From Armatimonadota bacterium (GTDB lineage Bacteria; Armatimonadota; HRBIN16), in NCBI GenBank assembly GCA_963677485.1, contig OY781964.1, positions 2,304,001 through 2,368,000 on the forward strand: a stretch of DNA of 64,000 nt, written 5' to 3'. This document shows positions 1-64,000 of this stretch, in pieces. The position numbers were made by a program, and so were the translations under genes. The notes below the pieces were generated by a model. That model made no database searches. It had not been told where the DNA came from and saw nothing but the letters and a program-made list of their open reading frames with translations. The number at the start of each line of letters is the position of its first letter. Positions within the stretch are counted from its first letter, which is position 1.

Positions 1-156
1 CCTGTGCCTGCCCTGGGTAAAACCGAAAATGCTACCTCTGCCGTCCCAACCAAAACTTGGTATCTAAATCGCACGACAAATCCATGGTAACCATTGCATT
101 TCTAGTTCATAAAGAGGTATAAGATGGTTGTGATAACCACCAGGAGGAATTCTGTC

Positions 157-1839
157 GTGAAAAGATGCTTCATCATCGCGCTGTTGGTCATGGCCTCTGC
201 GGCTTTCGCCCAGCAGCCCCCAGCCGCTGCGCTAGCAGACGCTACTGACACCGTCGCAGCCAAACCCCCGCATGATGGCAAACCCATCGCGACCGTTCTG
301 GCGGCCTGGGCCAAACAGCACGTGAAAACACTCGTGGTGGAACCCCGTCTGACGGCTCTCGTCAAAATCTATCCCGGAGTGACAGAGTTTGAGCAAGGTC
401 TTAACCTCGCTTTGAAGCCATACAAAAACCTCATTTGGCGCAAGGTATATCTGCGGGAGAAGATGGAGCTGCCAAAACCTGAGCGTCTGACCGCCATGGT
501 GCGCACGATGGTCTCAGCGGAATCCACCGACATCATCGTGCAAGACCCAAAAGCCAGCAAGATCAGCAGCTTCGTGAAGTTCGTGGACGTGCCGATGGGT
601 TTCGAGGCCGGACTGAGCAAGATGACTCCCCCGTTTGGCACGAAGTGCATCTACGTCGTGATCGATAAAAGGCCTGCCTGGTCGCAGACCGACGGTCTGA
701 ATCTGCTGGATTTGATCGCCGACCCCAGCCTCATCAACGAAAACACGCTGAATGAGCAGAACATGGCAGCCATACAGAAAATGACGTGTGAGTCGATCAT
801 GAAGATGCCCCCTGCAAGCCGACCGGAAGCGATACGGGGCATGGGCGGTATGGTAGATACGCTGGACGTCCGCACGGTGGTCAGCTGGAAGATGGATGCA
901 GAGAAGTTGATGGACAGCACATCAGACAAGGCTGAAGCATTACTCCGTCGTCAGATAATGGAAAACTTGGCCGTCCAGAAGGAGCTTAGTCCTGAGGACC
1001 TCGCACTGCTCATCGCTACCGGTACTTACGCACAGCAGCCTCAGCCCCAGTCAGGTGTACCCGTCGCGGTGGCAGGCTTCCCCGTTTCAGATGGAGAGCC
1101 TATCGCTGCTGTTCTCGCGGGATGGGCTGAGAAATACAACAAGACCCTGGTGGTCGAACCCAGCCTGATCACGCAAGTCAAGTTGGATCTCTCTGCGAGA
1201 ACATTCGAACAGGGGCTCGATCTTGCTTTGAAGCCCTATCAAAACATCTCATGGCGAAAGGTCTACCTGCGTGCGAAGGCAGCACAGCCAAAGCCGGATC
1301 GTCTAGCCGCGATGGTTCGTACGATGGTGACATTGGAGGCCTCCGGGTTGATCGTGCAAGAGCCCACCACCAGTAAAATCGGCAGCTACGTGAAGTCAGC
1401 CGATGTGCCGACGGACTATGAAGCGGGTTTGAGCAAGATGAACCCCGCATTTGCCGCCAAGCCGGTGTATGTTGTGTTCGATGCGAAGCCGAGTTGGGTC
1501 TCCGCCGACGGATTGAACCTGCAGGATTTGACGGCAGACCCCAGTTGTCTCACGACAGATACACTCAATGCGCAGAATATCAAAGCCATCAACCAAAAGT
1601 TGATTGAGGCGATGAAGAAGATGGACCCCGAAAGCCGCGCCAAAGCGATGAAAAGCTACCTGGAATCGGCCGAAGGATGCGATGCCCGGACGCGTGTTGG
1701 CATGCTTGTGGCGTCGCAGAAGAGACGCGCTAAAATGACGCCAGAGGAGATCGAAAACGAAAAACGGCGGGGTAATGAATACACGGATGTGATGAGGGAA
1801 ATGGGCGCTTTTGGCATGCCTCCGCCGGAGGCGAAATAG
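157..1839 (+). CDS. Secreted paralog-array protein, fused A+B unit (two STN/secretin-N0-like domains)
   Basis: AGGAGG RBS then GTG at 157; signal peptide ending AFA-QQP; the conserved domain IATVLAAWAK..KTLVVEP..FEQGL.LALKPY occurs twice, with an internal signal-peptide remnant LLIATGTYAQQPQP. Confidence 0.8.
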   Translation: MKRCFIIALLVMASAAFAQQPPAAALADATDTVAAKPPHDGKPIATVLAAWAKQHVKTLVVEPRLTALVKIYPGVTEFEQGLNLALKPYKNLIWRKVYLREKMELPKPERLTAMVRTMVSAESTDIIVQDPKASKISSFVKFVDVPMGFEAGLSKMTPPFGTKCIYVVIDKRPAWSQTDGLNLLDLIADPSLINENTLNEQNMAAIQKMTCESIMKMPPASRPEAIRGMGGMVDTLDVRTVVSWKMDAEKLMDSTSDKAEALLRRQIMENLAVQKELSPEDLALLIATGTYAQQPQPQSGVPVAVAGFPVSDGEPIAAVLAGWAEKYNKTLVVEPSLITQVKLDLSARTFEQGLDLALKPYQNISWRKVYLRAKAAQPKPDRLAAMVRTMVTLEASGLIVQEPTTSKIGSYVKSADVPTDYEAGLSKMNPAFAAKPVYVVFDAKPSWVSADGLNLQDLTADPSCLTTDTLNAQNIKAINQKLIEAMKKMDPESRAKAMKSYLESAEGCDARTRVGMLVASQKRRAKMTPEEIENEKRRGNEYTDVMREMGAFGMPPPEAK

Positions 1840-1945
1840 TGAATCGCTGGGAAATCCCCAGCACCAAAACCCACTGGTAACCATTGTATTTCCAGATCAT
1901 TAGTAGTATAAGGTGGTTGAATTACCCATGAGGAGGAAATCTGTC

Positions 1946-2842
1946 GTGAAAAGATGCTTCATCATCGCGCTGTTGGTCATGGCCGTCGCGGCTTTCGCTC
2001 AGCAGCCCCCACCCGCTGCGCCAGCAGACGCTACTGACACCGTCGCAGCCAAACCCCCGCCTGATGGAAAGCCCATCGCGACAGTCCTGGCGGCCTGGGC
2101 CAAACAGCACGAGAAAACAATGGTGGTGGAGCCCCGTCTGACAGCCCTGGTCAAAATCGACCCCAGCGCGGCAGAGTTTGAGAATGGTCTCGATCTGGCA
2201 TTGAAGCCATACAAAAACCTCATATGGCGCAAGCTCTACCTGCGTGAGAAGATGGAGCTGCCCAAACCAGAGCGTCTGGCCGCCATGGTGCGCACGATGG
2301 TCTCAGCGGAGGCCGCCGACATCATCGTGCAAGACCCCAAGGCCAGCAAGATCAGCAGCTTCGTGAAGTCCGTGGAAGTTCCAAAGGGTTTCGAGGCCGG
2401 ACTGAGCAAGATGGCTCCCCCGTTTGGCACACAGTGTATCTACGTCGTGCTCGACAAACGACCGAGCTGGTCACAAACCGACGGTCTGAACCTGCTGGAT
2501 TTGATCGCCGACCCCAGCCTCATCAACGAAAACACGCTGAATGAGCAGAACACCACGGAAATCAACCGCTTGTTATGTGAGGCCATCGTGTCTATGGACC
2601 CCAAAGACCAAGAGAGCGCATATCGGGGTATGATGGGCCTGCAGGAATTGCTTGATACCCGCACGCGAGTTGCCTGGTGGATTAATGCTGGTAAACTTTA
2701 TCCGAAATTGACTGACGCGGAAGAAGAAGCCATCAATCGCGCCAAGTGGAATGACCGCACGAGGTATGAGGGCATAGCGGTAGCACGTGAAATGGGCCTT
2801 GATCCAAATAACACTGTAATAGTGCCCGATTTCAGCTATTAG
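1946..2842 (+). CDS. Secreted paralog-array protein, type A
   Basis: AGGAGG RBS, GTG 1946, signal peptide; near-identical to 157-990 and 4213-5094 apart from the C-terminus. Confidence 0.8.
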   Translation: MKRCFIIALLVMAVAAFAQQPPPAAPADATDTVAAKPPPDGKPIATVLAAWAKQHEKTMVVEPRLTALVKIDPSAAEFENGLDLALKPYKNLIWRKLYLREKMELPKPERLAAMVRTMVSAEAADIIVQDPKASKISSFVKSVEVPKGFEAGLSKMAPPFGTQCIYVVLDKRPSWSQTDGLNLLDLIADPSLINENTLNEQNTTEINRLLCEAIVSMDPKDQESAYRGMMGLQELLDTRTRVAWWINAGKLYPKLTDAEEEAINRAKWNDRTRYEGIAVAREMGLDPNNTVIVPDFSY

Positions 2843-2934
2843 GTGAATTGCGCTTATGTCCCTACTATGTCACTTAAGCTTGTGACAGCCTTGAAGTGTC
2901 ACCATGCATAACCACTCATATGGAGGGTTCGTTC

Positions 2935-3810
2935 GTGAAATATATATTGATCGCCGTATCGTTGGTGATGGCCTCCTGCGCCTTTGCCCAGCAGCCTCAA
3001 CCCGCACCGCAAGCGGAATCACCTGCCGTGATCACAAACACATCCCAATCTGGCGGTAAACTGATCGCCACTGTTCTGGGAGAATGGGCAAAGAAATACG
3101 ACAAGACGCTCGTTGTGGAACCCAGACTGACAGCCTTGGTCAAAATCGACCCCGCAGCGAAAACATTTGAACAAGGTCTTGACCTTGCACTGGTGCCATA
3201 TAAAAATATCACATGGCGAAAGGTCTATCTGCGCGCGAAGGTTGAGCAGCCGAAACCAGCCCGTCTGGCCGCGATGGTACGAACGATGGTGTCGATGGAG
3301 GCCACAGGCATGATCGTGCAAGACCCTGCCACCAGCAAAATCGGCAGTTTCGTGAAGTCGGTCGATGTGCCGCAAGGTTATGAGGCCGGTCTAAGCAAGA
3401 TGAACCCCGCGTTTGCTGCCAAAGTTGTATATGTCGTCTTCGATTCCAAACCGCGATGGGCGTCTGCCGACGGACTGAGCCTGCTGGATATCACGGCCGA
3501 CTCTAGTTTTCTCAGCGCAAATACCATCAGCCCGCTAAACATTAAAGGCATCATCCAAAAGATGGTTGAGGCGATGAAGAAGATGAACCCAGAGGACCGC
3601 GCAAAAGTCAGCAAGAGCATATTGGAGTATTCAGATAGTCTTGACACCCGCACACGCATTGGCATGTATGCGGTGGGTAAGAGGCTTATGGAGAACATGA
3701 CACCTGAAGAACGCGAGACATTAAGGCAACGCGAGCATGACAGAGGTGAGGTCATGAGGGAAATGGGCGCGGTCCGGGAACGCGTTTATATTAACGACGT
3801 ACTTCAATAA
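2935..3810 (+). CDS. Secreted paralog-array protein, type B
   Basis: GGAGGG RBS, GTG 2935, signal peptide CAFA-QQPQP, same conserved domain. Confidence 0.8.
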   Translation: MKYILIAVSLVMASCAFAQQPQPAPQAESPAVITNTSQSGGKLIATVLGEWAKKYDKTLVVEPRLTALVKIDPAAKTFEQGLDLALVPYKNITWRKVYLRAKVEQPKPARLAAMVRTMVSMEATGMIVQDPATSKIGSFVKSVDVPQGYEAGLSKMNPAFAAKVVYVVFDSKPRWASADGLSLLDITADSSFLSANTISPLNIKGIIQKMVEAMKKMNPEDRAKVSKSILEYSDSLDTRTRIGMYAVGKRLMENMTPEERETLRQREHDRGEVMREMGAVRERVYINDVLQ

Positions 3811-3849
3811 CCGATAGCCAAACCTCATCGCCTTTGGGGGTTGTCTGAA

Positions 3850-4071
3850 CCACGGATTTCGCAGATGGACACGGATGACGAATACCAATCCACAGATTTC
3901 ACGGATGACGCAGATTAGGAAATGACCGCATGTGGCTGGCATACAAGGGGTCGGGTTTCCCGACCCCAGGGCGGGAGATCCCGCCCCCACAATCGGCCGG
4001 GTGGGCGGGGTGACCCCGCCATATACGGTCGCCACATAAAATCGTAGGGGCAGGCCCCTGTGCCTGCCCTG
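3850..4071. repeat. 9-nt periodic repeats (CACGGAT..) plus a cluster of REP-like GC hairpins including a GTAG-type REP
   Basis: cacggatttc/gcagatggac/acggatgacg periodicity; hairpins ggggtcggg-ttt-cccgacccc, gggcggga-ga-tcccgccc, cgtaggggcaggc..gcctgccc. Confidence 0.7.
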
Positions 4072-4212
4072 GGTAAAACCGAAAATGCTACCTCTGCCGC
4101 CCCAACCAAAACCTGGTATCAAAATCGCACTACAAATCCCTGGTAACCATTGCATTTCCTGTTCATAAAGAGGTATAAGGTGGTTGTACTACCCATGAGG
4201 AGGAAACCTGTC

Positions 4213-5094
4213 GTGAAAAGATGCTTCATCATCGCGCTGTTGGTCATGGCCGTCGCGGCTTTCGCTCAGCAGCCTCCAGCCGTTACGCCAGTAGACGCCG
4301 CTGACACCGTCACAGCCCAACCCTCGCCTGATGGCAAGCTCCTCGCGGTCGTTCTGGCGGCTTGGGCCAAGCAGCACGAGAAAACACTGGTGGTGGAGCC
4401 TCGTCTGACGGCCCTGGTCAAAATCGACCCCAGTGCCGAATCATTCGAGCAGGGGCTCAACCTCGCCTTGAAGCCGTACAAGAATCTCATATGGCGCAAA
4501 GTATATCTGCGGGAGAAGATGGAGCTGCCCAAACCAGAGCGTCTGGCCGCCATGGTGCGTACCATGGTCTCAGCGGAGTCCACCGACATCATCGTACAAG
4601 ACCCCAAGGCCAGCAAGATCAGCAGCTTCGTGAAGTCGGTGGATGTGCCGAAAGGCTTTGAGACAGGACTGAGCAAGATGGTTCCCCCGTTTGGCACGAA
4701 GTGTATCTACGTCGTGCTCGACAAGAGACCGAACTGGTCACAAACCGACGGTCTGAACCTGCTGGATTTGATTGCCGACCCCAGCCTCATCAACGAAAAC
4801 ACGCTGAATGAGCAGAACATGGCGGCAGTCATGAAAATGACCTATGAATCGATCATGAAAATGCCCCCTGAAAGCCGACCGGAGGCGATACGGGGCATGG
4901 GCGGCATGGACAATATACTGGACGCGCGCACGGTGGTCAGCTGGATGATGGATGCATGGAAACTGATGGACAACGCATCGGAATTTGCAACCCGTCTTCG
5001 TATTTCTAATGAAAACGCTGAAGTCATGAAGGAGCTGAGTCCTGAGGACGCTGCGTTTATACCACCGCCCGTCGTATATACTAACCCCAAGTGA
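4213..5094 (+). CDS. Secreted paralog-array protein, type A
   Basis: AGGAGG RBS, GTG 4213; upstream 4058-4212 duplicates 1-156. Confidence 0.8.
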   Translation: MKRCFIIALLVMAVAAFAQQPPAVTPVDAADTVTAQPSPDGKLLAVVLAAWAKQHEKTLVVEPRLTALVKIDPSAESFEQGLNLALKPYKNLIWRKVYLREKMELPKPERLAAMVRTMVSAESTDIIVQDPKASKISSFVKSVDVPKGFETGLSKMVPPFGTKCIYVVLDKRPNWSQTDGLNLLDLIADPSLINENTLNEQNMAAVMKMTYESIMKMPPESRPEAIRGMGGMDNILDARTVVSWMMDAWKLMDNASEFATRLRISNENAEVMKELSPEDAAFIPPPVVYTNPK

Positions 5095-5135
5095 TCAGAT
5101 GTCGGCAGGTAACACCACCCATATGGAGGGTTTTC

Positions 5136-6008
5136 GTGAAAAAGTGCACTATTATCGTCTCACTGCTCATCGCTTCGAGTGCCTTTGCACAGCAGCCTCA
5201 GCCTTCCTCCCAGGCAGGTACACTCGTCTCGGTGGCAGGTATCCCCGTTTCAGATGGTGAGCCTATCGCTGCTGTTCTGGCGGGATGGGCGAAGAAGTTC
5301 AATAAGACCCTGGTGGTCGAACCCAGCCTGATCACCTGGTTCAAGTTGGATCCCACAGCGAAAACCTTCGAACAGGGATTAGATTTGGCATTGAAGCCAT
5401 ATCAAAACATCACATGGCGAAAGGTCTACCTGCGTGCGAAGGCAGCACAGCCAAAGCCGGATCGTCTAGCCGCGATGGTTCGGACGATGGTGACGTTGGA
5501 GGCCTCCGGGTTGATCGTGCAAGACCCCACAACCAGTAAAATCGGCAGTTTCGTGAAGTCGGTCGATGTGTCGCCGGACTATGAAACGGGTTTGAGCAAG
5601 ATGAACCCCGCATTTGCCCCCAAGGCGGTTTACGTAGTGTTCGATTCGAAACCGAGTTGGGCCTCCGCCGACGGATTGAACCTGCAGGATTTGACGGCGG
5701 ACCCCAGTTGCCTCACGGCAGATATCCTTAACGCGCAGAAGATTAAAGCTATCAATCTAAAGTTGCTTGAGGCGATGAAGAAGATGGACCCTGATAGCCG
5801 CGCAAAAGTGATGAAGAGCTACTTGGCACTGACCGACGGTTGCGATGCCCGCACGCGCGTGGGCATGTTCGTGGAGTGGCAGAAGATCAACGCCAAAATG
5901 ACGCCAGAGGAGCACGATGACCAACGACGGCGTGGCAAAGAATACATGGATGTGATGCGTGAAAAGGGCGTTCCTGGTTTACCGCCGGAGGAGGAGATGA
6001 AGCAGTAA
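5136..6008 (+). CDS. Secreted paralog-array protein, type B
   Basis: GGAGGG RBS, GTG 5136; highly similar to the second half of 157-1839. Confidence 0.8.
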   Translation: MKKCTIIVSLLIASSAFAQQPQPSSQAGTLVSVAGIPVSDGEPIAAVLAGWAKKFNKTLVVEPSLITWFKLDPTAKTFEQGLDLALKPYQNITWRKVYLRAKAAQPKPDRLAAMVRTMVTLEASGLIVQDPTTSKIGSFVKSVDVSPDYETGLSKMNPAFAPKAVYVVFDSKPSWASADGLNLQDLTADPSCLTADILNAQKIKAINLKLLEAMKKMDPDSRAKVMKSYLALTDGCDARTRVGMFVEWQKINAKMTPEEHDDQRRRGKEYMDVMREKGVPGLPPEEEMKQ

Positions 6009-6148
6009 CCTTAAGATGGCTGGACATGGTGCGTAGTGCTGACCCGAAAATACCGGTAAATATTCCACCATCACGCACGCAGATGGCGGAGCCTTTCCTC
6101 TCCAAAATAGGGTATGATAGATGTACCACCCTCGGGAGGGATGAGAAC

Positions 6149-7033
6149 ATGAGAAAATACTTCGTCGCCACCATGCTGGTGCTGGCGTCTTGCGCATATG
6201 CACAGCAGCCCCAACCCGCACCGCAAACAGCCGCACCCGCGACTGAGACGAAGGCGACCCCTGTTGTTGACGGCAAACCCATTGCTGCCGTACTGACAGC
6301 TTGGGCGAAACTGAATGAAAAAACACTCGTTCTCGAACCTGGTATGGTGGCAAGTGTTAAGCTGGATCCCGCCGCGAAAACCTTCGAGCAAGGTCTGGAC
6401 CTGGTACTAAAGCCGTATAAAAACATCATATGGCGGAAGGTCTTCATGCGCGCCAAAATGGAGCAGCCCAAGCCCGAGCGGTTGGCGGCGATGGTGCGCA
6501 CGATGGTGGCCCTTGAGGCGACTGGCCTGATCGTGCAGGATCCCACCGCCAGCAAAATCAGCAGCTTCGTGAAGTCGGTGGATGTTCCGCAAAACTACGC
6601 GGCGGCTCTGGATAAGATGAGTCCGGCTTTCAACGCAAAAGCTGTATATGTGGTGTTTGACAACAAGCCAAGCTGGGCCTCCGCTAATGGTGTGAGTCTG
6701 CTAGACCTGACGGCCGACCCAAGCAGCATCCCTGAAGGCACCCTCAATGCCGAGAACGTGAAGCAGATCACCGAGAAGCTGCTATCGGCCATGGCGAGCA
6801 TGAATTTAGAGGAACGTGCCAAGGCCATTCTAGGGATGATGCATATAGGGACAAACCTTGATTCCCGTACCCGCGTTGAGATGCGCCTGGCTGGCATTAA
6901 AGCTGAGGCAAGCATGACACCTGAAGAGGTTGAGAACATGAAGCAGCGTAACATCGCCCAGCAAAATGAAGATATACAGACGTTCAAAGATATGGGTATC
7001 CAACTGCCGGGTCAACCGCCGTCTGGGCAATAG
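6149..7033 (+). CDS. Secreted paralog-array protein, B-like
   Basis: GGGAGG RBS, ATG 6149, signal peptide CAYA-QQPQP, same conserved domain. Confidence 0.8.
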   Translation: MRKYFVATMLVLASCAYAQQPQPAPQTAAPATETKATPVVDGKPIAAVLTAWAKLNEKTLVLEPGMVASVKLDPAAKTFEQGLDLVLKPYKNIIWRKVFMRAKMEQPKPERLAAMVRTMVALEATGLIVQDPTASKISSFVKSVDVPQNYAAALDKMSPAFNAKAVYVVFDNKPSWASANGVSLLDLTADPSSIPEGTLNAENVKQITEKLLSAMASMNLEERAKAILGMMHIGTNLDSRTRVEMRLAGIKAEASMTPEEVENMKQRNIAQQNEDIQTFKDMGIQLPGQPPSGQ

Positions 7034-7070
7034 GCGAATAGCCATTTTATAATCCCCTCCCGAAAAGAGT

Positions 7071-7101
7071 GACCGGTCGGATCCGACGGATCCGACCGGT
7101 C
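7071..7101. terminator. Perfect hairpin between convergent genes
   Basis: gaccggtcggatcc-gac-ggatccgaccggtc; no clear U-tract. Confidence 0.45.
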
Positions 7102-7127
7102 TCATCACCACAACAAGCACTTGGTGG

Positions 7128-8267
7128 CTACTTCGGCAACTCACTCACGCGAATGCGGATGGTGCGAATCTCTTTATAGCGGTAATCCCACGGCTTCTCT
7201 TTCACCGTCTCGGGTTTCCACGGGTAGAACACATACAGCCACTCCACACCTTTTTGCTTGAGAACCAGCGCCTGCGGCACGTGCGAGCTGGCCATGCCCT
7301 CGGGCCGGATGTAGCCCATGTATGTCCAGTCGATGCCGTTCTTGGACTGCGCCATGGTCAGCAACCGACCATCGCCACCCAGCGGCTCGGGGTAGTTGGG
7401 GGCGTCGGAGAAGGCGAAGTACCTCTTGCCCACTTTGATCACGCAGGGGTTGGGGTAGTCCTTCAGCAGCGGTTGTTTATCGGCCCGCAAGACCTGCCAT
7501 GATGGATCCATGAAGTCAGCCTTGTTCTCGGCGTAGCCCATCGACAGGAAGGTACCCGGGTGGTAGTAATCAAACCAGATTTTCCAGCGGCCGCCATCCC
7601 ACATCAGCGAGGGGCGGTGGTAGGAGCCGTAATACTCATCCGGCAGCTTCGAGGTATCGCCGGTGCTGATGTCCCAGCGTTTGACGAACTCATCCTTCCA
7701 GATCAGGATCGGCTTCTTCGTGATCTCCCACTTGATGCCATCCTTCGATTTGGCGCCCATCACGCAGTTGATCAGCTTCAGGTGGTCGGTGCCGTCCGCC
7801 TCCTTCACCGTCTCCACGCCCACGGATGAGTAGGCCATGTAGTAGCTGTTGCCCTTCTTCACCACGCTGGGGTCGCCCGCGGCCCAGCAGTTCCATATCT
7901 CTTTGCCGCGGTAGAGCACTGATGCGAATTTTGCAGGTTGGTCGCTGGACACCCACTTGTCATCGCCCGCATACACCTCCCAATGAAGCATATCCTTGGA
8001 GCGGGCGTGGTAGATGGCGTCGCCGCCCACCGTGCTGATGTTGTTCTCCTCCGCCGCCCAACCAAACAGCCACATCTTGAAGGGGTAGGGCTTGCCGGGC
8101 TCATGCACCACACTCGCGTTATACAAATTGTAAAACGGGCCCAGAATCGGCTTGTGGTCCACCTCCCACTTGCTGGTGAGGTCAACCATACGGTCACCCG
8201 GCTGGGCTGAGAGCACTGCGGCCGAGAACATGAGCACCACCGCTAGTGCCAAGCCGATCGGCCTCAT
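7128..8267 (-). CDS. Secreted five-bladed beta-propeller glycoside hydrolase-like protein (GH43/32/130-like clan)
   Basis: Signal peptide; motifs YNASVV, GDPSVVK..YYMAYS, SKDGIKW, RPSL; ATG overlaps the upstream TGA (TGATG). Confidence 0.6.
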   Translation of the reverse strand: MRPIGLALAVVLMFSAAVLSAQPGDRMVDLTSKWEVDHKPILGPFYNLYNASVVHEPGKPYPFKMWLFGWAAEENNISTVGGDAIYHARSKDMLHWEVYAGDDKWVSSDQPAKFASVLYRGKEIWNCWAAGDPSVVKKGNSYYMAYSSVGVETVKEADGTDHLKLINCVMGAKSKDGIKWEITKKPILIWKDEFVKRWDISTGDTSKLPDEYYGSYHRPSLMWDGGRWKIWFDYYHPGTFLSMGYAENKADFMDPSWQVLRADKQPLLKDYPNPCVIKVGKRYFAFSDAPNYPEPLGGDGRLLTMAQSKNGIDWTYMGYIRPEGMASSHVPQALVLKQKGVEWLYVFYPWKPETVKEKPWDYRYKEIRTIRIRVSELPK

Positions 8268-9238
8268 CACTTGGCCTCTCCCGGCGCGTTGAGCGAGTGA
8301 AACGCCTCGCATATCCACTGATAATTCTGTTCGCTCATTCCCAGCGAGGAGTAGTCCTCAATGTAGCCGATAAATCCGCCGCCATTCACGCCTAGATTTT
8401 TCTTCAGCTTGTTTGCGTATGCGAATATCTCATCCTGCGTGCCGCTGATCGCCACCCGCTGGTGGTCGATGGAGCAGCAGAAGCAGACCCGTCCGCCGAA
8501 CCGCTCGCCGAGGGTTTCCACGCCCTGAAGGTCGGGCTGTAACAGCTCGATCACGTCCACGCCGACCTCGATCAGGTCTTCGATGATGTCAATCACCTGG
8601 CCGCAAGTGTGGAACCACACCTTCTTGCCGGCTTTGTGGATGAGCGCGAACTGCTCCTTATATCGCGGTTTGAACACCTTACGCCACACACTCGGTGAGA
8701 CAAGTAAACCTTGCTGCGTGCCCCAGTCGTCGCCGAACTTGAAGCAGTCCACGGGCAGTTTCGATGCCCGCTCGATGATGCCGTTCTCAAAGCCAAATAC
8801 GATGTCCAGCACCTTTTCGGCACGCTCCGGTTCATCGTAGAGGTCCATCATGAACTCTTCAAATCCGCGCAGGAATGTCGCCTGGTTGAAACCCGATATC
8901 CCCACTCCGAAGACCACATATTTGTCGTTGTGGGCTGCGATCTCCGCTGGAAGGTGCTCCATCCGGCCCTCGGCATAGGGGTCTGGCGGGATGTAGCTGG
9001 CGATGTTATCCCAGTTCTGCAGCGGATGCTCCGTGGGCTGTCCCATGGTTTGGTCAAGCACATGCCAGACGTAACCCCACTCCGTTTCGTTGTGCCGCGT
9101 GGGTGCGAATCCGCGTGCGCCCCAGAAGGAGACGACGTAGGTATCGGCCTGGTCTAGATCGCGGTTGCAGTGGTAGAACGGCACCCTCGGCGGGTTCGCG
9201 CGGTTGATGGCAAGCGTGACGAGTTGTTTGGAGTTCAT
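8267..9238 (-). CDS. Uroporphyrinogen decarboxylase/MtaA-CmuA family protein
   Basis: TEWG..W, LRGFEEFMMDL, FGDDWGTQ, WFHTCG motifs; start MNSKQLV. Confidence 0.8.
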   Translation of the reverse strand: MNSKQLVTLAINRANPPRVPFYHCNRDLDQADTYVVSFWGARGFAPTRHNETEWGYVWHVLDQTMGQPTEHPLQNWDNIASYIPPDPYAEGRMEHLPAEIAAHNDKYVVFGVGISGFNQATFLRGFEEFMMDLYDEPERAEKVLDIVFGFENGIIERASKLPVDCFKFGDDWGTQQGLLVSPSVWRKVFKPRYKEQFALIHKAGKKVWFHTCGQVIDIIEDLIEVGVDVIELLQPDLQGVETLGERFGGRVCFCCSIDHQRVAISGTQDEIFAYANKLKKNLGVNGGGFIGYIEDYSSLGMSEQNYQWICEAFHSLNAPGEAK

Positions 9239-9342
9239 TGGTTTCCCCTGTGTGCAGTGTGCCAAATAGCGGCCCTCATTGGTGCAACTATACCACCGAC
9301 CGGGCCTCGGAGCAAGGGTGAACGACGTCGTGGCTAACCGCC

Positions 9343-9780
9343 AGACCGGCGCGGTTAGGGTAAACCGCCCCGGACATAGGCAATCAAGACCGGCGCGGTT
9401 AGGGTAAACCGCCCCGGACATCGGCAATTGGATGTATTTGGAGGCCATGAATGGCACTGTCCGGGGCGGTCTGACGGTTGGCTGGTTTATGAAGATGGCT
9501 TAAGACCGCGCCGGTCTGGCGGATAGCCTGAATCCACTTGTCCCGCATGGATCAAGACCGGCGCGGTTGGGGAAAACCGCCCCGGACATAGGTAATTAGT
9601 GGTTTCGGGAAGATATGAATGGCTATGTCCGGGGCGGTCTGGCGGTTGGCTGTTTTATGCAGATGGCTTAAGACCGCGCCGGTCTGGCGGATAGCCTGAA
9701 TCCACTTGTCCCGCATGGATCAAGACCGGCGCGGTTAGGGAAAACCGCCCCGGACTGTGGCAATCAAGACCGGCGCCGGT
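9343..9780. repeat. Composite palindromic repeat cluster (family R1)
   Basis: Repeated blocks agaccggcgcggttagggaaaaccgccccggaca and the inverted tgtccggggcggtctg / accgcgccggtctggcggatagcc. Confidence 0.9.
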
Positions 9781-9925
9781 CAAATACCCTTTGCGCCTTT
9801 GCCTCATTGCGACTTTGCGTTGTGATACCGCCCTTCGTGTTCATTCGTGTGTATTCGTGGTTGCCAAACTTCTGGTCTGATAGCATATAACCAACACCTA
9901 ATTACCGCTGCAGAGGAGCAACACC

Positions 9926-10891
9926 ATGGCGTCAGATTTCGAAAACCGCATGAAATCCATGAGATGGCAAAAGCCTGAGTATATCCCCGTCTCGGTGGGC
10001 ATGGTGCCTGCTGTATGGGCGAAATACCGCGAGGAGCTGGATGCGCTTGTCAAGCACCACCCGATCCTGTTCGGCGACCAAAGCGCAGCCCGTAACTACG
10101 ATGAGGTTCACGGCACCTACGTGGCAGGCCACCATGTGGACGCCTGGGGTTGTGTGTGGCACAACGTGCATCAGGGCATGGAGGCCATCGTGAAGGAGCA
10201 CCCGGTGCCCACGCGCGCCGATGTGCATAGGCTCAAGGCCCCGGCTGTGGATGCGGGCTTTCCGCACGGGTTCATGTATCTGCGTCTGGGTGACCTGCGC
10301 GGGTTTGAGGAGATCATGCTGGACTTCGGCGAGGAACCGGAAGAGCTTCAGATGCTGATTGACATCGTGTGCAACTACCATGTGCGTCAGGCGGAGATCA
10401 TGTATTCGCATTTGGCGGTCGGCACGGAGATGGTCTATTTTGGCGATGACCTTGGTATGCAGCATGCGCTGCCCATCAGCCCCGCGAAATGGCGGAAATA
10501 CCTCAAACCAGCCTATGAGAAGATATACCGCATCTTCCGCGAGGCCGGCATCGCCATCTATATGCATACCGATGGGCATATCTTTGAGATCATCCCAGAC
10601 TTGGTGGACGTGGGCGTGACGGTGGTGAATCCCCAAATCCGGGCGAACGGCATCGATAATCTGGTGCGTGTCTGTAGGGGCAAGGTCTGCGTGGACCTCG
10701 ATCTGGACAGGCAGATGTTCCCCTTCTGCACGCCTGCCGATATTGACGAGCATGTGCATGAGTGCGTAGATAAGCTGGGCTCGCCAGAGGGCGGCCTTTG
10801 GCTGAAAGCGGAGATCAACGACGATTACCCGCTGGAGAACATCGAGGCGATATGTTGCGCACTGGAGAAATACAGGCTGTATTACTCGTAG
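9926..10891 (+). CDS. Uroporphyrinogen decarboxylase/MtaA-CmuA family protein
   Basis: DAWGCVW, LRGFEE, FGDDLGMQ, MHTDG motifs; GAGGAG RBS. Confidence 0.8.
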   Translation: MASDFENRMKSMRWQKPEYIPVSVGMVPAVWAKYREELDALVKHHPILFGDQSAARNYDEVHGTYVAGHHVDAWGCVWHNVHQGMEAIVKEHPVPTRADVHRLKAPAVDAGFPHGFMYLRLGDLRGFEEIMLDFGEEPEELQMLIDIVCNYHVRQAEIMYSHLAVGTEMVYFGDDLGMQHALPISPAKWRKYLKPAYEKIYRIFREAGIAIYMHTDGHIFEIIPDLVDVGVTVVNPQIRANGIDNLVRVCRGKVCVDLDLDRQMFPFCTPADIDEHVHECVDKLGSPEGGLWLKAEINDDYPLENIEAICCALEKYRLYYS

Positions 10892-10960
10892 CTTTCTGGC
10901 GAGATTACCACAATTGGTATATAGTGGTTTTAATGCTATAAATCTCTGAGAGGTAAACTG

Positions 10961-12037
10961 ATGAATAAGACAATATATCGCCTATCTATGCTCATGCTGG
11001 TGATGGTGAGCATCGCAAGTATCGCCGCGGCCAAACCGTCTCTGAAATGTACACCCGATGGAACCTTCAAGGTGCTGATGATGAGCGACCTGCAAGACGG
11101 CGCTCAGATGGATCCACGGACACTGGCTCTCTCTGAGAAGCTGTTGCAGATCGAGAAGCCTGATGTGGTGATCATCGGTGGCGACTGTATCGCCGGTTAC
11201 GATGGCTCCGTGCAGACACTCGAAAGCACCAAACAGGCGATGGCATGTGTGGCTCAGGTGTTCGAAAAGAACCGTGTGCCCTGGGCGGTGGTGTTGGGAA
11301 ATCACGACACCGAACATTCAGACAAGCTGGTATTCACCCGGCAGGATATGATCCGTACCTACATGGCCTACCCCAACAATGTCAACAAGCTGGGTCCGAA
11401 GGACATCCACGGCGCGGGTAATGACTGTCTCACCATTAAGGACAGCAAGGGCAAGAAGCCAGTGTTCAACCTGTGGCTGCTGGATTCGGGCATGTATGCC
11501 CCTGCTTCGGTGCAGGATTTTACCAAGAAGCTGACGGTCGGCCCAGACGAAAACCCCTGGCTACAGTATGAATGGATTCATACCGACCAAGTCTGGTGGT
11601 ATTACAAAACCTCACAGCAGATGGAAAAGCGGTATGGTGCGAAAATCCCAGGCCTGATGTACTTCCATATGCCCATCCGTGAGTTCATCGACGTGGTCAA
11701 GAACAAACTGGCGGTAGGCGACCGGTATGAGGGCATTGGCTGCAGTAGTGTCAACAGCGGCTTAATGGCCGCCATACAGGAACGTGGTGATGTTAAGGGC
11801 ATATTCTGCGGACACGAGCACGTGAATAACTTCGCCGGTGAGTGGATGGGCGTGATGTTGGGATACGACGCCTCCAACACCTACTCCAAGGCCTCCTACA
11901 ATCTGCCCGACACCGACCCGAACAACGTCCGCACCCGCGGGGCCCGTGTGTTTGTCATCAGCGAGAAAGACCCCTGGAATTTTAAGACCTGGATGCGCTT
12001 CAGTGACGGCACCCAGGGGCCTGTGTTGCCGAAGTAA
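10961..12037 (+). CDS. Secreted calcineurin-like metallophosphoesterase (Dcr2/PAP-like)
   Basis: SDLQ, GGD, GNHD, FHMP, CGHEH motifs; signal peptide. Confidence 0.85.
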   Translation: MNKTIYRLSMLMLVMVSIASIAAAKPSLKCTPDGTFKVLMMSDLQDGAQMDPRTLALSEKLLQIEKPDVVIIGGDCIAGYDGSVQTLESTKQAMACVAQVFEKNRVPWAVVLGNHDTEHSDKLVFTRQDMIRTYMAYPNNVNKLGPKDIHGAGNDCLTIKDSKGKKPVFNLWLLDSGMYAPASVQDFTKKLTVGPDENPWLQYEWIHTDQVWWYYKTSQQMEKRYGAKIPGLMYFHMPIREFIDVVKNKLAVGDRYEGIGCSSVNSGLMAAIQERGDVKGIFCGHEHVNNFAGEWMGVMLGYDASNTYSKASYNLPDTDPNNVRTRGARVFVISEKDPWNFKTWMRFSDGTQGPVLPK

Positions 12038-12051
12038 TAGGATGAAATGAA

Positions 12052-12631
12052 TGGCTATGTCCGGGCGGTCTTACAGAAAGCTTGCATTTACGGAAGGCTC
12101 AAGACCGCGCCGGTCTGGCGGATAGCCTGAAACCCCTCGTCCCGCATGAAACAAGACCGGCGCGGTTAGGGGAAAACCGCCCCGGACATCGGCAATCAAG
12201 ACCGGCGCGGTTAGGGAAAACCGCCCCGGACATTGGCAATTAGTGGTTTCAGGAAGATATTAATGGCTATGTCCGGGGCGGTCTGACAGAAGGCCAGCGG
12301 GTGCAGAAGGCTTAAGACCGCGCCGGTCTGGCGGATAGCCTGAAATCTCTCGTCCCGCATGAAACAAGACCGGCGCGGTTAGGAGAAAACCGCCCCGGAC
12401 TTAGGCAATCAAGACCGGCGCGAAGGCAAACCGCCCTGGACATTGGCAAATAGTGGTTTCAGGAATATATGAATGGCTATGTCCGGGGCGGTCTGACAGA
12501 AGGCCAGCGGGTGCAGAAGGCTCAAGACCGCGCCGGTCTGGCGGATAGCCTGAAACCACTTGTCCCGCATGAAACAAGACCGGCGCGGTTGGGGAAAACC
12601 GCTCGGACTTAGGCAATCAAGACCGGCGCGG
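12052..12631. repeat. Composite palindromic repeat cluster (family R1), three modules
   Basis: Same blocks as 9343-9780. Confidence 0.9.
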
Positions 12632-12797
12632 AAGGAAATAACCCCGCTGGTCATATACCCTTTGCGCCTTTGCACCATTGCGCCTTTGCGTTGGATTCTT
12701 CCCTTAGTGTCTATTCGTGGTGTCCATTCCACCCGAACTTGGGCAAATCGGAAATCGCACCGTTTGAGCACGAAATCAGAGACATATATGTACAAGT

Positions 12798-12827
12798 TTG
12801 CCACTTGACAAAGGCGTTTTGTATAAT
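12798..12827 (+). promoter_or_regulatory. Putative sigma70 promoter of secDF
   Basis: TTGCCA (12798-12803), 18 nt, TATAAT (12822-12827). Confidence 0.5.
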
Positions 12828-12878
12828 GCCTCTAGGATCAAAAGCCTATTTTTACAGGTATCCGTGGAGGAGTTCAGG

Positions 12879-15167
12879 TTGAACACACACATGCGGTGGT
12901 GGATCGTCATTGCTGTAGCCACCATTCTCGCCATTACTGGCGTCATCATTATGCCGTTCAAACAAGGTCTCGACCTTAAGGGCGGCGTTCGAGTTGTGCT
13001 TCAGGCACAGAAGGACCAGCTTCCGCCGGAGAAGCAGAAGACCTGGGGACCGGAGCAGATGCACCAGGTCGCGAGTATCGTGCGAAACCGCGTGGATGGT
13101 CTTGGCGTTGCCGAGCCCGTTATCACCGAACAGCTCGATAAAAACCGCATCGTGGTAGAGCTCCCCGGTGTTGTCAATGAGCTTGATGCGCTGCGCATCA
13201 TTCAAACCACTGCGCAGCTAGAGTTCCGTTACCTTCCCTCTGTCGTGACCGATCGTAACATGAGTGCCCGATATAAACTCAGCACTTTAAAAGATCGCAA
13301 CGGCAAAGAGGTGGTCGATGTTCTTGATACCATCGACAATAAGTTAGTGCCCGTCGCGGACTTCCTGAAGACGGATTCCCAGATGGTAGTCACCGGTGCC
13401 GATTTGGTATCGACTCGTGTCGAAGCAAGTCAGGCCGGCAAGCCTGAGGTGGCCTTCGAATTCAATGCCGATGGCGCACGCACGTTCGGTGAATTCACCC
13501 GAACCCACATCGGCGATATCCTGGCCATCGTGCTTGATAACCGCATTATCTCCGCGCCAGTGATTAACTCGGCGATTCTTGAAGGTAAGGGCGTGATTGA
13601 GGGCAGCTTTGATATGAAAGAGGCGGCGGAGCTGAGTAACCTGCTGAACAGCGGTTCTCTTCCTGTGCCACTTTCGATCATACAAACCAGCAAGATCGGT
13701 GCGACCATCGGTAAAGAAGCTGTACACCAGAGCTTGCTTGCCGGCATCGTGGGTCTGGGCTTAGTTTTGATATTTATGGTCAGCTTCTACTATGTGCCTG
13801 GTATCGTGGCATGTATTGCGCTGGCACTTTACACACTATTCAGCCTGGCTGTTTACAAGGCGATCGGGGCCACGTTCACTGTGCCCGGTATCGCCGCGTT
13901 CATTCTGTCTATTGGTATGGCAGTTGATGCCAACGTGCTGATATTTGAGCGCGTCAAAGAGGAACTGCGCCACGGCAAAACCATCAAGCAGTCCATTGAT
14001 GATGGCTTTAAGCGCGCCTTTTCCGCCATTCTAGACAGCAACATCTGCTCAATTATCACATGTATTATTTTGTGGAATATGGGCAACGGCTCCATCAAGG
14101 GTTTTGCTCTGATGCTGGGCCTGGGTGTGGTCATCTCGATGTTCACAGCCATCACCGTCACACGCACCATGCTGTGGACGCTGGTAGACATGAATATCGC
14201 CCACGACCCCAAGTATTTTGGTGCCAACCGCGGCATCAGGTTCAACGTTGATGTCATCAACAAGCGAAACATCTGGTTTGCGTTTTCGGGTGTGATCGTG
14301 GTGCTGGGGATTGCGTTCTATGCCATGCATGGCTTCAAACTGGGTGTTGACTTCACCGGTGGAAGCGAACTCTCCTTGAAATACACCAAAACTGTCACAG
14401 CAGGACAGGTGCAGGACAAGCTGAAGAGCATGGGATACAATGATGCCAGCGCGATTGTGAGCAGCGACGGCACCACTGTTTACGTGCGCAACAAAGAGAT
14501 GAACGCAGGCCAAAAAGAGACCATGAAGCAGGGTCTCGCTACCCTGGCGCCCAACAATGCCGCCAGCTTTGAGCAAGGCTTCGAGGAGGTCAGCGGACTG
14601 GTTTCCGGTGAGCAGACGAAGAGTGCCACGCTGGCTGTAGTATTGAGCTGGGCGTTGATCCTTCTCTACATCGCTATCCGGTTCGCTATCGGTGGTGTGA
14701 AGCAGGGCTTCAAGTTTGGTGCGGCGGCCATCATCGCCGTGTTGCATGACGTGTTTGTGCTATGCGGACTGTTCGCCATCATGGGCACCATCTCTGGGTG
14801 GCAGGTCGATTCGTTGTTCGTCACTGCGATGCTTACGCTGATCGGATTTAGCACCCACGATACCATCGTGGTGTTCGACCGTATCCGTGAGAACCTGCGG
14901 CATCAGTCGAAAGAGGAGCACTATGACGACTTGGTCAACCGCTCCATCAACGAAACGCTGGGCCGGTCGGTGAACACGTCCATGACGGTAGTGCTGACGC
15001 TGGTTGCTCTGTTGATTTTCGGCAGCCCTGTAACCAAATTGTTCAACATCGCGTTGATCGTTGGTATCATCACAGGAACCTATAGCTCTATCTTCAACGC
15101 ATCACCCATCGTGGTGGTGTGGGAGAAGATGGCTGCTGCCCGTGCAGCCAAGGTTAAAGGCGCGTAG
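12879..15167 (+). CDS. secDF: Fused protein translocase subunit SecDF
   Basis: GLDLKGG, IVVELPG, AIVLDNRIISAP, GMAVDANVLIFER, GVDFTGG, DTIVVFDRIRE motifs; GGAGG RBS before TTG 12879 (alternative ATG 12891). Confidence 0.95.
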   Translation: MNTHMRWWIVIAVATILAITGVIIMPFKQGLDLKGGVRVVLQAQKDQLPPEKQKTWGPEQMHQVASIVRNRVDGLGVAEPVITEQLDKNRIVVELPGVVNELDALRIIQTTAQLEFRYLPSVVTDRNMSARYKLSTLKDRNGKEVVDVLDTIDNKLVPVADFLKTDSQMVVTGADLVSTRVEASQAGKPEVAFEFNADGARTFGEFTRTHIGDILAIVLDNRIISAPVINSAILEGKGVIEGSFDMKEAAELSNLLNSGSLPVPLSIIQTSKIGATIGKEAVHQSLLAGIVGLGLVLIFMVSFYYVPGIVACIALALYTLFSLAVYKAIGATFTVPGIAAFILSIGMAVDANVLIFERVKEELRHGKTIKQSIDDGFKRAFSAILDSNICSIITCIILWNMGNGSIKGFALMLGLGVVISMFTAITVTRTMLWTLVDMNIAHDPKYFGANRGIRFNVDVINKRNIWFAFSGVIVVLGIAFYAMHGFKLGVDFTGGSELSLKYTKTVTAGQVQDKLKSMGYNDASAIVSSDGTTVYVRNKEMNAGQKETMKQGLATLAPNNAASFEQGFEEVSGLVSGEQTKSATLAVVLSWALILLYIAIRFAIGGVKQGFKFGAAAIIAVLHDVFVLCGLFAIMGTISGWQVDSLFVTAMLTLIGFSTHDTIVVFDRIRENLRHQSKEEHYDDLVNRSINETLGRSVNTSMTVVLTLVALLIFGSPVTKLFNIALIVGIITGTYSSIFNASPIVVVWEKMAAARAAKVKGA

Positions 15168-15200
15168 TTTCCGCAGCGACCTTCGATATCCAGTAAAATA

Positions 15201-15229
15201 GAGAGGGCGGAGCAATGCTCCGCCCTCTC
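15201..15229. terminator. Hairpin between secDF and recJ
   Basis: gagagggcggagc-aat-gctccgccctctc; weak U-tract, so possibly a stabiliser rather than a terminator. Confidence 0.4.
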
Positions 15230-15267
15230 GCCGTTACCTATCTCTACCCCTGGGAGTTACCTGTTAA

Positions 15268-17001
15268 GTGCTTCAACCTATTATTTCGGCTAGATGGTGC
15301 ATCCGCAATGTAGACCTGTCCGCTGTGAACTCAATGGCATCCGAGCTGCATGTGCCTATGCTGACCGCCCGTGCCTTAGTCGGACGCGGTTTTGAGGATA
15401 TACACCAAGCCGAATGGTTTATGAAGCCGGAATGGGAGCACCTTCCCGACCCCATGCTGCTGCCCGATGCTCAGAAGGCGGTCGATCGGTTGAAATTGGC
15501 GATCGAGCGTAAGGAGAAAATCCTGGTTCATGGCGATTATGACGTGGACGGCATCACCGCCACTGCTTTGTGGGTAGACAGCCTGTCCAGACTAAAGGCT
15601 GAGGTGGTTCCGCGAATCCCGCACCGTAAGAAGGATGGGTATGGTATTAAGGTGGGCACCGTGAAGGAAGCCGCTAGTCGGAATGTCAAACTCATCCTCA
15701 CCTGTGACTGCGGCATCCACGCGCATGATGTGGTGGAGGCGGCGCGGCTGGCTGGTATTGATGTGATCATCACGGACCACCACGAACCTGGCAGTGAAAT
15801 ACCTAAAGCGGTGGCGGTGGTCAACCCGCATATCGCAGGTAGTCTGTATCCCTTTATACACCTGAGTGGGGTGGGGGTGACATACCGGCTGTGCGAGGCG
15901 CTGGTGGCCAGCCTTGGGTATCCGGTGCAGAGTTTCCGCGAACGCTACCTGGACCTGGTCACGCTGGGCACTGTGGCCGATGTGATGCCTCTGCTGGGTG
16001 ATAACCGCATCATCTGTCATCATGGCCTGGGTGCCATCTGCAACAGCAAACGGCCAGGAATCAAGGCCCTGCTCAAAGCAGCCCATTTGGACGTGCCTGA
16101 GCGCGGTGTGTGCGTGCGCAACGTGCAGTTTGCCCTCGCCCCGCGTATCAATGCGGTGGGGCGTATGGCCGACGCGCAGTTAGCCCTGGATTTGATGATT
16201 ACCGGCAGCGAGGAGCGCGCACAACGGCTGGCGGCCAAGTTGGAGAGCTGCAACAATGAACGTCGCGCTGAACAGGAAAAGGTGATGGAGCAGGCCCTGG
16301 CCATCGTTGAATCCGAATATACCGAGCAGGACCGTGTGCTGGCACTGCACAACGAGGACTGGGATAGCGGGATCATCGGTATCGTGGCAGGAAAACTTCT
16401 TGACCGTTATGGCCGTCCTACTATTATGATGACCAGGGAGGCCGGCAGCACATATTGGCGCGGCTCAGCGCGTAGCCTGGGCGGATTTGACATCATTGAG
16501 GCGTTCCGGCAGCACGGCCATCTGTTCGTCGAGTTTGGCGGACATACGCAAGCGGCTGGGTTCAGTATCAAGGAAGAAAATATCCCCCTGCTGCGGCAGC
16601 AGCTCAATGAGTATGCGGCCAGATTGATGCCCAGTGCTGAGTTGGCACCTGAGATATATTACGATGGGATAGCCGAGGGCGGGGAAATCGGAGCTGAACT
16701 GCTGAGCAGTCTGGAGCAGATGGAACCCTGCGGCGAAGGCAACCCGGAGACGCTGTTTATGCTGGCGAATGTGACACTTGTGGACAGCCGGAACCTGGGT
16801 CTTGAGAACCAGCATTGGAAGTTCCGCGTAAGCTCCGGCGGGCAGCAGCACGAGTGCATCGGGTTTTATCTGGGCGATCAGAGCGGACAGTTTGAAGTGG
16901 GCGACCAGCTCGATATCTTGTTCCACCCCGAATGGAACCACTTCAATGGTGAAGCGCGCATACAGATGCGTATCCGCGACGTGCGTCGTTGTGTAAACTG
17001 A
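15268..17001 (+). CDS. recJ: ssDNA-specific exonuclease RecJ
   Basis: GDYDVDG, TCDCG, TDHH, GTVADV, APRINAVGR, GSARS, GGH..AAG motifs. Confidence 0.95.
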   Translation: MLQPIISARWCIRNVDLSAVNSMASELHVPMLTARALVGRGFEDIHQAEWFMKPEWEHLPDPMLLPDAQKAVDRLKLAIERKEKILVHGDYDVDGITATALWVDSLSRLKAEVVPRIPHRKKDGYGIKVGTVKEAASRNVKLILTCDCGIHAHDVVEAARLAGIDVIITDHHEPGSEIPKAVAVVNPHIAGSLYPFIHLSGVGVTYRLCEALVASLGYPVQSFRERYLDLVTLGTVADVMPLLGDNRIICHHGLGAICNSKRPGIKALLKAAHLDVPERGVCVRNVQFALAPRINAVGRMADAQLALDLMITGSEERAQRLAAKLESCNNERRAEQEKVMEQALAIVESEYTEQDRVLALHNEDWDSGIIGIVAGKLLDRYGRPTIMMTREAGSTYWRGSARSLGGFDIIEAFRQHGHLFVEFGGHTQAAGFSIKEENIPLLRQQLNEYAARLMPSAELAPEIYYDGIAEGGEIGAELLSSLEQMEPCGEGNPETLFMLANVTLVDSRNLGLENQHWKFRVSSGGQQHECIGFYLGDQSGQFEVGDQLDILFHPEWNHFNGEARIQMRIRDVRRCVN

Positions 17002-17081
17002 TGATATTTCCGCCTGCGTATTGCACATTATAGGCAATATCGGGTATCCTTCATTCATAGTCGACTAAGGAGGCAGATATC

Positions 17082-17537
17082 GTGAAGCGAATTCTTATGC
17101 TGGCCATACTGGCCATATTCTGTGTAATGCCAATCACCGGTTGCGGTGGAGGCGAAGATGCCCTTGGCGTGAATTCTACCGTTGAAGTGTATGCCGAAAC
17201 GGATACTGTGGCCGATATGGCAGACATTGACGTGATCACTTCCCCACAGGAAGGCTGGTACGACGCTTGGGATGCCTGCAGTTATTATGCGACTGGGTTC
17301 GGATGCAACCGAGAATCCGTCGGATCTCGATACCTGAGCTATGGCTTCAGCACGCAAAGTGTCGCCTCATCGCGTCCGTATTATCTGTGGGTGGTCAATA
17401 ACAGCTCTCGATACATCAATGTGTATCTTGAAGTGAAGATGGACGGCACCGTCAAACGGTACGGAAATGTGCGAATCGCACCGAATACCGCCAGCCACCA
17501 GATGAACATCTATCGCAACAACGCGGACTGGTTCTAG
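17082..17537 (+). CDS. Putative lipoprotein
   Basis: AGGAGG RBS; hydrophobic signal with ITG-C lipobox followed by GGG. Confidence 0.7.
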   Translation: MKRILMLAILAIFCVMPITGCGGGEDALGVNSTVEVYAETDTVADMADIDVITSPQEGWYDAWDACSYYATGFGCNRESVGSRYLSYGFSTQSVASSRPYYLWVVNNSSRYINVYLEVKMDGTVKRYGNVRIAPNTASHQMNIYRNNADWF

Positions 17538-17686
17538 GATAGGTTATCCACAGATTACGCAGATTAACCGCGCCGGTACGCCAGTAACATAACAATTGCT
17601 GTGCAACCCATCTCCGGCGCGGTCTGACGGTAAGCTTTCGTCGGTAGAAGACTGTTCTTCCATGAAAACCATGAATAGACACGAAT

Positions 17687-17728
17687 GGGCGCTATCTGTT
17701 GATCATCAGCGTTGAGGATTATCATTAG
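17687..17728 (+). pseudogene. higB: 3' remnant of a HigB/RelE killer toxin
   Basis: Reads GRYLLIISVEDYH* directly upstream of higA; ..DYH* is the typical HigB C-terminus; the frame is closed upstream by repeat DNA (TGA 17672). Confidence 0.55.
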
Positions 17729-17746
17729 CGACGATTGGAGGACCGT

Positions 17747-18109
17747 ATGACACTACATCGGGTACCGGCACAGATTACACCACCAGGACGCATCGTAGCA
17801 CGCGAACTGGAGGCGCGCGGCTGGACACAAAGGCACTTGGCTACCCTAATAGGACGTCCTGTGCAGGCCATCAACCAGATCGTAAAGGGTAGCAAGCAGA
17901 TCACGCCTGAAACGGCCTTGGTATTTGGTGAAGTTTTTGGTACCTCCGCAGAGTTTTGGGCGAATCTAGAGATGAACTATCGGCTGAATCTGGCCCGTCA
18001 GAAACAAAATGAATCGCTGAATGCAGGTATAGGGACATCTGACCAAAAAACGGATGATGGGTCATACCGGCGTTCACCGAGTCACAGGCAGTTGCTTCCG
18101 CGATCTTAG
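17747..18109 (+). CDS. higA: HigA family antitoxin (XRE HTH)
   Basis: PPG.I...L..RGWTQ..LA..IG....IN.IV.G...ITPETAL....FGTSAEFWANL; GGAGG RBS. Confidence 0.9.
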   Translation: MTLHRVPAQITPPGRIVARELEARGWTQRHLATLIGRPVQAINQIVKGSKQITPETALVFGEVFGTSAEFWANLEMNYRLNLARQKQNESLNAGIGTSDQKTDDGSYRRSPSHRQLLPRS

Positions 18110-18132
18110 TGTGTAGCATAGCTGCAGATGAC

Positions 18133-18345
18133 CGGTCTTCCATGAAAACCACGAATGCACACGAATAGACACGAATTGGGAAGGGCAATCCACAGATTAC
18201 GCAGATGACGCAGATGAGGTGGGTGCCTGCAACTGGCCCATCCGATTCATCCGCGGCTCAGGCATATGACGGGCCACCCTGGGAACGCCAATCTCCCGAT
18301 TGGCCTCTCCCCATCCGCGTCCATCCGTGTCCATCTGCGGTTCTG
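18133..18345. repeat. 9-nt periodic repeats and REP-like palindrome ctgggaacgccaatctcccgattggc
   Basis: cacgaat/gcagat periodicity; the palindrome recurs at about 52709 and 54506. Confidence 0.7.
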
Positions 18346-18467
18346 ACAGATAACCAACCCACCAGCACTGCTTCGACGGGGTCGATCACCACGTAAACGG
18401 GGCAACATTACCGAAAGCCAGCATCAGCAGGGTAAAGCGTACCGCCCGCAGCAGCACGGATGTCCGT

Positions 18468-19436
18468 TTACCGTCCTGGTTCATCAAAACGCCTTCTGTA
18501 TGTGCGTAACATGCTTCGCGGAAATCCAAAAGAATCAGCAATTCGCCATGTTTTGCCATCATTCAAGTTGACATAGTATTTCGTGCGCATGGTGACGATC
18601 AGCAGGTGGCTATTATCCAAGAACACTATGTGTGTGGGATTGGTCCCGGCCATCACATCATTCAACAGAAATCTGCGTACACCCCCTGTCTTCAGGTTCA
18701 CCAGGCCATATTCCATGCCTAATGGCGCCAACAAACTTCCATGTAAACTAATACAGAACACCGCTGATTTCCCGTCAGGCGATACGTCAAAATTACAATC
18801 ACCCACTAAATAGGGTTTATCAATGTCTGGAATTGCGACCTTACTGACCACTTGCTGAGAGACAGCATTCCATAAGACCAGGGCACAGTATGTGTGAAAC
18901 CAAAAACAGTCATTGATGTTTGAGGCTCTCGCAAGATATCCGGGCATGTGTGGCTTTGTGATTTTTCGATGTTTCACATCGATGAGATACGGGGTTGTGG
19001 TCACCCATCGTCCAGAGATATCACAGCTCCACAGCCATGGATATGACCCCAAATCATACATATTTTCATCGATGATCATATCTGGGTGCCGGGAGGTTGA
19101 TATCCGGACAAACGAATCCATTCCACCCGCTTTTTCATTCGGTATGAACTGTTCTGCGGCCACCCGTTGATGTAGATCGTCCCAAAGAAGCGGTGAACCG
19201 GACGTCCGGAACACCTTGCCGGTTTTGATGTCAACAACACCGGTACCGCCCAGAAAATAAACGCTCCGATCGATCTGTGATGCCAATTCACGTGCATCAA
19301 TCGAAGGGTGATGGTATACAACCGCCATCGCCACCACAGTGATCACCATCAGCACTATAAGGCTGATCATGACGCGTTTGACCGTAACCCTGGTTTTCGG
19401 TAAAGGTGTAGGTTCTACAGTAGATGCCATCGTCAT
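18468..19436 (-). CDS. Hypothetical membrane-anchored protein (possible beta-propeller)
   Basis: Single N-terminal TM; DVSPDGK motif; lower GC than its neighbours. Confidence 0.6.
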   Translation of the reverse strand: MTMASTVEPTPLPKTRVTVKRVMISLIVLMVITVVAMAVVYHHPSIDARELASQIDRSVYFLGGTGVVDIKTGKVFRTSGSPLLWDDLHQRVAAEQFIPNEKAGGMDSFVRISTSRHPDMIIDENMYDLGSYPWLWSCDISGRWVTTTPYLIDVKHRKITKPHMPGYLARASNINDCFWFHTYCALVLWNAVSQQVVSKVAIPDIDKPYLVGDCNFDVSPDGKSAVFCISLHGSLLAPLGMEYGLVNLKTGGVRRFLLNDVMAGTNPTHIVFLDNSHLLIVTMRTKYYVNLNDGKTWRIADSFGFPRSMLRTYRRRFDEPGR

Positions 19437-19789
19437 AACCCCTTTTTATGCGGACTTTCATCATACCAACATCATCGTCGGTAGTGTGACGAAACCCGCG
19501 GCGACGTGTCTGGCCGCTGACTTGTCGGCTGATCAACCCCGGTTCGACGGGTTCCTGAGCCCGAGTCATATGGTTTCCATTACATAGTGTTGTCATTGTA
19601 TGACCATATTGGTTGAATGTCAACTGTGAAGATCCACCGTGCCAACAGGCCGTGCAGCGAACAATACTGCCCCGAGCATAGCTATTTCGGTCACCGCGGT
19701 CGGCAGAACAGACCAATTCACCAATCCACATGCAAACAACAGCCCAACCTGTGGTAGCATATACAAAAGCTCACGCAATGGAGGGTATC

Positions 19790-21844
19790 ATGCATAAATA
19801 CTCTGTGTCCCAATCAGCCGGCGGACCAATCCTTATGGCCGATGGCAAACCGCTCTCTCCCACCATGTTTTTCGTAAATACCGACGGCGAGGCCACGGAC
19901 GCCGCCAAACGCCTGCAGGAGATCGACGGGGCGAGGCGTAGCCGTGTCAATATCATCTCCATCACCAGCGGGCCGCTCTATCCGGCCTCCGTCACCGCAA
20001 AACCGGACTTCTCAGAGACGGTCCGTCGCGTGCGCATGGTCACTGCGCAATCCCCTGATGCCAAAATACTGCTCAGGGTGGGTGTGGGTTATCCGCCGGC
20101 CTGGTGGACGAATGCACACCCCGAAGCGGTGTCGATCAGCCAAAACGGCAAGCCCTGCGCAGCCTCCTTCTTCAGCGATGTTTGGCGGAAAGAGGCGATG
20201 GGCTATCTGGAGCAGATGGTGCAGACTCTGGAGACCGAGGTCGGCGACGCCATGTTGGGTTATCATCCCAGTGCCCTGGAGACCGGCGAGTGGTTTTCAG
20301 TGGGCGGATGGGAAGCGCAAGTAGGCGGTTATGATCAACCGGCCAAGGCCGCTTTCCGCCGATGGCTGCGGGCGAAATACCGCACGGTCGCAGCGCTCAA
20401 CAGCGCCTGGGGCAGCCGCGATGTGCGCTTCGCCGATGCGGAGCCGCCCTCCGCGGAAAAACTGACGAAGCCATCCAGTGAACTGTTCGAGATACCTGAT
20501 CAGAACCGGCAGGTGGTCGACTTCTGCGAGTTCTGGAACGAAAGCGTGGCCGATGCGGCCATCCTCACGTGCCAAACGGTCAAGAAAGCCGCACCTCACC
20601 GGTTGACGGCCCTGTTCTATGGCTACCACTATGAGCTCTCGGGTTTACCGCTTGGTCTGCGCACCAGCGGGCATCTGGCACTGCGGCATATGCTAAAGGC
20701 ACCCGCGGTCGACATGCTCTGCTCGCCGGTCAGCTACGCCAACCGGCTGCATGGCGGTGTGGGGCAGTTTATGAGCTCCATCGATTCAGTGCAGATGGCG
20801 GGGAAAATCTGGCTGCATGAGGATGATACCCGCACGCATCTGGCCTCAGACGGCCAGTATGGTCTACCGCCCGCCGCAAATGCGGACCAAACCCGCGATA
20901 TTCTGACCCGCAATTTTGGGCACCTCATCAGCCGTGGCTCCGCCATCTGGTGGATGGACCTGTTCGGCAAGGGCTGGTTCCTGGGTGAGGATGTCTGGAA
21001 CCCAATTGCGAAGATGTCGGACGCCATGCGCCTGACATACGCCAAGACCAAACCTTACCGTCCTGAGATCGCCGTGGTGTTCGACGAGGCGTCGGCTTAC
21101 ACACAGCCTACGGGCGTCAGCCGCGAGCCAATCTGCGCCTCGGTGTTCCGCGAGCATCTGTATGGCATCGGGGCACCGCTGGGGTTCTATTTGCTGGACG
21201 ACGTTCTGGCAGGCAAAGTAGACTGGCCCAAGATGATGATCTTCCTGAACGCTTTCAGCATGAGCCCAACCCAGCGCGCCAAACTGAGGGAGCGCACTCG
21301 GCACAGCACCAACGTGTGGATGTATGCCTCGGGTTATGTAGAGCAGGGGAAGATGTCCGCTGAGGGTATCTCCGAGCTCACCGGCATCCACGTACAGCAG
21401 ATGCCCTCCCAGCCTGGCTCTGTGGAGATGGCCGACGCGCAGCTGTTTGACTGGAATAGCAGGCCGGTCTCGCCAGGCTTCTATGTAGAGGACCGCTCCG
21501 CCGAAAGTCTGGGCAGCTACTCCGAGGGGGGCAAAGTGGCTATCGCCGCGAAGGCTGACCGCTCGGCCCGTGACATCGTATGCTGCCCGTTGCTGCTGCC
21601 CTCCAACATCATGTCCAACTGGGCGAAACAGGCGGGGGTGCATCTGTATGCCAAACCGGGGGATGTGGTGGCCGCAGGCAAGGGCTACGTCTGCCTGACC
21701 GCCCGCTCAGCCGGCGTGAAGGAGCTCATCCTGCCGACCGCCAGTGCCTTGCAGGACGTGGTCAGCGGCGAAACCCGGCCTAAGGCGAAGGTGCATAGCT
21801 TCAGTATGCAGACAGGCGAGTCGCACCTGTGGAAGTTGAAGTGA
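19790..21844 (+). CDS. Beta-galactosidase-like (GH42-related TIM barrel) protein
   Basis: YPPAWW, TGEW, AFRRWLRAKY.TVAALNSAWG, SPVSY..R, EDDTRT motifs; GGAGGG RBS before ATG 19790. Confidence 0.65.
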   Translation: MHKYSVSQSAGGPILMADGKPLSPTMFFVNTDGEATDAAKRLQEIDGARRSRVNIISITSGPLYPASVTAKPDFSETVRRVRMVTAQSPDAKILLRVGVGYPPAWWTNAHPEAVSISQNGKPCAASFFSDVWRKEAMGYLEQMVQTLETEVGDAMLGYHPSALETGEWFSVGGWEAQVGGYDQPAKAAFRRWLRAKYRTVAALNSAWGSRDVRFADAEPPSAEKLTKPSSELFEIPDQNRQVVDFCEFWNESVADAAILTCQTVKKAAPHRLTALFYGYHYELSGLPLGLRTSGHLALRHMLKAPAVDMLCSPVSYANRLHGGVGQFMSSIDSVQMAGKIWLHEDDTRTHLASDGQYGLPPAANADQTRDILTRNFGHLISRGSAIWWMDLFGKGWFLGEDVWNPIAKMSDAMRLTYAKTKPYRPEIAVVFDEASAYTQPTGVSREPICASVFREHLYGIGAPLGFYLLDDVLAGKVDWPKMMIFLNAFSMSPTQRAKLRERTRHSTNVWMYASGYVEQGKMSAEGISELTGIHVQQMPSQPGSVEMADAQLFDWNSRPVSPGFYVEDRSAESLGSYSEGGKVAIAAKADRSARDIVCCPLLLPSNIMSNWAKQAGVHLYAKPGDVVAAGKGYVCLTARSAGVKELILPTASALQDVVSGETRPKAKVHSFSMQTGESHLWKLK

Positions 21845-21894
21845 GGGAGGAGTAGGGGGGCTGTCTCACGCGAAGCCCCTACGTTCGGCTCGCC

Positions 21895-24800
21895 CTACTT
21901 CACCCAGACCAGGCCGTAGTCGGTGCCAATGGTGGGCAGGATGAACTCGCCGTTCTTCAACGGCAGCTTCTCGCCTGTCATCATGTTCACCGCGGAGGTC
22001 GCTTTGGTAAGGCCCATGGCCTTAAGGTTCAGCTTCACAGGAAGCTTTTGATCCTGCTTGCTGAAGCTGCTGACCACGCACATCGCACTGATGCCCTTGC
22101 GCAGATACAGCGAGCAATAAGCCTTCTCCCCCTTGACCGTAACCAGGCTAGAGTTATTCCAGTAAGGATGCCATAACGACTGCTTCTTGCCGAAGGCGTT
22201 CATGGCCTTGAAGATGGCCGCTTCCTCTTTCATCGCATATCCTCGGGCGCGCACCAGAACATCGTGCAACATCGTCATGGTGAAGGCCTCGTGGAAGGTA
22301 AACGGCATATCATAGCACAGGAACTCGTAAGGAACGCCAAACTGGTGCCCCATGAATTCCGCGCGGAAGGCATCCAATGGGATCACCTCGTCGATGGGCT
22401 GGCGTTTGGTGAGCACGGTCAGGTGTTCGGCATCCCAGGTGCTGGTCGCCCAGCCAATGGATGGCGTGACCGCGTGGCCGGAGTTGTGCAGGTTGACCTG
22501 ACCATTCGGCTTGCGCGACTTCACCACCGTATAGAGCCGCCGCAACATGTCGCGGGTGCCCTGGTAATCAAAGGTGGGGGCGATGGTGCCATCAGGTCGG
22601 GTATAACCGCAGCCATGCATCGTGTTGCTGCACCAGAAGGGCAGCGCGGTGCTGTCTAGATAAACCCCGTCGATGTCGTATTTATCCATCACTTTGGCGA
22701 CGCCATCGGCGATGAAATCCTGCCAGACACTCTTGTAGCACACCACATAGTCCTTTTGAGCGGGAGAGCGGGTGTAGCTCTGCCAGTCGGGCTTGACCAT
22801 CACTTCGTCTTTGTAATCCAGCCAGGTGGGCATGATGTCGGATATCTCATAGCCGAAGTAGACCAGAATCTGGAAGCCTTTTGCATGGCAGGCTTTGACC
22901 AGCGCCTTGAGCTGCTCTTCGTGGCCCACCGCTTCCGGCCAGTTCTGTATGTCGGTCCACTGCTCATGGAACACGATGGTCTTGTAACCCATCTGCTTCA
23001 GGTAATCCAGAGTGGGCATCGCACTGGTCGATACACTGATGGTTTTACCCATTTTGTCTATCGAACTATCGAATATGCCGGCGATCTCCCCACCAGGACC
23101 AACATCGGGCTTGGTGACACTGCGATTGGGGCCTGCTTCGGTGATGTTCATGTAGCGGTCCAGCAGCACGGTGTGAGCGTCGGCTGTCCAAGGCGCTGTG
23201 GGCATTTCGGGCTCACGCACCACGTCCGATACGCGTAGTGCCTTTACGCTGAAGCCGGGCTTTTGGATCTGCAGACCTATAGTGTTGGCTGAAGGCAAGC
23301 CGTTCATCAGCCCGGTGAGCGGATATTCCTTCGATAGTTTTCCATCAATGGCGATACGGATGGCGTCACTCCAACTGAGGGACACCAGATGGCTTTCGTC
23401 CTGCTTCCAGTTACATGCCACGTCGCCCAGCATGATGAACTGCCCCTTAGAGAAGAGGTAGGCGCGCATCCCGCGCACATCGATGTTCCAATAGAAAACA
23501 AGCTGATCCTGGCCATTTGTAAGAGTCAGTAGATACCTGTTAAGCAGACCTAGGTTGGCACCATCAGGCACCACCACATTGGGATCGAAGTTCAACTTTA
23601 CCCACATATCCAGCGTGCCTGCGGGGGAATCCAACACCGTGGGCGAGCTGTAGTTGATGTTGGCATCGCTGTTCATCACGGAATCCTGCATCCCATATTC
23701 GCCAGAATGGCAGATGCGGTAGTCCCAGGTGTCCTTGTCTGGCTGCTTCACCGGGGTGGCCTGCAACCCGAAATGGTAGGCCACGCCCTTGGACATCTGG
23801 CCCGATGTAAAGCTGAGAGGGCGGGTGATCATGTTGAAGGCCATGGTCGTGGTTTCTTTACTGGTGTTTTTCACCGTGGCGGCCTTGGCGTCTTTCCCCC
23901 AAGCCCAGTTTTCATCGGTGGTGGTGTAAAGGGCCAGCCCCTTCTCTTCGTCTCCTACCCACAGATAACTCACAAAACTGTTTTCCCAACCCGCGGCAGG
24001 GATCGTCCGTGAGTTCTCAGTGGAAGCGTACGGCGTGGGGAAGTAGTGGCGGTATTTGGCATACTGCCGCTTCATCGGAATCTCTATGGAGAACTTGTCG
24101 ATGGTGACCGGCTTGCTGCCTTTGAAGCTGACATCGATGAAGGCGTTGCCGTCGAAGTCCATGACCACATGCGAACGGGCGGTCATGCTTCCAGCGGAGG
24201 CTACCCCATCCAGGGTGATCTGAGATCCGCTCTTCTTCGTGATGCTCATCTTGCCGTTCAGTGTGACCGGCTTGCCGTCCACCAGCATTTTCATGCTGAT
24301 CGGGCCATTCAATAGCGAGGCCGACTTGGCCGTGACCGCGATGGGGAATGGCGATCCGCCAAAAACATAGCTGCGGCCCCAGGGCGAGATGCTGATGGAT
24401 GCTTTTGTCTGTTTGATTTTCAGAGGTGTCCATGGTGCCAGTACCTTGTCGCTGATACCAGCCTTGGAGCCGACCCACTCGGGCACGGCGGGACGGGTGT
24501 AGCTGAGCTCGGAAGTGGAGACCAGCTTGCCTTGAGCATCCTTGGCCTCGACTACAGCGCGGCACTCCACAAACGGCAGCTTGGCGATGTCCAGCAGGAA
24601 CGAGGCCTTCTGGGCACTCACCGGCTTCGATTCACTGAGCAACCGGTTGTTCTGCATATCCATGATGGTGACGGAGCAGGCGGTGATCCCTTCCAGTTTT
24701 GGAGAGGCAGGCACTACCACATCCACGCCCAGCTTGCCCTGCAGGAAATACCGCCGCAGGCTCATCTTGACGCTGTTCCAAACCTCTTTACTGCCTGTCT

Positions 24801-25758
24801 GTCGGAGCAGCAGCTCGCCAGTTTTTGAATCATTGACTGTAACTTTCCAGTCATACACCCCATCAGCTGGCTCTTTCCCCGGGTCGGCGATGCTGGAATG
24901 CAGCCGTGCGGCTTGGACTCCTTCAGAGGAATCGCCATTGACCGCTTTCCCATCGATACTGAGATCCAGCTTGGCTTTCACGGCGGAGGAGATCCCGCTT
25001 AGTTGAAAGTCGATCCCGCTGACGGACGGTAGCTGCAGGGCACTCACCCCGCCGGTTTTGTTTGCCAGCACCAGGTGGCCGAACTTACCCGGCTGGTGGA
25101 ATCCGCCGGTTTCTAGCAGCGGTGCCCAGGTCAGGTTGGTGTCCGGACCTTTGCGATCCAGGCCCACATTGAACCCGATCATCCTGTCGGCACTGCTGGG
25201 GCTTATGCCCACGGTGCTGAAGGGAATCGCCATCTCAATATACCAGGCGCCATCACCTGCCGATGTTTTCGCAGTCCATACGCCGTTCCAGGCCGCGTCT
25301 TTGTCCTTCGTATCGCAGACACTGCCCACGGCGTTGCAAGAAAACTGATAGCTGGTCATGTTGGTGTGCAGTGGGTCGATGAATAGCTCTACGCCCTCAT
25401 CCTGCCAGATCGCACCATCGCGCTCCCGTTGCTTTGCGATTGGTGCCTGCCCTTTGGGAAGTGCGACGGACACCGCCAGGCATATATTTTGCGAGTCATA
25501 ACCCACCCATGCGGTCTGCGTGGTGCTGGGCACGTTGTTGCTTCCCAGCACGTGAAAGTTGTTAGTCTTTACGGCACCATCCCATTCGCCAGGTGTAAGC
25601 ACGCCGTCGATGGTGGGGGCTTTTGCCATCGGGGTGATGCGCATCGTAGGCGCATCCGGGCTCTGAGCATCGTAAGCGTGCGTGACGGCCGGTATATAGA
25701 GGGCCAGTATTGCACAGTACAAGCTGAGACAGCTTGATTTTAGTCGGGGCATCATCAT
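21895..25758 (-). CDS. Large secreted CBM9-like + DUF6067-like glycoside hydrolase with LamG-like insert
   Basis: APTIDG.L..GEW, D.VELFIDP, W.IEMAIPF (CBM9-like); PWTP, DGVYLD; GTLDMWVK (LamG-like). Confidence 0.65.
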   Translation of the reverse strand: MMMPRLKSSCLSLYCAILALYIPAVTHAYDAQSPDAPTMRITPMAKAPTIDGVLTPGEWDGAVKTNNFHVLGSNNVPSTTQTAWVGYDSQNICLAVSVALPKGQAPIAKQRERDGAIWQDEGVELFIDPLHTNMTSYQFSCNAVGSVCDTKDKDAAWNGVWTAKTSAGDGAWYIEMAIPFSTVGISPSSADRMIGFNVGLDRKGPDTNLTWAPLLETGGFHQPGKFGHLVLANKTGGVSALQLPSVSGIDFQLSGISSAVKAKLDLSIDGKAVNGDSSEGVQAARLHSSIADPGKEPADGVYDWKVTVNDSKTGELLLRQTGSKEVWNSVKMSLRRYFLQGKLGVDVVVPASPKLEGITACSVTIMDMQNNRLLSESKPVSAQKASFLLDIAKLPFVECRAVVEAKDAQGKLVSTSELSYTRPAVPEWVGSKAGISDKVLAPWTPLKIKQTKASISISPWGRSYVFGGSPFPIAVTAKSASLLNGPISMKMLVDGKPVTLNGKMSITKKSGSQITLDGVASAGSMTARSHVVMDFDGNAFIDVSFKGSKPVTIDKFSIEIPMKRQYAKYRHYFPTPYASTENSRTIPAAGWENSFVSYLWVGDEEKGLALYTTTDENWAWGKDAKAATVKNTSKETTTMAFNMITRPLSFTSGQMSKGVAYHFGLQATPVKQPDKDTWDYRICHSGEYGMQDSVMNSDANINYSSPTVLDSPAGTLDMWVKLNFDPNVVVPDGANLGLLNRYLLTLTNGQDQLVFYWNIDVRGMRAYLFSKGQFIMLGDVACNWKQDESHLVSLSWSDAIRIAIDGKLSKEYPLTGLMNGLPSANTIGLQIQKPGFSVKALRVSDVVREPEMPTAPWTADAHTVLLDRYMNITEAGPNRSVTKPDVGPGGEIAGIFDSSIDKMGKTISVSTSAMPTLDYLKQMGYKTIVFHEQWTDIQNWPEAVGHEEQLKALVKACHAKGFQILVYFGYEISDIMPTWLDYKDEVMVKPDWQSYTRSPAQKDYVVCYKSVWQDFIADGVAKVMDKYDIDGVYLDSTALPFWCSNTMHGCGYTRPDGTIAPTFDYQGTRDMLRRLYTVVKSRKPNGQVNLHNSGHAVTPSIGWATSTWDAEHLTVLTKRQPIDEVIPLDAFRAEFMGHQFGVPYEFLCYDMPFTFHEAFTMTMLHDVLVRARGYAMKEEAAIFKAMNAFGKKQSLWHPYWNNSSLVTVKGEKAYCSLYLRKGISAMCVVSSFSKQDQKLPVKLNLKAMGLTKATSAVNMMTGEKLPLKNGEFILPTIGTDYGLVWVK

Positions 25759-25889
25759 GTTTTGGCTCCTTAGGTGCTTGAGATTATGTTGGTGCTATCC
25801 AGCCAATGTGGCAAGCGTAGCAATTCCACTCTTCAACAACAGCGTTGAGCTGTATCAACAGATACATTATGTGATTTTCGTTGTTTTGG

Positions 25890-28800
25890 CTATTTCACCC
25901 ACACCAGGCCGTAGTCTATACCGGCTGTAGGAAGAATGAACTCACCATCTACAAGCTTGAGTTTCTCGCCTGTCATCATGTTCACTGCAGAACTTGCGTG
26001 GCTCAAGCCCATCGCTTTGAGGTTAAGCTTAACGGATAACTTCTGAGCACTTTTGCTGAAACTGCTCACCACACACATGGCACTGACGCCTTGTCGCGTG
26101 TATAAAGAGCAATAAGCCTTATCGCCTTTGACGCTTACCAGGTTGGCGTTGTTCCAGTATGGTTTGAACTTGGATTTCTGTTTGCCAAAGGCGTCCATCG
26201 CTTTGAGAACCAGCGCCTGCTCCTGAAGGGTATACCCGCGAGCGCGCACGAGGGTGTCATGAAGTAATGACATGGCGAAGGACTCGTGAATGGAGAACGG
26301 CAGGTCATAACTCAGAAGCTCCTGAGGAATACCTTGTGGGCGACCCATAAACTCGGTTCGGTAAGCATCCAGGGGTATTAACTCGTCGATGGGTATTTTG
26401 TCCGTCAGTATCGAGAAGTGCTCGCCATCCCAGATGCTGGTCGCCCAGCCGGTGGCAGGAGTCAGCATATAACCGGAAGCGTGAAGGTTAACTTGCCCTT
26501 CCGGCTTCTTCGATTTGACGATGGTATACAAGCGGCGCATCATTTCGCGAGTTCCATGGAATGGCACGGTCGGTTCGATGGAACCATCGGGTTTCACATA
26601 ACCGCATCCATGCATCGTGTTCTTGCAGTAAAACGGTAAGGCGGTGCTGTCCAGATAGACACCATCAATATCGTATTTGTCCATCACTTTACTCACACCA
26701 TCGGCTATGAAGTCCTGCCATACACTTTCGTAACAAACCACATAGTCCTTCTGTTGGGGTAAGCGGGTATAGCTCTGCCAGTCATCTTTTAACATGACCT
26801 CATCTTTGTAGTCCAAGAAGTGAGGCATGATATCTGAAATTTCAAAGCCGAAGTAGACGAGAAGCTGAAGCCCTCGGTCGTGGCACGCCTTCACCAATGT
26901 CTTCAGCTCTTGTTCGTGCCCCACCGCCTCAGGCCAGTTCTGAATGTCTGTCCATTGTTCATGCATGACGATGGTTCGAAAGCCAAGTGACTTCAAGTAG
27001 TCCAAGGCCAGCATCGTGGTTCCTGAAACGCTCATGATGGTGCTGGTGGGACCAGGCGAGTAGGTCACACTGCCGGTGAGTTCACCCTTGGGGCCAACTG
27101 TCGGCTGTGTGCTGTAATTCACCGGCCCTGTTGCAGTGATGTTACTCAGGTTGTCCAGCAGCACGGTGTTTGAATCGCGGGTATAGGCGGTTTTGGGCAT
27201 AGAAGGTTCTCGGATGATGTTGGAGACGCGAACCTCGCCCAGACCGAAGCCCGGACCCGACATTTGCAGGCTTAAAGTTTTCGCCTCAGATCCCCCGTTC
27301 ATCAGGCCAACGAATGGATAATCCGTCATCTGACGGCCATCTACTGCCACACGGACAGCATCTCCCCAGCTCAGCGACAAATGGTGAAACTCGTTCTGCT
27401 TCCACTGGCAGGGGATGTCACCCATCATAGTAAATTTCCCATTGGACAGGTGATACACCCTCATCCCTCGTAACAGCACATTCCAATACAGATATAAGGC
27501 GTCTTGGCCATTCGATATAATCAGCAGTTGCTGGTTATACTGCCCTCTTTCGGTGCCTTCGGCGAACACCACATTGGGATCGAAGTTCAGCTTCACCCAC
27601 ATATCAATAGTGCCTTGAAGGCTGCTCAACAGCGTCGGGCTTTTGTATGTCAGCAAAGCCTGTTTGTTGAACACCGTATCCGTGATGTGGTAGTCGGTTG
27701 TGTGGGTCAGCCGGTAGTCCCAGGTGTCTTTTTCGGGCTTCTTAACCGGTGTGGCTTGCAGCCCGAAGTGATACTCCACGCCTTTGGCGAGTTGTTCTGT
27801 ACTGAACTTGAGTGGAGCTGTGACCATGTTGAAGGCCATCGTGACGGTCTCTGCATTGGATTGCCATACCGCCGCAGCTTTGGAATTGGCTCCCCATGCC
27901 CAGTTTTCGGTGGTGTTGGAGTATAAGGCTAAGCCTCTGTCTTCATCCCCCACCCATAGGTAGCTGACAAACCTGGCATCCCAGCCAGCATCTTCAATCT
28001 TCCTTGCATTTTCAGAGGATGCATACGGAACTGGGAAATAGTGCCGGTATTTGGCATATCGCTGCTTGATCGGTATTTCGATGGAGAACTTGTCGATGGT
28101 CGCTTCTTGCTTGCCCTTCAGGGTCACATCGATATAGGCGTTGCCATCGAAATCTATCACCACATGGGAGCTCGCTGTGAGGCTGCCAGCACTGGCTGTG
28201 CCATCTAGAATCACCTGAGCCTCCGTTTGCTTGGTGATGCTCATGCGGCCTTTCAGGGTATACGGCTTGCCATCAACCAGTATATGCATTGAGATCGGGC
28301 CGTTTAGTATAGAGGCTTTGTTGGTAAGCACCGAAGTTGGGAAGGGCGATCCGGCGAACGTGTAGGTTCGCCCCCAGGGTGAAACACTGACCAGCCCTCT
28401 GCTTTGCTTCACTTTTAGCGGGGTCCATGGGGCGACCACCTTGTCGCTGATGCCGGCCTGTGAGCCTAACCACTCAGGCAAAGCGGGACGTATGTATTTT
28501 TGTTCGGCAGTTATCAGTACTTTGCCATGTTCATCCTTCGCTTCGAACACAGCTTTGCATTCAACGAAAGGGAGTTTTGAGATATCGAGAAGGAAGGATG
28601 CTGCTCGCCCGCTTAGTGGCTTTGACTGCGTCATGAGTTGATTTCCGGCCATATCCAGTATGTTCACAGTAGCTGTGGTGGCGTTAGTGGTGGCTTCAGT
28701 TTCCGGTATCGCAGCATCTACACCGAGTTTCCCTTGCAGGAAGTATTTCCGAATGTTTAGTATGACATGTTGCCAAACCTCCACACTGCCCGAAATACGA

Positions 28801-29753
28801 TCGAGCACCACACCGCTTTTGGGTTCTTTGACCACAAGGTTCCAGTCATAAACACCATCAGGTGTCTCACTATTTACTTCGGGAAGGTTGATCGCTAATC
28901 GTGCCGGTAGAACACCATCGAATGCCTTCTCACCCAGCTTAGTACCCTGCGAGTTGAACTCTAGCATGGCATTCACAGGTGCCGAGTGACCTTGAAGCAC
29001 GAAGGCTATCTCGGTCGACGATTGAGCTTGCAAGCAACTCATGGACCCATTCTGACTGGCTAATACCAGGTGACCGAACTTGCCAGGCTGGTGAAAACCG
29101 CCTTGCTCCAACAAGGGAGCCCATGTGTAGTTTCGATCTGGGTTCTTCCGGTTCAGACAGACGTTGAAGCCCAACGTTGTGTCGCCATCAATCTGATTCA
29201 AACCAATAGTCTTGAGAGGTATCGCCATCTCGATATACCAGTTGCCATCAGCTACCGGTGTTTTTGCTGTCCATTCGCCGTTCCAAGCCGCGTCTTTATC
29301 CTTTGTATCGCTGATGCTGCCCACGGCGTTGCAAGCAAACTGGTAACTGGTCTTGTTGTCATGCATCGGGTCGATAAAGACCTCTATGCCCTCATCCTGC
29401 CAGATCACACCATCGCGATCGCGCTTCTCTGCAGTTGGAGTGTTCGCGCCATTAAGGCGTATACTGGCGGCAAGATACAGGTTGTGGGCGTCATAGCCGA
29501 TTCGAACGGGTTGATTGGTTAGAGGCACGTTGTTGCTGCCCAGCACATGAAAGCTGTTCGTTCCGGCGGCACCGTCCCATTCGCCCGGCGTGAGCACACC
29601 GTCGATGGTGGGTGCCTTGGTCATAGGGACAATACGCAGCAGGGGCGCTTTTGAATCGGACGTATCATAAGCATGCATTATTGATGGCATGAATAGCATT
29701 CCAGCGGCGGTGATAGACGCAATTACCCGTGAGGCTGAGGCAGTTGATGGCAT
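25890..29753 (-). CDS. Paralog of 21895-25758 (CBM9-like + DUF6067-like GH)
   Basis: Colinear and the same ORF length (1287 aa), with shared motifs. Confidence 0.65.
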   Translation of the reverse strand: MPSTASASRVIASITAAGMLFMPSIMHAYDTSDSKAPLLRIVPMTKAPTIDGVLTPGEWDGAAGTNSFHVLGSNNVPLTNQPVRIGYDAHNLYLAASIRLNGANTPTAEKRDRDGVIWQDEGIEVFIDPMHDNKTSYQFACNAVGSISDTKDKDAAWNGEWTAKTPVADGNWYIEMAIPLKTIGLNQIDGDTTLGFNVCLNRKNPDRNYTWAPLLEQGGFHQPGKFGHLVLASQNGSMSCLQAQSSTEIAFVLQGHSAPVNAMLEFNSQGTKLGEKAFDGVLPARLAINLPEVNSETPDGVYDWNLVVKEPKSGVVLDRISGSVEVWQHVILNIRKYFLQGKLGVDAAIPETEATTNATTATVNILDMAGNQLMTQSKPLSGRAASFLLDISKLPFVECKAVFEAKDEHGKVLITAEQKYIRPALPEWLGSQAGISDKVVAPWTPLKVKQSRGLVSVSPWGRTYTFAGSPFPTSVLTNKASILNGPISMHILVDGKPYTLKGRMSITKQTEAQVILDGTASAGSLTASSHVVIDFDGNAYIDVTLKGKQEATIDKFSIEIPIKQRYAKYRHYFPVPYASSENARKIEDAGWDARFVSYLWVGDEDRGLALYSNTTENWAWGANSKAAAVWQSNAETVTMAFNMVTAPLKFSTEQLAKGVEYHFGLQATPVKKPEKDTWDYRLTHTTDYHITDTVFNKQALLTYKSPTLLSSLQGTIDMWVKLNFDPNVVFAEGTERGQYNQQLLIISNGQDALYLYWNVLLRGMRVYHLSNGKFTMMGDIPCQWKQNEFHHLSLSWGDAVRVAVDGRQMTDYPFVGLMNGGSEAKTLSLQMSGPGFGLGEVRVSNIIREPSMPKTAYTRDSNTVLLDNLSNITATGPVNYSTQPTVGPKGELTGSVTYSPGPTSTIMSVSGTTMLALDYLKSLGFRTIVMHEQWTDIQNWPEAVGHEQELKTLVKACHDRGLQLLVYFGFEISDIMPHFLDYKDEVMLKDDWQSYTRLPQQKDYVVCYESVWQDFIADGVSKVMDKYDIDGVYLDSTALPFYCKNTMHGCGYVKPDGSIEPTVPFHGTREMMRRLYTIVKSKKPEGQVNLHASGYMLTPATGWATSIWDGEHFSILTDKIPIDELIPLDAYRTEFMGRPQGIPQELLSYDLPFSIHESFAMSLLHDTLVRARGYTLQEQALVLKAMDAFGKQKSKFKPYWNNANLVSVKGDKAYCSLYTRQGVSAMCVVSSFSKSAQKLSVKLNLKAMGLSHASSAVNMMTGEKLKLVDGEFILPTAGIDYGLVWVK

Positions 29754-29975
29754 AGTTGGCTCCTATTATTGGTATAGCTATATATTCACCATCGAAAGTG
29801 CGAAATCATTGTGGGTACGGGCTGATTTTACGCGAGCTACTAGACACCGTTGGGGGTTGATAATCCACAGATTTCACAGATTACACAGATGTGGTAGGTG
29901 TTTGCCGTCGACGGGATCAGCCAAACACCTCCGCGTCCTTCGCGCCGTCACCTGTGGTGCCGCGTGAGAAAATCC

Positions 29976-30500
29976 CTAACCCTCCAGCCAGCGCCGCAAC
30001 TGCTTCGGGCTGCGCAGCACAATCACCGGCTTATCTTCGGCGAAGGCCTGCAGTGTGGCATACATATGCCGGACGGAACGTCGAGGGAACGTCCAGGCGA
30101 CATACCAGAAAAAGGCCCAGTCGATATGCTCCGGGCAGTCGTCCGCGAGGTCGGGACGCGTCTTGCCCAGGTTCGTCACCGCACGGCGGACCACCCGATA
30201 CAGGCACAGCCAGGTGGGGAAGTCCAGCACCACCACGCTGCTGCAGGCCTGCAACCGCCATGGCAGGGTGCGGCCGTAGTGCCCCTCGATAATCCAGCGG
30301 GGCTGCTCGATCAGCTCTTCGACTTTCTCCAAGAACTCCTCGTTGGATGGCTGCGTCCAGTGCGGTTTCCAAAACACGCTGTCGAGGTGGACGACCGGCA
30401 GATCGAGAATCTCAGCCAGTCGGAGTGCCAGTGTGGTCTTCCCTGCGCCGGAGCAGCCGATGATGAGTATCCGCGGGCCAAGCTGTTTGGTGTCAGGCAA
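29976..30500 (-). CDS. FlaR-like 'DNA topology modulation' P-loop kinase
   Basis: RILIIGCSGAGKTTLA, HLDS.FW.P.W, WIIEG.Y, R.DLA..CPE; AGGAGG RBS. Confidence 0.85.
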   Translation of the reverse strand: MPDTKQLGPRILIIGCSGAGKTTLALRLAEILDLPVVHLDSVFWKPHWTQPSNEEFLEKVEELIEQPRWIIEGHYGRTLPWRLQACSSVVVLDFPTWLCLYRVVRRAVTNLGKTRPDLADDCPEHIDWAFFWYVAWTFPRRSVRHMYATLQAFAEDKPVIVLRSPKQLRRWLEG

Positions 30501-30564
30501 CGGTGCAGACCTCCTTGGGGTGGTATCGTCAGGGTTATGGTATCAGGTTTACTATGACGGGCGA

Positions 30565-30967
30565 CTAAACCCGCGGCAGTGTGGCGGGCATCCTGCGATG
30601 TGGGTGACCCGCCCCGTGTCGACGGGTTCCATCGCCCCAGGGGGCTCCATCACCCGTCGCTGATTAGATGGCTGCCCGCGTCGCTTCGCTCCTGCAGGCG
30701 CTAGCGGAGGGCCATGCGCCTGCTTGCGGGCTGCAAATACCTAGACGCGCGGTGAGGGAACCCCGTTTAGGGACGCCAGTCCCGTGGGGTGACCAGCCCC
30801 CGGCAGCGTGGCGGACATCCTGCGATGTGGGTGACCGGCCCCGTGTCGACGGGTCCATCCCTATCCGTGTCATCCGTTCCATCCGCGTAATCCGTGGTTC
30901 AGACATGCATCGGCGATCACGGGAGATCGTGTCGCTTACCAGAAGGGCGATTCGCGAATCGCCCCTA
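30565..30967. repeat. Composite repeats (family R2 related) ending in the REP gggcgattcgcgaatcgccc-CTA
   Basis: The gcggtgagg..agggacgccagtcccgtggggtgacc block is shared with 58661-59890; the same REP occurs uninterrupted at about 59570-59593. Confidence 0.75.
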
Positions 30968-30980
30968 GTACGCTATATAT

Positions 30981-31180
30981 GGTGAGCTCCCCGGACACCA
31001 AAAGCAGTCGGGGAGCTAATCTCACCCCTTAGCTGGGGGTGAAGGAGAAGGATTGGATGCCGGAACCGCCCCTGGTGGAAAACACCGTGACGTAGATAGG
31101 CATCCTTCTCCCAATCAACCCATATCGAACAGTATCTTGGGAGAAAACCCCGTGTTCGCTAGGCTGATTTGGTTGATTGC
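30981..31180 (+). ncRNA. IS110 bridge RNA
   Basis: 5' hairpin; target loop AACCGCCCCT (31064-73)/ACGTAG (31090-95) closed by ggatgcc/ggcatcc; donor loop ACAGTATCT (31129-37)/GCTAG (31158-62) closed by caatcaacc/ggttgattg; ends approximate. Confidence 0.85.
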
Positions 31181-31212
31181 ACCATCAATCACTACCAACT
31201 GGAGATTACCAC

Positions 31213-32505
31213 ATGCACGAAGTTGAAGACAAAATCTACATCCATTATGTCGGGATCGACATCTCGAAATTGACGTTTGACGCGTCTGTATTAGGTTCAT
31301 CGCACAAGCCGATAGACCATAAGGAGTTCAAGAACAACAAGGCCGGATACAAGGAGTTGTTGTCATGGGTGAAGAAGCTTACCCGAACTCCCGCCTTGTA
31401 TGCGGCTGAAGCCACCGGGCCTTACAGCCGACCGCTGCTTGATTACCTCTACGAGCACCAGCACGATGCTGTCCAACTGGAGCCAAAACGGGTTCTCTAT
31501 CACCGCAAAGCCAAAGGCTGGGAACAAAAGACGGACTGCTCTGACAGCGTGCTAATCGCTGACTATGTGAAAAGTCACAATGTCTCACTCTATGTCCCTC
31601 GTCTAGCATGCTATGATGCGCTTATTGGTTACACCAATGACCGCCGTATGCTGGTGCAACACAGACAGGCGATCGCCCAGCGCCAAAGCTGTCGGCTTAC
31701 GCGGAGCACAGTGCTGGACGAGATGATCGCTTTTCATGACATGGGCATCAAAAAGCTTGATGTTCAGATCAAAGAGCTTGTGATGAGTTCACCGCAGATG
31801 ACCGAAGATATGGCTCTGCTGAAGAGCATTCCGGGTATCGGCGACGTCACAGCAAGCTATTTCCTTGCGAAAATCGGTGATGCTAAACGATTTGAAACAT
31901 CGAAAGCGGTCGCGCGCTATTTCGGAATGAACCCCTGCCCGCAACGGTCAGGAAGCTGCAAGACATACGACGGCTCCATATCCAAGATGGGTGACCGATA
32001 TATGCGGACATTACTCTACTGTGGATCGAGCACTGTGGTGAAGATGGTCAACGGTAAGTCGAAAAAGCTTGGCCAGAGCATGCACGACTTCGTGAAGGAA
32101 CTGCAGCATCCGAATTTGGTAAAGAATCCCAATAAGAAACCGAAGTCCAAGCGAGTTGTCCGGTGCGCAATCATGCGCAAGCAGCTGGTGCTCATGTGGT
32201 CGGTATTAATCAGCCGTCAGCCATATGATCCAAACTTCGGCATCGAACAAGCTTCAAATGCGGCCAACCAGCAACCGCTGACCGACGCGAACGGACATGT
32301 CCAGGATCGTGCCGGAGCGGCCCATGATATAGCCGGTGTAGGCAATGATCCTGGGCTGGACGTGAGCGTTCCAAGACGGGGATGCGTGGATGGAAATCCC
32401 ACCAATGAGCCCACTCCTGCCGGCGGTGGTCGGCCCGCATCCCGAAACCGGCCATCGCGCAGTCGGGTGGGCAACAAACCGAGGGTTCTGACACCAGTAT
32501 CCTAG
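31213..32505 (+). CDS. IS110 family DEDD recombinase/transposase
   Basis: YVGIDISK, EATG, KTD..D, SIPGIG, QRSGS (catalytic Ser), ISKMG.R..R..LY; GGAG RBS. Confidence 0.95.
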   Translation: MHEVEDKIYIHYVGIDISKLTFDASVLGSSHKPIDHKEFKNNKAGYKELLSWVKKLTRTPALYAAEATGPYSRPLLDYLYEHQHDAVQLEPKRVLYHRKAKGWEQKTDCSDSVLIADYVKSHNVSLYVPRLACYDALIGYTNDRRMLVQHRQAIAQRQSCRLTRSTVLDEMIAFHDMGIKKLDVQIKELVMSSPQMTEDMALLKSIPGIGDVTASYFLAKIGDAKRFETSKAVARYFGMNPCPQRSGSCKTYDGSISKMGDRYMRTLLYCGSSTVVKMVNGKSKKLGQSMHDFVKELQHPNLVKNPNKKPKSKRVVRCAIMRKQLVLMWSVLISRQPYDPNFGIEQASNAANQQPLTDANGHVQDRAGAAHDIAGVGNDPGLDVSVPRRGCVDGNPTNEPTPAGGGRPASRNRPSRSRVGNKPRVLTPVS

Positions 32506-32915
32506 CTGCGGCAGTCTGCCGATAGCACGCATCGAAGCATAACGATATCTTTCGAAGCCACGAAGATGTCGCACGTCCGTTCGCGACTCCGAGCGTCATG
32601 TGAGGTGCTACGGACCAACTGATGCCATCTGAGCCTGTTTCTGTCGCGGATCCAGGTTTGGTCTATATGCCACAAACATCACATTAACGTTATTCTACGT
32701 GGTCTAGAGCCAGTGTCTGATATTCAGGTCCAAATCCCCAGATTTGCCCCTGGGGACTTGACAAAAGCCACAGTATCTATGTGGCCCCATGCGGGCTGCA
32801 ACGCACTGTATCCCGCGTATCCCCCCAATCTATGCAGGAAACACGGCCTTGCATAGGGAACACTAACCACAACAACACGCCCCATCGGGGTGTGAAACGA
32901 GGGGGATGCACATAG

Positions 32916-35876
32916 ATGCAACCGATCAGTCCGATTATCTGTATGATCACGATGCTGTTTATGGCGATACTAGCCATCGTCACCAGCAAACCCGCAAACG
33001 CCGCAGAAGGCGGCGTGCCTGAGAACTTGTACAAGGGTGAGCTGATCAGCTACCCGGGTGCTTATGCATTTGAGCTGCCAAGAGCCGGCATCATTCTGGT
33101 AAGAGATGCAGACCTTGATGCTCTGCAGGACCCCGACACGGTGGTTGACCTCTCCACCACATTCGACAAATACGACCGCAGCCTGCGCCAAATCTGCGAA
33201 GAAGCGCAGAAGCGAGGCTGCCGCACCCTCATCGTCGCCTACGACCACTTCTTTGAACAATATCGGCCTGGGCAGCACGCCCCGCGTAAATACACCTCAG
33301 ACAGCGATGAGTTCATCACCCGCATCGCCAAGATCGGCGCCTTCGCCCAGAACTACGGGCTGGGGCTTGAGCTCAGCGTGATCAGCCCGCTGGAGCTGGG
33401 TGTGGTGTTTGCTGAGAAGACCGGCCAAAGCGGCAAGTGGGTCCACTACCGCGAAGGCAGCCGCGACCCCTCCACAGGCAACTACAACGTGGCTTTCTGG
33501 CGTCAGAAGGAGTGGACCAACAACAAAGGCATCATCGACATCGTGCCCGATGGCGTCCGCGTGCTGGCTTTCCGGGAAACGGACAAGGAAGGATCCCAGG
33601 ATGTCAATCCTGATGAGATCATCGACATCACCGAGACCTGCAAAGTGGACGAATCCGCCGGCGTGACCAAACAGGGGGCCGGCATCCCCGTGCAGCGCAT
33701 CATCGTCTCCGGCACGGGCCGCACCGACCTGAAAGATTACAACCGCGTGATGGTGATCCAGCGCTACAAAACACCCGAAATGGACTACTTCAGCCCCGAG
33801 GCGTTGAAGTTTATGAAGCAGATCATCGACAAGTACGCCGCCGCCGGTGTCAAACTCAACGCACTTTACAGCGACGAGATGCACATCCAGCAGGACTGGT
33901 CGTATTTTGCGCACCATGACAACGGCGAGTTCGCGCTGCGATACCTCACCGACAACATGGCCGCCCGATATGCGGAGCTGTATGGCGACAAATACCGCGA
34001 TATGGAAAAGATGATGGTCTACATGGCCTCCGGTCAGCACGACATGTCCGTCGGCACCTGGGCGAAGGACACCGACGGCCACGTGTTTGATAAGTCCGCG
34101 GCTGGTGTGGCGGAGACGGCGCTTTTCCGCTCCCGTTACTTCAAGCTGCTTCAGGACCAGGTGACGGATATCTTCGCCGCGGCAAAACACTACGCCGAGG
34201 AGAAGATGGGCCATACCCTGGAATCAAGGGCGCATGCTACTTGGGCAGAGAGCCCCACAATCGACTACGTGGCCAACAAGGGCACGCTGTATGAATACAC
34301 CGACAGCTTCACCTGGAGCTGCACGGTGCATCAAGCCGCGGCGGCCTGCGCCGACTACTTCAAGTGGGGCGATTACCTCACCGGCAACGGCAACGACACC
34401 GCGGAGTGCGGCTTCCTCGACCGCAACTACTGGGGGCTGTCGCTGGCCTGCTCTCTTGGCAGCATCAACGATGTCTCCTGCGCCTATGCCGCGCACTGGG
34501 GCATGCCGGGTGCGGTGCATCAGCGCCGGACGATGCTGGCGGATGCCGTCGGTGCCACGGGGCACTCGCTTTATGGTTCCATACAGGATATGCAGCACCG
34601 AAAGATCGACGTGCTGACGCTGTATCCCATCAACTTGCACGCCTGGGATGAGCGGTTTGGCAGTTGGATGACCCAGTATGCCTATACTAACTACATCACC
34701 CAGCAGAAGCTGCTCGAGTTGGCCAAATGGACGGCGGGCACAGTGGAGGTCCGCGGCTACAAATACACCACCCTTTGCGTGCATTTTGAGCCATTCCCCA
34801 CCAAGAAGCTGCTTCAGCAGATGTCCCGCTTCGTGGATACCGGCGGTAAGCTGGTTTGGAGCGGCCCGATCCCTATTTTGACAGCCGAAGGCGACTCCGC
34901 TCTGCCATACTGGCAAAGCCTGTTCGGCGTGACGGTCGATGAGAAGACCGTTCTGGGCGACATCGCCTGCGGACGGCGCGTCAGCTTCGAGGGCACCCTC
35001 GCCGGGCTGCAGGAGATGACCATCCTGACCGACAAAGTGGTGGACCGCATCTACAGCGTAGCCCCTCGCCCCGGCACTCAAGTAGTGGCCAAGCTGATGG
35101 GCAAAACCATCGGAACATACAAGGCAGGCAAGAACGGTGGAATGGCGATCTTCCTGGGTTTCCGCCCGCGAGACGACCAGGCCGCCAGCCTTGGCTACGA
35201 AACCCGCGTCTGGTTTGATGTGCTGAACCGGATCAACGCCTACCCCTCAACCGGTAAGTATGCCGGGATCAATGACAACCCGGAATACGTAAGCCGGAAC
35301 AGCGAATACTTCGCCAACCGCTTCCCGAACGGCGCGGTGATGATCGTGCCGCACCTGAAGGACCTGGTGGAAGACTGGGATGCTAACTTCGCGCGTGATG
35401 CCAAGAAGGATGCCGAGATCATGAAGGGGCTGGACATGCCCTCCGCCGAGATGAAGTTCAAGGACTACCATGTGGATGGTCACGTCATCAACGGAACAGT
35501 CAGCGACGGTCTGTGCTTCAAGCTGGGGCAGGACGGTCAGTTGGTGGCCATCTCAGCCGGTATGATCAGCGAGCTCAGCATCGACGGACGCAAGTGGAAG
35601 CTGACCGAGAAGCCGGTGGAGCAGATCGCCTTCACCATGGTGTCCAAGGAACGCAAGGTGCCATCCGGTGCGGTGAGCATGCTGCGCATACAGGCAGCCG
35701 AGGGAGCGACCGCCACTATTCCGGCCTCGTTGGTGCCAGAGGGGGCCAAACTCTACGCTCAAGGCGCGCAACCCGGCAGCAAGGGCGATGAGATCGCCTA
35801 CAGCCGCAAGGGCAGCACCGTGGTCGTGAAGATGGACGCCAAGTACAGCCGCCGTTGGCTGTATTTCGTGAAGTAG
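32916..35876 (+). CDS. Large secreted hypothetical protein, possibly glycoside hydrolase-like
   Basis: 986 aa with strong host codon bias; signal peptide ANA-AEGG; MDYFSP, YSDEMH; exact start uncertain. Confidence 0.6.
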   Translation: MQPISPIICMITMLFMAILAIVTSKPANAAEGGVPENLYKGELISYPGAYAFELPRAGIILVRDADLDALQDPDTVVDLSTTFDKYDRSLRQICEEAQKRGCRTLIVAYDHFFEQYRPGQHAPRKYTSDSDEFITRIAKIGAFAQNYGLGLELSVISPLELGVVFAEKTGQSGKWVHYREGSRDPSTGNYNVAFWRQKEWTNNKGIIDIVPDGVRVLAFRETDKEGSQDVNPDEIIDITETCKVDESAGVTKQGAGIPVQRIIVSGTGRTDLKDYNRVMVIQRYKTPEMDYFSPEALKFMKQIIDKYAAAGVKLNALYSDEMHIQQDWSYFAHHDNGEFALRYLTDNMAARYAELYGDKYRDMEKMMVYMASGQHDMSVGTWAKDTDGHVFDKSAAGVAETALFRSRYFKLLQDQVTDIFAAAKHYAEEKMGHTLESRAHATWAESPTIDYVANKGTLYEYTDSFTWSCTVHQAAAACADYFKWGDYLTGNGNDTAECGFLDRNYWGLSLACSLGSINDVSCAYAAHWGMPGAVHQRRTMLADAVGATGHSLYGSIQDMQHRKIDVLTLYPINLHAWDERFGSWMTQYAYTNYITQQKLLELAKWTAGTVEVRGYKYTTLCVHFEPFPTKKLLQQMSRFVDTGGKLVWSGPIPILTAEGDSALPYWQSLFGVTVDEKTVLGDIACGRRVSFEGTLAGLQEMTILTDKVVDRIYSVAPRPGTQVVAKLMGKTIGTYKAGKNGGMAIFLGFRPRDDQAASLGYETRVWFDVLNRINAYPSTGKYAGINDNPEYVSRNSEYFANRFPNGAVMIVPHLKDLVEDWDANFARDAKKDAEIMKGLDMPSAEMKFKDYHVDGHVINGTVSDGLCFKLGQDGQLVAISAGMISELSIDGRKWKLTEKPVEQIAFTMVSKERKVPSGAVSMLRIQAAEGATATIPASLVPEGAKLYAQGAQPGSKGDEIAYSRKGSTVVVKMDAKYSRRWLYFVK

Positions 35877-35897
35877 GAAATCGATCCGAAATGCCTA

Positions 35898-36545
35898 AGA
35901 CCGGGGCGGTGTGGGAATGTCGCTCCGGTCTTAGGCATTAACCACGAATGGTCACGAATGGCTTGAATGCATCCACCGGTTACGCTGATACCGCAGATTA
36001 TGCGATCTGGAGTGGCTATGTCCGGGGCGGTCTGACAGTACGCTAGCGGCTGCAGAAGGCTCAAGACCGCGCCGGTCTGGCGGATAGCCCGAAGTCAATC
36101 GTCACGCCTTGAAAAAGACCGGCGCGGTTAGGGGAAAACCGCCCCGGACTTTGGCAATCCAGACCGGTTGGGGAACATCCCGCCGGTTTTTCTTTATGAA
36201 CCACGAATGGACACGAATAGACACGAATGGCTTGAATGCATCCACCGGTTACGCCGATACCACAAATCAAGTTTGGCTGGTGCGGTCTGGAATGGCTATG
36301 TCCGGGGCGGTCTGACGGTACGCTATCGGCTACAGAAGGCTCAAGACCGCGCCGGTCTGGCGGATAGCCCGAAACCAATCGTCACGCCTCGAACAAGACC
36401 GGCGCGGTTAGGGAAAACCGCCCCGGACATAGGCAATCAAGACCGGCGCGGTTAGGGGAAAACCGCCCCGGACTTTGGCAATCAAGACCGGCGCGGTTAG
36501 GGAAAACCGCCCCGGACATTGGCAATCAAAACCGCCCCGGACGGT
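35898..36545. repeat. Composite repeat cluster (R1 plus cacgaat repeats)
   Basis: Two roughly 280-nt modules plus 42-43-nt tandem units. Confidence 0.9.
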
Positions 36546-36576
36546 GGCAAAATAGACCCGCGCAGCCGAAAAGCGG

Positions 36577-38142
36577 TTACTCGCCTAGCAGACGCTGCAG
36601 CTCTGCGGTGTATTCGCGCACGATCAGCTCGATGCGCTGGGGGTTGGCGGGCATGCGGTTGTTGCCATACTGGCGCTCTACGTCGGGGGCCATGCGCAGC
36701 AGTAGTTGGAGGCTTTTATGCGCTTTCAACCCAATCACGGTGCGTTCCTCCACGGAACTGCCATTGGCGAGCATGTTGCGCAACTGAACGATGCGTAAAA
36801 GGGCGATCTGCTGCAGTTCCGCTACATCCGCACTCGTCTTCATCAACTCAAACTGCTGCTTCAACAGGGCCGCGTTTTCGGCGGAAAGACATGGTCCCAG
36901 GGCCGTCAACTCATCAACGCTTCGTCGGCACAGTTCCCTTGCCAGCTCCTTTTCGGAGTGGAGTTCGAGGATGATGTCGTCATTGGGGTTTTGAAGCCGT
37001 TGGTACTGGTAGATCAAATGTGGGCTGGAGACCCAGCCTGCCATCGCAAAGGAGATGTCGCTGATATGCGCGGTACCGTGTGCGAGTGAACTGAGCTGAG
37101 AGTGTTCTGTCAGCCAGTGGTTCAGCGGGAACATGATGCGGTTCACGATGTCGAAACTGCGAGCCAGAATACGCGCGACCTCTGCGCCGGCTTCCGTGCC
37201 AAAACGCTCGATGCACCAGTTTTGATATAACTGCTCCGCCGTGCTGTCTGTGCCTTGCACCATCTGGTTATAGACCGAAATGTTGGCTTCGTTCAGGGTG
37301 CCGAATGCGTGCGATGAGTACCGTTCCACTCTCGCCACCATGCCGATGACCGCTTGCTGTTCACAATACTCCAGCGTATTCCCGATGGTGTGGTGCATCA
37401 TATATGGCATGGTGCTGCGCCCGGTGAACTCGTTACCCAGGTCCATCTCCACTACCATCTTCATGCCGTTGCAGTTGCCGATGAAGGGGTGGAATGGGAA
37501 ATAGGGGTGCCAGTCATACGGCACGTATTTTTCCATCACAAACAGGTTTTGCCTGTTGCCCAGACGTTTGGCGATGATCGCTAAGGCGCGCTCCATCATA
37601 CGCAGCTCGTCGGGCCCCCAAACAAAGGGCCTAAGGAAAAGGGGCCGCCGTTTACGTTCGCAAACGTTGCTGATGGCTTCAGTGATACGGGCCACACGTT
37701 CTACAGGCGGTAGTTCGGAGATGACGCCTTCGTCTTGGTAAAGACTCACTTCGGATTCGGCAAAAGTCAGCACGATACCGTCTAGTTCAGGCAAGACACC
37801 GAAAAGGCGATCATATTTCCGCTCAATGTAACGCTGAAGCTCAGGAACAAACTTGACTTTGCCACCCACGGTGAACTGCTCCGGCACACGGCAGAGTTCG
37901 TGTGTCCAGATGTCTACCTTCAGACCATGCTGGTGCGCCAGTGCTATGCAGTCACTCACCAGTTGCCGCTTGGCCTCCGCGCCGGGTTCGTCCAGCAGTT
38001 CGTCGGCGCGCATGATGATGCCATGAGAGAGTTGAATTCGGTTCATGCCGCTTTGGGCTGCCAGAGGGATCGCCGTTTGCAAATAGCCCCAGTCAGAATC
38101 CTGGAACTGCCAGGCTCTCATCTCCATGGTGCTGTTACTCAT
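36577..38142 (-). CDS. Hypothetical TIM-barrel protein (GH20/GH67-like)
   Basis: GMNRIQLSH, AHQHGLKV, PELDGIVLTFAE, DW..Y.PFHP, VEMDLGNEF.G; GGAGG RBS. Confidence 0.5.
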   Translation of the reverse strand: MSNSTMEMRAWQFQDSDWGYLQTAIPLAAQSGMNRIQLSHGIIMRADELLDEPGAEAKRQLVSDCIALAHQHGLKVDIWTHELCRVPEQFTVGGKVKFVPELQRYIERKYDRLFGVLPELDGIVLTFAESEVSLYQDEGVISELPPVERVARITEAISNVCERKRRPLFLRPFVWGPDELRMMERALAIIAKRLGNRQNLFVMEKYVPYDWHPYFPFHPFIGNCNGMKMVVEMDLGNEFTGRSTMPYMMHHTIGNTLEYCEQQAVIGMVARVERYSSHAFGTLNEANISVYNQMVQGTDSTAEQLYQNWCIERFGTEAGAEVARILARSFDIVNRIMFPLNHWLTEHSQLSSLAHGTAHISDISFAMAGWVSSPHLIYQYQRLQNPNDDIILELHSEKELARELCRRSVDELTALGPCLSAENAALLKQQFELMKTSADVAELQQIALLRIVQLRNMLANGSSVEERTVIGLKAHKSLQLLLRMAPDVERQYGNNRMPANPQRIELIVREYTAELQRLLGE

Positions 38143-38290
38143 TGTCGCCTCCGCGCGTTTGCCATCTGAAGGTATTTTACGGCTATCTGGCCGGTGTGTG
38201 CCATCTGTGTGAACGATGGAACTAGTTGGTAGTTCCGACAGTCTAATTTCCTGTGGTTAACTGATTATCGCGTGCACGATATCCGTTATC

Positions 38291-38328
38291 ATAAAAGCCC
38301 CGTCAGAACTGGTGATTCTGACGGGGCT
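38291..38328 (-). terminator. Rho-independent terminator of the tRNA operon
   Basis: agccccgtcagaa-7nt-ttctgacggggct followed by a T-run on the minus strand. Confidence 0.75.
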
Positions 38329-38347
38329 AATGATTGCAAAAAGGAAA

Positions 38348-38423
38348 TGGAGCGGGAGACGGGGCTCGAACCCGCGACCTTCTGCATGGCAAGCAGATGC
38401 TCTACCAACTGAGCTACTCCCGC
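38348..38423 (-). tRNA. tRNA-Gly(GCC)
   Basis: GCGGGAGTAGCTCAGTTGGTAGAGC..TCTGC-TTGCCAT-GCAGA..GGTTCGAG..CCA. Confidence 0.97.
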
Positions 38424-38457
38424 CCGCGTGGGCGGCTTCGTATTCGGAACGTCAAAA

Positions 38458-38533
38458 TGGAGCGGGAGACGGGGCTCGAACCCGCGACCTTCTGCATGGC
38501 AAGCAGATGCTCTACCAACTGAGCTACTCCCGC
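38458..38533 (-). tRNA. tRNA-Gly(GCC), identical second copy
   Basis: Identical 76-nt sequence. Confidence 0.97.
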
Positions 38534-38546
38534 CCGACGGACTATA

Positions 38547-38631
38547 TGGTGGGCGAGAGGAGACTTGAACTCCTACGCCTTGCGGCACTAGATCCTAAAT
38601 CTAGCGTGTATACCAATTTCACCACTCGCCC
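38547..38631 (-). tRNA. tRNA-Leu(TAG)
   Basis: CTAGA-TTTAGGA-TCTAG anticodon arm, long variable arm, GTTCAA, encoded CCA. Confidence 0.97.
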
Positions 38632-38651
38632 AAAGCCGAACAGCATGAAAT

Positions 38652-38680
38652 AGTATACGAAGGCTAGCCGAAAAAGTCAA
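38652..38680 (-). promoter_or_regulatory. sigma70 promoter of the tRNA operon
   Basis: TTGACT-17nt-TATACT on the minus strand. Confidence 0.8.
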
Positions 38681-38810
38681 GTGCCCGCCTTCCTTCTCAA
38701 TCTACACCCCATAAATTCCGTACTAATAAGGTGATGAGTGGGGTACAGTAATGAAGTAATATGGTCTACTCATGGAAGAGTTCATTACACGCACGGAAAG
38801 GCGGTCCACT

Positions 38811-39518
38811 ATGCGAAGCACAGACTACTCGGATCTCGTTGACAAACAGATGATGGAAGCGATCCTCCGCAGCCGGATTGAAGAGGCGGGTTCGTCAGAA
38901 GAACACAAAGAAGTTGAGAAAGCGGTGATCACATTTTCGCGGGAGAGCTGGGCGCTAGGCGATGAGGTGCTTCAACTTTTAATGACAATGCTGCCCGCGA
39001 CATGGAAATACTGGGACAAAGAGATACTCAACTGGATAGCGGTGCATGCTGGCGAAAAAGTCAGCGATGTCTCTCGGATAGACGACGCTCACGATTCGCA
39101 GATTTCATCGACCATGCGTCATCTCATGGGGATCGGAGACATGGAGCCGCTGAAATACAAAAAATACCTCATGCGTGCGATTCGAGTGATTGCCAAAGAG
39201 GGAAAATCTGTGATCGTAGGCCGCGGTGCCAACCTCGTCTTGCCTCTTTCGCTGAATGTGAGGATCGTCAGTCAGTATGAGAACCGCGTCCAACGTTGTG
39301 TCAGTGGGAGCGGAATCACTGAGAAAGAGGCGCGAAAGCAGATTTCTGAGAAAGACAAGTTACGGGAATGCTTTATCCACCGGATTTACAATCGCGATAT
39401 TCATGATGTGAACACCTACGATGTGTTATTCTGCACCGACCACCTGGCCCCAGAGCAGGTTGCCAGGAGCATCTATGAACTGGCAGTTCAACTGTGGGAA
39501 AGCAAGCATCTGTTATAA
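38811..39518 (+). CDS. Cytidylate kinase-like family protein
   Basis: VITFSRE...GDEV, DKEIL, VIVGRGAN.VL, D..R..FI...Y, YD....T; alternative start 38772. Confidence 0.8.
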   Translation: MRSTDYSDLVDKQMMEAILRSRIEEAGSSEEHKEVEKAVITFSRESWALGDEVLQLLMTMLPATWKYWDKEILNWIAVHAGEKVSDVSRIDDAHDSQISSTMRHLMGIGDMEPLKYKKYLMRAIRVIAKEGKSVIVGRGANLVLPLSLNVRIVSQYENRVQRCVSGSGITEKEARKQISEKDKLRECFIHRIYNRDIHDVNTYDVLFCTDHLAPEQVARSIYELAVQLWESKHLL

Positions 39519-39759
39519 AGGCATTTCGGATACGGCGTAATACACAACAGCCGCACTCCAAGTTGCATGACACTGAAGTCAACCACACCTACCTCCGCCA
39601 AGGGGTAGGCGTGGCGTTTTTGGTTTTTGTAGCTCGCCCATCGCTACCCTTTCCCAGCCGGTATCCCGCACGAAACCAAGTCCACATGCGTGTTGAATTC
39701 GATTTATTACTCTTTTCTTGCTATCCGACCGACTCCAGTTCATCTTAGCCAGATATTAC

Positions 39760-39828
39760 TTGACATATGCTCAGCGAGTGGGCAATCATTAAACGAGTAC
39801 TCACTGAGTAAGGGCTCATTTTTGAGCC
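39760..39828 (+). promoter_or_regulatory. Efflux operon promoter with putative palindromic operator
   Basis: TTGACA 39760-65; TACTCA-c-TGAGTA 39798-39810 and related tgctcagcgagt 39768-79. Confidence 0.45.
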
Positions 39829-39918
39829 AGTACAGAGGCCGTTGGTCACAGAACGCTAGACCTAAAACATCAAGATGATAACCATACATTTCAACCTGCA
39901 TAGAGGGGAACGAAATAG

Positions 39919-41226
39919 ATGACCATAAAATACATGCTGGGCTTTGTGATGATTTCGGCTATGGCATTGCCAATGGCTGTATTGGCACAACAGCCCGAAA
40001 TGCTGAACTTGCAGCAAGGTATAGAGACGGCACTCAAGAACAACAGGACGATCAGGAAAATCTACCTTCTAGATCAAAAAGCCCAAATCAATGACAAAGG
40101 TGCTAAGAACGCCTATTTGCCCACGCTGGGTGTGAGCGGTAACTATACGCTGTTGGATAAGGCGGGCACGGTTGATGTGAATGGTGATACCATCACGACC
40201 AGCCCGAAAGACAACATCACCGCTGGAGCGACCTGGACGGTGCCTATAGACATCAGTGGCATGATCCGCAATGGGGTGCTGGTGGCCAAAAGCAACAGCC
40301 TGGCGGCGCGGTTATCGCTGCAGATGGAGCAAAACAACCTGGTGCTGACGGTGCGTGAGGCCTACTTCCAGATATTGCGAAACAAGGCCAGCCTGGCGGT
40401 CGCAGATGAGGCTGTCAAGAACGCAAAGGACCGTCTGCGGACGGCGCAGGCTCTGGTGGATGCCGGTGTGAGCCCTCGGCTGGATATCAGCCGTGCGGAA
40501 GCAGCCGTGGCCGCGGCAGAGCAAGTGCGCATCAGTGCTGAAAACGGGTTGGAGATAAGCAAGGCATCGCTAAACAGCACTTTAGGGCGTGATGTCAACA
40601 CAGTGTATGATGTGCAGCCTGTTGAAGATGCGGTATTGCCTACTGCTGGCTACGACGCGGCTGTGGCGGAGGCACTAGTGGCAAGGCCGGAAATGGCCTT
40701 GTCGGATGTCAACATTGAATTGGCGAAGCGAGGAATCCTCTATGCTCGCAGAGGCAGTATGCCCACACTGGGTGTGAGCGGCAGTTGGCAGCTCAACCTC
40801 ACACCAAGTGCGTTTGCCAATAGAGACATCCAGTATGCCACCACCGCCTCTATGTCATTACCTGTGTTTGATGCCCATGCGACACGAGATGCCGTCAAAC
40901 AAGCGAAGTTGAGCGTTGATGAGGCAGACATCAATAAGCAAGATATGGAAGAAGCCGTCAAGCTCGAGGTCCGCCAGGTGACGCTGCTGATTAAGGAGGC
41001 ATCGGAAAAGGTGACCTCCGCAAACAAGGGAGCCGAACAAGCTGGAGAGGCGTTAAGGGTTTCGCGCGTGCGGTATGAAGAGGGTGTGGCGGACCAGATC
41101 GAGCTGAGTGACTCAGAGTTGATGTATACACAGGCGCAGTTGAACCTGGTCAATGCGAGGTTCGATCTGCTGACTGCCGTTTCGAGGTTTGACCGCGCGC
41201 TTGGCAAATACGCCATAACGGAATAG
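39919..41226 (+). CDS. TolC family outer membrane efflux protein
   Basis: Signal peptide; ALKNN, YLPTL, V..AYF.., ARPE, SLPVFD, RYEEG..D..EL motifs. Confidence 0.9.
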   Translation: MTIKYMLGFVMISAMALPMAVLAQQPEMLNLQQGIETALKNNRTIRKIYLLDQKAQINDKGAKNAYLPTLGVSGNYTLLDKAGTVDVNGDTITTSPKDNITAGATWTVPIDISGMIRNGVLVAKSNSLAARLSLQMEQNNLVLTVREAYFQILRNKASLAVADEAVKNAKDRLRTAQALVDAGVSPRLDISRAEAAVAAAEQVRISAENGLEISKASLNSTLGRDVNTVYDVQPVEDAVLPTAGYDAAVAEALVARPEMALSDVNIELAKRGILYARRGSMPTLGVSGSWQLNLTPSAFANRDIQYATTASMSLPVFDAHATRDAVKQAKLSVDEADINKQDMEEAVKLEVRQVTLLIKEASEKVTSANKGAEQAGEALRVSRVRYEEGVADQIELSDSELMYTQAQLNLVNARFDLLTAVSRFDRALGKYAITE

Positions 41227-41237
41227 GGAGAGACTAC

Positions 41238-42689
41238 GTGAATTCAGTTAACCCTTCATATAGAGTTCCTGTGATCGCTGTAGCCACGCTGTTTTTATTT
41301 GCTGGTTGTGCCGGCAAAAAGAAGGTTGAGAAGGCCGAATCGGCTTTACCAACCGTAGGTGTTGTGGCTGCCACCAGGGGAGATATCCCATTTACCATCT
41401 CGGTGACTGGTGCCTTGAGTGCCGAACGCGATGTCGTGTTGTCTCCCAAGAACACCGGCCGAGTGAAGTCTGTGACTGTGCGCGAAGGTGATCGCGTGAG
41501 TGCTGGCCAGATAGTCATGGTTCAGGAGAGCTCGATGAGCAACCTGAGCGTTCAGGAGGCCCGTGCCGCTGTGGCGATGGCTGAAGCCCGTCTGGCAAGA
41601 TCCATCACCGGCATGAAGGTGCAACCGGCATCAACTGATGCCAGCATCCGCGGCGCAAAGGCCACGCTGGATGCAGCAGAGGCCCGCATGAGAGCGGTAG
41701 ACGCCGGAGCCAGGCCCCAGGAGCGCGCAGCTGCTGAGGAGGCCGTGAATGTGGCCCAGGCCAACATGGAGAATGCCCGACAGAACTACGTGCGCATCAA
41801 AGGGCTGTTTGAGCGTGACGCCATTGGCCGCCAGCAGTTGGATGTGGCGAAGGCTAACCTGACTGCTGCGGAGGCGCAGCACCGCAGCGCACAGCAGAAC
41901 TTGAATATGGTGCAAGAGGGCTCCCGTCAGGAAGATATAGATGCCGCCCGTGCGAATGTGCAGCAGGCCAAGGAAGCACTGGCCGCAGCCGAAACTGGCC
42001 GCAGTCAGAACAGTCTGAGGGTTCAGGAAGTTGCGGAAGCCAAGGCGGCTGTGGCTCAAGCCAAGACCGGGCTGGCTCAGTCGATGCAGGTTGTTGATGA
42101 CTGCATCACCCGCAGCAGTATCAGCGGTGTCGTTGCCCAACGTGACACAGAACCAGGAGCCATGCTGGATGGCGGTAAACCGGCCATGCGTATTGTGGAT
42201 ATGAACAGCATCTATTATGAGGCACGGGTTCCTGAAAACCTGGTGCGCTATGTGCGTTCCGGGCAGGCGGTCCATGTGAGTGTGGATGCATTCCCTGGCC
42301 AATCTTTCAAGGGTGTCGTCGCAAAAATCTACCCTGTGGGCCAGGCTGGCAGCCGTGACTTCACAGTGCGTGTCAATATCGCGAACGCGAACGGTAAGCT
42401 AAGGCCTGAGATGTTTGCCAGGGGCGAAATTGTGGCCGACATCCATCACGATGTGGTGGTCGTGCCGCGTGATGCGCTGCTTCAGCGGACATCCGGAGTA
42501 TCGGTGTTCGTGGTAAGCAAGGATGGCATTGCGAAAGAGCTGGATGTCTCCATGGGATACACCAACCCGAGCTCTGCAGAGGTGACCCTTGTCAAGGCGG
42601 GCGATATGGTGGTGGTTCAAGGGCAAGAGAACCTGGCCGATGGCGATAAAGTGAAGGCTGAAAAGACAGTATCCAATATCAACAACTAA
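41238..42689 (+). CDS. RND efflux periplasmic adaptor (MFP), lipoprotein
   Basis: FAG-C lipobox; G.V..V.V.EGD.V..GQ; long coiled coil; LRPEMF; VPRDAL. Confidence 0.9.
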   Translation: MNSVNPSYRVPVIAVATLFLFAGCAGKKKVEKAESALPTVGVVAATRGDIPFTISVTGALSAERDVVLSPKNTGRVKSVTVREGDRVSAGQIVMVQESSMSNLSVQEARAAVAMAEARLARSITGMKVQPASTDASIRGAKATLDAAEARMRAVDAGARPQERAAAEEAVNVAQANMENARQNYVRIKGLFERDAIGRQQLDVAKANLTAAEAQHRSAQQNLNMVQEGSRQEDIDAARANVQQAKEALAAAETGRSQNSLRVQEVAEAKAAVAQAKTGLAQSMQVVDDCITRSSISGVVAQRDTEPGAMLDGGKPAMRIVDMNSIYYEARVPENLVRYVRSGQAVHVSVDAFPGQSFKGVVAKIYPVGQAGSRDFTVRVNIANANGKLRPEMFARGEIVADIHHDVVVVPRDALLQRTSGVSVFVVSKDGIAKELDVSMGYTNPSSAEVTLVKAGDMVVVQGQENLADGDKVKAEKTVSNINN

Positions 42690-42707
42690 CGAGAGGTTAG
42701 ACCCCCT

Positions 42708-45700
42708 ATGTGGTTAACAAACTTAGCCATCAAGAGGCCGGTGTTGATCTGGATGATCTTCTCGGCGTTGGCGGTGATGGGACTGTTGGCGTTGTCCAGC
42801 ATGAAACGCGAACTTGAGCCCAAAGTGGATTTTCCTTATGTGACTGTCGCGACCGTATACGTAGGTGCGGGACCTCAGGAAGTGGAGACTCTCATCTCCA
42901 AACCGCTTGAGGACGCCGTGAACAGCGTTAACGGTGTGAAGCACGTGGACAGCACCAGTCAGGAAGGCATGTCGCTCATCTTTATCGAGTTCAAACTTGG
43001 TACTGATGTGGATGTAGCCGTGAACGACGTGCGCAGTAAGGTGGACCGTGTGCGGGCGTCCCTGCCGGAAGATGCCAAGACGCCAACCATCAGCAAGCTG
43101 GATGCAAACTCCAGCCCCGTCTTCCGGTTTGGCATGACGGGCAAGCGCGAGCAGCGTCAGTTGCGGTATCTAGCCGAAGAGGTGGTCACCAACCGCCTGG
43201 CGCGTGTCTCTGGCGTGGCTGCCGTCAACGTCATCGGCGGTGCCAAACGCGAGATCAAAGTCATTCTTCGACCAGAGCGGTTGAATGCAACCAGCCTGAG
43301 CCCTGATTACGTTGTGGCCGCGATGAAAATGCAGAACCTGAGCGTGCCTGGTGGACGTATCGAGCAGAGCCGGCACGAGTATGCGCTGCGGTTGTTTGGC
43401 GAGTTCCGGTCGCTAGACCAGATTCGGCAGCTTCGCATAGGGGTGCCTGGATATGCCGGTCAGAGTGTGCAGTTGGGCGACATCGCCACCATACTCGATG
43501 CCCAGGAGGAGAAGACGCAGGAGAGCCGTCTGAACGGGCGCAGCACGGTGACAGTAACCGTGCAGAAGACCTCCGATGCGAACACGGCTGAGGTTTGCGA
43601 CGGCGTAATGCTGGAGCTGGCGCAGTTACGGCGTGATTTACCCAAAGATGTGACCTTCCAGGTGACGAATGACGACAGCAAGCGCATCAACGAGAACCTG
43701 CTGGACGTGCAGATATCGCTGATCCTGGCGATCATCCTGGCAGTGCTGGTGGTGTATACCTTCCTTCACAACCTGAGGGGCACCTTCATCGTATCGATGG
43801 CGATCCCGATCTCATTTGTCAGCACCTTCCTGGTGATGAACTCTATGGGGCTGACATTGAATACTATGACCTTGATGGCATTATCACTGGCCACAGGTAT
43901 TTTGGTTGATGACTCCATTGTGGTGCTTGAGAACATCTTCCGGCACCTCTCCAATGGCGAACGTCCGCGTGAGGCAGCCCTCAACGGGCGCTCTGAGATT
44001 GGGCTGGCTGCGGTGACGATCACCCTGGTGGACGTGGTGGTGTTCGTGCCCATCGCGTTTATGGGTGGTATCGCTGGCATGTTTTTCAAGGCGTTTGGTA
44101 TCACCATCGCGGTGGCTACACTGTTCTCGCTGTTCGTCAGCTTCACTCTGACCCCCATGCTGGCCAGCAGATGGTTTAAGGGTGGCGAACACCTGGAGGA
44201 AGCGAAAACCGGCTTCTTCGGATTGTTTGAACGCAACTACGGCAAACTGGAAAAGGGCTACCGAAGGCTGCTGGAGCGTGTTCTGACCCATCGCTGGATT
44301 ACGGTCGGCTTCGGTGTCTGCCTGCTGCTGACCATCTTCATGTTGATCGCCGGTTCACTGGCCGGAAAAACAGAAGCCTCCAAGATGGGCGTCTCGCTGC
44401 TCGGGAGTTTCTTGATACTAGCGGTCATCATAGCGGTAGGCGGTTTCGTGCGGCGTGCGATATGGAACCATCCCGTGGCCCCGGCGATCAAGGGCGCCAT
44501 CGGTCTGGCCGTGATTGGTGCCATCGCCTTTGGCGGTGCGCTGGTTGGCGGAAGCATGACCCACCCACTGCTGCCCTTCCGGTTCTTCGGACAGAGCGAT
44601 AGCGGAGCGGTTGGGGTCAGCGTGGAGCTGCCGGCGGGCACGTCGCTGGCCACGACTGACCGTGTACTGAAAACTCTGGAAAGCCGGATCAAGGCGGATA
44701 AGAACTTGATCCGTGACGTGGCCTCGATCAGCAGCATCGTGGGAGGCACCTCTTCGGGGATGTGGAGTGCTGGTGGGACCGGCTCCAACGTGGGCGAAAT
44801 CTCACTTGAGCTGGCCGAGAAGAGAGCACTGATGGATCAGTTAGCCTTCTGGCGAGAGCATGAGTATCTGCGCACCCGTAAAGACACCGACCTGGTGGAC
44901 ATCACCCGCAAGGCTGTGGGCAGTATTCCGGGCGCGAAGATCACCATTTCGGCGTCAGGTGGTGAAGGCGGCGGCGGGGCACCAATTGAGATCGACCTAC
45001 AGGGCTCTAACACCAACCAACTGGTCACCTCCGCGGCGAAGATTCGTCAAGTGCTTGATAGAACCGAAGGTTGTGTGGATGCCGATGTAAGCTGGAAGCT
45101 GGGTAAGCCTGAACTGCAGTTCACGTTGGATCAAAATCGAGCGGCCGACCTGGGGGTGAACCTGGTGACGGTGGCGACAGCCGTGCGAACCTATATCGAG
45201 GGCAACACGGACGTGAAATACCGCGATGCAGGGAAGGAATACGACATCAGGGTGCAGCTGCCGAAGGACATGCGCACTGACCTCGATGGCGTGGGAGACC
45301 TGGTGATCACTTACGTAAACGGGGCACCTGTCAGGTTAGTCGATTTGGGAAGCGTCCGGCTGACCAGCGGTCCCACCAAAATTGACAGACGTGACCGGGA
45401 ACGACAGGTCGCCGTCACCTGCAACCTTAAGCCTGGGTATCTGCCCGGCAACATGCAGGGGGTGATCGACGCCGCGATTGCTAAGGCGAAGGTGGTGCCG
45501 CCTGGCGTGAGACTAGCCTGGTCGGGTGAGAACCAGCTCATGGCGGAAGAGGGAACCTTCATGATGCGTGCGCTGATGCTGGCGATCATTTTGGTCTACA
45601 TGCTGATGGCTTCGCTGTTCAACTCGCTGCTGACGCCGTTAATCATCATGCTTAGCCTGCCGATGGCACTGATCGGCGCGCTGGTGGCGTTGATTTTGTG

Positions 45701-46106
45701 CTACAACGCTGGGGTAGATGCCTCGGTGCTGAATGTGGTGGCATTTATCGGTGTGATCATGCTGATGGGACTGGTGACCAAGAACGCCATCTTGATGGTG
45801 GACTATACCAACACCCTGAGAGCCCGCGGGTATGAACGCCATGAAGCATTGCTGACGGCGGGGCCAACCCGTATGCGGCCCATTTTGATGACCGCCTTCG
45901 CGGCGATATTCGGCACGCTGCCCACCGCATTGGCACTGGGACGCGGATCGGAGTTCCGGCAGCCGATGGGCATCACGGTCATCGGAGGGTTGCTGCTGGG
46001 CACCATGCTCACACTGCTGGTGATTCCGGCCGTCTACACCATCTTCGATGATGCGGGGCAATGGCTGAGCGGTCTGGGTCATCGCAAAGCGAAACCGAAG
46101 AGCTAA
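42708..46106 (+). CDS. RND efflux permease (AcrB/SwrC-like)
   Basis: AIKRPV, P.VD.P, GA.P.EVE, GILVDDSIVVLENI, GLVTKNAILMVD, R.RPILMT. Confidence 0.95.
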   Translation: MWLTNLAIKRPVLIWMIFSALAVMGLLALSSMKRELEPKVDFPYVTVATVYVGAGPQEVETLISKPLEDAVNSVNGVKHVDSTSQEGMSLIFIEFKLGTDVDVAVNDVRSKVDRVRASLPEDAKTPTISKLDANSSPVFRFGMTGKREQRQLRYLAEEVVTNRLARVSGVAAVNVIGGAKREIKVILRPERLNATSLSPDYVVAAMKMQNLSVPGGRIEQSRHEYALRLFGEFRSLDQIRQLRIGVPGYAGQSVQLGDIATILDAQEEKTQESRLNGRSTVTVTVQKTSDANTAEVCDGVMLELAQLRRDLPKDVTFQVTNDDSKRINENLLDVQISLILAIILAVLVVYTFLHNLRGTFIVSMAIPISFVSTFLVMNSMGLTLNTMTLMALSLATGILVDDSIVVLENIFRHLSNGERPREAALNGRSEIGLAAVTITLVDVVVFVPIAFMGGIAGMFFKAFGITIAVATLFSLFVSFTLTPMLASRWFKGGEHLEEAKTGFFGLFERNYGKLEKGYRRLLERVLTHRWITVGFGVCLLLTIFMLIAGSLAGKTEASKMGVSLLGSFLILAVIIAVGGFVRRAIWNHPVAPAIKGAIGLAVIGAIAFGGALVGGSMTHPLLPFRFFGQSDSGAVGVSVELPAGTSLATTDRVLKTLESRIKADKNLIRDVASISSIVGGTSSGMWSAGGTGSNVGEISLELAEKRALMDQLAFWREHEYLRTRKDTDLVDITRKAVGSIPGAKITISASGGEGGGGAPIEIDLQGSNTNQLVTSAAKIRQVLDRTEGCVDADVSWKLGKPELQFTLDQNRAADLGVNLVTVATAVRTYIEGNTDVKYRDAGKEYDIRVQLPKDMRTDLDGVGDLVITYVNGAPVRLVDLGSVRLTSGPTKIDRRDRERQVAVTCNLKPGYLPGNMQGVIDAAIAKAKVVPPGVRLAWSGENQLMAEEGTFMMRALMLAIILVYMLMASLFNSLLTPLIIMLSLPMALIGALVALILCYNAGVDASVLNVVAFIGVIMLMGLVTKNAILMVDYTNTLRARGYERHEALLTAGPTRMRPILMTAFAAIFGTLPTALALGRGSEFRQPMGITVIGGLLLGTMLTLLVIPAVYTIFDDAGQWLSGLGHRKAKPKS

Positions 46107-46121
46107 ACGGCTCTGCCACGG

Positions 46122-46154
46122 GGCGGCTGCAGTTTGCAGCCGCCCTTTTTTTTT
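46122..46154 (+). terminator. Rho-independent terminator
   Basis: gggcggctgca-gtt-tgcagccgccc followed by a T-run. Confidence 0.85.
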
Positions 46155-46222
46155 GTCTTGCAGGAAATGATTGCATGGTTGTGGTAGTATTTACATAATT
46201 ACCCTCAGGTGGTGTGTAAAGT

Positions 46223-47512
46223 ATGCCTAAGTTTCTGCTCTTATTGCTGCGTTTGCTGGCATTTCCGCTTAAGGTGTACATGATGCTTGCTTGGTGGTTC
46301 CGAGGTCGAACGAAATGGATTGACCAGGTACTTTATCCCGGCATGTATTACCCATTGGTGTTAACCAGTCTGATTGGCAGTCTATACGCACAGTTGAACC
46401 AAGTGTCGAGTGGCCTTACCCCTCACAATGCGTTGCTGAATGGGTTGTCAACATCACCTATCCTATGCGGGTTACTTGCTTTGATCATGCTGGTGCCAAC
46501 GGCTATTGTGCTGGCGCGTGGCCGAACGCAGTTTCTATTAGCTCTGTTCATCTGCTCATCAACTGTGAGTGCTTTGTCGGGCAAATGGTACGCCGTGGTG
46601 GCTGTGGTCATTGCATATGCGTTACTCGTTGGGTTGCTTAAAAGACTCATGGTAAACGGCGATCTGATGATAACTAAACTCCACTTTGTGCTGGCGCTGA
46701 CCCTGATGATTCTCTTGGTAGTTGCCGTTGTCATGCCTTACACCCGTACATATGTCTATTTTGGAATGGTCTGTGTGATGGTGCTACTGTCGTACTGGTG
46801 TATCATCCCCTCGAACGTATCGACGTCTCCACGAATATCAATGATCCAACGGGCAAGGTCCACCGATGATGCCTGTCCACCATTTGCCAATGATGTGGCT
46901 ACAGTAGATGGCTGGGTGCAGGCTACACCAATCGAGTTTTGGGAACATCTGTGCCACAACTGGGAAATGAGTATCGTACGAAAAGATGAAACTACCGATA
47001 TTGACATGCAGTATATAAACCCACTCGATGAAGGTGTAGAAATTGCATGTGAAGCTCGATGGAGCCGTTTACTTAAAGAAAGTGAACTCGACCCAGATGA
47101 AGACGAATACGAATATGATGAGATATGGCACAGTTTCATCACCGGAAAGCGCGAGGTCAACGCGCATTGTGACGGTGGCAAATGTAAATGGCAGCTAGAT
47201 GAACTCAAGCCAAAATATGCCGCTAGCGATGTGACGGATGAATTAATGGCTCAGATGGACCACATCCTACAGGACAATATCACTCTGCTGAAGCAGATGC
47301 CGGTGGAGATGGTGCTGAACAGCCAACCCATAGTTTTATGTTACGGAGAGCCTAGGTCGAAAGTACATACGCTGTGGGAGTTGCAGACGCTTGACGGTGA
47401 GATTATGGTCAAGGAAAAGCCTACAGTCAACGTGACCGTATATACAGTTGCGTCTGGTAGCGACGGACAAAAATCTCTAGCGATTAAAACTGAGATGGTG
47501 CAACTTGGCTAA
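46223..47512 (+). CDS. Hypothetical membrane protein (multi-TM N-half, acidic soluble C-half)
   Basis: About 6 hydrophobic segments; lower GC. Confidence 0.6.
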   Translation: MPKFLLLLLRLLAFPLKVYMMLAWWFRGRTKWIDQVLYPGMYYPLVLTSLIGSLYAQLNQVSSGLTPHNALLNGLSTSPILCGLLALIMLVPTAIVLARGRTQFLLALFICSSTVSALSGKWYAVVAVVIAYALLVGLLKRLMVNGDLMITKLHFVLALTLMILLVVAVVMPYTRTYVYFGMVCVMVLLSYWCIIPSNVSTSPRISMIQRARSTDDACPPFANDVATVDGWVQATPIEFWEHLCHNWEMSIVRKDETTDIDMQYINPLDEGVEIACEARWSRLLKESELDPDEDEYEYDEIWHSFITGKREVNAHCDGGKCKWQLDELKPKYAASDVTDELMAQMDHILQDNITLLKQMPVEMVLNSQPIVLCYGEPRSKVHTLWELQTLDGEIMVKEKPTVNVTVYTVASGSDGQKSLAIKTEMVQLG

Positions 47513-47588
47513 CAGGTGGTCGGTTGTTTCGTAATTACAAACACCCGCCTGTGCATGCACGGCAGCACAAGCTGTAACTGATACTGTT

Positions 47589-47756
47589 CGTAGGGGCCAC
47601 CCTTGTGGTGGCCCTTATCGTTGTTCGATCGATTGTTTTTTAGGGCGCCCACAAGGGACGCCCCTACAAGCAGTTACAAGCATATCCGCTTCGAGCCAAA
47701 CCGTTTGGGTTGATCGGGCGGATCAGACCGATTCGGGTGATTCGCCTGATCCGCCC
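47589..47756. repeat. Paired GTAG-type REPs and a hairpin
   Basis: cgtaggggccacccttgtggtggccc ... gggcgcccacaagggacgcccctac; gggcggatcag..ctgatccgccc. Confidence 0.7.
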
Positions 47757-47838
47757 TATCCGTCCTTTAAAACCCATCCCCCCCTCAAACCGGACGCTGA
47801 ACCCCATAAACCGCCCATAGGATATGGGGGTGAACCAT

Positions 47839-48543
47839 ATGGTGAAACGTATAGCGAAGCTTTTTGAAGCAGGCCACTACCCCGAGCGCGGTCTTCAGAT
47901 CGAACCTCAGCAGATATCCCAAATCGTACAGCAGTTCCAGGCACCCATCCCCATCACGGTGGAGCACCTTGGGGGCCAATGGCGGCTAGGGGAGCTGGTA
48001 GAGGTGTGGCCGCACGGCGAGGAGCTGCTGGGCAGGCTGGAGCTGAGCACAGAGGCCGACGCGCTGCTTCAACGGCTGGGTATCTTCGGGCTGAGCGTGG
48101 GGCTAGACCCGGGCTGCGAGCGTCTGCTTGAGCTCTCGGTGACCGAGGCGCCGCGTGTGCCGGATGCCCGTATCTTTCGCAAGCAACAGGATCGCATATT
48201 TGGAGGTGAAATCCTGATGGAATCAACACATGAACTGCTTCATGTGGACCGGCAGTTGGAGCAGTGGCTTCAACAGGGGCGAATCACACCGGCGGCAGAG
48301 CCGTTCGCGCGTGCTCTGCTGGAGATGGGTGAGACGATGCAGTTTCGAGAGGGTCAGAACAGCGTGGCGGCTTTGTTCAGCCAGTTTGTGTCCGCGATGC
48401 CGCAGGCGGTGGTGTTCGGCGAGCTCACTCCTGGACAGGCAGCGGCGGGCGATGGGCTGAGCAGCACGCAGCGAGAGTTTCTGGCGAAGCACTGGTCGGA
48501 TGTGCCTGCGGAGCAGATTGCAGCGCATCTGGACCGAGAGTAG
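47839..48543 (+). CDS. Mu gpI-like prohead protease/scaffold
   Basis: LFEAG.Y, P.PI.VEH, LSVG, L.ELSVT..PRV; C-terminal G.ITPA scaffold-like segment; lies upstream of the capsid gene. Confidence 0.65.
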   Translation: MVKRIAKLFEAGHYPERGLQIEPQQISQIVQQFQAPIPITVEHLGGQWRLGELVEVWPHGEELLGRLELSTEADALLQRLGIFGLSVGLDPGCERLLELSVTEAPRVPDARIFRKQQDRIFGGEILMESTHELLHVDRQLEQWLQQGRITPAAEPFARALLEMGETMQFREGQNSVAALFSQFVSAMPQAVVFGELTPGQAAAGDGLSSTQREFLAKHWSDVPAEQIAAHLDRE

Positions 48544-48552
48544 GAGGCGAAA

Positions 48553-48960
48553 ATGGCACGACTATCTGAGAACTGGGACACCCGCATGAGCGAGGGCCGG
48601 GTGATCTGCTATCCGGTGAAAGCCGATGCTGTGATCTACACCGGGGCGATACTGGTGCTGGACGCCGGTTATGTGCGACCCTCCGGTGCTGCGGAGACGG
48701 GCCTATTTGTAGGAATCGCCGCAGACAACGTGGATGCCACTGATCATACGAGCGGGGATTTGAAGGTGCGGGTGATCAAAACCGGCGCCCATAACTTCCA
48801 GGCCACTGGGCTGGTGGCAGCCGACCTTGGCAAGCTAACCTACGCCCCCAACGACGCCAGCGTCAGTCTGAGCGACACCGCTGGCCCCGAGGTGGGTTAT
48901 CTGGTTGGGCTGAACGCCAACGGCACGGTACGGGTGCGTATCGACCGCTCGGTATGCTAG
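48553..48960 (+). CDS. Head decoration/cement protein (DUF2190-like)
   Basis: YPVKA...IY.GA.....AGY.........FVGIA...VD; lies between protease and capsid; AGGAGG RBS. Confidence 0.65.
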   Translation: MARLSENWDTRMSEGRVICYPVKADAVIYTGAILVLDAGYVRPSGAAETGLFVGIAADNVDATDHTSGDLKVRVIKTGAHNFQATGLVAADLGKLTYAPNDASVSLSDTAGPEVGYLVGLNANGTVRVRIDRSVC

Positions 48961-48975
48961 CGAAGGGAGAAGGCG

Positions 48976-49902
48976 ATGTTATCTAAATCCGAAATCGGTC
49001 CGCTTCTTCAAGCGGGGCTTCGAGCAGACTTCCATCGGGCTTACAGTGCCGCGATGGCCGATCTGCTGTATGGGCGTTTGGCCACGGTGATCAGCACCGA
49101 CCGCAGCGTGCAACGTTACGGCTGGTTGGGTGATGTGCCCACCATGCGCGAGTTTGTGGATGAGCGTCAGCCCGCCGGGCTACGCAGCCACGAATACAGC
49201 ATCGAGGACAAGGTGTGGGAGAGCAGCATCGCCGTCGACCGGCGTGCGATGGAGGACGACCAGTTGGGGGCTATCCGGCTGCGGGTGCAGGGGCTGGGAC
49301 GTGAGGCGGCCCGTCACAAAGACCGCGTGGTGGTGGGGTTGATCACCGGCGGTTTCACCGATCTTTGCTACGATGGCACGCCGCTGATCGGCAACACGCA
49401 TAGCGAAGGCGACAGCGGCACCCAGAGCAACGTGGGCAGCGATGGGCTCTCCGCAGAAAGCCTGCAGACGGCCATCGCCGCGATGATGGGTGTGAAGAAC
49501 GACCGAGCGGAGCCGCTGGGCATCCGGCCGGACTTGATGCTGGTGGGGCCTCAACTGATGTTCACCGCGCGCGAGCTGCTTCAAAGCGCGGTGGTGGTGG
49601 AGAAGGGCGACTCGTTGCGCACCCCCTACACCAACGTGCTGAAGGGGCTGGTCGATCTGGTGGTGTCGCCGGACATCACCGACACCAGTTGGTATCTGAT
49701 GGATACCAGTCGTCCGATGCGCGGCGTGATCCTGCAGGAGCGCAGCGATGTGCCGGTGGAGCTGGTGTCGTTGGAGGATGCCTCCCGCAGTGAGAGCGTG
49801 TTCCTGCGCGACCAATACCTGTTTGGCGTGCGAAGCCGGTTCGGCGCCGGTTACGGCCTCTGGCAGGCCGTGTGGGGCAGTACAGGCGGTTCCGGCGCGT
49901 AG
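48976..49902 (+). CDS. Mu-like major capsid protein gpT
   Basis: YGWLGDVP.MRE...ER, Y.I..K.WE..I.V.R...EDD.LG, CYDG......H, PLGIRPD.L.V.P.L, WYL.DT..P, F....YLFGV..R...GYG.WQ. Confidence 0.9.
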   Translation: MLSKSEIGPLLQAGLRADFHRAYSAAMADLLYGRLATVISTDRSVQRYGWLGDVPTMREFVDERQPAGLRSHEYSIEDKVWESSIAVDRRAMEDDQLGAIRLRVQGLGREAARHKDRVVVGLITGGFTDLCYDGTPLIGNTHSEGDSGTQSNVGSDGLSAESLQTAIAAMMGVKNDRAEPLGIRPDLMLVGPQLMFTARELLQSAVVVEKGDSLRTPYTNVLKGLVDLVVSPDITDTSWYLMDTSRPMRGVILQERSDVPVELVSLEDASRSESVFLRDQYLFGVRSRFGAGYGLWQAVWGSTGGSGA

Positions 49903-50023
49903 GATGAGCCTCGCCCTGATGGAATATCGGGCGATCTGGTGATATTGGGGGTCAACACCGGCGCAGAATGTATATCCGCGCCGGTGTTTCTGTGACAATG
50001 AGCGATCGAAAGGGAGGTGCGAG

Positions 50024-50311
50024 GTGGACCAACAGGCGTTCACGCAAGTGCTGACACTTCTGAGCGCAGTGCTGTCGGCACAGTGGGCTTTCACACGCTA
50101 TACGCTGCGCGCGTTGGAGCGTGTGATCCAGGCGCAGGAGGCCACGCTGCAGCAGCGGCTGGTTTCGGTGGAGTCGGCGGTGCAATGCAACGCGGAGGCG
50201 ATGTCCGAGCTGCGGGAGACGATCCGTGAGCTGAGCATGGTCATCGCCCTGCGGAACGGCAGCCCGACACTGGAGCCATCTGCACATCGTATGAAGGAGG
50301 AGACGAGATGA
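50024..50311 (+). CDS. Small TM + coiled-coil protein (holin/BhlA-like candidate)
   Basis: GGAGG RBS; one N-terminal hydrophobic helix then a coiled coil. Confidence 0.45.
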   Translation: MDQQAFTQVLTLLSAVLSAQWAFTRYTLRALERVIQAQEATLQQRLVSVESAVQCNAEAMSELRETIRELSMVIALRNGSPTLEPSAHRMKEETR

Positions 50312-50484
50312 ACCTGCTGACTAGTTGCTTCGGCAGAAAGATTTTGGAGGCTGCGAAACAGGCTTTGATTACACACATCAGTGAAGAGGTACGCCGGCTT
50401 GTGGACAAATACGCTCACGACCCTGAAGTGCTCTGCCAACAGCTTACGCAGTTCATCCTGCGCACGCTGAAGCTGGTGCAGTGA
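50308..50484 (+). CDS. 58-aa hypothetical protein (not in ORF track)
   Basis: AGGAGG RBS; ATGA overlap upstream and TGATG overlap downstream; MNLLTSCFGRKILEAAKQALITHISEEVRRLVDKYAHDPEVLCQQLTQFILRTLKLVQ. Confidence 0.65.
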   Translation: MNLLTSCFGRKILEAAKQALITHISEEVRRLVDKYAHDPEVLCQQLTQFILRTLKLVQ

Positions 50485-50879
50485 TGAGCATCACCGTGAC
50501 GCTGGCCGATGTGAAGCTGCTGGCTTATGAAGAGGGCAGCACCAATGACGCTGCGGTGACGGCTTTGATGGAGCTACTTGTTCCTGCGATCGAGGAGCGG
50601 CTGGACAGCAGCCGCGTGACCGAATACTCCAGCACCAACTGGGTAAAACTGGCCGTCACCAAGATCATCGCAGGTGAGTGGGTGGCACGACGGGCCAGGC
50701 TGGTCGATCCTGAGAGCACCGTTGTTGACAGCACGGCCAGTTTGCCGTTAGCCGACCGGCGCGATGACCCCAGCGGTTTGATCAGCGCGGGCTGGAACGC
50801 TCTGCTTCCGCTGGTGAAGGACGAGTTCTTCTGGCTGGGTTCCGCCGAGTGGCTGGAGGGTTTGGATATGGAGGGGTAA
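50484..50879 (+). CDS. Putative head-tail connector/adaptor (gp6/gp36-like)
   Basis: VTLADVK...., D.....L......IE..L, VKLAV..I.A; typical size and position. Confidence 0.5.
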   Translation: MSITVTLADVKLLAYEEGSTNDAAVTALMELLVPAIEERLDSSRVTEYSSTNWVKLAVTKIIAGEWVARRARLVDPESTVVDSTASLPLADRRDDPSGLISAGWNALLPLVKDEFFWLGSAEWLEGLDMEG

Positions 50880-50959
50880 GGGGCGAGGAGATGAGGAGAG
50901 CAACCATCGTTTCCTACTCGTCCTACTCATCTGACTTGTCGTACCTGCCAAAGCCCCTA

Positions 50960-51340
50960 TTGCCACTGTCCGGGGCGGTCTGTGCGCAGGCTTACGGCTA
51001 CGGAAGGTAATAGACCGCGCCGGTCTAGCGGTTAGCCAACTAGATTGGTTTCGGGATCAAGACCGGCGCGGTTAGGGGAAAACCGCCCCGGACATAGGCA
51101 AATCTTCCCTGCTAAAGCCCAGAATGGCTGTGTCCGGGGCGGTCGGTGCGCAGGCTAGCGGCTGCAATGGGCTCGAGACCGCGCCGGTCTGGCGGATAGC
51201 CATGAAGATATGTTTCGGCAATCAAGACCGGCGCGGTTAGGAGAAAACCGCCCCGGACATAGGCAATCAAGGCCGGCGCAGTGGGAAAACCGTCTTGTTC
51301 CCATCCTCCCCATCCGTGTCATCCGCGTAATCCGTGATTC
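50960..51340. repeat. Composite repeat cluster R1
   Basis: Two R1 modules plus atccgtg periodic repeats. Confidence 0.85.
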
Positions 51341-51403
51341 AGACAGTCCGGGTATGCCCCCGGTCTCAGGCAATCAGGCCTGCGCTTTGCTACAATAGGG
51401 TTG

Positions 51404-52684
51404 ATGACAAACAGCGATATTCCACATAGTGTGCCCCTCTCTTCAGAGGGCCTTTGCGCGGGTTACGACCGGCGGGAGGTGCTGCGTAACATCAGCTTTG
51501 AACTGCACTCTGGCGAGTTTGTGGGCATCATTGGTCCCAACGGATGCGGCAAATCTACGCTCATCAAGGCGCTGACAGGTATCCTGAAGCCCACTGGCGG
51601 ACGTGTTCTGGTTCAAGGACAGCCGTTGAGCGAACTGAGCGTGCGCGAGGTGGCCAGACGGATGGCGGTGGTGCCTCAGCATGAGCAGGTGGCGTTTGGC
51701 TTCAGTTGCCGCGATGTGGTGATGATGGGCCGCGCCGCCTACACAGGCATGATGGGCCACTATACAAACAAAGATAAACTGGCCGCTCAGGCAGCTATGG
51801 AGCGTATGAGTGTTTGGGAGTTTCGCGACCGGCCTGTGCAGCAGCTTTCGGGCGGTGAACGCCAACGGGTGGGTCTGGCCCGAGCGTTGGCGCAGCAGTG
51901 CGACCTGCTTCTGCTGGATGAGCCGACCTCGCACCTGGATATCAGCCACCAGATCAGCCTGTTAAGCGAAATACAGAGCCTGCGTAACGAGGACGGGCAC
52001 ACGGTAGTGGCGGTGTTGCATGAGATCAACATGGCAGCCGAGTTCTGTGACCGCATCCTGGTGATGCATAAAGGCAGCGTCGTAGCGGATGGCAGCCCGG
52101 CTGAGGTGATCACCCCGCGGATGTTGAAGCGGGTGTTCGCACTCGATGCGCTGGTGCGGATGAACCCGGTGACCGGGCGTCCGCATATCCTGCCCAAAGG
52201 TTTGCCGGTGGTCGACACGGCTGGCGAGGGTGCGCGGGTGCATATGGTGATTGGCGGTGGCAGCAGCACGCCTTGGATGGCCGCGCTGGTGTCTGCCGGA
52301 TACAGCGTATCCGCCGGGGTGGTAAACCTGCTGGACAGCGACGAGCAGAGCGCGCATGAGATGGGTGTGGAGCTGGTGGTGGAAGCCCCTTTCACGCCGA
52401 TCAGCGAGGAGAGCATCCAGCAGCTTCGCGATGTGGTGCGTTTGTGCCGTGCTGTGGTGGTTGGTCCTGCCTGGCTGGGTTTCGGTAATCTGGCCAACCT
52501 GCATGTGGTGCTGGAGGCGCTTCGGAGTGGTGCCTGTGTGCTTCTGGCCGGTGCCGATCTGGAGGGGCGCGACTACACCGACGGTGAGGCCAGCCGCATC
52601 TGGGCGGAGCTGATCCGTTTAGGAGCCGTGGTGGTAGAGACGCCCGATCAGGCCGTGGCCATATTGCAACAGCGCATCGGTTAG
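51404..52684 (+). CDS. Iron-siderophore/cobalamin ABC transporter ATPase (FepC/BtuD-like) with C-terminal extension
   Basis: GPNGCGKST, LSGGERQR, LLLDEPT.HLD, LHEIN; extra domain HMVIGGGS. Confidence 0.85.
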   Translation: MTNSDIPHSVPLSSEGLCAGYDRREVLRNISFELHSGEFVGIIGPNGCGKSTLIKALTGILKPTGGRVLVQGQPLSELSVREVARRMAVVPQHEQVAFGFSCRDVVMMGRAAYTGMMGHYTNKDKLAAQAAMERMSVWEFRDRPVQQLSGGERQRVGLARALAQQCDLLLLDEPTSHLDISHQISLLSEIQSLRNEDGHTVVAVLHEINMAAEFCDRILVMHKGSVVADGSPAEVITPRMLKRVFALDALVRMNPVTGRPHILPKGLPVVDTAGEGARVHMVIGGGSSTPWMAALVSAGYSVSAGVVNLLDSDEQSAHEMGVELVVEAPFTPISEESIQQLRDVVRLCRAVVVGPAWLGFGNLANLHVVLEALRSGACVLLAGADLEGRDYTDGEASRIWAELIRLGAVVVETPDQAVAILQQRIG

Positions 52685-52751
52685 TAGGTTGCAGCCCGGT
52701 GACATCCCCTGGGCACGTTAATCTCCTGATTGGCATATCGGCATGATTCTT

Positions 52752-52782
52752 GGGGGAGGTTTTTCGGAACCTCCCCCTTTTT
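52752..52782 (+). terminator. Rho-independent terminator after the ABC ATPase
   Basis: ggggaggtt-loop-aacctcccc followed by TTTTT. Confidence 0.7.
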
Positions 52783-52818
52783 GCGTATCTATGGTTCTGG
52801 TGAAACAGAGGTGCGGCG

Positions 52819-53925
52819 ATGGAGTTCTTTTCCGAGATTTGGCGGCGTCTGCAGCGCCGAAAAATGACGCATGAGCAGGTGCCTGTGTGCGACGGGATAG
52901 GCTGGAGTGGCGCGCTGGTCTGGGATGGCGGATTGAAACAGCCCAGCCTGACGGAATGCCTTGAAATGCTGCAGGACGCCCAGGTTCAGGCGGCGCTTCA
53001 GACCAAGAAGCTAGGCGCTCTGAACGCCGAGTGGCATATCGAGCCGGGTTATGACACCGAAGCCAGTCTGCGCGCAGCCCGACTGGTGAAGTATGCTCTG
53101 GAGCAGTTGAAGGGCAGCCTGGGGCGAGTGCTGTGGAACGCAATGGATGCGCTGGCGTTTGGTTATTCCGTGCAGGAGATCAACTACCGGTTGTGTCAGA
53201 AGGGGGAATTCGCCGGCAGCGTGATCTGGCAGAGTGTCAAGGCGAAGGACCCTCGGTTGGTCAGTCTGAAGGTGGATGAGTATCTTAACCTCACCGGTAT
53301 CGGATGCACCGATGCGGAGGGGCGCGAACTTCAGGTGCCGATGGAGAAGTTCGCGGTGTATATCTACAACCCGCGGTTTGAGAACCCCACTGGTCAAAGC
53401 GACTTGCGAGCCGCTTTGATGCACTGGAAGGCGAAACGGCGGCTGCTTCAGAGCTGGCAGCTCAGCCTGGAGCGGTTTGGCGCCCCTACCATGAAGGGCA
53501 CATTGCCGCGTAATGTTTCCGACTACGAACGTGAGGAACTGCTGCATGTGCTGCAGAGGGTTCACGAAAACAGTGCGATTGTGGTTCCAGACGACACGAA
53601 GGTTGAGCTGCTGGAAGGGCAGCCAAGCATCAACAACAGCTACCTGACCGCCGTGCAGTTTCACAACAAAGAGATCGCCAAAGCGATCATGGGGCAGACC
53701 CTCACCACAGACGAAGGATCGCGGGTGGGCAGTCTGGCTCTGGGCAAAATCCACTTCGAGGTGCTGCAGTTCTACATGCGCTGGCTGAGGCGTGAGCTGG
53801 CGGAGCAGCTGGTGGAGGAACAGTTGATGCGCCGGCTGGTGGAAATGAACATCCCCGATGCCGCGGTTCCTAAGTTGGTTTGGGTCGAATCGAAACAGGA
53901 GGCGGATAGTGAGCTCCATTCTTAG
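52819..53925 (+). CDS. Mu gp29-like portal protein (DUF935), short form
   Basis: D..V...LQT.K, DAL.FGYSV.EI, NP.G.S.L, W...LERFG.P, N.EIAKAIMGQTLTT..G..GS.ALG..H. Confidence 0.85.
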   Translation: MEFFSEIWRRLQRRKMTHEQVPVCDGIGWSGALVWDGGLKQPSLTECLEMLQDAQVQAALQTKKLGALNAEWHIEPGYDTEASLRAARLVKYALEQLKGSLGRVLWNAMDALAFGYSVQEINYRLCQKGEFAGSVIWQSVKAKDPRLVSLKVDEYLNLTGIGCTDAEGRELQVPMEKFAVYIYNPRFENPTGQSDLRAALMHWKAKRRLLQSWQLSLERFGAPTMKGTLPRNVSDYEREELLHVLQRVHENSAIVVPDDTKVELLEGQPSINNSYLTAVQFHNKEIAKAIMGQTLTTDEGSRVGSLALGKIHFEVLQFYMRWLRRELAEQLVEEQLMRRLVEMNIPDAAVPKLVWVESKQEADSELHS

Positions 53926-54382
53926 TGTTCAAGATCGTGATCATCTGATCAATCACCCTACGGTGAAAGCCGCGCTCGCGAGCCGGTTCAAGCGTCTGTT
54001 GTCGGATGTCCGTGCCAAGGGATATCCCCTGCTGGTTTGGGAGGTATACCGCAGCGAACAGCACCAGCAGGAGCTCTATTGCCAGGGTCGGAGCAGTGTC
54101 TACCTTCGCAAGATGGGTGTGCCAGCCAACCTGATCGCACAGGCCCGATTGATGGGATACAACCCCGATAAGCCTCGCATCACCAAACAACGGTTGGCTG
54201 GGATGCACTCCCAAGGCCGTGCGATGGATTGTGTATGGCTTATCAAGGGCCAGCCGAGTTGGAATGCACCCGACGAGTGGTGGCAGTGCTACAGCGCTGT
54301 GGCTAAACGCCTGGGCCTGAGCTGGGGCGGCGACTGGAAGATGCGCGACATGGCGCATGTTCAGTGGGAAAAGAAGCTGTGA
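53909..54382 (+). CDS. M15 family L-Ala-D-Glu peptidase (endolysin-like)
   Basis: E.YRS...Q..LY.QGR, H..GRA.D, WGGDW...D..H.Q; AGGAGG RBS, GTG 53909 overlapping the portal stop. Confidence 0.85.
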   Translation: MSSILSVQDRDHLINHPTVKAALASRFKRLLSDVRAKGYPLLVWEVYRSEQHQQELYCQGRSSVYLRKMGVPANLIAQARLMGYNPDKPRITKQRLAGMHSQGRAMDCVWLIKGQPSWNAPDEWWQCYSAVAKRLGLSWGGDWKMRDMAHVQWEKKL

Positions 54383-54384
54383 GG

Positions 54385-54500
54385 AGCGGAGGAGTGGAGG
54401 AGAACGGGAGGCAGGAGAGCAGGAGGCAGGAGAGCAGGAGATGAGGAGAGAGGAGAATGGAGACAGGAGAATGGAGACAGGAGAATGGAGACAGGAGGCT
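54385..54500 (+). repeat. Purine-rich 14-nt tandem repeats
   Basis: (ggagagcaggaggca)-like x2 and (ggagaatggagaca) x3. Confidence 0.8.
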
Positions 54501-54589
54501 GCTCCCTGGGAACGCCAATCTCCCGATTGGCATCTCCCGTCCCTATCCTCCCCATCCGTGTAATCCGTGGTTCAGACAATACGGGCGGG

Positions 54590-55112
54590 TCGGACGTAGG
54601 CAATTATTACCTGTCAAAGCCCGTACTGCCTATGTCCGGGGCGGTCTGTGCGTAGGCTAGCGGTTGCAGAAGGCTCGAGACCGCGCCGGTCTGGCGGTTA
54701 GCCTGAAGTCATTTGTCTCGCCTTGGATCAAGACCGGCGCGGTTAGGGGAAAACCGCCCCGGACGTAGGCAATTATTACCAGCCAAAGCCCAGAATGGCC
54801 ATGTCCGGGGCGGTCTGTGCGCAGGCTAGCGGCTACGGAAGGCTCGAGACCGCGCCGGTCTGGCGGTTAGCCATGAAGCAGCTTGTCACGCCTTGGATCA
54901 AGACCGGCGCGGTTAGGAGAAAACCGCCCCGGACTTAGGCAATCAAGACCGGCACGGTTGGGGAAAACCGCCCCGGACGTAGGCAATCAAGACCGGCACG
55001 GTTGGGGAAAACCGCCCCGGACGTAGGCAATCAAGACCGGCACGGTTGGGGAAAACCGCCCCGGACGTAGGCAATCAGGACCAGTGTAGCGTGGGAAACT
55101 GCCCCGGACATT
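54590..55112. repeat. Composite repeat cluster R1 with 42-nt tandem units
   Basis: Two modules, then caagaccggcacggttggggaaaaccgccccggacgtaggcaat x3. Confidence 0.9.
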
Positions 55113-55126
55113 GGCGGGGCGGTACG

Positions 55127-55162
55127 AAAAAGCGGGCCGGGATTTCTCCCGGCCCGCTTTTT
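55127..55162. terminator. Bidirectional rho-independent terminator
   Basis: aaaaagcgggccggga-tttc-tcccggcccgc followed by a T-run. Confidence 0.85.
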
Positions 55163-55179
55163 TGATTCAAGGATCAGGA

Positions 55180-58098
55180 CTAGAGGGCTGCGCCTGCAGC
55201 TCCGAAGTTCTGGTCGATGATGACGTAGTCGAACAGGTTCACTGAACCGGTGCAATCAAGGTCAGCCATTGCGTCTGCTGAACCGAAGTTCTGGTCAAGA
55301 ACTACGATGTCAAACAGGTTGACTTGGTTGTCGCCGTCAGCGTCGCCGTTCACTGGGGCCATGGCCACAGGAACGTCAACATCACCAACCACTACGCCTG
55401 CGGATTTAACTCGCAGCCAGTGGGTGCTCTTGGCGAGTACGTCGTAGGTGCCGGGTACAACATCGGCCACTACGAACTTGGCATCGGCATCCAAAGTAGC
55501 GGTGACGGTCTTCTTGACGTCCGCACCCTGCTTCAGAACGACATCAATGGACTTGCCTGCCATGTTAGCAGCGGTTAGTGCTGCGTCAAGGTAGGTTCCA
55601 GTGATGGAGCCGATGGTCTGGTTGTATTCGTAAGCACCGATGTCAGGCTTGGTGCCTGCGGGCATCGGGCGGACGTTGTCGTTCACGTCAAAGGTTCGGA
55701 TGCTGTCGATCGCTTTTCCGAAAGCAAGCTTCGAATCGGCGGTCAGGTAACCGGTTGCTGGGTCTAGCTTCGCATCGCCAACCACCGTGTCAGCAGGCAT
55801 GCCGAGAAGGAAGTCACCAGCGGTTCCACCGCGGACGATGTTTCCTTTTCCTACTAGAGGAACAGTGGCTGAGCACTGCAGGCCGCCGGTTGCATCAAAG
55901 ATGCAGTAGTTGGCGGTGACAACGTCGTTTCGAGCTGCCTGGCCAGAGACCAGGTTAGCAGGGGTTCCACCATAGATGGTGCAGTTGTCAAGGGTAATGG
56001 TGGAAGGTGCAGTTGAGTTACTGGTCAGGTTCAGGAGAGAACCGCCGTAACCGGTGCCCTGCCAGATGGTGTTTCCAGCGGTCATAGAGATAGGAGTTGC
56101 ATTAGCGGCGGCACCAGCGATGGCGCGATAGCCACCGGAACCACCGTAGAATGCGCATTTGCTGTATGTCGTGATGGACGGGCCAGAAAGAGCTGCACCG
56201 TCGTTGTTGCAACTGACAAACTCATTGGTGGCTGGGACTTTCGAACAAGTCAGCCATTTGAGGTTCAGTGTGCCGCCAGCGTTGCGTACGAACACGATGG
56301 CGCGGTCAGTTCCGTCTGTTGGGTTTTTCAGCAGTGGATCAAGGTTCAGCTTCTGGGTTGCAGATACACCGTTGATGTTCAAGACACCTGTGGCACTTCG
56401 CATGATCGCGAATAGTGCGCCGCACTTGCCCTGGACGTCCATGTCATTAACGGTGAGTGTGCCATCGCCAAGCAGAATGAAGTTGTTGACAGCGCAGTCT
56501 TTGATGACTGGCTTATTCATGACGGCAACATGCCCGGTAGCGCAGTTGATATTTGCGCCTCCCTGGAAGACAGCACCGTTGAATGTGGTGGTTCCACCAA
56601 CCATGTTAATCCCAGACTGGAAGATGGAGCCATTGAAGGTGCTGGTGCCATTCTGTAGTTGCTGGCCGCCTTCGAACTTGGTGGTGGCATCGCAGGTCAC
56701 GTTACCGCCGTTGTTCAAAATGCCGATGCCGCCGCCGTTCCAGTTGGTGCCCACTACAGTAGCGTTACCGCCCTGGTTGAGCATGGCCCAACCTGTGTCG
56801 CTAAGGGTGCAACCGGTCAGGTTGACCTGTGCGCCGCCGGCCAGGTTCATGATACCCACGTTGGAGTTACCAAACGTGGTGTTAGTTATGTTGTATGTTC
56901 CTGGTAAGCCCACATATATGCCCCACCACTTGTTTAGCAGCAGTGCATAGTCTTTGCTGTTGGTCAGGGTGCAGCCGGTGGCATTCACAGTCAGTGATGC
57001 AGGGACTGTTCCTTGCGCGTTGATAGCACCGACCGTCACGTTTCCGGCGACAGTGGTGTTAGTTAAGCCAACAGTTAAGTTGCTTGTTGCGGCGGCGGGG
57101 GCAATGTTGATTCCGCTGTTGTTGTTAAGAGAAGCAGTACCGCCGGTCAGGCTAACGGTGCCGTCGGAAACTTGCACACCGTTGGTGACGTTGGATTCAA
57201 AGTTGCTTCCAGTCGATGTCAGAGAACCACCAGCGACTGATACGCCGTTAGCTCCAGCCTTCTTCAGTCGTACATTGGTCAGAGTGATGGCGCAGTTACT
57301 GCCATTGAGGAGGTTGGTGCCCAGTCGTGGGCCGTTGGTGGGAAGACAGCCGCCGTCCAGCGTCAGGTCTTGGAATGTCATGTTGCTTACGCCGGCAGCG
57401 ATTGGCTTGCCTTGGAAGCGCATGTAGTTCAGGATGTAGTAGCCGTTGGTGCCAGGGCCGTCAATCCTAAAGTTGGCGGCGGTACCGAGTGCGGGCATGT
57501 CAAAAGTGAAGATGTTCCATGCACCAGCAGTGGCTGTGAAGTGTTTGGAGTTACCTTCAGAGATACCGCCAGTGGAACCCATCCAGAAAATCTGGAAATC
57601 GCCACCGATGGAGCTCCATACACGCCATGTGCAGGTTACAGGAGCGCTGCCCAGGTTGATGTTAGGCGTCGGTGCGAATGGGTCACCACCGGTGACGTCC
57701 CAGCGGATACCGCCGTCAGCACCAGCCACATAGGACTTGGTGACGTTGTTACCAGCAGGCCATCCGGTCACGACTGATTCTGTGGTGAACTCAAATCCGG
57801 GAAGGTTGGCACCCGGCTGTGGACCAACAAGATTGAAATAGCACTGGATCGAAGTTAAATCCTTGCCGCGACCCTTAATGGTGAGGTTTTTAGTAGGCGC
57901 TAAAATTGCGATGTTGCTGTCACCTATTTCGAGGTGGGTAGCTTTGTCTACGAAAATGGTGTCACCGGCTGCTGCTGAGTTAATCGCGGAGGCGATAGTT
58001 CCGCCACCCGAAACTGTAATGGTGGCAGCTTGCAGACCCATAGTGAGACCCATCGCGCAGATGGTAGCCAACGCGAAGGCGAATGGCTTGTTGCTCAT
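55180..58098 (-). CDS. Large secreted beta-helix surface protein with choice-of-anchor-Q-like and dockerin/EF-hand-like C-terminus
   Basis: Signal peptide (MSNKPF..LQA); Gly/Asn/Thr-rich parallel beta-helix repeats; PDIGAYEY; HWLR..GDADGDNQVNLFD...ADLD..G.VNLFD. Confidence 0.75.
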   Translation of the reverse strand: MSNKPFAFALATICAMGLTMGLQAATITVSGGGTIASAINSAAAGDTIFVDKATHLEIGDSNIAILAPTKNLTIKGRGKDLTSIQCYFNLVGPQPGANLPGFEFTTESVVTGWPAGNNVTKSYVAGADGGIRWDVTGGDPFAPTPNINLGSAPVTCTWRVWSSIGGDFQIFWMGSTGGISEGNSKHFTATAGAWNIFTFDMPALGTAANFRIDGPGTNGYYILNYMRFQGKPIAAGVSNMTFQDLTLDGGCLPTNGPRLGTNLLNGSNCAITLTNVRLKKAGANGVSVAGGSLTSTGSNFESNVTNGVQVSDGTVSLTGGTASLNNNSGINIAPAAATSNLTVGLTNTTVAGNVTVGAINAQGTVPASLTVNATGCTLTNSKDYALLLNKWWGIYVGLPGTYNITNTTFGNSNVGIMNLAGGAQVNLTGCTLSDTGWAMLNQGGNATVVGTNWNGGGIGILNNGGNVTCDATTKFEGGQQLQNGTSTFNGSIFQSGINMVGGTTTFNGAVFQGGANINCATGHVAVMNKPVIKDCAVNNFILLGDGTLTVNDMDVQGKCGALFAIMRSATGVLNINGVSATQKLNLDPLLKNPTDGTDRAIVFVRNAGGTLNLKWLTCSKVPATNEFVSCNNDGAALSGPSITTYSKCAFYGGSGGYRAIAGAAANATPISMTAGNTIWQGTGYGGSLLNLTSNSTAPSTITLDNCTIYGGTPANLVSGQAARNDVVTANYCIFDATGGLQCSATVPLVGKGNIVRGGTAGDFLLGMPADTVVGDAKLDPATGYLTADSKLAFGKAIDSIRTFDVNDNVRPMPAGTKPDIGAYEYNQTIGSITGTYLDAALTAANMAGKSIDVVLKQGADVKKTVTATLDADAKFVVADVVPGTYDVLAKSTHWLRVKSAGVVVGDVDVPVAMAPVNGDADGDNQVNLFDIVVLDQNFGSADAMADLDCTGSVNLFDYVIIDQNFGAAGAAL

Positions 58099-58459
58099 TG
58101 AGAATGACCTCTCCCTTAGAAAATTAGTAGTGATAGATTCATCCCTTTGCACGGGGACGGTCGGGCTGCATGAGCAAGTGCCAGCGAACCACAACCATAT
58201 CTCTATTATTTACCAGATTTAGTGGAAAACCCTTGCATTTCTGATAATTTAGTATGTTACATATTATCATGTTTATGTAACATGCGGGGTGGTGTGTGGA
58301 ATATGACAGGTGATAACGATAAGTTTATCACGGGCTGGTGCTTTGGATTGGATTGTGGGAGAGGCTATTTACGGGCGATGATTAATGTTAGACGTCTGTT
58401 TTGGCGGCATGTATTCAAAATTGATGATACAGATCCGGTGGGATGGCCTTTGTGAGCCA

Positions 58460-59892
58460 TTTGGCTGCCTATGTCCGGAGCGGTCTTGTTCCCGAAAGCA
58501 AACCAGAGGGGCTAACCGCCAGACCGGCGCGGTCTCGAGCCATCTGCAACCGCTAACCTGCGCACAGACCGCCCCGGACTTAGGCAATCTGGGCTTTAGC
58601 AGGTAAGAATAGCCACAGTCCGGGGCGATTTTCCCGTAACCGCGCCGGTCATGTAAGTGACTTGGCGTTATAAAGGTCATTCATCCTAACTGCGACGGGT
58701 TCCATCAGCCCGCTAAAGCAGGCCTCGTCACCCGTTGCTTATCATCTGGCGGTCCGCTGAAGCGGACGCGGGGATACTCCCTGCGCCGGCCGGAGCGTAG
58801 CGACGCCGGCCGCTAATGATCAGCCATGCGGTGAGGAAACCCCTTAGGGACGCCAGTCCCGTGGGGTGACCGAACCCGTGGCCAGTTGCCGACATCATTA
58901 GTTGCAGCCTGGGCTGCTGTGCATGCATGGGCGGGTGCTCGTTCCCGAAATCAAACCTGAGGGGCTATCCGCCAGACCGGCGCGGTCTCGAGCCATCTGC
59001 AACCGCTAGCCTACGCACAGACCGCCCCGGACATAGGCAACGCTTGGCGTTATAAAGGTCATTCATCCTGACTGCGACGGGTTCCATCAGCCCGCTAAAG
59101 CAGGCCTCGTCACCCGTCGCTTATTATCTGGCGGTCCGCTGAAGCGGACGCGGGGATACTCCCTGCGCCGGCCGGAGCGTAGCGACGCCGGCCGCTAATG
59201 ATCAGCCATGCGGTGAGGAAACCCCTTAGGGACGCCAGTCCCGTGGGGTGACTGAACCCGTGGCCAGTTGCTGACATCATTAGTCGCAGCCTGGGCTGTC
59301 GTGCATGCACGTTTTCGGTCTCGTTCCCGAAATCAAACCTAAGGGGCTAACCGCCAGACCGGGGCGGTCTCAAGCCATCCGCAACCGCTAGCCTGCGCAC
59401 AGACCGCCCCGGCCATAGGCAAATGAAGCTGTGGCAGGTAGCAGTCGCCACAGTCCGGGGTGGTTTTCCCCACACCGCGCCGGTCATGTAAGTCACTTGG
59501 CTTTATAAAGGTCATTCTGCCTAACTGCGACGGGTTCCATCAGCCCGCTAAAGCAGGCCTCGTCACCCAGGGCGATTCGCGAATCGCCCCTACCTGCGTC
59601 CGCTGAAGCGGACGCGGGGTACTCCCTGCGCCGACCGGAGCGTAGCGACGCCGGCCGCTAATGATCAGCCATGCGGTGAGGAAACCCCTTAGGGACGCCA
59701 GTCCCGTGGGGTGACCGAACCCGTGGCCAGTTGCCGACATCATGAGTTGCAGCCTGGGCTGCCGTGCATGCATGAGCGGGTGCTCGTTTCCGAAAACAAA
59801 CCTAAGGGGCTAACCGCCAGACCGGCGCGGTCTCAAGCCATCTGCAACCGCTAGCCTGCGCACAGACCGCCCGGACTTAGGCAACGCTTGGC
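58460..59892. repeat. Three long tandem composite units (about 380-450 nt; family R2 plus inverted R1)
   Basis: Unit starts cttggc(g/t)ttataaaggtcattc at 58661, 59043 and 59496. Confidence 0.9.
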
Positions 59893-59986
59893 GTGAAATG
59901 GGGCTGTCTTCCTGACCAGGAATGGACACCGCACGCGATGTCCCTACTTCGCCATATCCGAAAGGTCCACTCTGATAAACTTATAT

Positions 59987-61849
59987 GTGATGAAACTCAC
60001 AGATTTCGATGTTTTGGTGGTCGGGGCCGGGCACGCAGGCTGCGAAGCGGCACTGGCATCGCATCGGATGGGGCTGCACACCGCGGCTGTCACGCTGGAC
60101 ATCCACCGAATCGGCCATCTACCCTGTAATTGCAGCTTTGGTGGACCAGCCAAGGGCCAGTTGGTTCGGGAAATCGACGCGTTGGGCGGTCAGATGGCAC
60201 TCAATGCTGACATCTGCTGCACCCATGTGCGGCATGTGGGAACCAGCAAAGGGCCGGCCATCCAAACACTGCGCGTTCATGTGGAAACGGTGCTTTACCC
60301 GCAGCTCATGCGGCGCACGCTGGACGAAGCTGGTGTGACGGTTATGCAGGCTGAGGTGCTGACACTGACCTCTGAAGAGGCATACTGGCGGGTGGGGTTT
60401 GCCGATGGCAGCACAGCTCTGTGCGGTGCAGTCGTGGTGACCTCAGGCACTTTTCTGAACGGGGTCACACGCATCGGCGATCAGAGCTGGGAGGAAGGCC
60501 GAAGCGGAGAGCCTCCGGCCCGCGGGTTGTCAAACAGCCTCCGCCAGCTTGACCTCAATCTGGGCAGGTTCAAGACAGGCACCACCGCCCGCATCAACAA
60601 GCACAGCGTCGATTGGGACCAACTGACCGTCACCCCCTCAGAGCCTGACTGCCCGCCCTTCTCCAACGAGTTGGAAACCCGGCCCAATATTGAAAAACTA
60701 CTGCCGTGCTGGCTAACCCGCACCACTGAGCGTACGCACCAGATCATCCGAGATAACCTCACACGCTCCTCGCTGTATGGCGGTTTTATCACCGGTGTGG
60801 GTCCGCGCTATTGCCCCTCAATAGAGGACAAGATAGTGCGTTTCCCCGATAAGACTACCCACCCCATCTTTCTGGAGCAGGAGAGCTGGCAGCGCGATGA
60901 GTTATATGTTCAGGGCGCCAGCACCAGCCTGCCTGCCGATGTGCAGTTGTTGATGCTTCAAAGTATGCCAGGTTTGGCGAATGTGGAGATCATGAAACCC
61001 GGGTATGCGGTTGAGTATGACATGATCTACCCCGATCAGCTCACACCATACTTGCAGAGTAAGGCGCATCTTGGGCTGTTTTTCGCGGGTCAGGTGAACG
61101 GCACCTCCGGTTATGAGGAGGCCGCCGCACAAGGTATTGTGGCGGGTATCAATGCCGCACGCTACCTGCAGAAGGAATCACCGGTGGTCATCACACGCCA
61201 GCAGGCCTACATAGGGGTCTTGGTCGATGATCTGGTGACGAAGGGTGTGCAGGACCCGTACCGCATGTTGACCAGCAGGGCGGAATTCCGGCTAAGCCTC
61301 CGGCATGACAATGCGGACATGCGTTTGAGTGAGCTGGGGCATAAGATCGGTCTGCTGAGCGCTCATCGCACGGAAAAGTGGCAGCGTAAACTCCAGCAGG
61401 TGCAGCTCATAAAGCAGCTGCTGCAGGGCGTCTTCTTAAGCGGGCAAGACAACCCGAGGCTTCTGGAACTAGGCATCGCGCCGTTGCATGACCGCACTCC
61501 GTTTATGGAGCTTTTACGGCGGCCAGAGGTGGAGCTGTCAGAGCTTAGCGACTGGTGGCCTGATGGCTGCCCGACCGATGGCGAGGCGCTGGATGAGGTG
61601 CTGCTGAACAACCGGTACCATGGCTACATCAAAATGCAGCAGCGGCAGATGAAACAGCACATCAGGCATGAGCAGATGCCCATCGCCGAAGATTTCGACT
61701 ATCAAGCGATCCCAGCCCTCAGCTATGAGACCAGGGAAAAGCTCAGCCGAATCCGGCCGTTGAGTGTGGGTCAGGCCAGCCGCGTGCCGGGCATACGGCC
61801 TTCTGACATCGCCGTGCTGATGGTCTGGCTCAAACGGCAGTCGGGGTAG
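59987..61849 (+). CDS. mnmG: tRNA U34 carboxymethylaminomethyl modification enzyme MnmG
   Basis: GAGHAGCEAA, CN.S.GG.AKG.LVREIDALGG, FKTGT, GPRYCPSIEDK, AGQVNGTSGYEEAAAQG, EPYRM-like DPYRMLTSRAEFRL. Confidence 0.97.
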   Translation: MMKLTDFDVLVVGAGHAGCEAALASHRMGLHTAAVTLDIHRIGHLPCNCSFGGPAKGQLVREIDALGGQMALNADICCTHVRHVGTSKGPAIQTLRVHVETVLYPQLMRRTLDEAGVTVMQAEVLTLTSEEAYWRVGFADGSTALCGAVVVTSGTFLNGVTRIGDQSWEEGRSGEPPARGLSNSLRQLDLNLGRFKTGTTARINKHSVDWDQLTVTPSEPDCPPFSNELETRPNIEKLLPCWLTRTTERTHQIIRDNLTRSSLYGGFITGVGPRYCPSIEDKIVRFPDKTTHPIFLEQESWQRDELYVQGASTSLPADVQLLMLQSMPGLANVEIMKPGYAVEYDMIYPDQLTPYLQSKAHLGLFFAGQVNGTSGYEEAAAQGIVAGINAARYLQKESPVVITRQQAYIGVLVDDLVTKGVQDPYRMLTSRAEFRLSLRHDNADMRLSELGHKIGLLSAHRTEKWQRKLQQVQLIKQLLQGVFLSGQDNPRLLELGIAPLHDRTPFMELLRRPEVELSELSDWWPDGCPTDGEALDEVLLNNRYHGYIKMQQRQMKQHIRHEQMPIAEDFDYQAIPALSYETREKLSRIRPLSVGQASRVPGIRPSDIAVLMVWLKRQSG

Positions 61850-61903
61850 GTATGTCTTACTCGTCTTGTAGGGGCCTTCTCGTCTTGTAGGGGCCTTTTT
61901 TTA

Positions 61904-62946
61904 ACCGCGAATGAACGCGAATGAACGCGAATGGGAAGGTGCGAAGGGATGCGTTGCCGCTTGAGACCCGTTCGTTTGGCTGTGTCCGGGGCGGTCTGTC
62001 CGTAGGCTAGCGGTTACAGAAGGCAATAGACCGCGCCGGTCTGGCGGATAGCCTGAAGTCGCTTGTCCCACCTTGATTTTAGACCGGCGCGGTGTGGGAA
62101 AACCGCCCCGGACTTAGGCAATCAAGATCGGCACTAGGATGCGTGGACGCTCGAGTCCCGCACAATTGGCTATGTCCGGGGCGGTCTGTCCGTAGGCTAG
62201 CGGCTGCAGAAGGTAATAGACCGCGCCGGTCTGGCGGATAGCCTGAAGCCGCTTGTCCCACCTTGATTTTAGACCGGCGCGGTTAGGGAAAACCGCCCCG
62301 GACTTAGGCAATCAAGACCGGCGCGAGGATGCGTGGACGCCCGACACCCGCACGTTTGGCTGTGTCCGAGGCGGTCTGTCCGTAGGCTAGCGGCTACAGA
62401 AGGCAATAGACCGCGCCGGTCTGGCGGATAGTCTGAAACCGCTTGTCCCGCCTTGATTTTAGACCGGCGCGGTGAGGGAAAACCGCCCCGGACACAGGCA
62501 GTCAAGACCGGTGCGGTTGCGGAAAACCGCCCCGGACTTAGGCATTCAAGACCGGCGCGGTTAGGGAAAACCGCCCCGGACACAGGCAACTAAGACCGGC
62601 ACTAGGATGCGTTGCCGCTTGAGACCCGCTCGTTTGGCTGTGTCCGGGGCGGTCTGTCCGTAGGCTAGCGGTTACAGAAGGCAATAGACCGCGCCGGTCT
62701 GGCGGATAGCCTGAAACCGCTTGTCCCGCCTTGAATTTAGACCGGCGCGGTTAAGGAAAACTGCCCCGGACTTAGGCATTCAAGACCGGCGCGGTTAGGA
62801 GAAAACCGCCCCGGACTTAGGCATTCAAGACCGGCGCGGTTAGGGAAAACTGCCCCGGACAGTGGCAATCAAGACCGGCGCGGTTAGGGAAAACCGCCCC
62901 GGACACAGGCAACTAAGACCGGCGCGGTGGGGAAAACCGCCCCGGA
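61904..62946. repeat. Largest R1 composite repeat array
   Basis: aacgcgaatg repeats, four R1 modules and multiple 42-43-nt tandem units. Confidence 0.9.
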
Positions 62947-62959
62947 TGGTGGCGTTCCT

Positions 62960-63011
62960 GCCATCTGAAATCGCGGTGCTGATGGTGCGGCCCAAACGGC
63001 AATCGGGCGAG
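62960..63011 (+). repeat. Degenerate duplicate of the last 52 nt of mnmG
   Basis: 43/52 identical to 61798-61849 by manual alignment. Confidence 0.8.
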
Positions 63012-63149
63012 TTTTGCTCTGATTGCTGTGGTAAGTGCAAAAAAACGTATATATGGGTTGAAGTTCCAGTCCTGTGTGATGCATCATGAAAAAGAGTACG
63101 TGCTCCCCACGTCGGAAAACACGACTGTGTTAGATTGCGAGGCAGCCGA

Positions 63150-64000
63150 TTGGTCTTCAGCTCTCATATCTTTGTCTATTACTTCATGCCGATCGCGCTG
63201 GCTATCATCTATTCCCTGTACAAAGCTCCGCAAAGATGGCGTAACTTCGCACTGATCATCCTGGGTTATATCTTCTACGGCTGGGCCAACCCCAAGTTTA
63301 TTTTCCTCATGTTCGGCACCACATTTCTGGACTGGCTGCTCAGCCTGATCATCGCCACCGATAGCTGGCATCCCATCCGCGCCAGTCACAGCAACATCGT
63401 GCCGCTTCCCAAAGGTCCGCGTACGAAAACTCAGCGGACCGCGCTGGTGCTGTCGGTGGTCTCCAACCTCACCATGCTGGGCTTCTTCAAATATTTTAAC
63501 TTCGGCGTAGACAGCTATAACTCGTTGATGCAGACCCTGGGGCTCAGCCAGTATGTGGCCCATGACTTTTTGCGCGTGGTACTGCCGCTGGGCATCAGCT
63601 TCTATACTTTTCAGTCTCTGAGCTATATTATCGACGTCTACCGCGGTGATGCGAAAGCGATGCGCAACTTCACCGACTTTAGCTGCTTCGTGTCGATGTT
63701 CCCGCACCTGGTGGCCGGGCCTATCCTGAAGTTCAGCTATCTGGCTGACCAGTTAGAGCACCGCACCCTCACCCTGGATAAGTTTGCCCGAGGCAGTGCC
63801 TTCTTCTGCCTGGGAATGGCAAAAAAAATCCTTCTGGCGAACCCCTGCGGAAAAGTGGCCGATACGGTGTTCAACGCCGGGCATATCAGCACGCTGGATT
63901 CCTGGGTGGGCGTGTTTGGCTACTCGTTCCAGATTTACTTTGACTTCAGCGGTTACAGCGACATGGCGATTGGCTTAGGGCTGATGCTGGGGTTTGTGTT
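63150..64000 (+). CDS. MBOAT family O-acyltransferase (AlgI/DltB-like), runs off the window end
   Basis: TTG-VFSSHIFVYYF, FYGW, L.FFKYFNF, LPLGISFYTFQSLSY.IDVYRG, FPHLVAGPI, QIYFDFSGYSDMAIGL. Confidence 0.9.
   Translation, partial: MVFSSHIFVYYFMPIALAIIYSLYKAPQRWRNFALIILGYIFYGWANPKFIFLMFGTTFLDWLLSLIIATDSWHPIRASHSNIVPLPKGPRTKTQRTALVLSVVSNLTMLGFFKYFNFGVDSYNSLMQTLGLSQYVAHDFLRVVLPLGISFYTFQSLSYIIDVYRGDAKAMRNFTDFSCFVSMFPHLVAGPILKFSYLADQLEHRTLTLDKFARGSAFFCLGMAKKILLANPCGKVADTVFNAGHISTLDSWVGVFGYSFQIYFDFSGYSDMAIGLGLMLGFV

Follow-up and report, generated by a model that had tools for sequence, protein, structure and literature searches.

The window, a 64,000-nucleotide stretch of contig OY781964.1 from an Armatimonadota bacterium, very probably carries a functional IS110-group insertion sequence, moving in the manner of IS621 through recombination that a bridge RNA guides (Table 1). 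Judged from its sequence, this element (here called A) is intact and recently active and inserts beside a repeated DNA hairpin; it is a new, probably active member of its group. A genome-wide copy comparison gave 12 full-length copies with 99-100% identity and common ends. All 12 start with AGTACGCT and finish with CACAGTAT between two CT dinucleotides, and the left end shows no differences among them. An earlier note on this DNA had named copies with different ends as evidence against its own reading; none of the 12 differs. Terminal inverted repeats are absent: the two ends are not inverted relative to each other, and the 2-nt CT core is found at both junctions of every copy.

The recombinase matches PF01548 (N-terminal DEDD RuvC-like domain; E = 1.8e-21, all four acidic residues present) and PF02371 (C-terminal Tnp domain, Ser then Gly; E = 4.4e-22) in Pfam. 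It also matches the structures of IS621 (8wt6) and ISCro4 (9t56, E = 5e-26). Residues D16, E66, D108 and D111 were aligned with D11, E60, D102 and D105 of IS621, and S246-G247 with S241-G242 (IS621 numbering from PMC11208158). The DEDD plus Ser recombinase and the CT core read by the earlier note are both present, and the distant lineage it proposed holds by sequence: the protein shares about 30% identity with IS621 and ISCro4, and among the 120 homologues listed 7 are at least 41% identical and the others listed at most 36%. The closest listed proteins (P0001-P0005) are 61-95% identical. For ortholog mining the element is useful as a further natural bridge-recombinase system, well documented and from a lineage remote from those already studied.

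Table 1. Features of the IS110-group element and its target in the window.
Feature	Position	Strand	Basis or remark
Target hairpin, REP-like, GC-rich and palindromic; 3′ arm forms the left target	30945..30964	+	copy flanks
CT core, left copy	30965..30966	+	CT at both ends, 12/12 copies
IS110-group element	30967..32776	+	1810 bp without core; 12 copies, 99-100% identity, identical ends
-10 box TACGCT of predicted circle-junction promoter	30969..30974	+	TTGACA, 17-nt spacer, TAyGCT, 5/5 elements
Predicted bridge RNA	30981..31179	+	fold and covariation; 5′ end inferred from promoter
Bridge RNA 5′ hairpins (predicted)	30985-31017 and 31022-31042	+	fold
Target-binding stem-loop (predicted)	31044-31111	+	fold
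Left target guide including CT-matching bases	31064..31073	+	string match and copy/sister comparison
Right target guide ACGTAG and two handshake bases (AT)	31090..31097	+	string match; handshake positions per PMC11208158
Donor-binding stem-loop (predicted)	31112-31179	+	fold
Left donor guide ACAGTATCT	31129..31137	+	equals right end plus core, 9/9
Right donor guide GCTAG and two handshake bases (GC)	31158..31164	+	pairing; sister compensatory change
Ribosome site GGAG	31201-31204	+	upstream of recombinase gene
Recombinase gene, 430 aa	31213..32505	+	PF01548 and PF02371; PDB 8wt6 E = 2.5e-28; invariant D16 E66 D108 D111 S246 G247
Conserved long RNA hairpin, 45 pairs, in the region coding for the C-terminal extension	32264..32393	+	conservation, fold, covariation
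Right end, 271 nt, non-coding; small conserved hairpins include 32735-32756	32506..32776	+	alignment
-35 box TTGACA of predicted junction promoter	32758..32763	+	invariant in 5/5 elements
CT core, right copy, followed by right target ATGT	32777..32778	+	string check and copy comparison

Predicted bridge RNA and its guides

The left non-coding end is predicted to fold with a minimum free energy of -88 kcal/mol (z = -3.45), and none of 200 shuffled sequences was as stable. The architecture is that of the IS621 bridge RNA, as the earlier note had proposed, with 5′ stem-loops followed by two stems with internal loops. That note's two internal-loop hairpins were recovered by fold and covariation, while its single 5′ hairpin proved to be two small ones. 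Changes on both sides of a pair were found in 11 of the 54 pairs, versus 2.2 ± 1.2 after shuffling and 0-2 in slid controls. Helices 1, 3, 4, 5, 7 and 8 are kept and hold 10 of these 11 changes; the alignment of the sister group is poor at helix 2 and at the outer donor stem. The alignment holds 6-7 sequences in two deep groups, so that few independent covariation events are counted. The DNA relatives in the scans were the group at 41-43% identity and more distant ones, with P0001-P0005 left out. Among 100 distant IS110 loci, the covariance model R2 matched four, each time directly upstream of the gene. The Rfam search returned two matches at chance level and no matching family; no bridge-RNA family was therefore usable.

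All strings quoted in the earlier note were found where it had placed them. The left donor guide is identical over 9 of 9 letters to 32770-32778, and GCTAG (31158-31162) pairs with the CTAGT of the rejoined left end through one G-T wobble. In the target loop, AACCGCCCCT agrees with the left flank AATCGCCCCT (30957-30966) at 9 of 10 letters, and ACGTAG (31090-31095) pairs with CTATGT (32777-32782), again with one G-T wobble. The sister elements B and C carry T for A in the left end and, to match it, A for T in the right donor guide. In elements A, B and C the first handshake base, read by eye, pairs with position 7 of the partner DNA, adenine with donor T7 and guanine with target C7; the second, also by eye, pairs only in the target loop of element A. 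These comparisons support the fit of all four guides and the position-7 handshake to an IS621-type scheme as given in PMC11208160 and PMC11208158.

A conserved hairpin in the 3′ part of the recombinase gene

The earlier account of the element had overlooked two features, a right arm of unusual length and a second conserved RNA hairpin. This hairpin is rod-shaped, has small internal loops only, and lies in the DNA coding for a 90-aa C-terminal extension. Its conservation could instead stem from selection on the protein, through a C-terminal domain with a function, or from an ancient exchange among IS lineages, a reading that we regard as unlikely. The frame is open through the stretch in all five elements and several residues are invariant in 8 proteins, as protein constraint would have it; an exchange between A and B is possible because both are in one genome. 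Third codon positions, however, are 77% identical here versus 17-55% elsewhere, and the sense frame shows no synonymous excess (0.16 versus 0.41 just upstream). Over the 45 pairs 96.7% of cells are paired, compared with 21-39% in slid controls, and 6 pairs carry two-sided changes against 1.3 ± 1.0 after shuffling. The fold is unusually strong on the + strand alone (z = -3.9 and -5.0 versus -1.0 and -1.9), and the extension itself is predicted to be disordered, with pLDDT of 21-33 from a shallow alignment.

Conserved RNA structure is thus the preferred reading of this stretch. Within the host genome the hairpin model matches only 14 element copies, and an origin as a genome-wide repeat was rejected on that basis. 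In the phylum sample the model matched 2 of 151 genomes, and it matched 0 of 100 distant IS110 loci; by these searches the hairpin is particular to the clade of A. An antisense gene over the hairpin was also rejected: one minus frame is uninterrupted in four of the five elements yet meets a stop in L098, and synonymous changes are not in excess in any frame. Pairing of the hairpin or the right end with the left end gave chance words only, the donor guide aside, the duplexfold output not being meaningful at such lengths.

We take the hairpin to act in cis on the recombinase mRNA, either as a stability or processing signal or as an autoregulatory binding site. More tentatively, it may possibly serve the transposition cycle as a second functional RNA module. 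One form of this would be a site that holds the new recombinase on its own transcript for loading of the bridge RNA in cis, another a double-strand-RNA processing switch that keeps recombinase output down; in either case the C-terminal extension would come mainly from reading through the RNA. Surveys of IS110-associated RNAs, as described in bioRxiv 10.64898/2026.10.21.760802, cluster intergenic sequence, so that an RNA in a coding region would be missed. The element leaves the picture of the IS110 mechanism unchanged, and the intragenic hairpin is the only unexpected item; should it regulate or assist recombination, it would represent a new accessory component of bridge editors.

Target repeat and genomic copies

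Read from the copy flanks, the natural target consists of the 3′ arm of a GC-rich repeat hairpin and the CT-AC that comes after it. The same class of palindrome lies to the left of 10 of the 12 copies, and the other two are flanked by other GC-rich inverted repeats. A regular expression for the hairpin class gave 69 matches with both strands summed, each palindrome being counted twice. The 9-nt left target agrees with the guide at 9/9 letters in six copies, 8/9 in five and 6/9 in one. CTAC follows on the right side in 11 of 12 copies, the sole exception being the copy in the window, and the consensus target fits the guide better than that copy's own target does, a sign that the agreement exceeds chance. 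The full 14-nt target predicted from the guides has no exact match; allowing one mismatch gives 2 sites and allowing two gives 35. For the 12-nt form, a single unoccupied site matches exactly. Two repeat sites that read CT-AGTACG, as though a left end came next, were rejected as element remnants, with no element behind them and unique sequence at that point; they resemble variants of the flank that belongs to the repeat.

The presence of a GC-rich stem-loop 5′ of the core in all 12 targets of A and most targets of the sister elements would also suit a protein that mainly picks its target by reading the shape of the repeat, the left-end RNA being a mere 5′ leader that controls translation as in ISPpu9. 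Precedents are ISPpu10, for which a target stem-loop is reported to add a second layer of specificity (bioRxiv 10.64898/2026.03.19.712850), and ISPpu9, for which a structured, translation-inhibiting 5′ leader is described (PMC12288879). We consider this combination highly improbable, as a leader predicts neither donor guides that match the element's own ends nor guide letters that track target letters over five element types. These types (A, B, C, L096 and L098) differ in left target, and each guide agrees with its own sites at 8.0-8.75 of 9 letters versus 4.0-7.0 for the sites of others, with one tie (B sites and the L098 guide). Recognition by RNA match and a structural gate are compatible and can coexist. 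Programmability of the guides is supported solely by the way guide and target vary together in nature across the sister elements; the 12 insertion sites together with two sister elements resemble a natural reprogramming experiment.

We give almost no credence to a dead relic copied by duplication of genome segments with leftover loop matches: a 16-bp frameshifting deletion in 2 of the 12 copies and contigs of two isolate runs with neither circle nor empty site would agree with it, but the flanks differ at all 12 insertions with exact element ends, the copies show just 6 single-site differences besides that one deletion, and ten ORFs are intact with all catalytic residues. The full ORF is present in the window copy and nine others, in keeping with the apparent intactness claimed earlier. 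The contigs of both runs hold the integrated form, with no junction-spanning contig. One join that "goes back" with intervening letters was rejected as a circle junction, being the flank of another copy that enters a repeat. Contigs from RNA libraries cover 30943-32022 and come from a relative about 94-95% identical; they are possibly DNA-derived, and contigs cannot show RNA ends.

Predicted junction promoter and relation to known systems

The motif TTGACA-N17-TAyGCT arises only across the joined ends and stands at the same offsets in the five elements compared. As motif evidence only, the predicted promoter has 9-10 of 12 consensus bases, the -10 box of A having just 3 of 6. On the + strand of the integrated copy no promoter-like site was found, nor anything comparable at the integrated junction. 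We infer the following cycle, including transcription, circle, catalysis and reprogrammability. The element would be excised as a circle, and the joining of right and left ends over the CT core would create a sigma-70-type promoter (TTGACA, 17 nt, TACGCT). From this promoter an RNA of about 200 nt would be made and then the recombinase mRNA. The left donor guide and GCTAG in the donor-binding loop would read the joined element ends, and strand exchange at CT by the DEDD/Ser recombinase would insert the circle.

Among the closest known systems is IS621 of Escherichia coli (PMC11208160, PMC11208158, PDB 8wt6), which shares with A a DEDD RuvC-like domain, a coiled coil, a Tnp domain with catalytic Ser-Gly, and a CT core. 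Its left-end RNA likewise has a 5′ stem-loop, after which come the target-binding and the donor-binding internal loops; the 5′ sides of the loops read the bottom strand (9-10 nt) and the 3′ sides the top strand (5-6 nt). Handshake bases after each 3′ guide, a promoter split over right and left ends, and a target within a repeated palindrome are further likenesses in these accounts. ISCro4 (PDB 9t56) has the same domains and the same aligned catalytic residues. Unlike both, the element studied here has the low protein identity given above, two small 5′ hairpins, other guides, another host lineage, a disordered C-terminal extension whose coding DNA holds the conserved hairpin, and a long non-coding right end. 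The left end is long, at 246 nt, but so is the right end, which measures 271 nt in A and reaches 340-374 nt in the sisters; the IS110 group is described with short right ends (PMC11208160).

ISPpu10 and ISPpu9 of Pseudomonas putida are also IS110 family elements inserted beside the GC-rich stem-loop of a repeated intergenic REP (bioRxiv 10.64898/2026.03.19.712850; PMC12288879), and a CT core is reported for ISPpu10 as well (bioRxiv 10.64898/2026.03.19.712850). Accessory RNAs are known in the family: those described for ISPpu9 are the antisense Asr9 and, on a separate MITE, Ssr9 (PMC12288879), whereas the element here has an intragenic hairpin. The circles of ISPpu9 are described without a hybrid promoter, and a conserved one is predicted here.

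The right arm of A holds no target-like or donor-like loop besides the end itself, and all four guides lie in the left end. In the IS1111 group, the guide RNA (seekRNA) lies in the right end and subterminal inverted repeats are long. A long right arm with structured RNA downstream of the catalytic core is shared with that group, but the rod hairpin in the arm of A has no target or donor match. The omega-RNA of TnpB overlaps the 3′ end of its own gene, and there too a transposon nuclease gene has a structured RNA within its 3′ coding region. This likeness is an analogy only: no guide lies beside the hairpin in A, and the hairpin is known here as part of the gene sequence only. A check for subterminal inverted repeats found AGC and GCT beside the donor in A, while the repeats of the sisters are different or partial and in another register.

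Element A and its recombinase

By every defining feature readable from sequence, the short right end excepted, the insertion sequence in the window, element A, is an IS110-group element of the IS621 type. A short right end is described for the group (PMC11208160), whereas that of element A measures 271 nt; if counting begins where the conserved core stops, the right arm is about 540 nt. From homology, we infer that element A may be transcribed, excised, catalytically active and reprogrammable.

A DNA search of its own 5.22-Mb genome returned 12 full-length copies of 99-100% identity and one diverged relative. The ends proposed in the earlier note proved uniform, as all 12 copies start with AGTACGCT, end with CACAGTAT and have CT on either side. 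Because these near-identical copies share ends and CT flanks, element A, excluding the shared core, measures 1810 bp, and its multiplication is recent. Variation among the 12 copies amounts to six single positions and one 16-bp deletion, and none of it falls in the left end. The deletion, equivalent to window 31651-31666, is common to two copies (L011 and L012) and frameshifts the recombinase gene. The bridge RNA is intact in both, and they could be movable in trans. Neither the circle junction nor an empty site was found in the contigs of two isolate runs, which do contain the window insertion.

The recombinase contains both PF01548 and PF02371, and its residues 10-277 align with the structures of IS621 (8wt6, E = 2.5e-28) and ISCro4 (9t56, E = 5e-26). 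Residues D16, E66, D108, D111, S246 and G247, all invariant across eight relatives, lie opposite IS621 D11, E60, D102, D105, S241 and G242 (numbering of PMC11208158; that of PDB chain 8wt6 is shifted by two). In sequence space, this recombinase is isolated. Among the best 120 of 768 homologues, seven share 41-95% identity with it and the others at most 36%, and at E <= 1e-40 it was found in 2 of the 61 related genomes searched, its own and one of the same genus.

Guides and target sites

A sequence check found every string quoted in the earlier note in its place, including the guide and flank words collected in the table.

Features of element A (window positions)
Feature	Position	Strand	Remarks
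Left flank AATCGCCCCT	30957-30966		compared with target-loop word
Predicted junction promoter, TACGCT	30969-30974		17 nt from TTGACA once ends are joined
Target-loop word AACCGCCCCT	31064-31073		compared with left flank
Right target guide ACGTAG	31090-31095		compared with right flank
Donor-loop word ACAGTATCT	31129-31137		repeated at 32770-32778
Right donor guide GCTAG	31158-31162
Recombinase ORF	31213-32505		430 aa, GGAG 8 nt upstream of ATG
Intragenic RNA hairpin	32264-32393	sense	45 bp, 3' coding part of recombinase gene
Predicted junction promoter, TTGACA	32758-32763
Right flank CTATGT	32777-32782		compared with right target guide

The left flank is a palindrome of the class GGGCG-N-TTC-G/T-CGAA-N-CGCCC in 10/12 copies and another GC-rich inverted repeat in the remaining two; the right side reads CT-AC in 11/12 and CT-AT in the window copy. 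Agreement of the 9-nt left target with the loop word is complete (9/9) in six copies; five copies score 8/9 and one scores 6/9. By these counts the window copy occupies a slightly mismatched site rather than an ideal one. Repeats of the palindrome are dispersed, with 69 regex matches in the genome counting both strands. For the full 14-nt target predicted from the guides, no exact unoccupied match exists; allowing one mismatch gives 2 and allowing two gives 35. ISPpu10 is reported to insert beside a stem-loop at its target (bioRxiv 10.64898/2026.03.19.712850), and ISPpu9 into REP sequences (PMC12288879).

Sister elements with recombinases 41-45% identical to that of A provided a natural comparison of guides and targets. 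Element B is present in the same genome as one whole and one split copy, element C in the sister genome as nine matches (eight insertion sites compared with both flanks), and L096 and L098 are further types on two metagenome contigs. Their left ends can be aligned with that of A, and their left targets are unlike those of A; the C target, for example, is another palindrome, terminating GGGTCATCC-CT, and the C loop word is GGGTCATCCCT. When the five guide types were scored out of 9 against 24 sites, the own guide was the best fit for each type (8.0-8.75 on the diagonal, 4.0-7.0 off it), except that in a single case, B sites against the near-identical guide of L098, the scores were tied. The right target guide ACGTAG is common to A and its sisters, and CTACG comes next in 7/8 C sites, 2/2 B sites, L096 and L098. 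On the donor side, the left end begins TGTA in B and C versus AGTA in A, and the right donor guide is ACAAG versus GCTAG, a change that, at the level of sequence, is compensatory. For IS621, the handshake is defined as involving position 7 of the other DNA (PMC11208158); read by eye, the base following each 3' guide makes this pair in A, B and C.

Several smaller observations concern the sites. One of the best unoccupied targets, with one mismatch over 14 nt, lies at C1:2167447 of the same genome, 136 bp past the copy at 2165502-2167311. At two sites outside the window, C1:2010701 (+) and C1:2851063 (-), the target hairpin is followed by CT-AGTACG with no element behind it, AGTACG being the first 6-7 bases of the left end of element A. 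Elsewhere the flank of the repeat itself reads CT-ACGTACGC, of which this seems to be a variant, and the left end of element A therefore resembles its preferred right target. The left flank of the window copy also contains short repeats other than the target hairpin (30715-30793 and 30863-30905), where contigs are 20-70x as deep as in the unique right flank and have many loose ends; these are further dispersed repeat families. The split B copy is interrupted by an insertion of ~2.56 kb, ~630 bp into the element (L015 ~2058 to L013 ~938).

Predicted bridge RNA and junction promoter

The 246-nt left end folds with an MFE of -88 kcal/mol (z = -3.45), and 0/200 shuffles fold as well. Its two internal-loop stems carry the guide words as the earlier note had described, while the single 5' hairpin of that description is replaced by two small ones. 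Over seven sequences, two-sided changes were observed in 11 of the 54 pairs of the A fold, against 2.2 +/- 1.2 in 500 shuffles and 0-2 with slid partners; the reference structure derives from one of the aligned sequences, and few independent events are counted because the sequences fall in two deep groups. Conservation is good in the helices of the 5' hairpin, in both stems of the target loop and in the inner stems of the donor loop; the second small hairpin and outer donor stem are shifted in register in the sister-group alignment. A covariance model built on both loops gave full-length matches at 4/100 distant IS110 loci (E = 1.6e-6 to 1.3e-3), whose proteins share 24-27% identity with that of A. 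These matches all end between a few and ~40 nt ahead of the gene match; two weaker matches had E = 0.1 and 0.85. No Rfam 15 family matched the left-end RNA.

When the ends are joined in silico, the site that most resembles a sigma-70 promoter spans the junction (see table). The four sister elements tested share these boxes and their offsets, the -10 reading TATGCT, and no promoter-like site was found on the + strand of the integrated copy. IS621 is likewise reported to have a promoter formed across its joined ends (PMC11208160). Such a promoter would place the start of the bridge RNA near 30981, in agreement with the earlier note.

Contigs of two biofilm RNA libraries (X15 and X16), which may derive from DNA and in which RNA ends are not readable, cover 30943-32022 of a relative ~94-95% identical. 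Its target-loop changes fall within window 31063-31091 and include 31091 C>T, which alters the right target guide. A similar hairpin flank adjoins this copy.

A conserved hairpin within the recombinase gene

A DNA search of A against B matched only two stretches. One, at element positions 70-214, is the bridge RNA; the other, at 1198-1428, lies in the part of the gene coding for a C-terminal extension absent from IS621 (326 aa). Between A and C, third codon positions are 77% identical at this stretch versus 17-55% elsewhere, and there is no synonymous excess in the sense frame over the hairpin (0.16 versus 0.41 in the preceding 60 nt). RNAalifold renders the stretch as one long hairpin, with pairing in 96.7% of cells over 45 pairs in six sequences (slid controls, 21-39%) and six pairs changed on both sides (1.3 +/- 1.0 in shuffles). 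That the sense strand is the structured one is indicated by three G-U pairs, all invariant, and by the folding energies (z = -3.9 in A and -5.0 in C on the + strand, -1.0 and -1.9 on the - strand). Frames for an antisense gene over the hairpin were examined, none of them convincing.

The tail encoded here is predicted to be disordered: with an alignment of 8 sequences, AlphaFold folds the core and leaves residues 342-430 without secondary structure at a pLDDT of 21-33. A covariance model built for the hairpin matched only the 14 element copies in the own genome, 2/151 genomes sampled from the phylum and 0/100 distant IS110 loci, and the hairpin is, on these searches, specific to the clade of element A. 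No pairing partner was found in the left end. The IS110 literature examined describes no such hairpin, in a search not aimed at it, and it may already be published. In all elements compared, the stop codon sits shortly 3' of the hairpin. Our best guess is that the hairpin is a putative cis element of the recombinase mRNA.

Follow-up and report, generated by a model that had tools for sequence, protein, structure and literature searches.

A dispersed phage-type head-and-packaging module in a family of Armatimonadota, probably domesticated long ago

What are phage head genes doing among the host genes of this genome? The window analysed here, a 64,000-nucleotide stretch of an Armatimonadota genome (G000), carries such genes in its last third (Table 1), and the first-pass annotation proposed them as a candidate gene transfer agent (GTA) or domesticated capsid system. 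We put the probability at about 0.6 that the region holds most of a phage head-and-packaging module that was domesticated long ago and has since been inherited vertically. Judged from sequence, this module is best read as domesticated and head-only, either akin to a GTA or similar to a capsid-forming satellite that has become fixed.

Table 1. Features of the module and its immediate surroundings, with positions in the window
Feature	Position	Strand	Assignment and evidence
p239	47824..48543	+	predicted prohead (assemblin-fold) serine protease (N-terminal half) fused to scaffold-like helical C-terminal half
p135	48553..48960	+	small virion structural protein, possible capsid decoration protein
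gpT	48976..49902	+	gpT (Mu-like) family major capsid protein; PF10124 E 9e-65, phrog_371 E 8e-68
GC-rich hairpin	49956..49986	+	then TTTCTG; between capsid gene and p95; read from the sequence directly
p95	50024..50311	+	small conserved protein; mildly hydrophobic N-terminus, helical remainder
p58	50308..50484	+	small protein seen in the window's genus only
p132	50481..50879	+	predicted head-to-tail adaptor (gp6-like), by fold
Host dispersed repeats	50880..51400		occupy the site where genus g2 has lambda FII-like and dockerin-type genes
ABC ATPase	51401..52684	+	host-type, type-II importer (heme/corrinoid class) with C-terminal extension; PF00005 E 6.6e-38
Terminator-like hairpin	52752..52777	+	after ABC gene; 11 pairs, 7 GC, then TTTTTG
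Portal	52819..53925	+	portal protein of Mu type, short (368 aa); PF06074 E 4e-64
M15 peptidase	53858..54382	+	VanY-like cell-wall peptidase; PF13539 E 2.6e-8, endolysin PHROGs E 5.7e-18

Genes of the module within the window

The capsid gene had been recognised as gpT-like from the letters, and the profile matches bear this out. The AlphaFold model of p239 (pLDDT 74) resembles herpesvirus assemblin proteases (Foldseek E 6.6e-5, probability 1.0), His48 and Ser91 are invariant in 12/12 aligned homologues, and residues 143-211 match the scaffold region of phrog_976 weakly (E 1.8e-4), the sole hit from sequence searches. Together these lend support to p239 as a predicted protease-scaffold. The next protein, p135, matches phrog_1731 'virion structural protein' over its full length (E 2.8e-21) and is kept beside gpT in relatives. 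It had been called a decoration protein; a virion structural protein it appears to be, and the decoration role itself is plausible. The hairpin that follows the capsid gene did not show up in the terminator scan and is a possible attenuator.

The transmembrane or holin-like character suggested for p95 was not confirmed, as its hydropathy reaches a maximum of 1.34 in a 19-residue window. The protein is 47-62% identical in genera g2 and g3, and the sole lead to its role comes from a language model, which matched it to Mu releasin (0.90). There was no family match for p58 in profile searches; the gene is present in G002 (74% identity) and, with a frameshift, in G001. The idea that p132 is a connector agrees with its fold. 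Its model (pLDDT 73) gave the best VIA-align match to the P74-26 neck (Z 8.6), with further matches to HK97 gp6 (Z 7.7), the Mu neck (Z 6.1, 5ydn, and 5.4), YqbG (Z 6.0) and an RcGTA virion chain (Z 5.4), values that are middling for a helical protein. Phage neck and adaptor chains, judged by their titles, make up most of the 50 fold matches listed, and the atlas offers a DUF3199 lead. By fold, we take p132 to be a head-to-tail adaptor.

The host repeats that follow are real, with 100-290 copies genome-wide (549 BLAST pieces, depth up to 247). Beyond them, the ATPase described as BtuD/FepC-like passes the cut-off of the heme model NF010068 (272 bits against 261) and lies below that of the corrinoid model NF007082 (333 bits against 537); precomputed annotations assign its C-terminal domain to PF27219. 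The terminator reported after this gene corresponds to a terminator-like hairpin. The ABC gene is kept upstream of the portal gene, and in g2 and g3 the two are separated by 3-27 nt or overlap by 4 nt. The separate portal-peptidase pair was also correctly identified. Portal residues 49-355 match the portal structures known for JBD30, Mu and P74-26/G20c, and the protein is 363-368 aa long in family relatives. The 5' end of the M15 gene overlaps the 3' end of the portal gene by 68 nt, and in both G001 and G006 (g3) an M15 peptidase gene likewise comes after that of the portal. As first reported, terminase, tail, integrase and replication genes were not seen nearby, these families giving no match among the large ORFs at 32.9-64 kb of the window, and base composition is host-like (GC 0.57-0.64 in the module, 0.48-0.64 across the window).

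A distant terminase and the state of the system in G000

The search for an orphan terminase that had been suggested was successful: a TerL gene lies 2.26 Mb from the window. It is found in 17/17 other family genomes beside the same host genes, standing alone between gerM/amiC and an NFACT gene; within flanks of 1.5 kb only, NFACT adjoins it in 13/17 loci and gerM in 7/17. Walker A, Walker B, coupling and nuclease Asp motifs are kept in 10/10 aligned sequences. The protein resembles the TerL of P74-26/P23-45-type Thermus phages (E 1.5e-19 for the ATPase and 5e-13 for the nuclease, against solved chains). The description 'Mu-type head' fits the capsid and portal only; TerL and the adaptor resemble those of the Thermus phages.

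Codon 394 of TerL is TAG in G000 but CAG in G001 and CAA in G002, and the amber codon removes the conserved EHDDLV motif, the last nuclease motif. The module genes in the window are intact, as claimed; the system as a whole, in G000, is not. TerS was found in 0/18 family genomes, and neither TerS nor FII-like profiles matched the six-frame translation of G000. The TerL amber codon, the p58 frameshift of G001 and the undetected FII-like gene of G000 suggest that decay has set in within the window's genus, and the first and last of these make the system in G000 look recently impaired. In G004, a 97% complete genome, TerL is intact and gpT and the portal were not found, so TerL may not depend on the head genes.

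Descent and selection within the family

The first-pass annotation had proposed single-copy conservation, agreement with the species tree and dN/dS far below 1 as marks of domestication, and all three tests favour it. The module genes are single-copy in G000, the capsid gene is in 16/17 other family genomes, and the order p239-p135-gpT-p95-...-p132-(ABC)-portal is common to all three genera; the genomes are kin, so the presence counts are not independent. Identity of gpT to the window's copy is 97% in G001, 82% in G002, 58-62% in g2 and 54% in g3, keeping pace with or topping that of housekeeping MnmG (90%, 77%, 55-58% and 53-54%). Clades that have support in the gpT tree or the TerL tree also appear in the MnmG tree, all three being single-gene quick trees. 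Across the module dN/dS is 0.00-0.35, with one value only above 0.23, compared with 0.05-0.15 for host genes, and dS for each genome pair is about that of host genes; sequences were extracted via HSPs, which could mask frameshifts. By gene, dN/dS is 0.08-0.23 for p239, 0.02-0.11 for p135, 0.04-0.08 for gpT, 0.00-0.08 for p95 and 0.04-0.09 for the portal.

These values bear on the reading of the locus as a functionless cryptic prophage remnant whose decay is still to come. Such a remnant would be expected to be without tail, TerS, integrase and replication genes, and it would account for the amber codon in TerL, the frameshift in p58 and the head genes not found in G004. However, the genes have stayed intact in genera that share no more than 53-58% identity in MnmG, they are present in 16-17 of the 17 family genomes, dN/dS is low with host-like dS, and the catalytic motifs that neutral remnants would lose have been kept. 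Already disfavoured, this reading is very unlikely.

Metatranscriptome contigs from two runs in two studies, 90-95% identical, span the head genes, the ABC gene and the portal gene, a weak hint, as their source may be contaminating DNA and the organism a relative.

Phylum-wide distribution and comparison with known particles

We surveyed 401 genomes of the phylum (Armatimonadota by source names) and found gpT in 132 and TerL in 133; 115 have both, 17 gpT only, 18 TerL only and 251 neither. TerL and the portal were each found in 5/5 complete genomes from five other families, whose gpT matches were taken from the phylum-wide survey. Four other families (G021, G229, G149 and G157) have a contiguous TerS-TerL-portal-protease-capsid-adaptor-stopper-peptidase cluster without tail genes, with host genes on both sides and no integrase match at the cluster; those of G229, G149 and G021 end with an M15 or M23 peptidase.

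It seems probable that the ancestor was contiguous and tail-less, running from TerS and TerL through portal, protease-scaffold, the small virion protein and gpT to the adaptor, an FII-like protein for head closure and the peptidase, a form that survives in these four families. In the window's family the cluster would have been broken up, leaving TerL on its own, moving the portal downstream of the head genes and behind a host ABC ATPase, and taking TerS beyond present detection. Operon scrambling is described as typical of the lineage in the available part of PMC4959169, and may partly explain the dispersal. We picture a procapsid that would be built from protease-scaffold, capsid protein and portal and matured by the protease, after which TerL would pump DNA through the portal, the adaptor, with the FII-like protein in most relatives, would close a 'tail-ready' head, and the peptidase would aid its release.

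The patchiness of gpT in some families (22/47 genomes in f10, 10/24 in f13) and the several copies in others raise the alternative of a satellite or phage that still moves and has reached its hosts in the phylum by horizontal transfer. Some f28 genomes carry 2-4 gpT copies, so mobile relatives do exist. In the window's family, however, TerL has the same host neighbours in three genera, the MnmG tree shares the supported gpT and TerL clades, dS is equal to the host-gene value, no integrase was matched and no close viral relative was found. Identity to the nearest phage records does not exceed 38% for gpT and 32% for TerL, and to the nearest viral contigs 44%; the family's clade contains no viral row in the tree, and the family genes do not nest within the sampled phages. 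Two kinds of phage element in G000 served as controls: the capsid gene of its three HK97-type elements was found in 0/17 relatives, as was the sheath gene of its myovirus prophage, which nevertheless has 80% identity in another family. No transposase matched in G000, in a search whose own control also matched nowhere. For the window's family the mobile reading was already disfavoured, and its probability is very low.

A tail-less set of genes kept vertically under purifying selection across the whole family, and in much of the phylum, is a candidate for a novel type of host-owned capsid or gene-transfer particle, known here from its genes. Known GTAs and viriforms (RcGTA, BaGTA, VSH-1, Dd1, VTA) are similar in that their structural and packaging genes come from phages, lack functions for replication or integration, pass vertically under purifying selection, occupy several loci and have a cell-wall peptidase tied to the cluster. 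They belong to other phyla, and in the module no tail genes were found and, in the window's family, no TerS; its gpT capsid, Mu-type portal and P74-26-type TerL differ from the HK97-type set of RcGTA. A true GTA would need its tail genes, and perhaps TerS, elsewhere in the genome, too divergent or dispersed for detection. An interface for joining a tail is implied by the adaptor and the FII-like protein, known GTAs can be multi-locus (as far as the available parts of PMC5026251 and PMC12946183 go), and the tail search in the genome covered five tail/neck Pfam families. Against this, no conserved tail genes emerged: every sheath, tube and tape-measure match in G000 sits in elements found in 0/17 relatives, and the contiguous clusters of the four other families stop at the peptidase, with host genes beyond. 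A true GTA is distinctly unlikely. Of the original claim, domestication over a long time is supported, in preference to a prophage that is recent or in decay; the GTA nature is not supported, as neither conserved tail genes nor, in the family, TerS were found and TerL is interrupted in G000.

As a fixed capsid-forming satellite-like module, the system might instead make tail-ready heads that take their tails from resident or infecting phages ('tail piracy') and so transfer host DNA or hinder the phage. The gene content of the contiguous form is that reported for cf-PICIs, which, in the available text of 10.1101/2025.02.11.637232, release DNA-filled tail-less capsids that are later joined to foreign tails; like the module, cf-PICIs have a tail-less, head-only morphogenesis and packaging set with neck proteins. 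G000 holds several tailed elements, possible tail donors, but these are not conserved in relatives, so there is no fixed tail partner. Integrase, primase and regulator were unmatched in the flanks, whereas cf-PICIs have integration, replication and regulatory modules. Unlike mobile satellites, the module is vertically inherited and single-copy, with fixed host neighbours, and in the window's family it is split over distant loci. We regard a satellite of this kind as unlikely.

The conservation of the module despite the absence of a delivery device could also reflect exaptation for a role other than transfer, such as abortive-infection or decoy defence titrating tails or packaging, DNA release in biofilms, or a compartment for protein or nucleic acid. 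The TerL retained in G004 and the tight coupling of the portal to the host ABC ATPase in g2 and g3 would fit. However, portal, terminase and adaptor jointly indicate DNA packaging, and no known defence domain was seen in the cluster (PADLOC lay outside the scope). Such a role is highly improbable.

The proposed domesticated head-only module still shows its phage kinships. With the Mu-like transposable phages (Mu, B3, D3112, Mushu) it shares the gpT-family capsid, to which theirs are the nearest among phages (34-38% identity), the Mu-family portal, the protease-scaffold fusion and a gp36-like adaptor fold. It differs in that gpF is missing beside the portal, as are a tail and a terminase of Mu type, in its shorter portal (the Mu chain has 512 aa) and in the position of the portal gene downstream of the capsid gene. 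The Thermus siphophages P74-26/P23-45/G20c are similar in the TerL ATPase and nuclease domains, the portal core and the neck, but TerL identity is 29-32% only, the capsid family differs, and they are complete long-tailed phages.

Head genes and their immediate surroundings

A first-pass annotation had proposed a domesticated Mu-like head module lying among host genes, and the reading frames it named are present where it placed them. Two of the smaller head proteins could be assigned by fold. An AlphaFold model of p239 (12 homologues, pLDDT 74) resembles herpesvirus assemblin proteases (Foldseek E 6.6e-5, probability 1.0), whose fold is that of phage prohead proteases. One histidine and one serine are invariant among its aligned homologues, and its C-terminal half is helical and scaffold-like. 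For p132, VIA-align matched neck proteins of phage P74-26 (Z 8.6) and Mu (Z 6.1 and 5.4), HK97 gp6 (Z 7.7) and a chain of the RcGTA virion (Z 5.4); for a helical protein such Z values are moderate, and the match list, judged by titles, is dominated by neck proteins. Foldseek found no match for p132 at E <= 0.001, and p95, p58 and p132 matched nothing in Pfam, PHROGs or NCBIfam. The earlier suggestion that p95 is a holin finds no support in its hydropathy. The p58 gene is frameshifted in G001, one of two congeners.

Module genes and other features discussed (window coordinates unless the genome's single contig, G000:C1, is named)
Feature	Coordinates	Basis or description
p239, protease-scaffold	47824-48543	weak scaffold-region match by sequence; protease fold by model
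p135	48553-48960	phrog_1731, 'virion structural protein'
gpT-family major capsid protein	48976-49902	PF10124, E 9e-65
p132, head-to-tail adaptor	50481-50879	fold
ABC ATPase	51401-52684	passes NCBI heme ABC transporter ATPase cut-off (272 bits vs 261); under corrinoid transporter model cut-off (333 bits vs 537)
Mu-family portal, 368 aa	52819-53925	PF06074, E 4e-64
M15 peptidase	53858-54382	sequence profiles
Large terminase (TerL)	G000:C1, 94,084-95,391, minus strand	Terminase_6 type
TAG at TerL codon 394	G000:C1:94210-94212	
429-aa ORF	46223-47512	no family match
Two tandem ORFs	21895-25758 and 25890-29753, minus strand	
Dispersed host repeats	47.5-47.7k, 50.9-51.3k, 54.5-55.1k, 58.7-59.8k	
Myovirus-like prophage	G000:C1, ~4,940,000-4,985,000	
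HK97-type head-tail elements	G000:C1:647129-663719, 1784436-1800998, ~1473800-1491800	

We considered the ABC ATPase as a packaging component. In the two other genera of the family (g2 and g3) its gene and the portal gene come close to translational coupling, being 3-27 nt apart or overlapping by 4 nt. We dropped this candidate because its scores are those of an ordinary importer ATPase of the heme/corrinoid kind and because it is missing between adaptor and portal in one relative (G011). In the window and in relatives' loci L018-L023 the protein carries an additional domain at its C-terminus, labelled PF27219 by precomputed annotations, and no permease gene was identified within 10 kb around it.

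The host repeats noted earlier near the ABC gene are indeed multi-copy, making up the intergenic stretches here and present in ~100-290 copies genome-wide, and a terminator-like hairpin lies 3' of that gene. The repeats cause depth spikes in public runs. The module is flanked upstream by an RND efflux operon and downstream by the gene of a large secreted dockerin-type protein and by mnmG. The 429-aa ORF separates the RND pump from the head genes and lies in a stretch of low GC (~0.49). Only 187 bp separate AcrB from p239 in G001, so this ORF looks like a recent insertion.

A distant terminase and the parts not found

The genome is one contig of 5.22 Mb, of which the window covers positions 2,304,001-2,368,000, and each head gene is single-copy in it. 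A genome-wide search for an orphan terminase, as the first-pass annotation had advised, found a single TerL 2.26 Mb from the window, among host genes (NFACT, gerM, amiC, GH31 and a P-type ATPase). In family relatives TerL adjoins NFACT at 13 of 17 loci and gerM at 7 of 17, as seen in flanks of only 1.5 kb.

The TerL of this genome has the ATPase motifs and the first two nuclease motifs; codon 394 then reads TAG, against CAG and CAA in the two congeners. The 42 codons beyond it are in frame and conserved. The stop removes a conserved EHDDLV motif, and what is lost falls within the stretch, reaching residue 412 of the full-length homologue, that aligns with nuclease domains of solved TerL structures. 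The ATPase and RNase-H-like nuclease domains of a functional terminase are thus not both complete. In each of the genomes examined (G001, G002, G004, G006, G007, G008, G009, G011 and G015) TerL reads through to 426-448 aa. Barring an assembly error, the change is recent, since the downstream codons are still conserved in frame, and it probably disables the protein, since the motif is lost. In G004 TerL is intact, and neither gpT nor portal was found.

The comparison with Mu holds only in part. A gpT capsid and a Mu-family portal are present. TerL is of the Terminase_6 or P74-26 type and distant, there are no tail genes nearby, and we did not find transposase A/B of the DDE type, gpF, or a Mu-type terminase and contractile tail in one prophage. 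The Mu transposase profile DDE_2 had no match in this genome, in a search whose control also matched nowhere, and the genome's sole Mu_F domain sits in an unrelated prophage. A profile for the small terminase, TerS, built from five relatives, matched none of 18 family genomes, and a blank of this kind carries little weight when the genome set includes no positive control. Neither the TerS profile nor an FII-like profile built from relatives matched six-frame ORFs of this genome, and nor did Phage_connect_1; genus g2 carries an FII-like gene after the adaptor. Neither the window's ORFs from 32.9 to 64 kb nor the flanks in relatives gave a Pfam match to replication, integration or lysogeny functions, and the flanks of module loci gave none to an integrase or primase. 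Like a gene transfer agent (GTA), the module lacks these functions and, with genes up to 2.26 Mb apart, would be unable to transfer its own full gene set.

With few tail families searched, sheath, tube and tape-measure matches occurred only in non-conserved elements of the genome. The myovirus-like prophage encodes a sheath, a tube, a 1070-aa tape measure and a 1541-aa MuF-domain protein. Its sheath was found in none of 17 family relatives, and the N-terminal part is 80% identical in G021, from another family, which suggests a phage crossing family boundaries. The three HK97-type head-tail elements lack a terminase, and each runs from portal through protease, capsid, adaptor and M15 peptidase to tape measure. 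Two of them share 94.5% identity over 16.6 kb; the third is ~70% identical. Their capsid gene was likewise found in 0 of 17 family genomes, and their M15 genes are 39-41% identical to that of the window. We dropped both kinds of element as a tail source, as they are not conserved in relatives.

Descent in the family and distribution across the phylum

For a domesticated module, the first-pass annotation had called for single-copy conservation, agreement with the species tree and dN/dS far below 1, and the results favour it. The capsid gene is present in 16 of the 17 other family genomes and TerL in all 17. The order protease-scaffold, p135, gpT, p95, adaptor, ABC ATPase, portal is common to all three genera. 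Identity of gpT to the window is 97% in G001, 82% in the other congener, G002, 58-62% in g2 and 54% in g3. The figures for TerL are 95%, 73%, 47-49% (over full length) and 45-46%, and those for the host protein MnmG 90%, 77%, 55-58% and 53-54%. Clades supported in the gpT and TerL trees are also found in the MnmG tree: this genome with G001, and with G002 where present, (G004, G006), (G009, G005), (G016, G008), (G013, G010, G007) and (G021, G036). A further clade, (G023, G038), is common to gpT and MnmG; neither genome has a TerL row.

Selection was measured as Nei-Gojobori dN/dS over nine genome pairs. The ratio was 0.04-0.08 for gpT, 0.04-0.09 for the portal, 0.05-0.15 for TerL, 0.08-0.23 for p239 and 0.03-0.35 for p132 (a single value above 0.16), against 0.05-0.07 for host mnmG and 0.08-0.15 for NFACT. 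Over all module genes the range was 0.00-0.35, with dS per pair similar to that of host genes; the set excludes gpT and NFACT for this genome paired with G001, where the extracted piece held a stop codon, and dS was saturated for three genes in the pair with G002. Presence in 16-17 of 17 relatives, synteny, shared clades and dN/dS together indicate vertical inheritance with purifying selection on phage structural genes, as in GTAs. Genus g2 has a 354-aa protein between p95 and the adaptor (L018 8149-9213 and homologues), with no family match and 66-77% identity within the genus; no homologue was found in the window's genome.

In a phylum sample of 401 genomes, gpT was found in 132 and TerL in 133: 115 have both, 17 only gpT, 18 only TerL and 251 neither. 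Some families are near saturation (f5 6/6, f18 10/11, f21 24/28, f28 20/29) and others empty (f4 0/27, f26 0/20). TerL, portal and gpT each matched in all five complete genomes from five other families. Source names attached to homologues are all Armatimonadota (Chthonomonadetes, Fimbriimonadia, Chthonomonas).

Four genomes (G229, G149, G157 and G021) carry one contiguous cluster: TerS, TerL, portal, protease-scaffold, p135, gpT, adaptor, an FII-like protein (~100 aa, weakly like lambda FII) and a peptidase of the M15 or M23 type. Beyond it come host genes, and neither tail genes nor an integrase match was seen. G144 and G305, like the window's genome, have a split cluster. TerL and gpT share a contig in 59 genomes, within 10 kb in ~32 and farther apart in ~27 by hand tally. 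In G021 a host-type PocR-GGDEF diguanylate cyclase gene lies on the opposite strand inside the otherwise contiguous cluster (L025, G021:C17, 11740-12825); the G229 cluster has a Laminin_G_3 lectin-like protein between capsid gene and adaptor.

The closest phage records reach no more than 38% identity for gpT and 32% for TerL (Thermus phages P74-26 and P23-45), and the closest viral contigs no more than 44%. Nesting within recent phages would have spoken against domestication; in a tree including phage and viral sequences, no viral row falls inside the clade of the window's family.

The module among satellites and gene transfer agents

These results fit a tail-less head-and-packaging module that was domesticated long ago and later became scattered in several lineages. 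The dispersal need not itself be adaptive, as operon scattering is a trait reported for Chthonomonas calidirosea (PMC4959169). We rate the module as a viriform, a domesticated system of viral particles. Vertical descent and purifying selection appear to have preserved it in many families of this little-studied phylum, and in at least one genome it appears to have been put out of action recently. It displays stages of dispersal from one contiguous cluster to three loci megabases apart, and offers a natural series for studying the domestication of viral capsid genes.

In most carriers the module would most likely still build DNA-filled, tail-ready heads. The module raises the concrete question of whether tail-less capsids can serve a host, through borrowed tails or otherwise. 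In the borrowed-tail case, a helper-dependent GTA, the chromosome would encode only such heads, and tails would come from phages active in the cell or community. This ancient, host-owned capsid system could then move host DNA and might sabotage phages. We consider this reading unlikely, at roughly one chance in five. If true, it would be a domesticated equivalent of capsid-forming satellites and would add a new viriform lineage, in a phylum for which no GTA has been described.

Capsid-forming satellites are described as releasing tail-less capsids that later join foreign tails (10.1101/2025.02.11.637232). The gene content of the module is alike, and its contiguous clusters resemble capsid-forming PICIs (cf-PICIs) in having their own head and packaging genes and no tail genes. 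In the window's family the genes are dispersed and TerS gave no match. Unlike a cf-PICI, the module is not a mobile 10-15 kb island with an integrase and a regulation and replication module. Its host neighbours are fixed and its descent vertical, so that in immobility and inheritance it is like GTAs. A GTA is also a tailed or otherwise delivery-competent particle that takes up random host DNA and carries it into recipient cells; with few tail families searched, the contiguous relatives of the module showed no tail genes. GTAs are, to our knowledge, confined to a handful of lineages and all tailed; a phage-derived head and packaging module in which no tail genes were found would differ from them.

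In full-text searches of the literature (Armatimonadota or Armatimonadetes with GTA, Mu-like and prophage terms; main texts) we found no description of such an element. Main-text passages from genome papers on the phylum mention only an ordinary prophage or genome disorganisation. GTAs of Oscillospiraceae and Ruminococcaceae are reported in a recent survey of DNA packaged in capsids, in which a term search found no mention of Armatimonadota (PMC12946183).

Logan contigs of two metatranscriptome runs, from two studies, cover the head genes, the ABC gene and the portal at 90-95% identity, and regions without cover are uninformative. As identity is only 90-95%, the contigs show at most a relative's genes in RNA libraries, a weak hint of expression in that relative. 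Elsewhere in the window, the two tandem ORFs are each exactly 1287 aa long.
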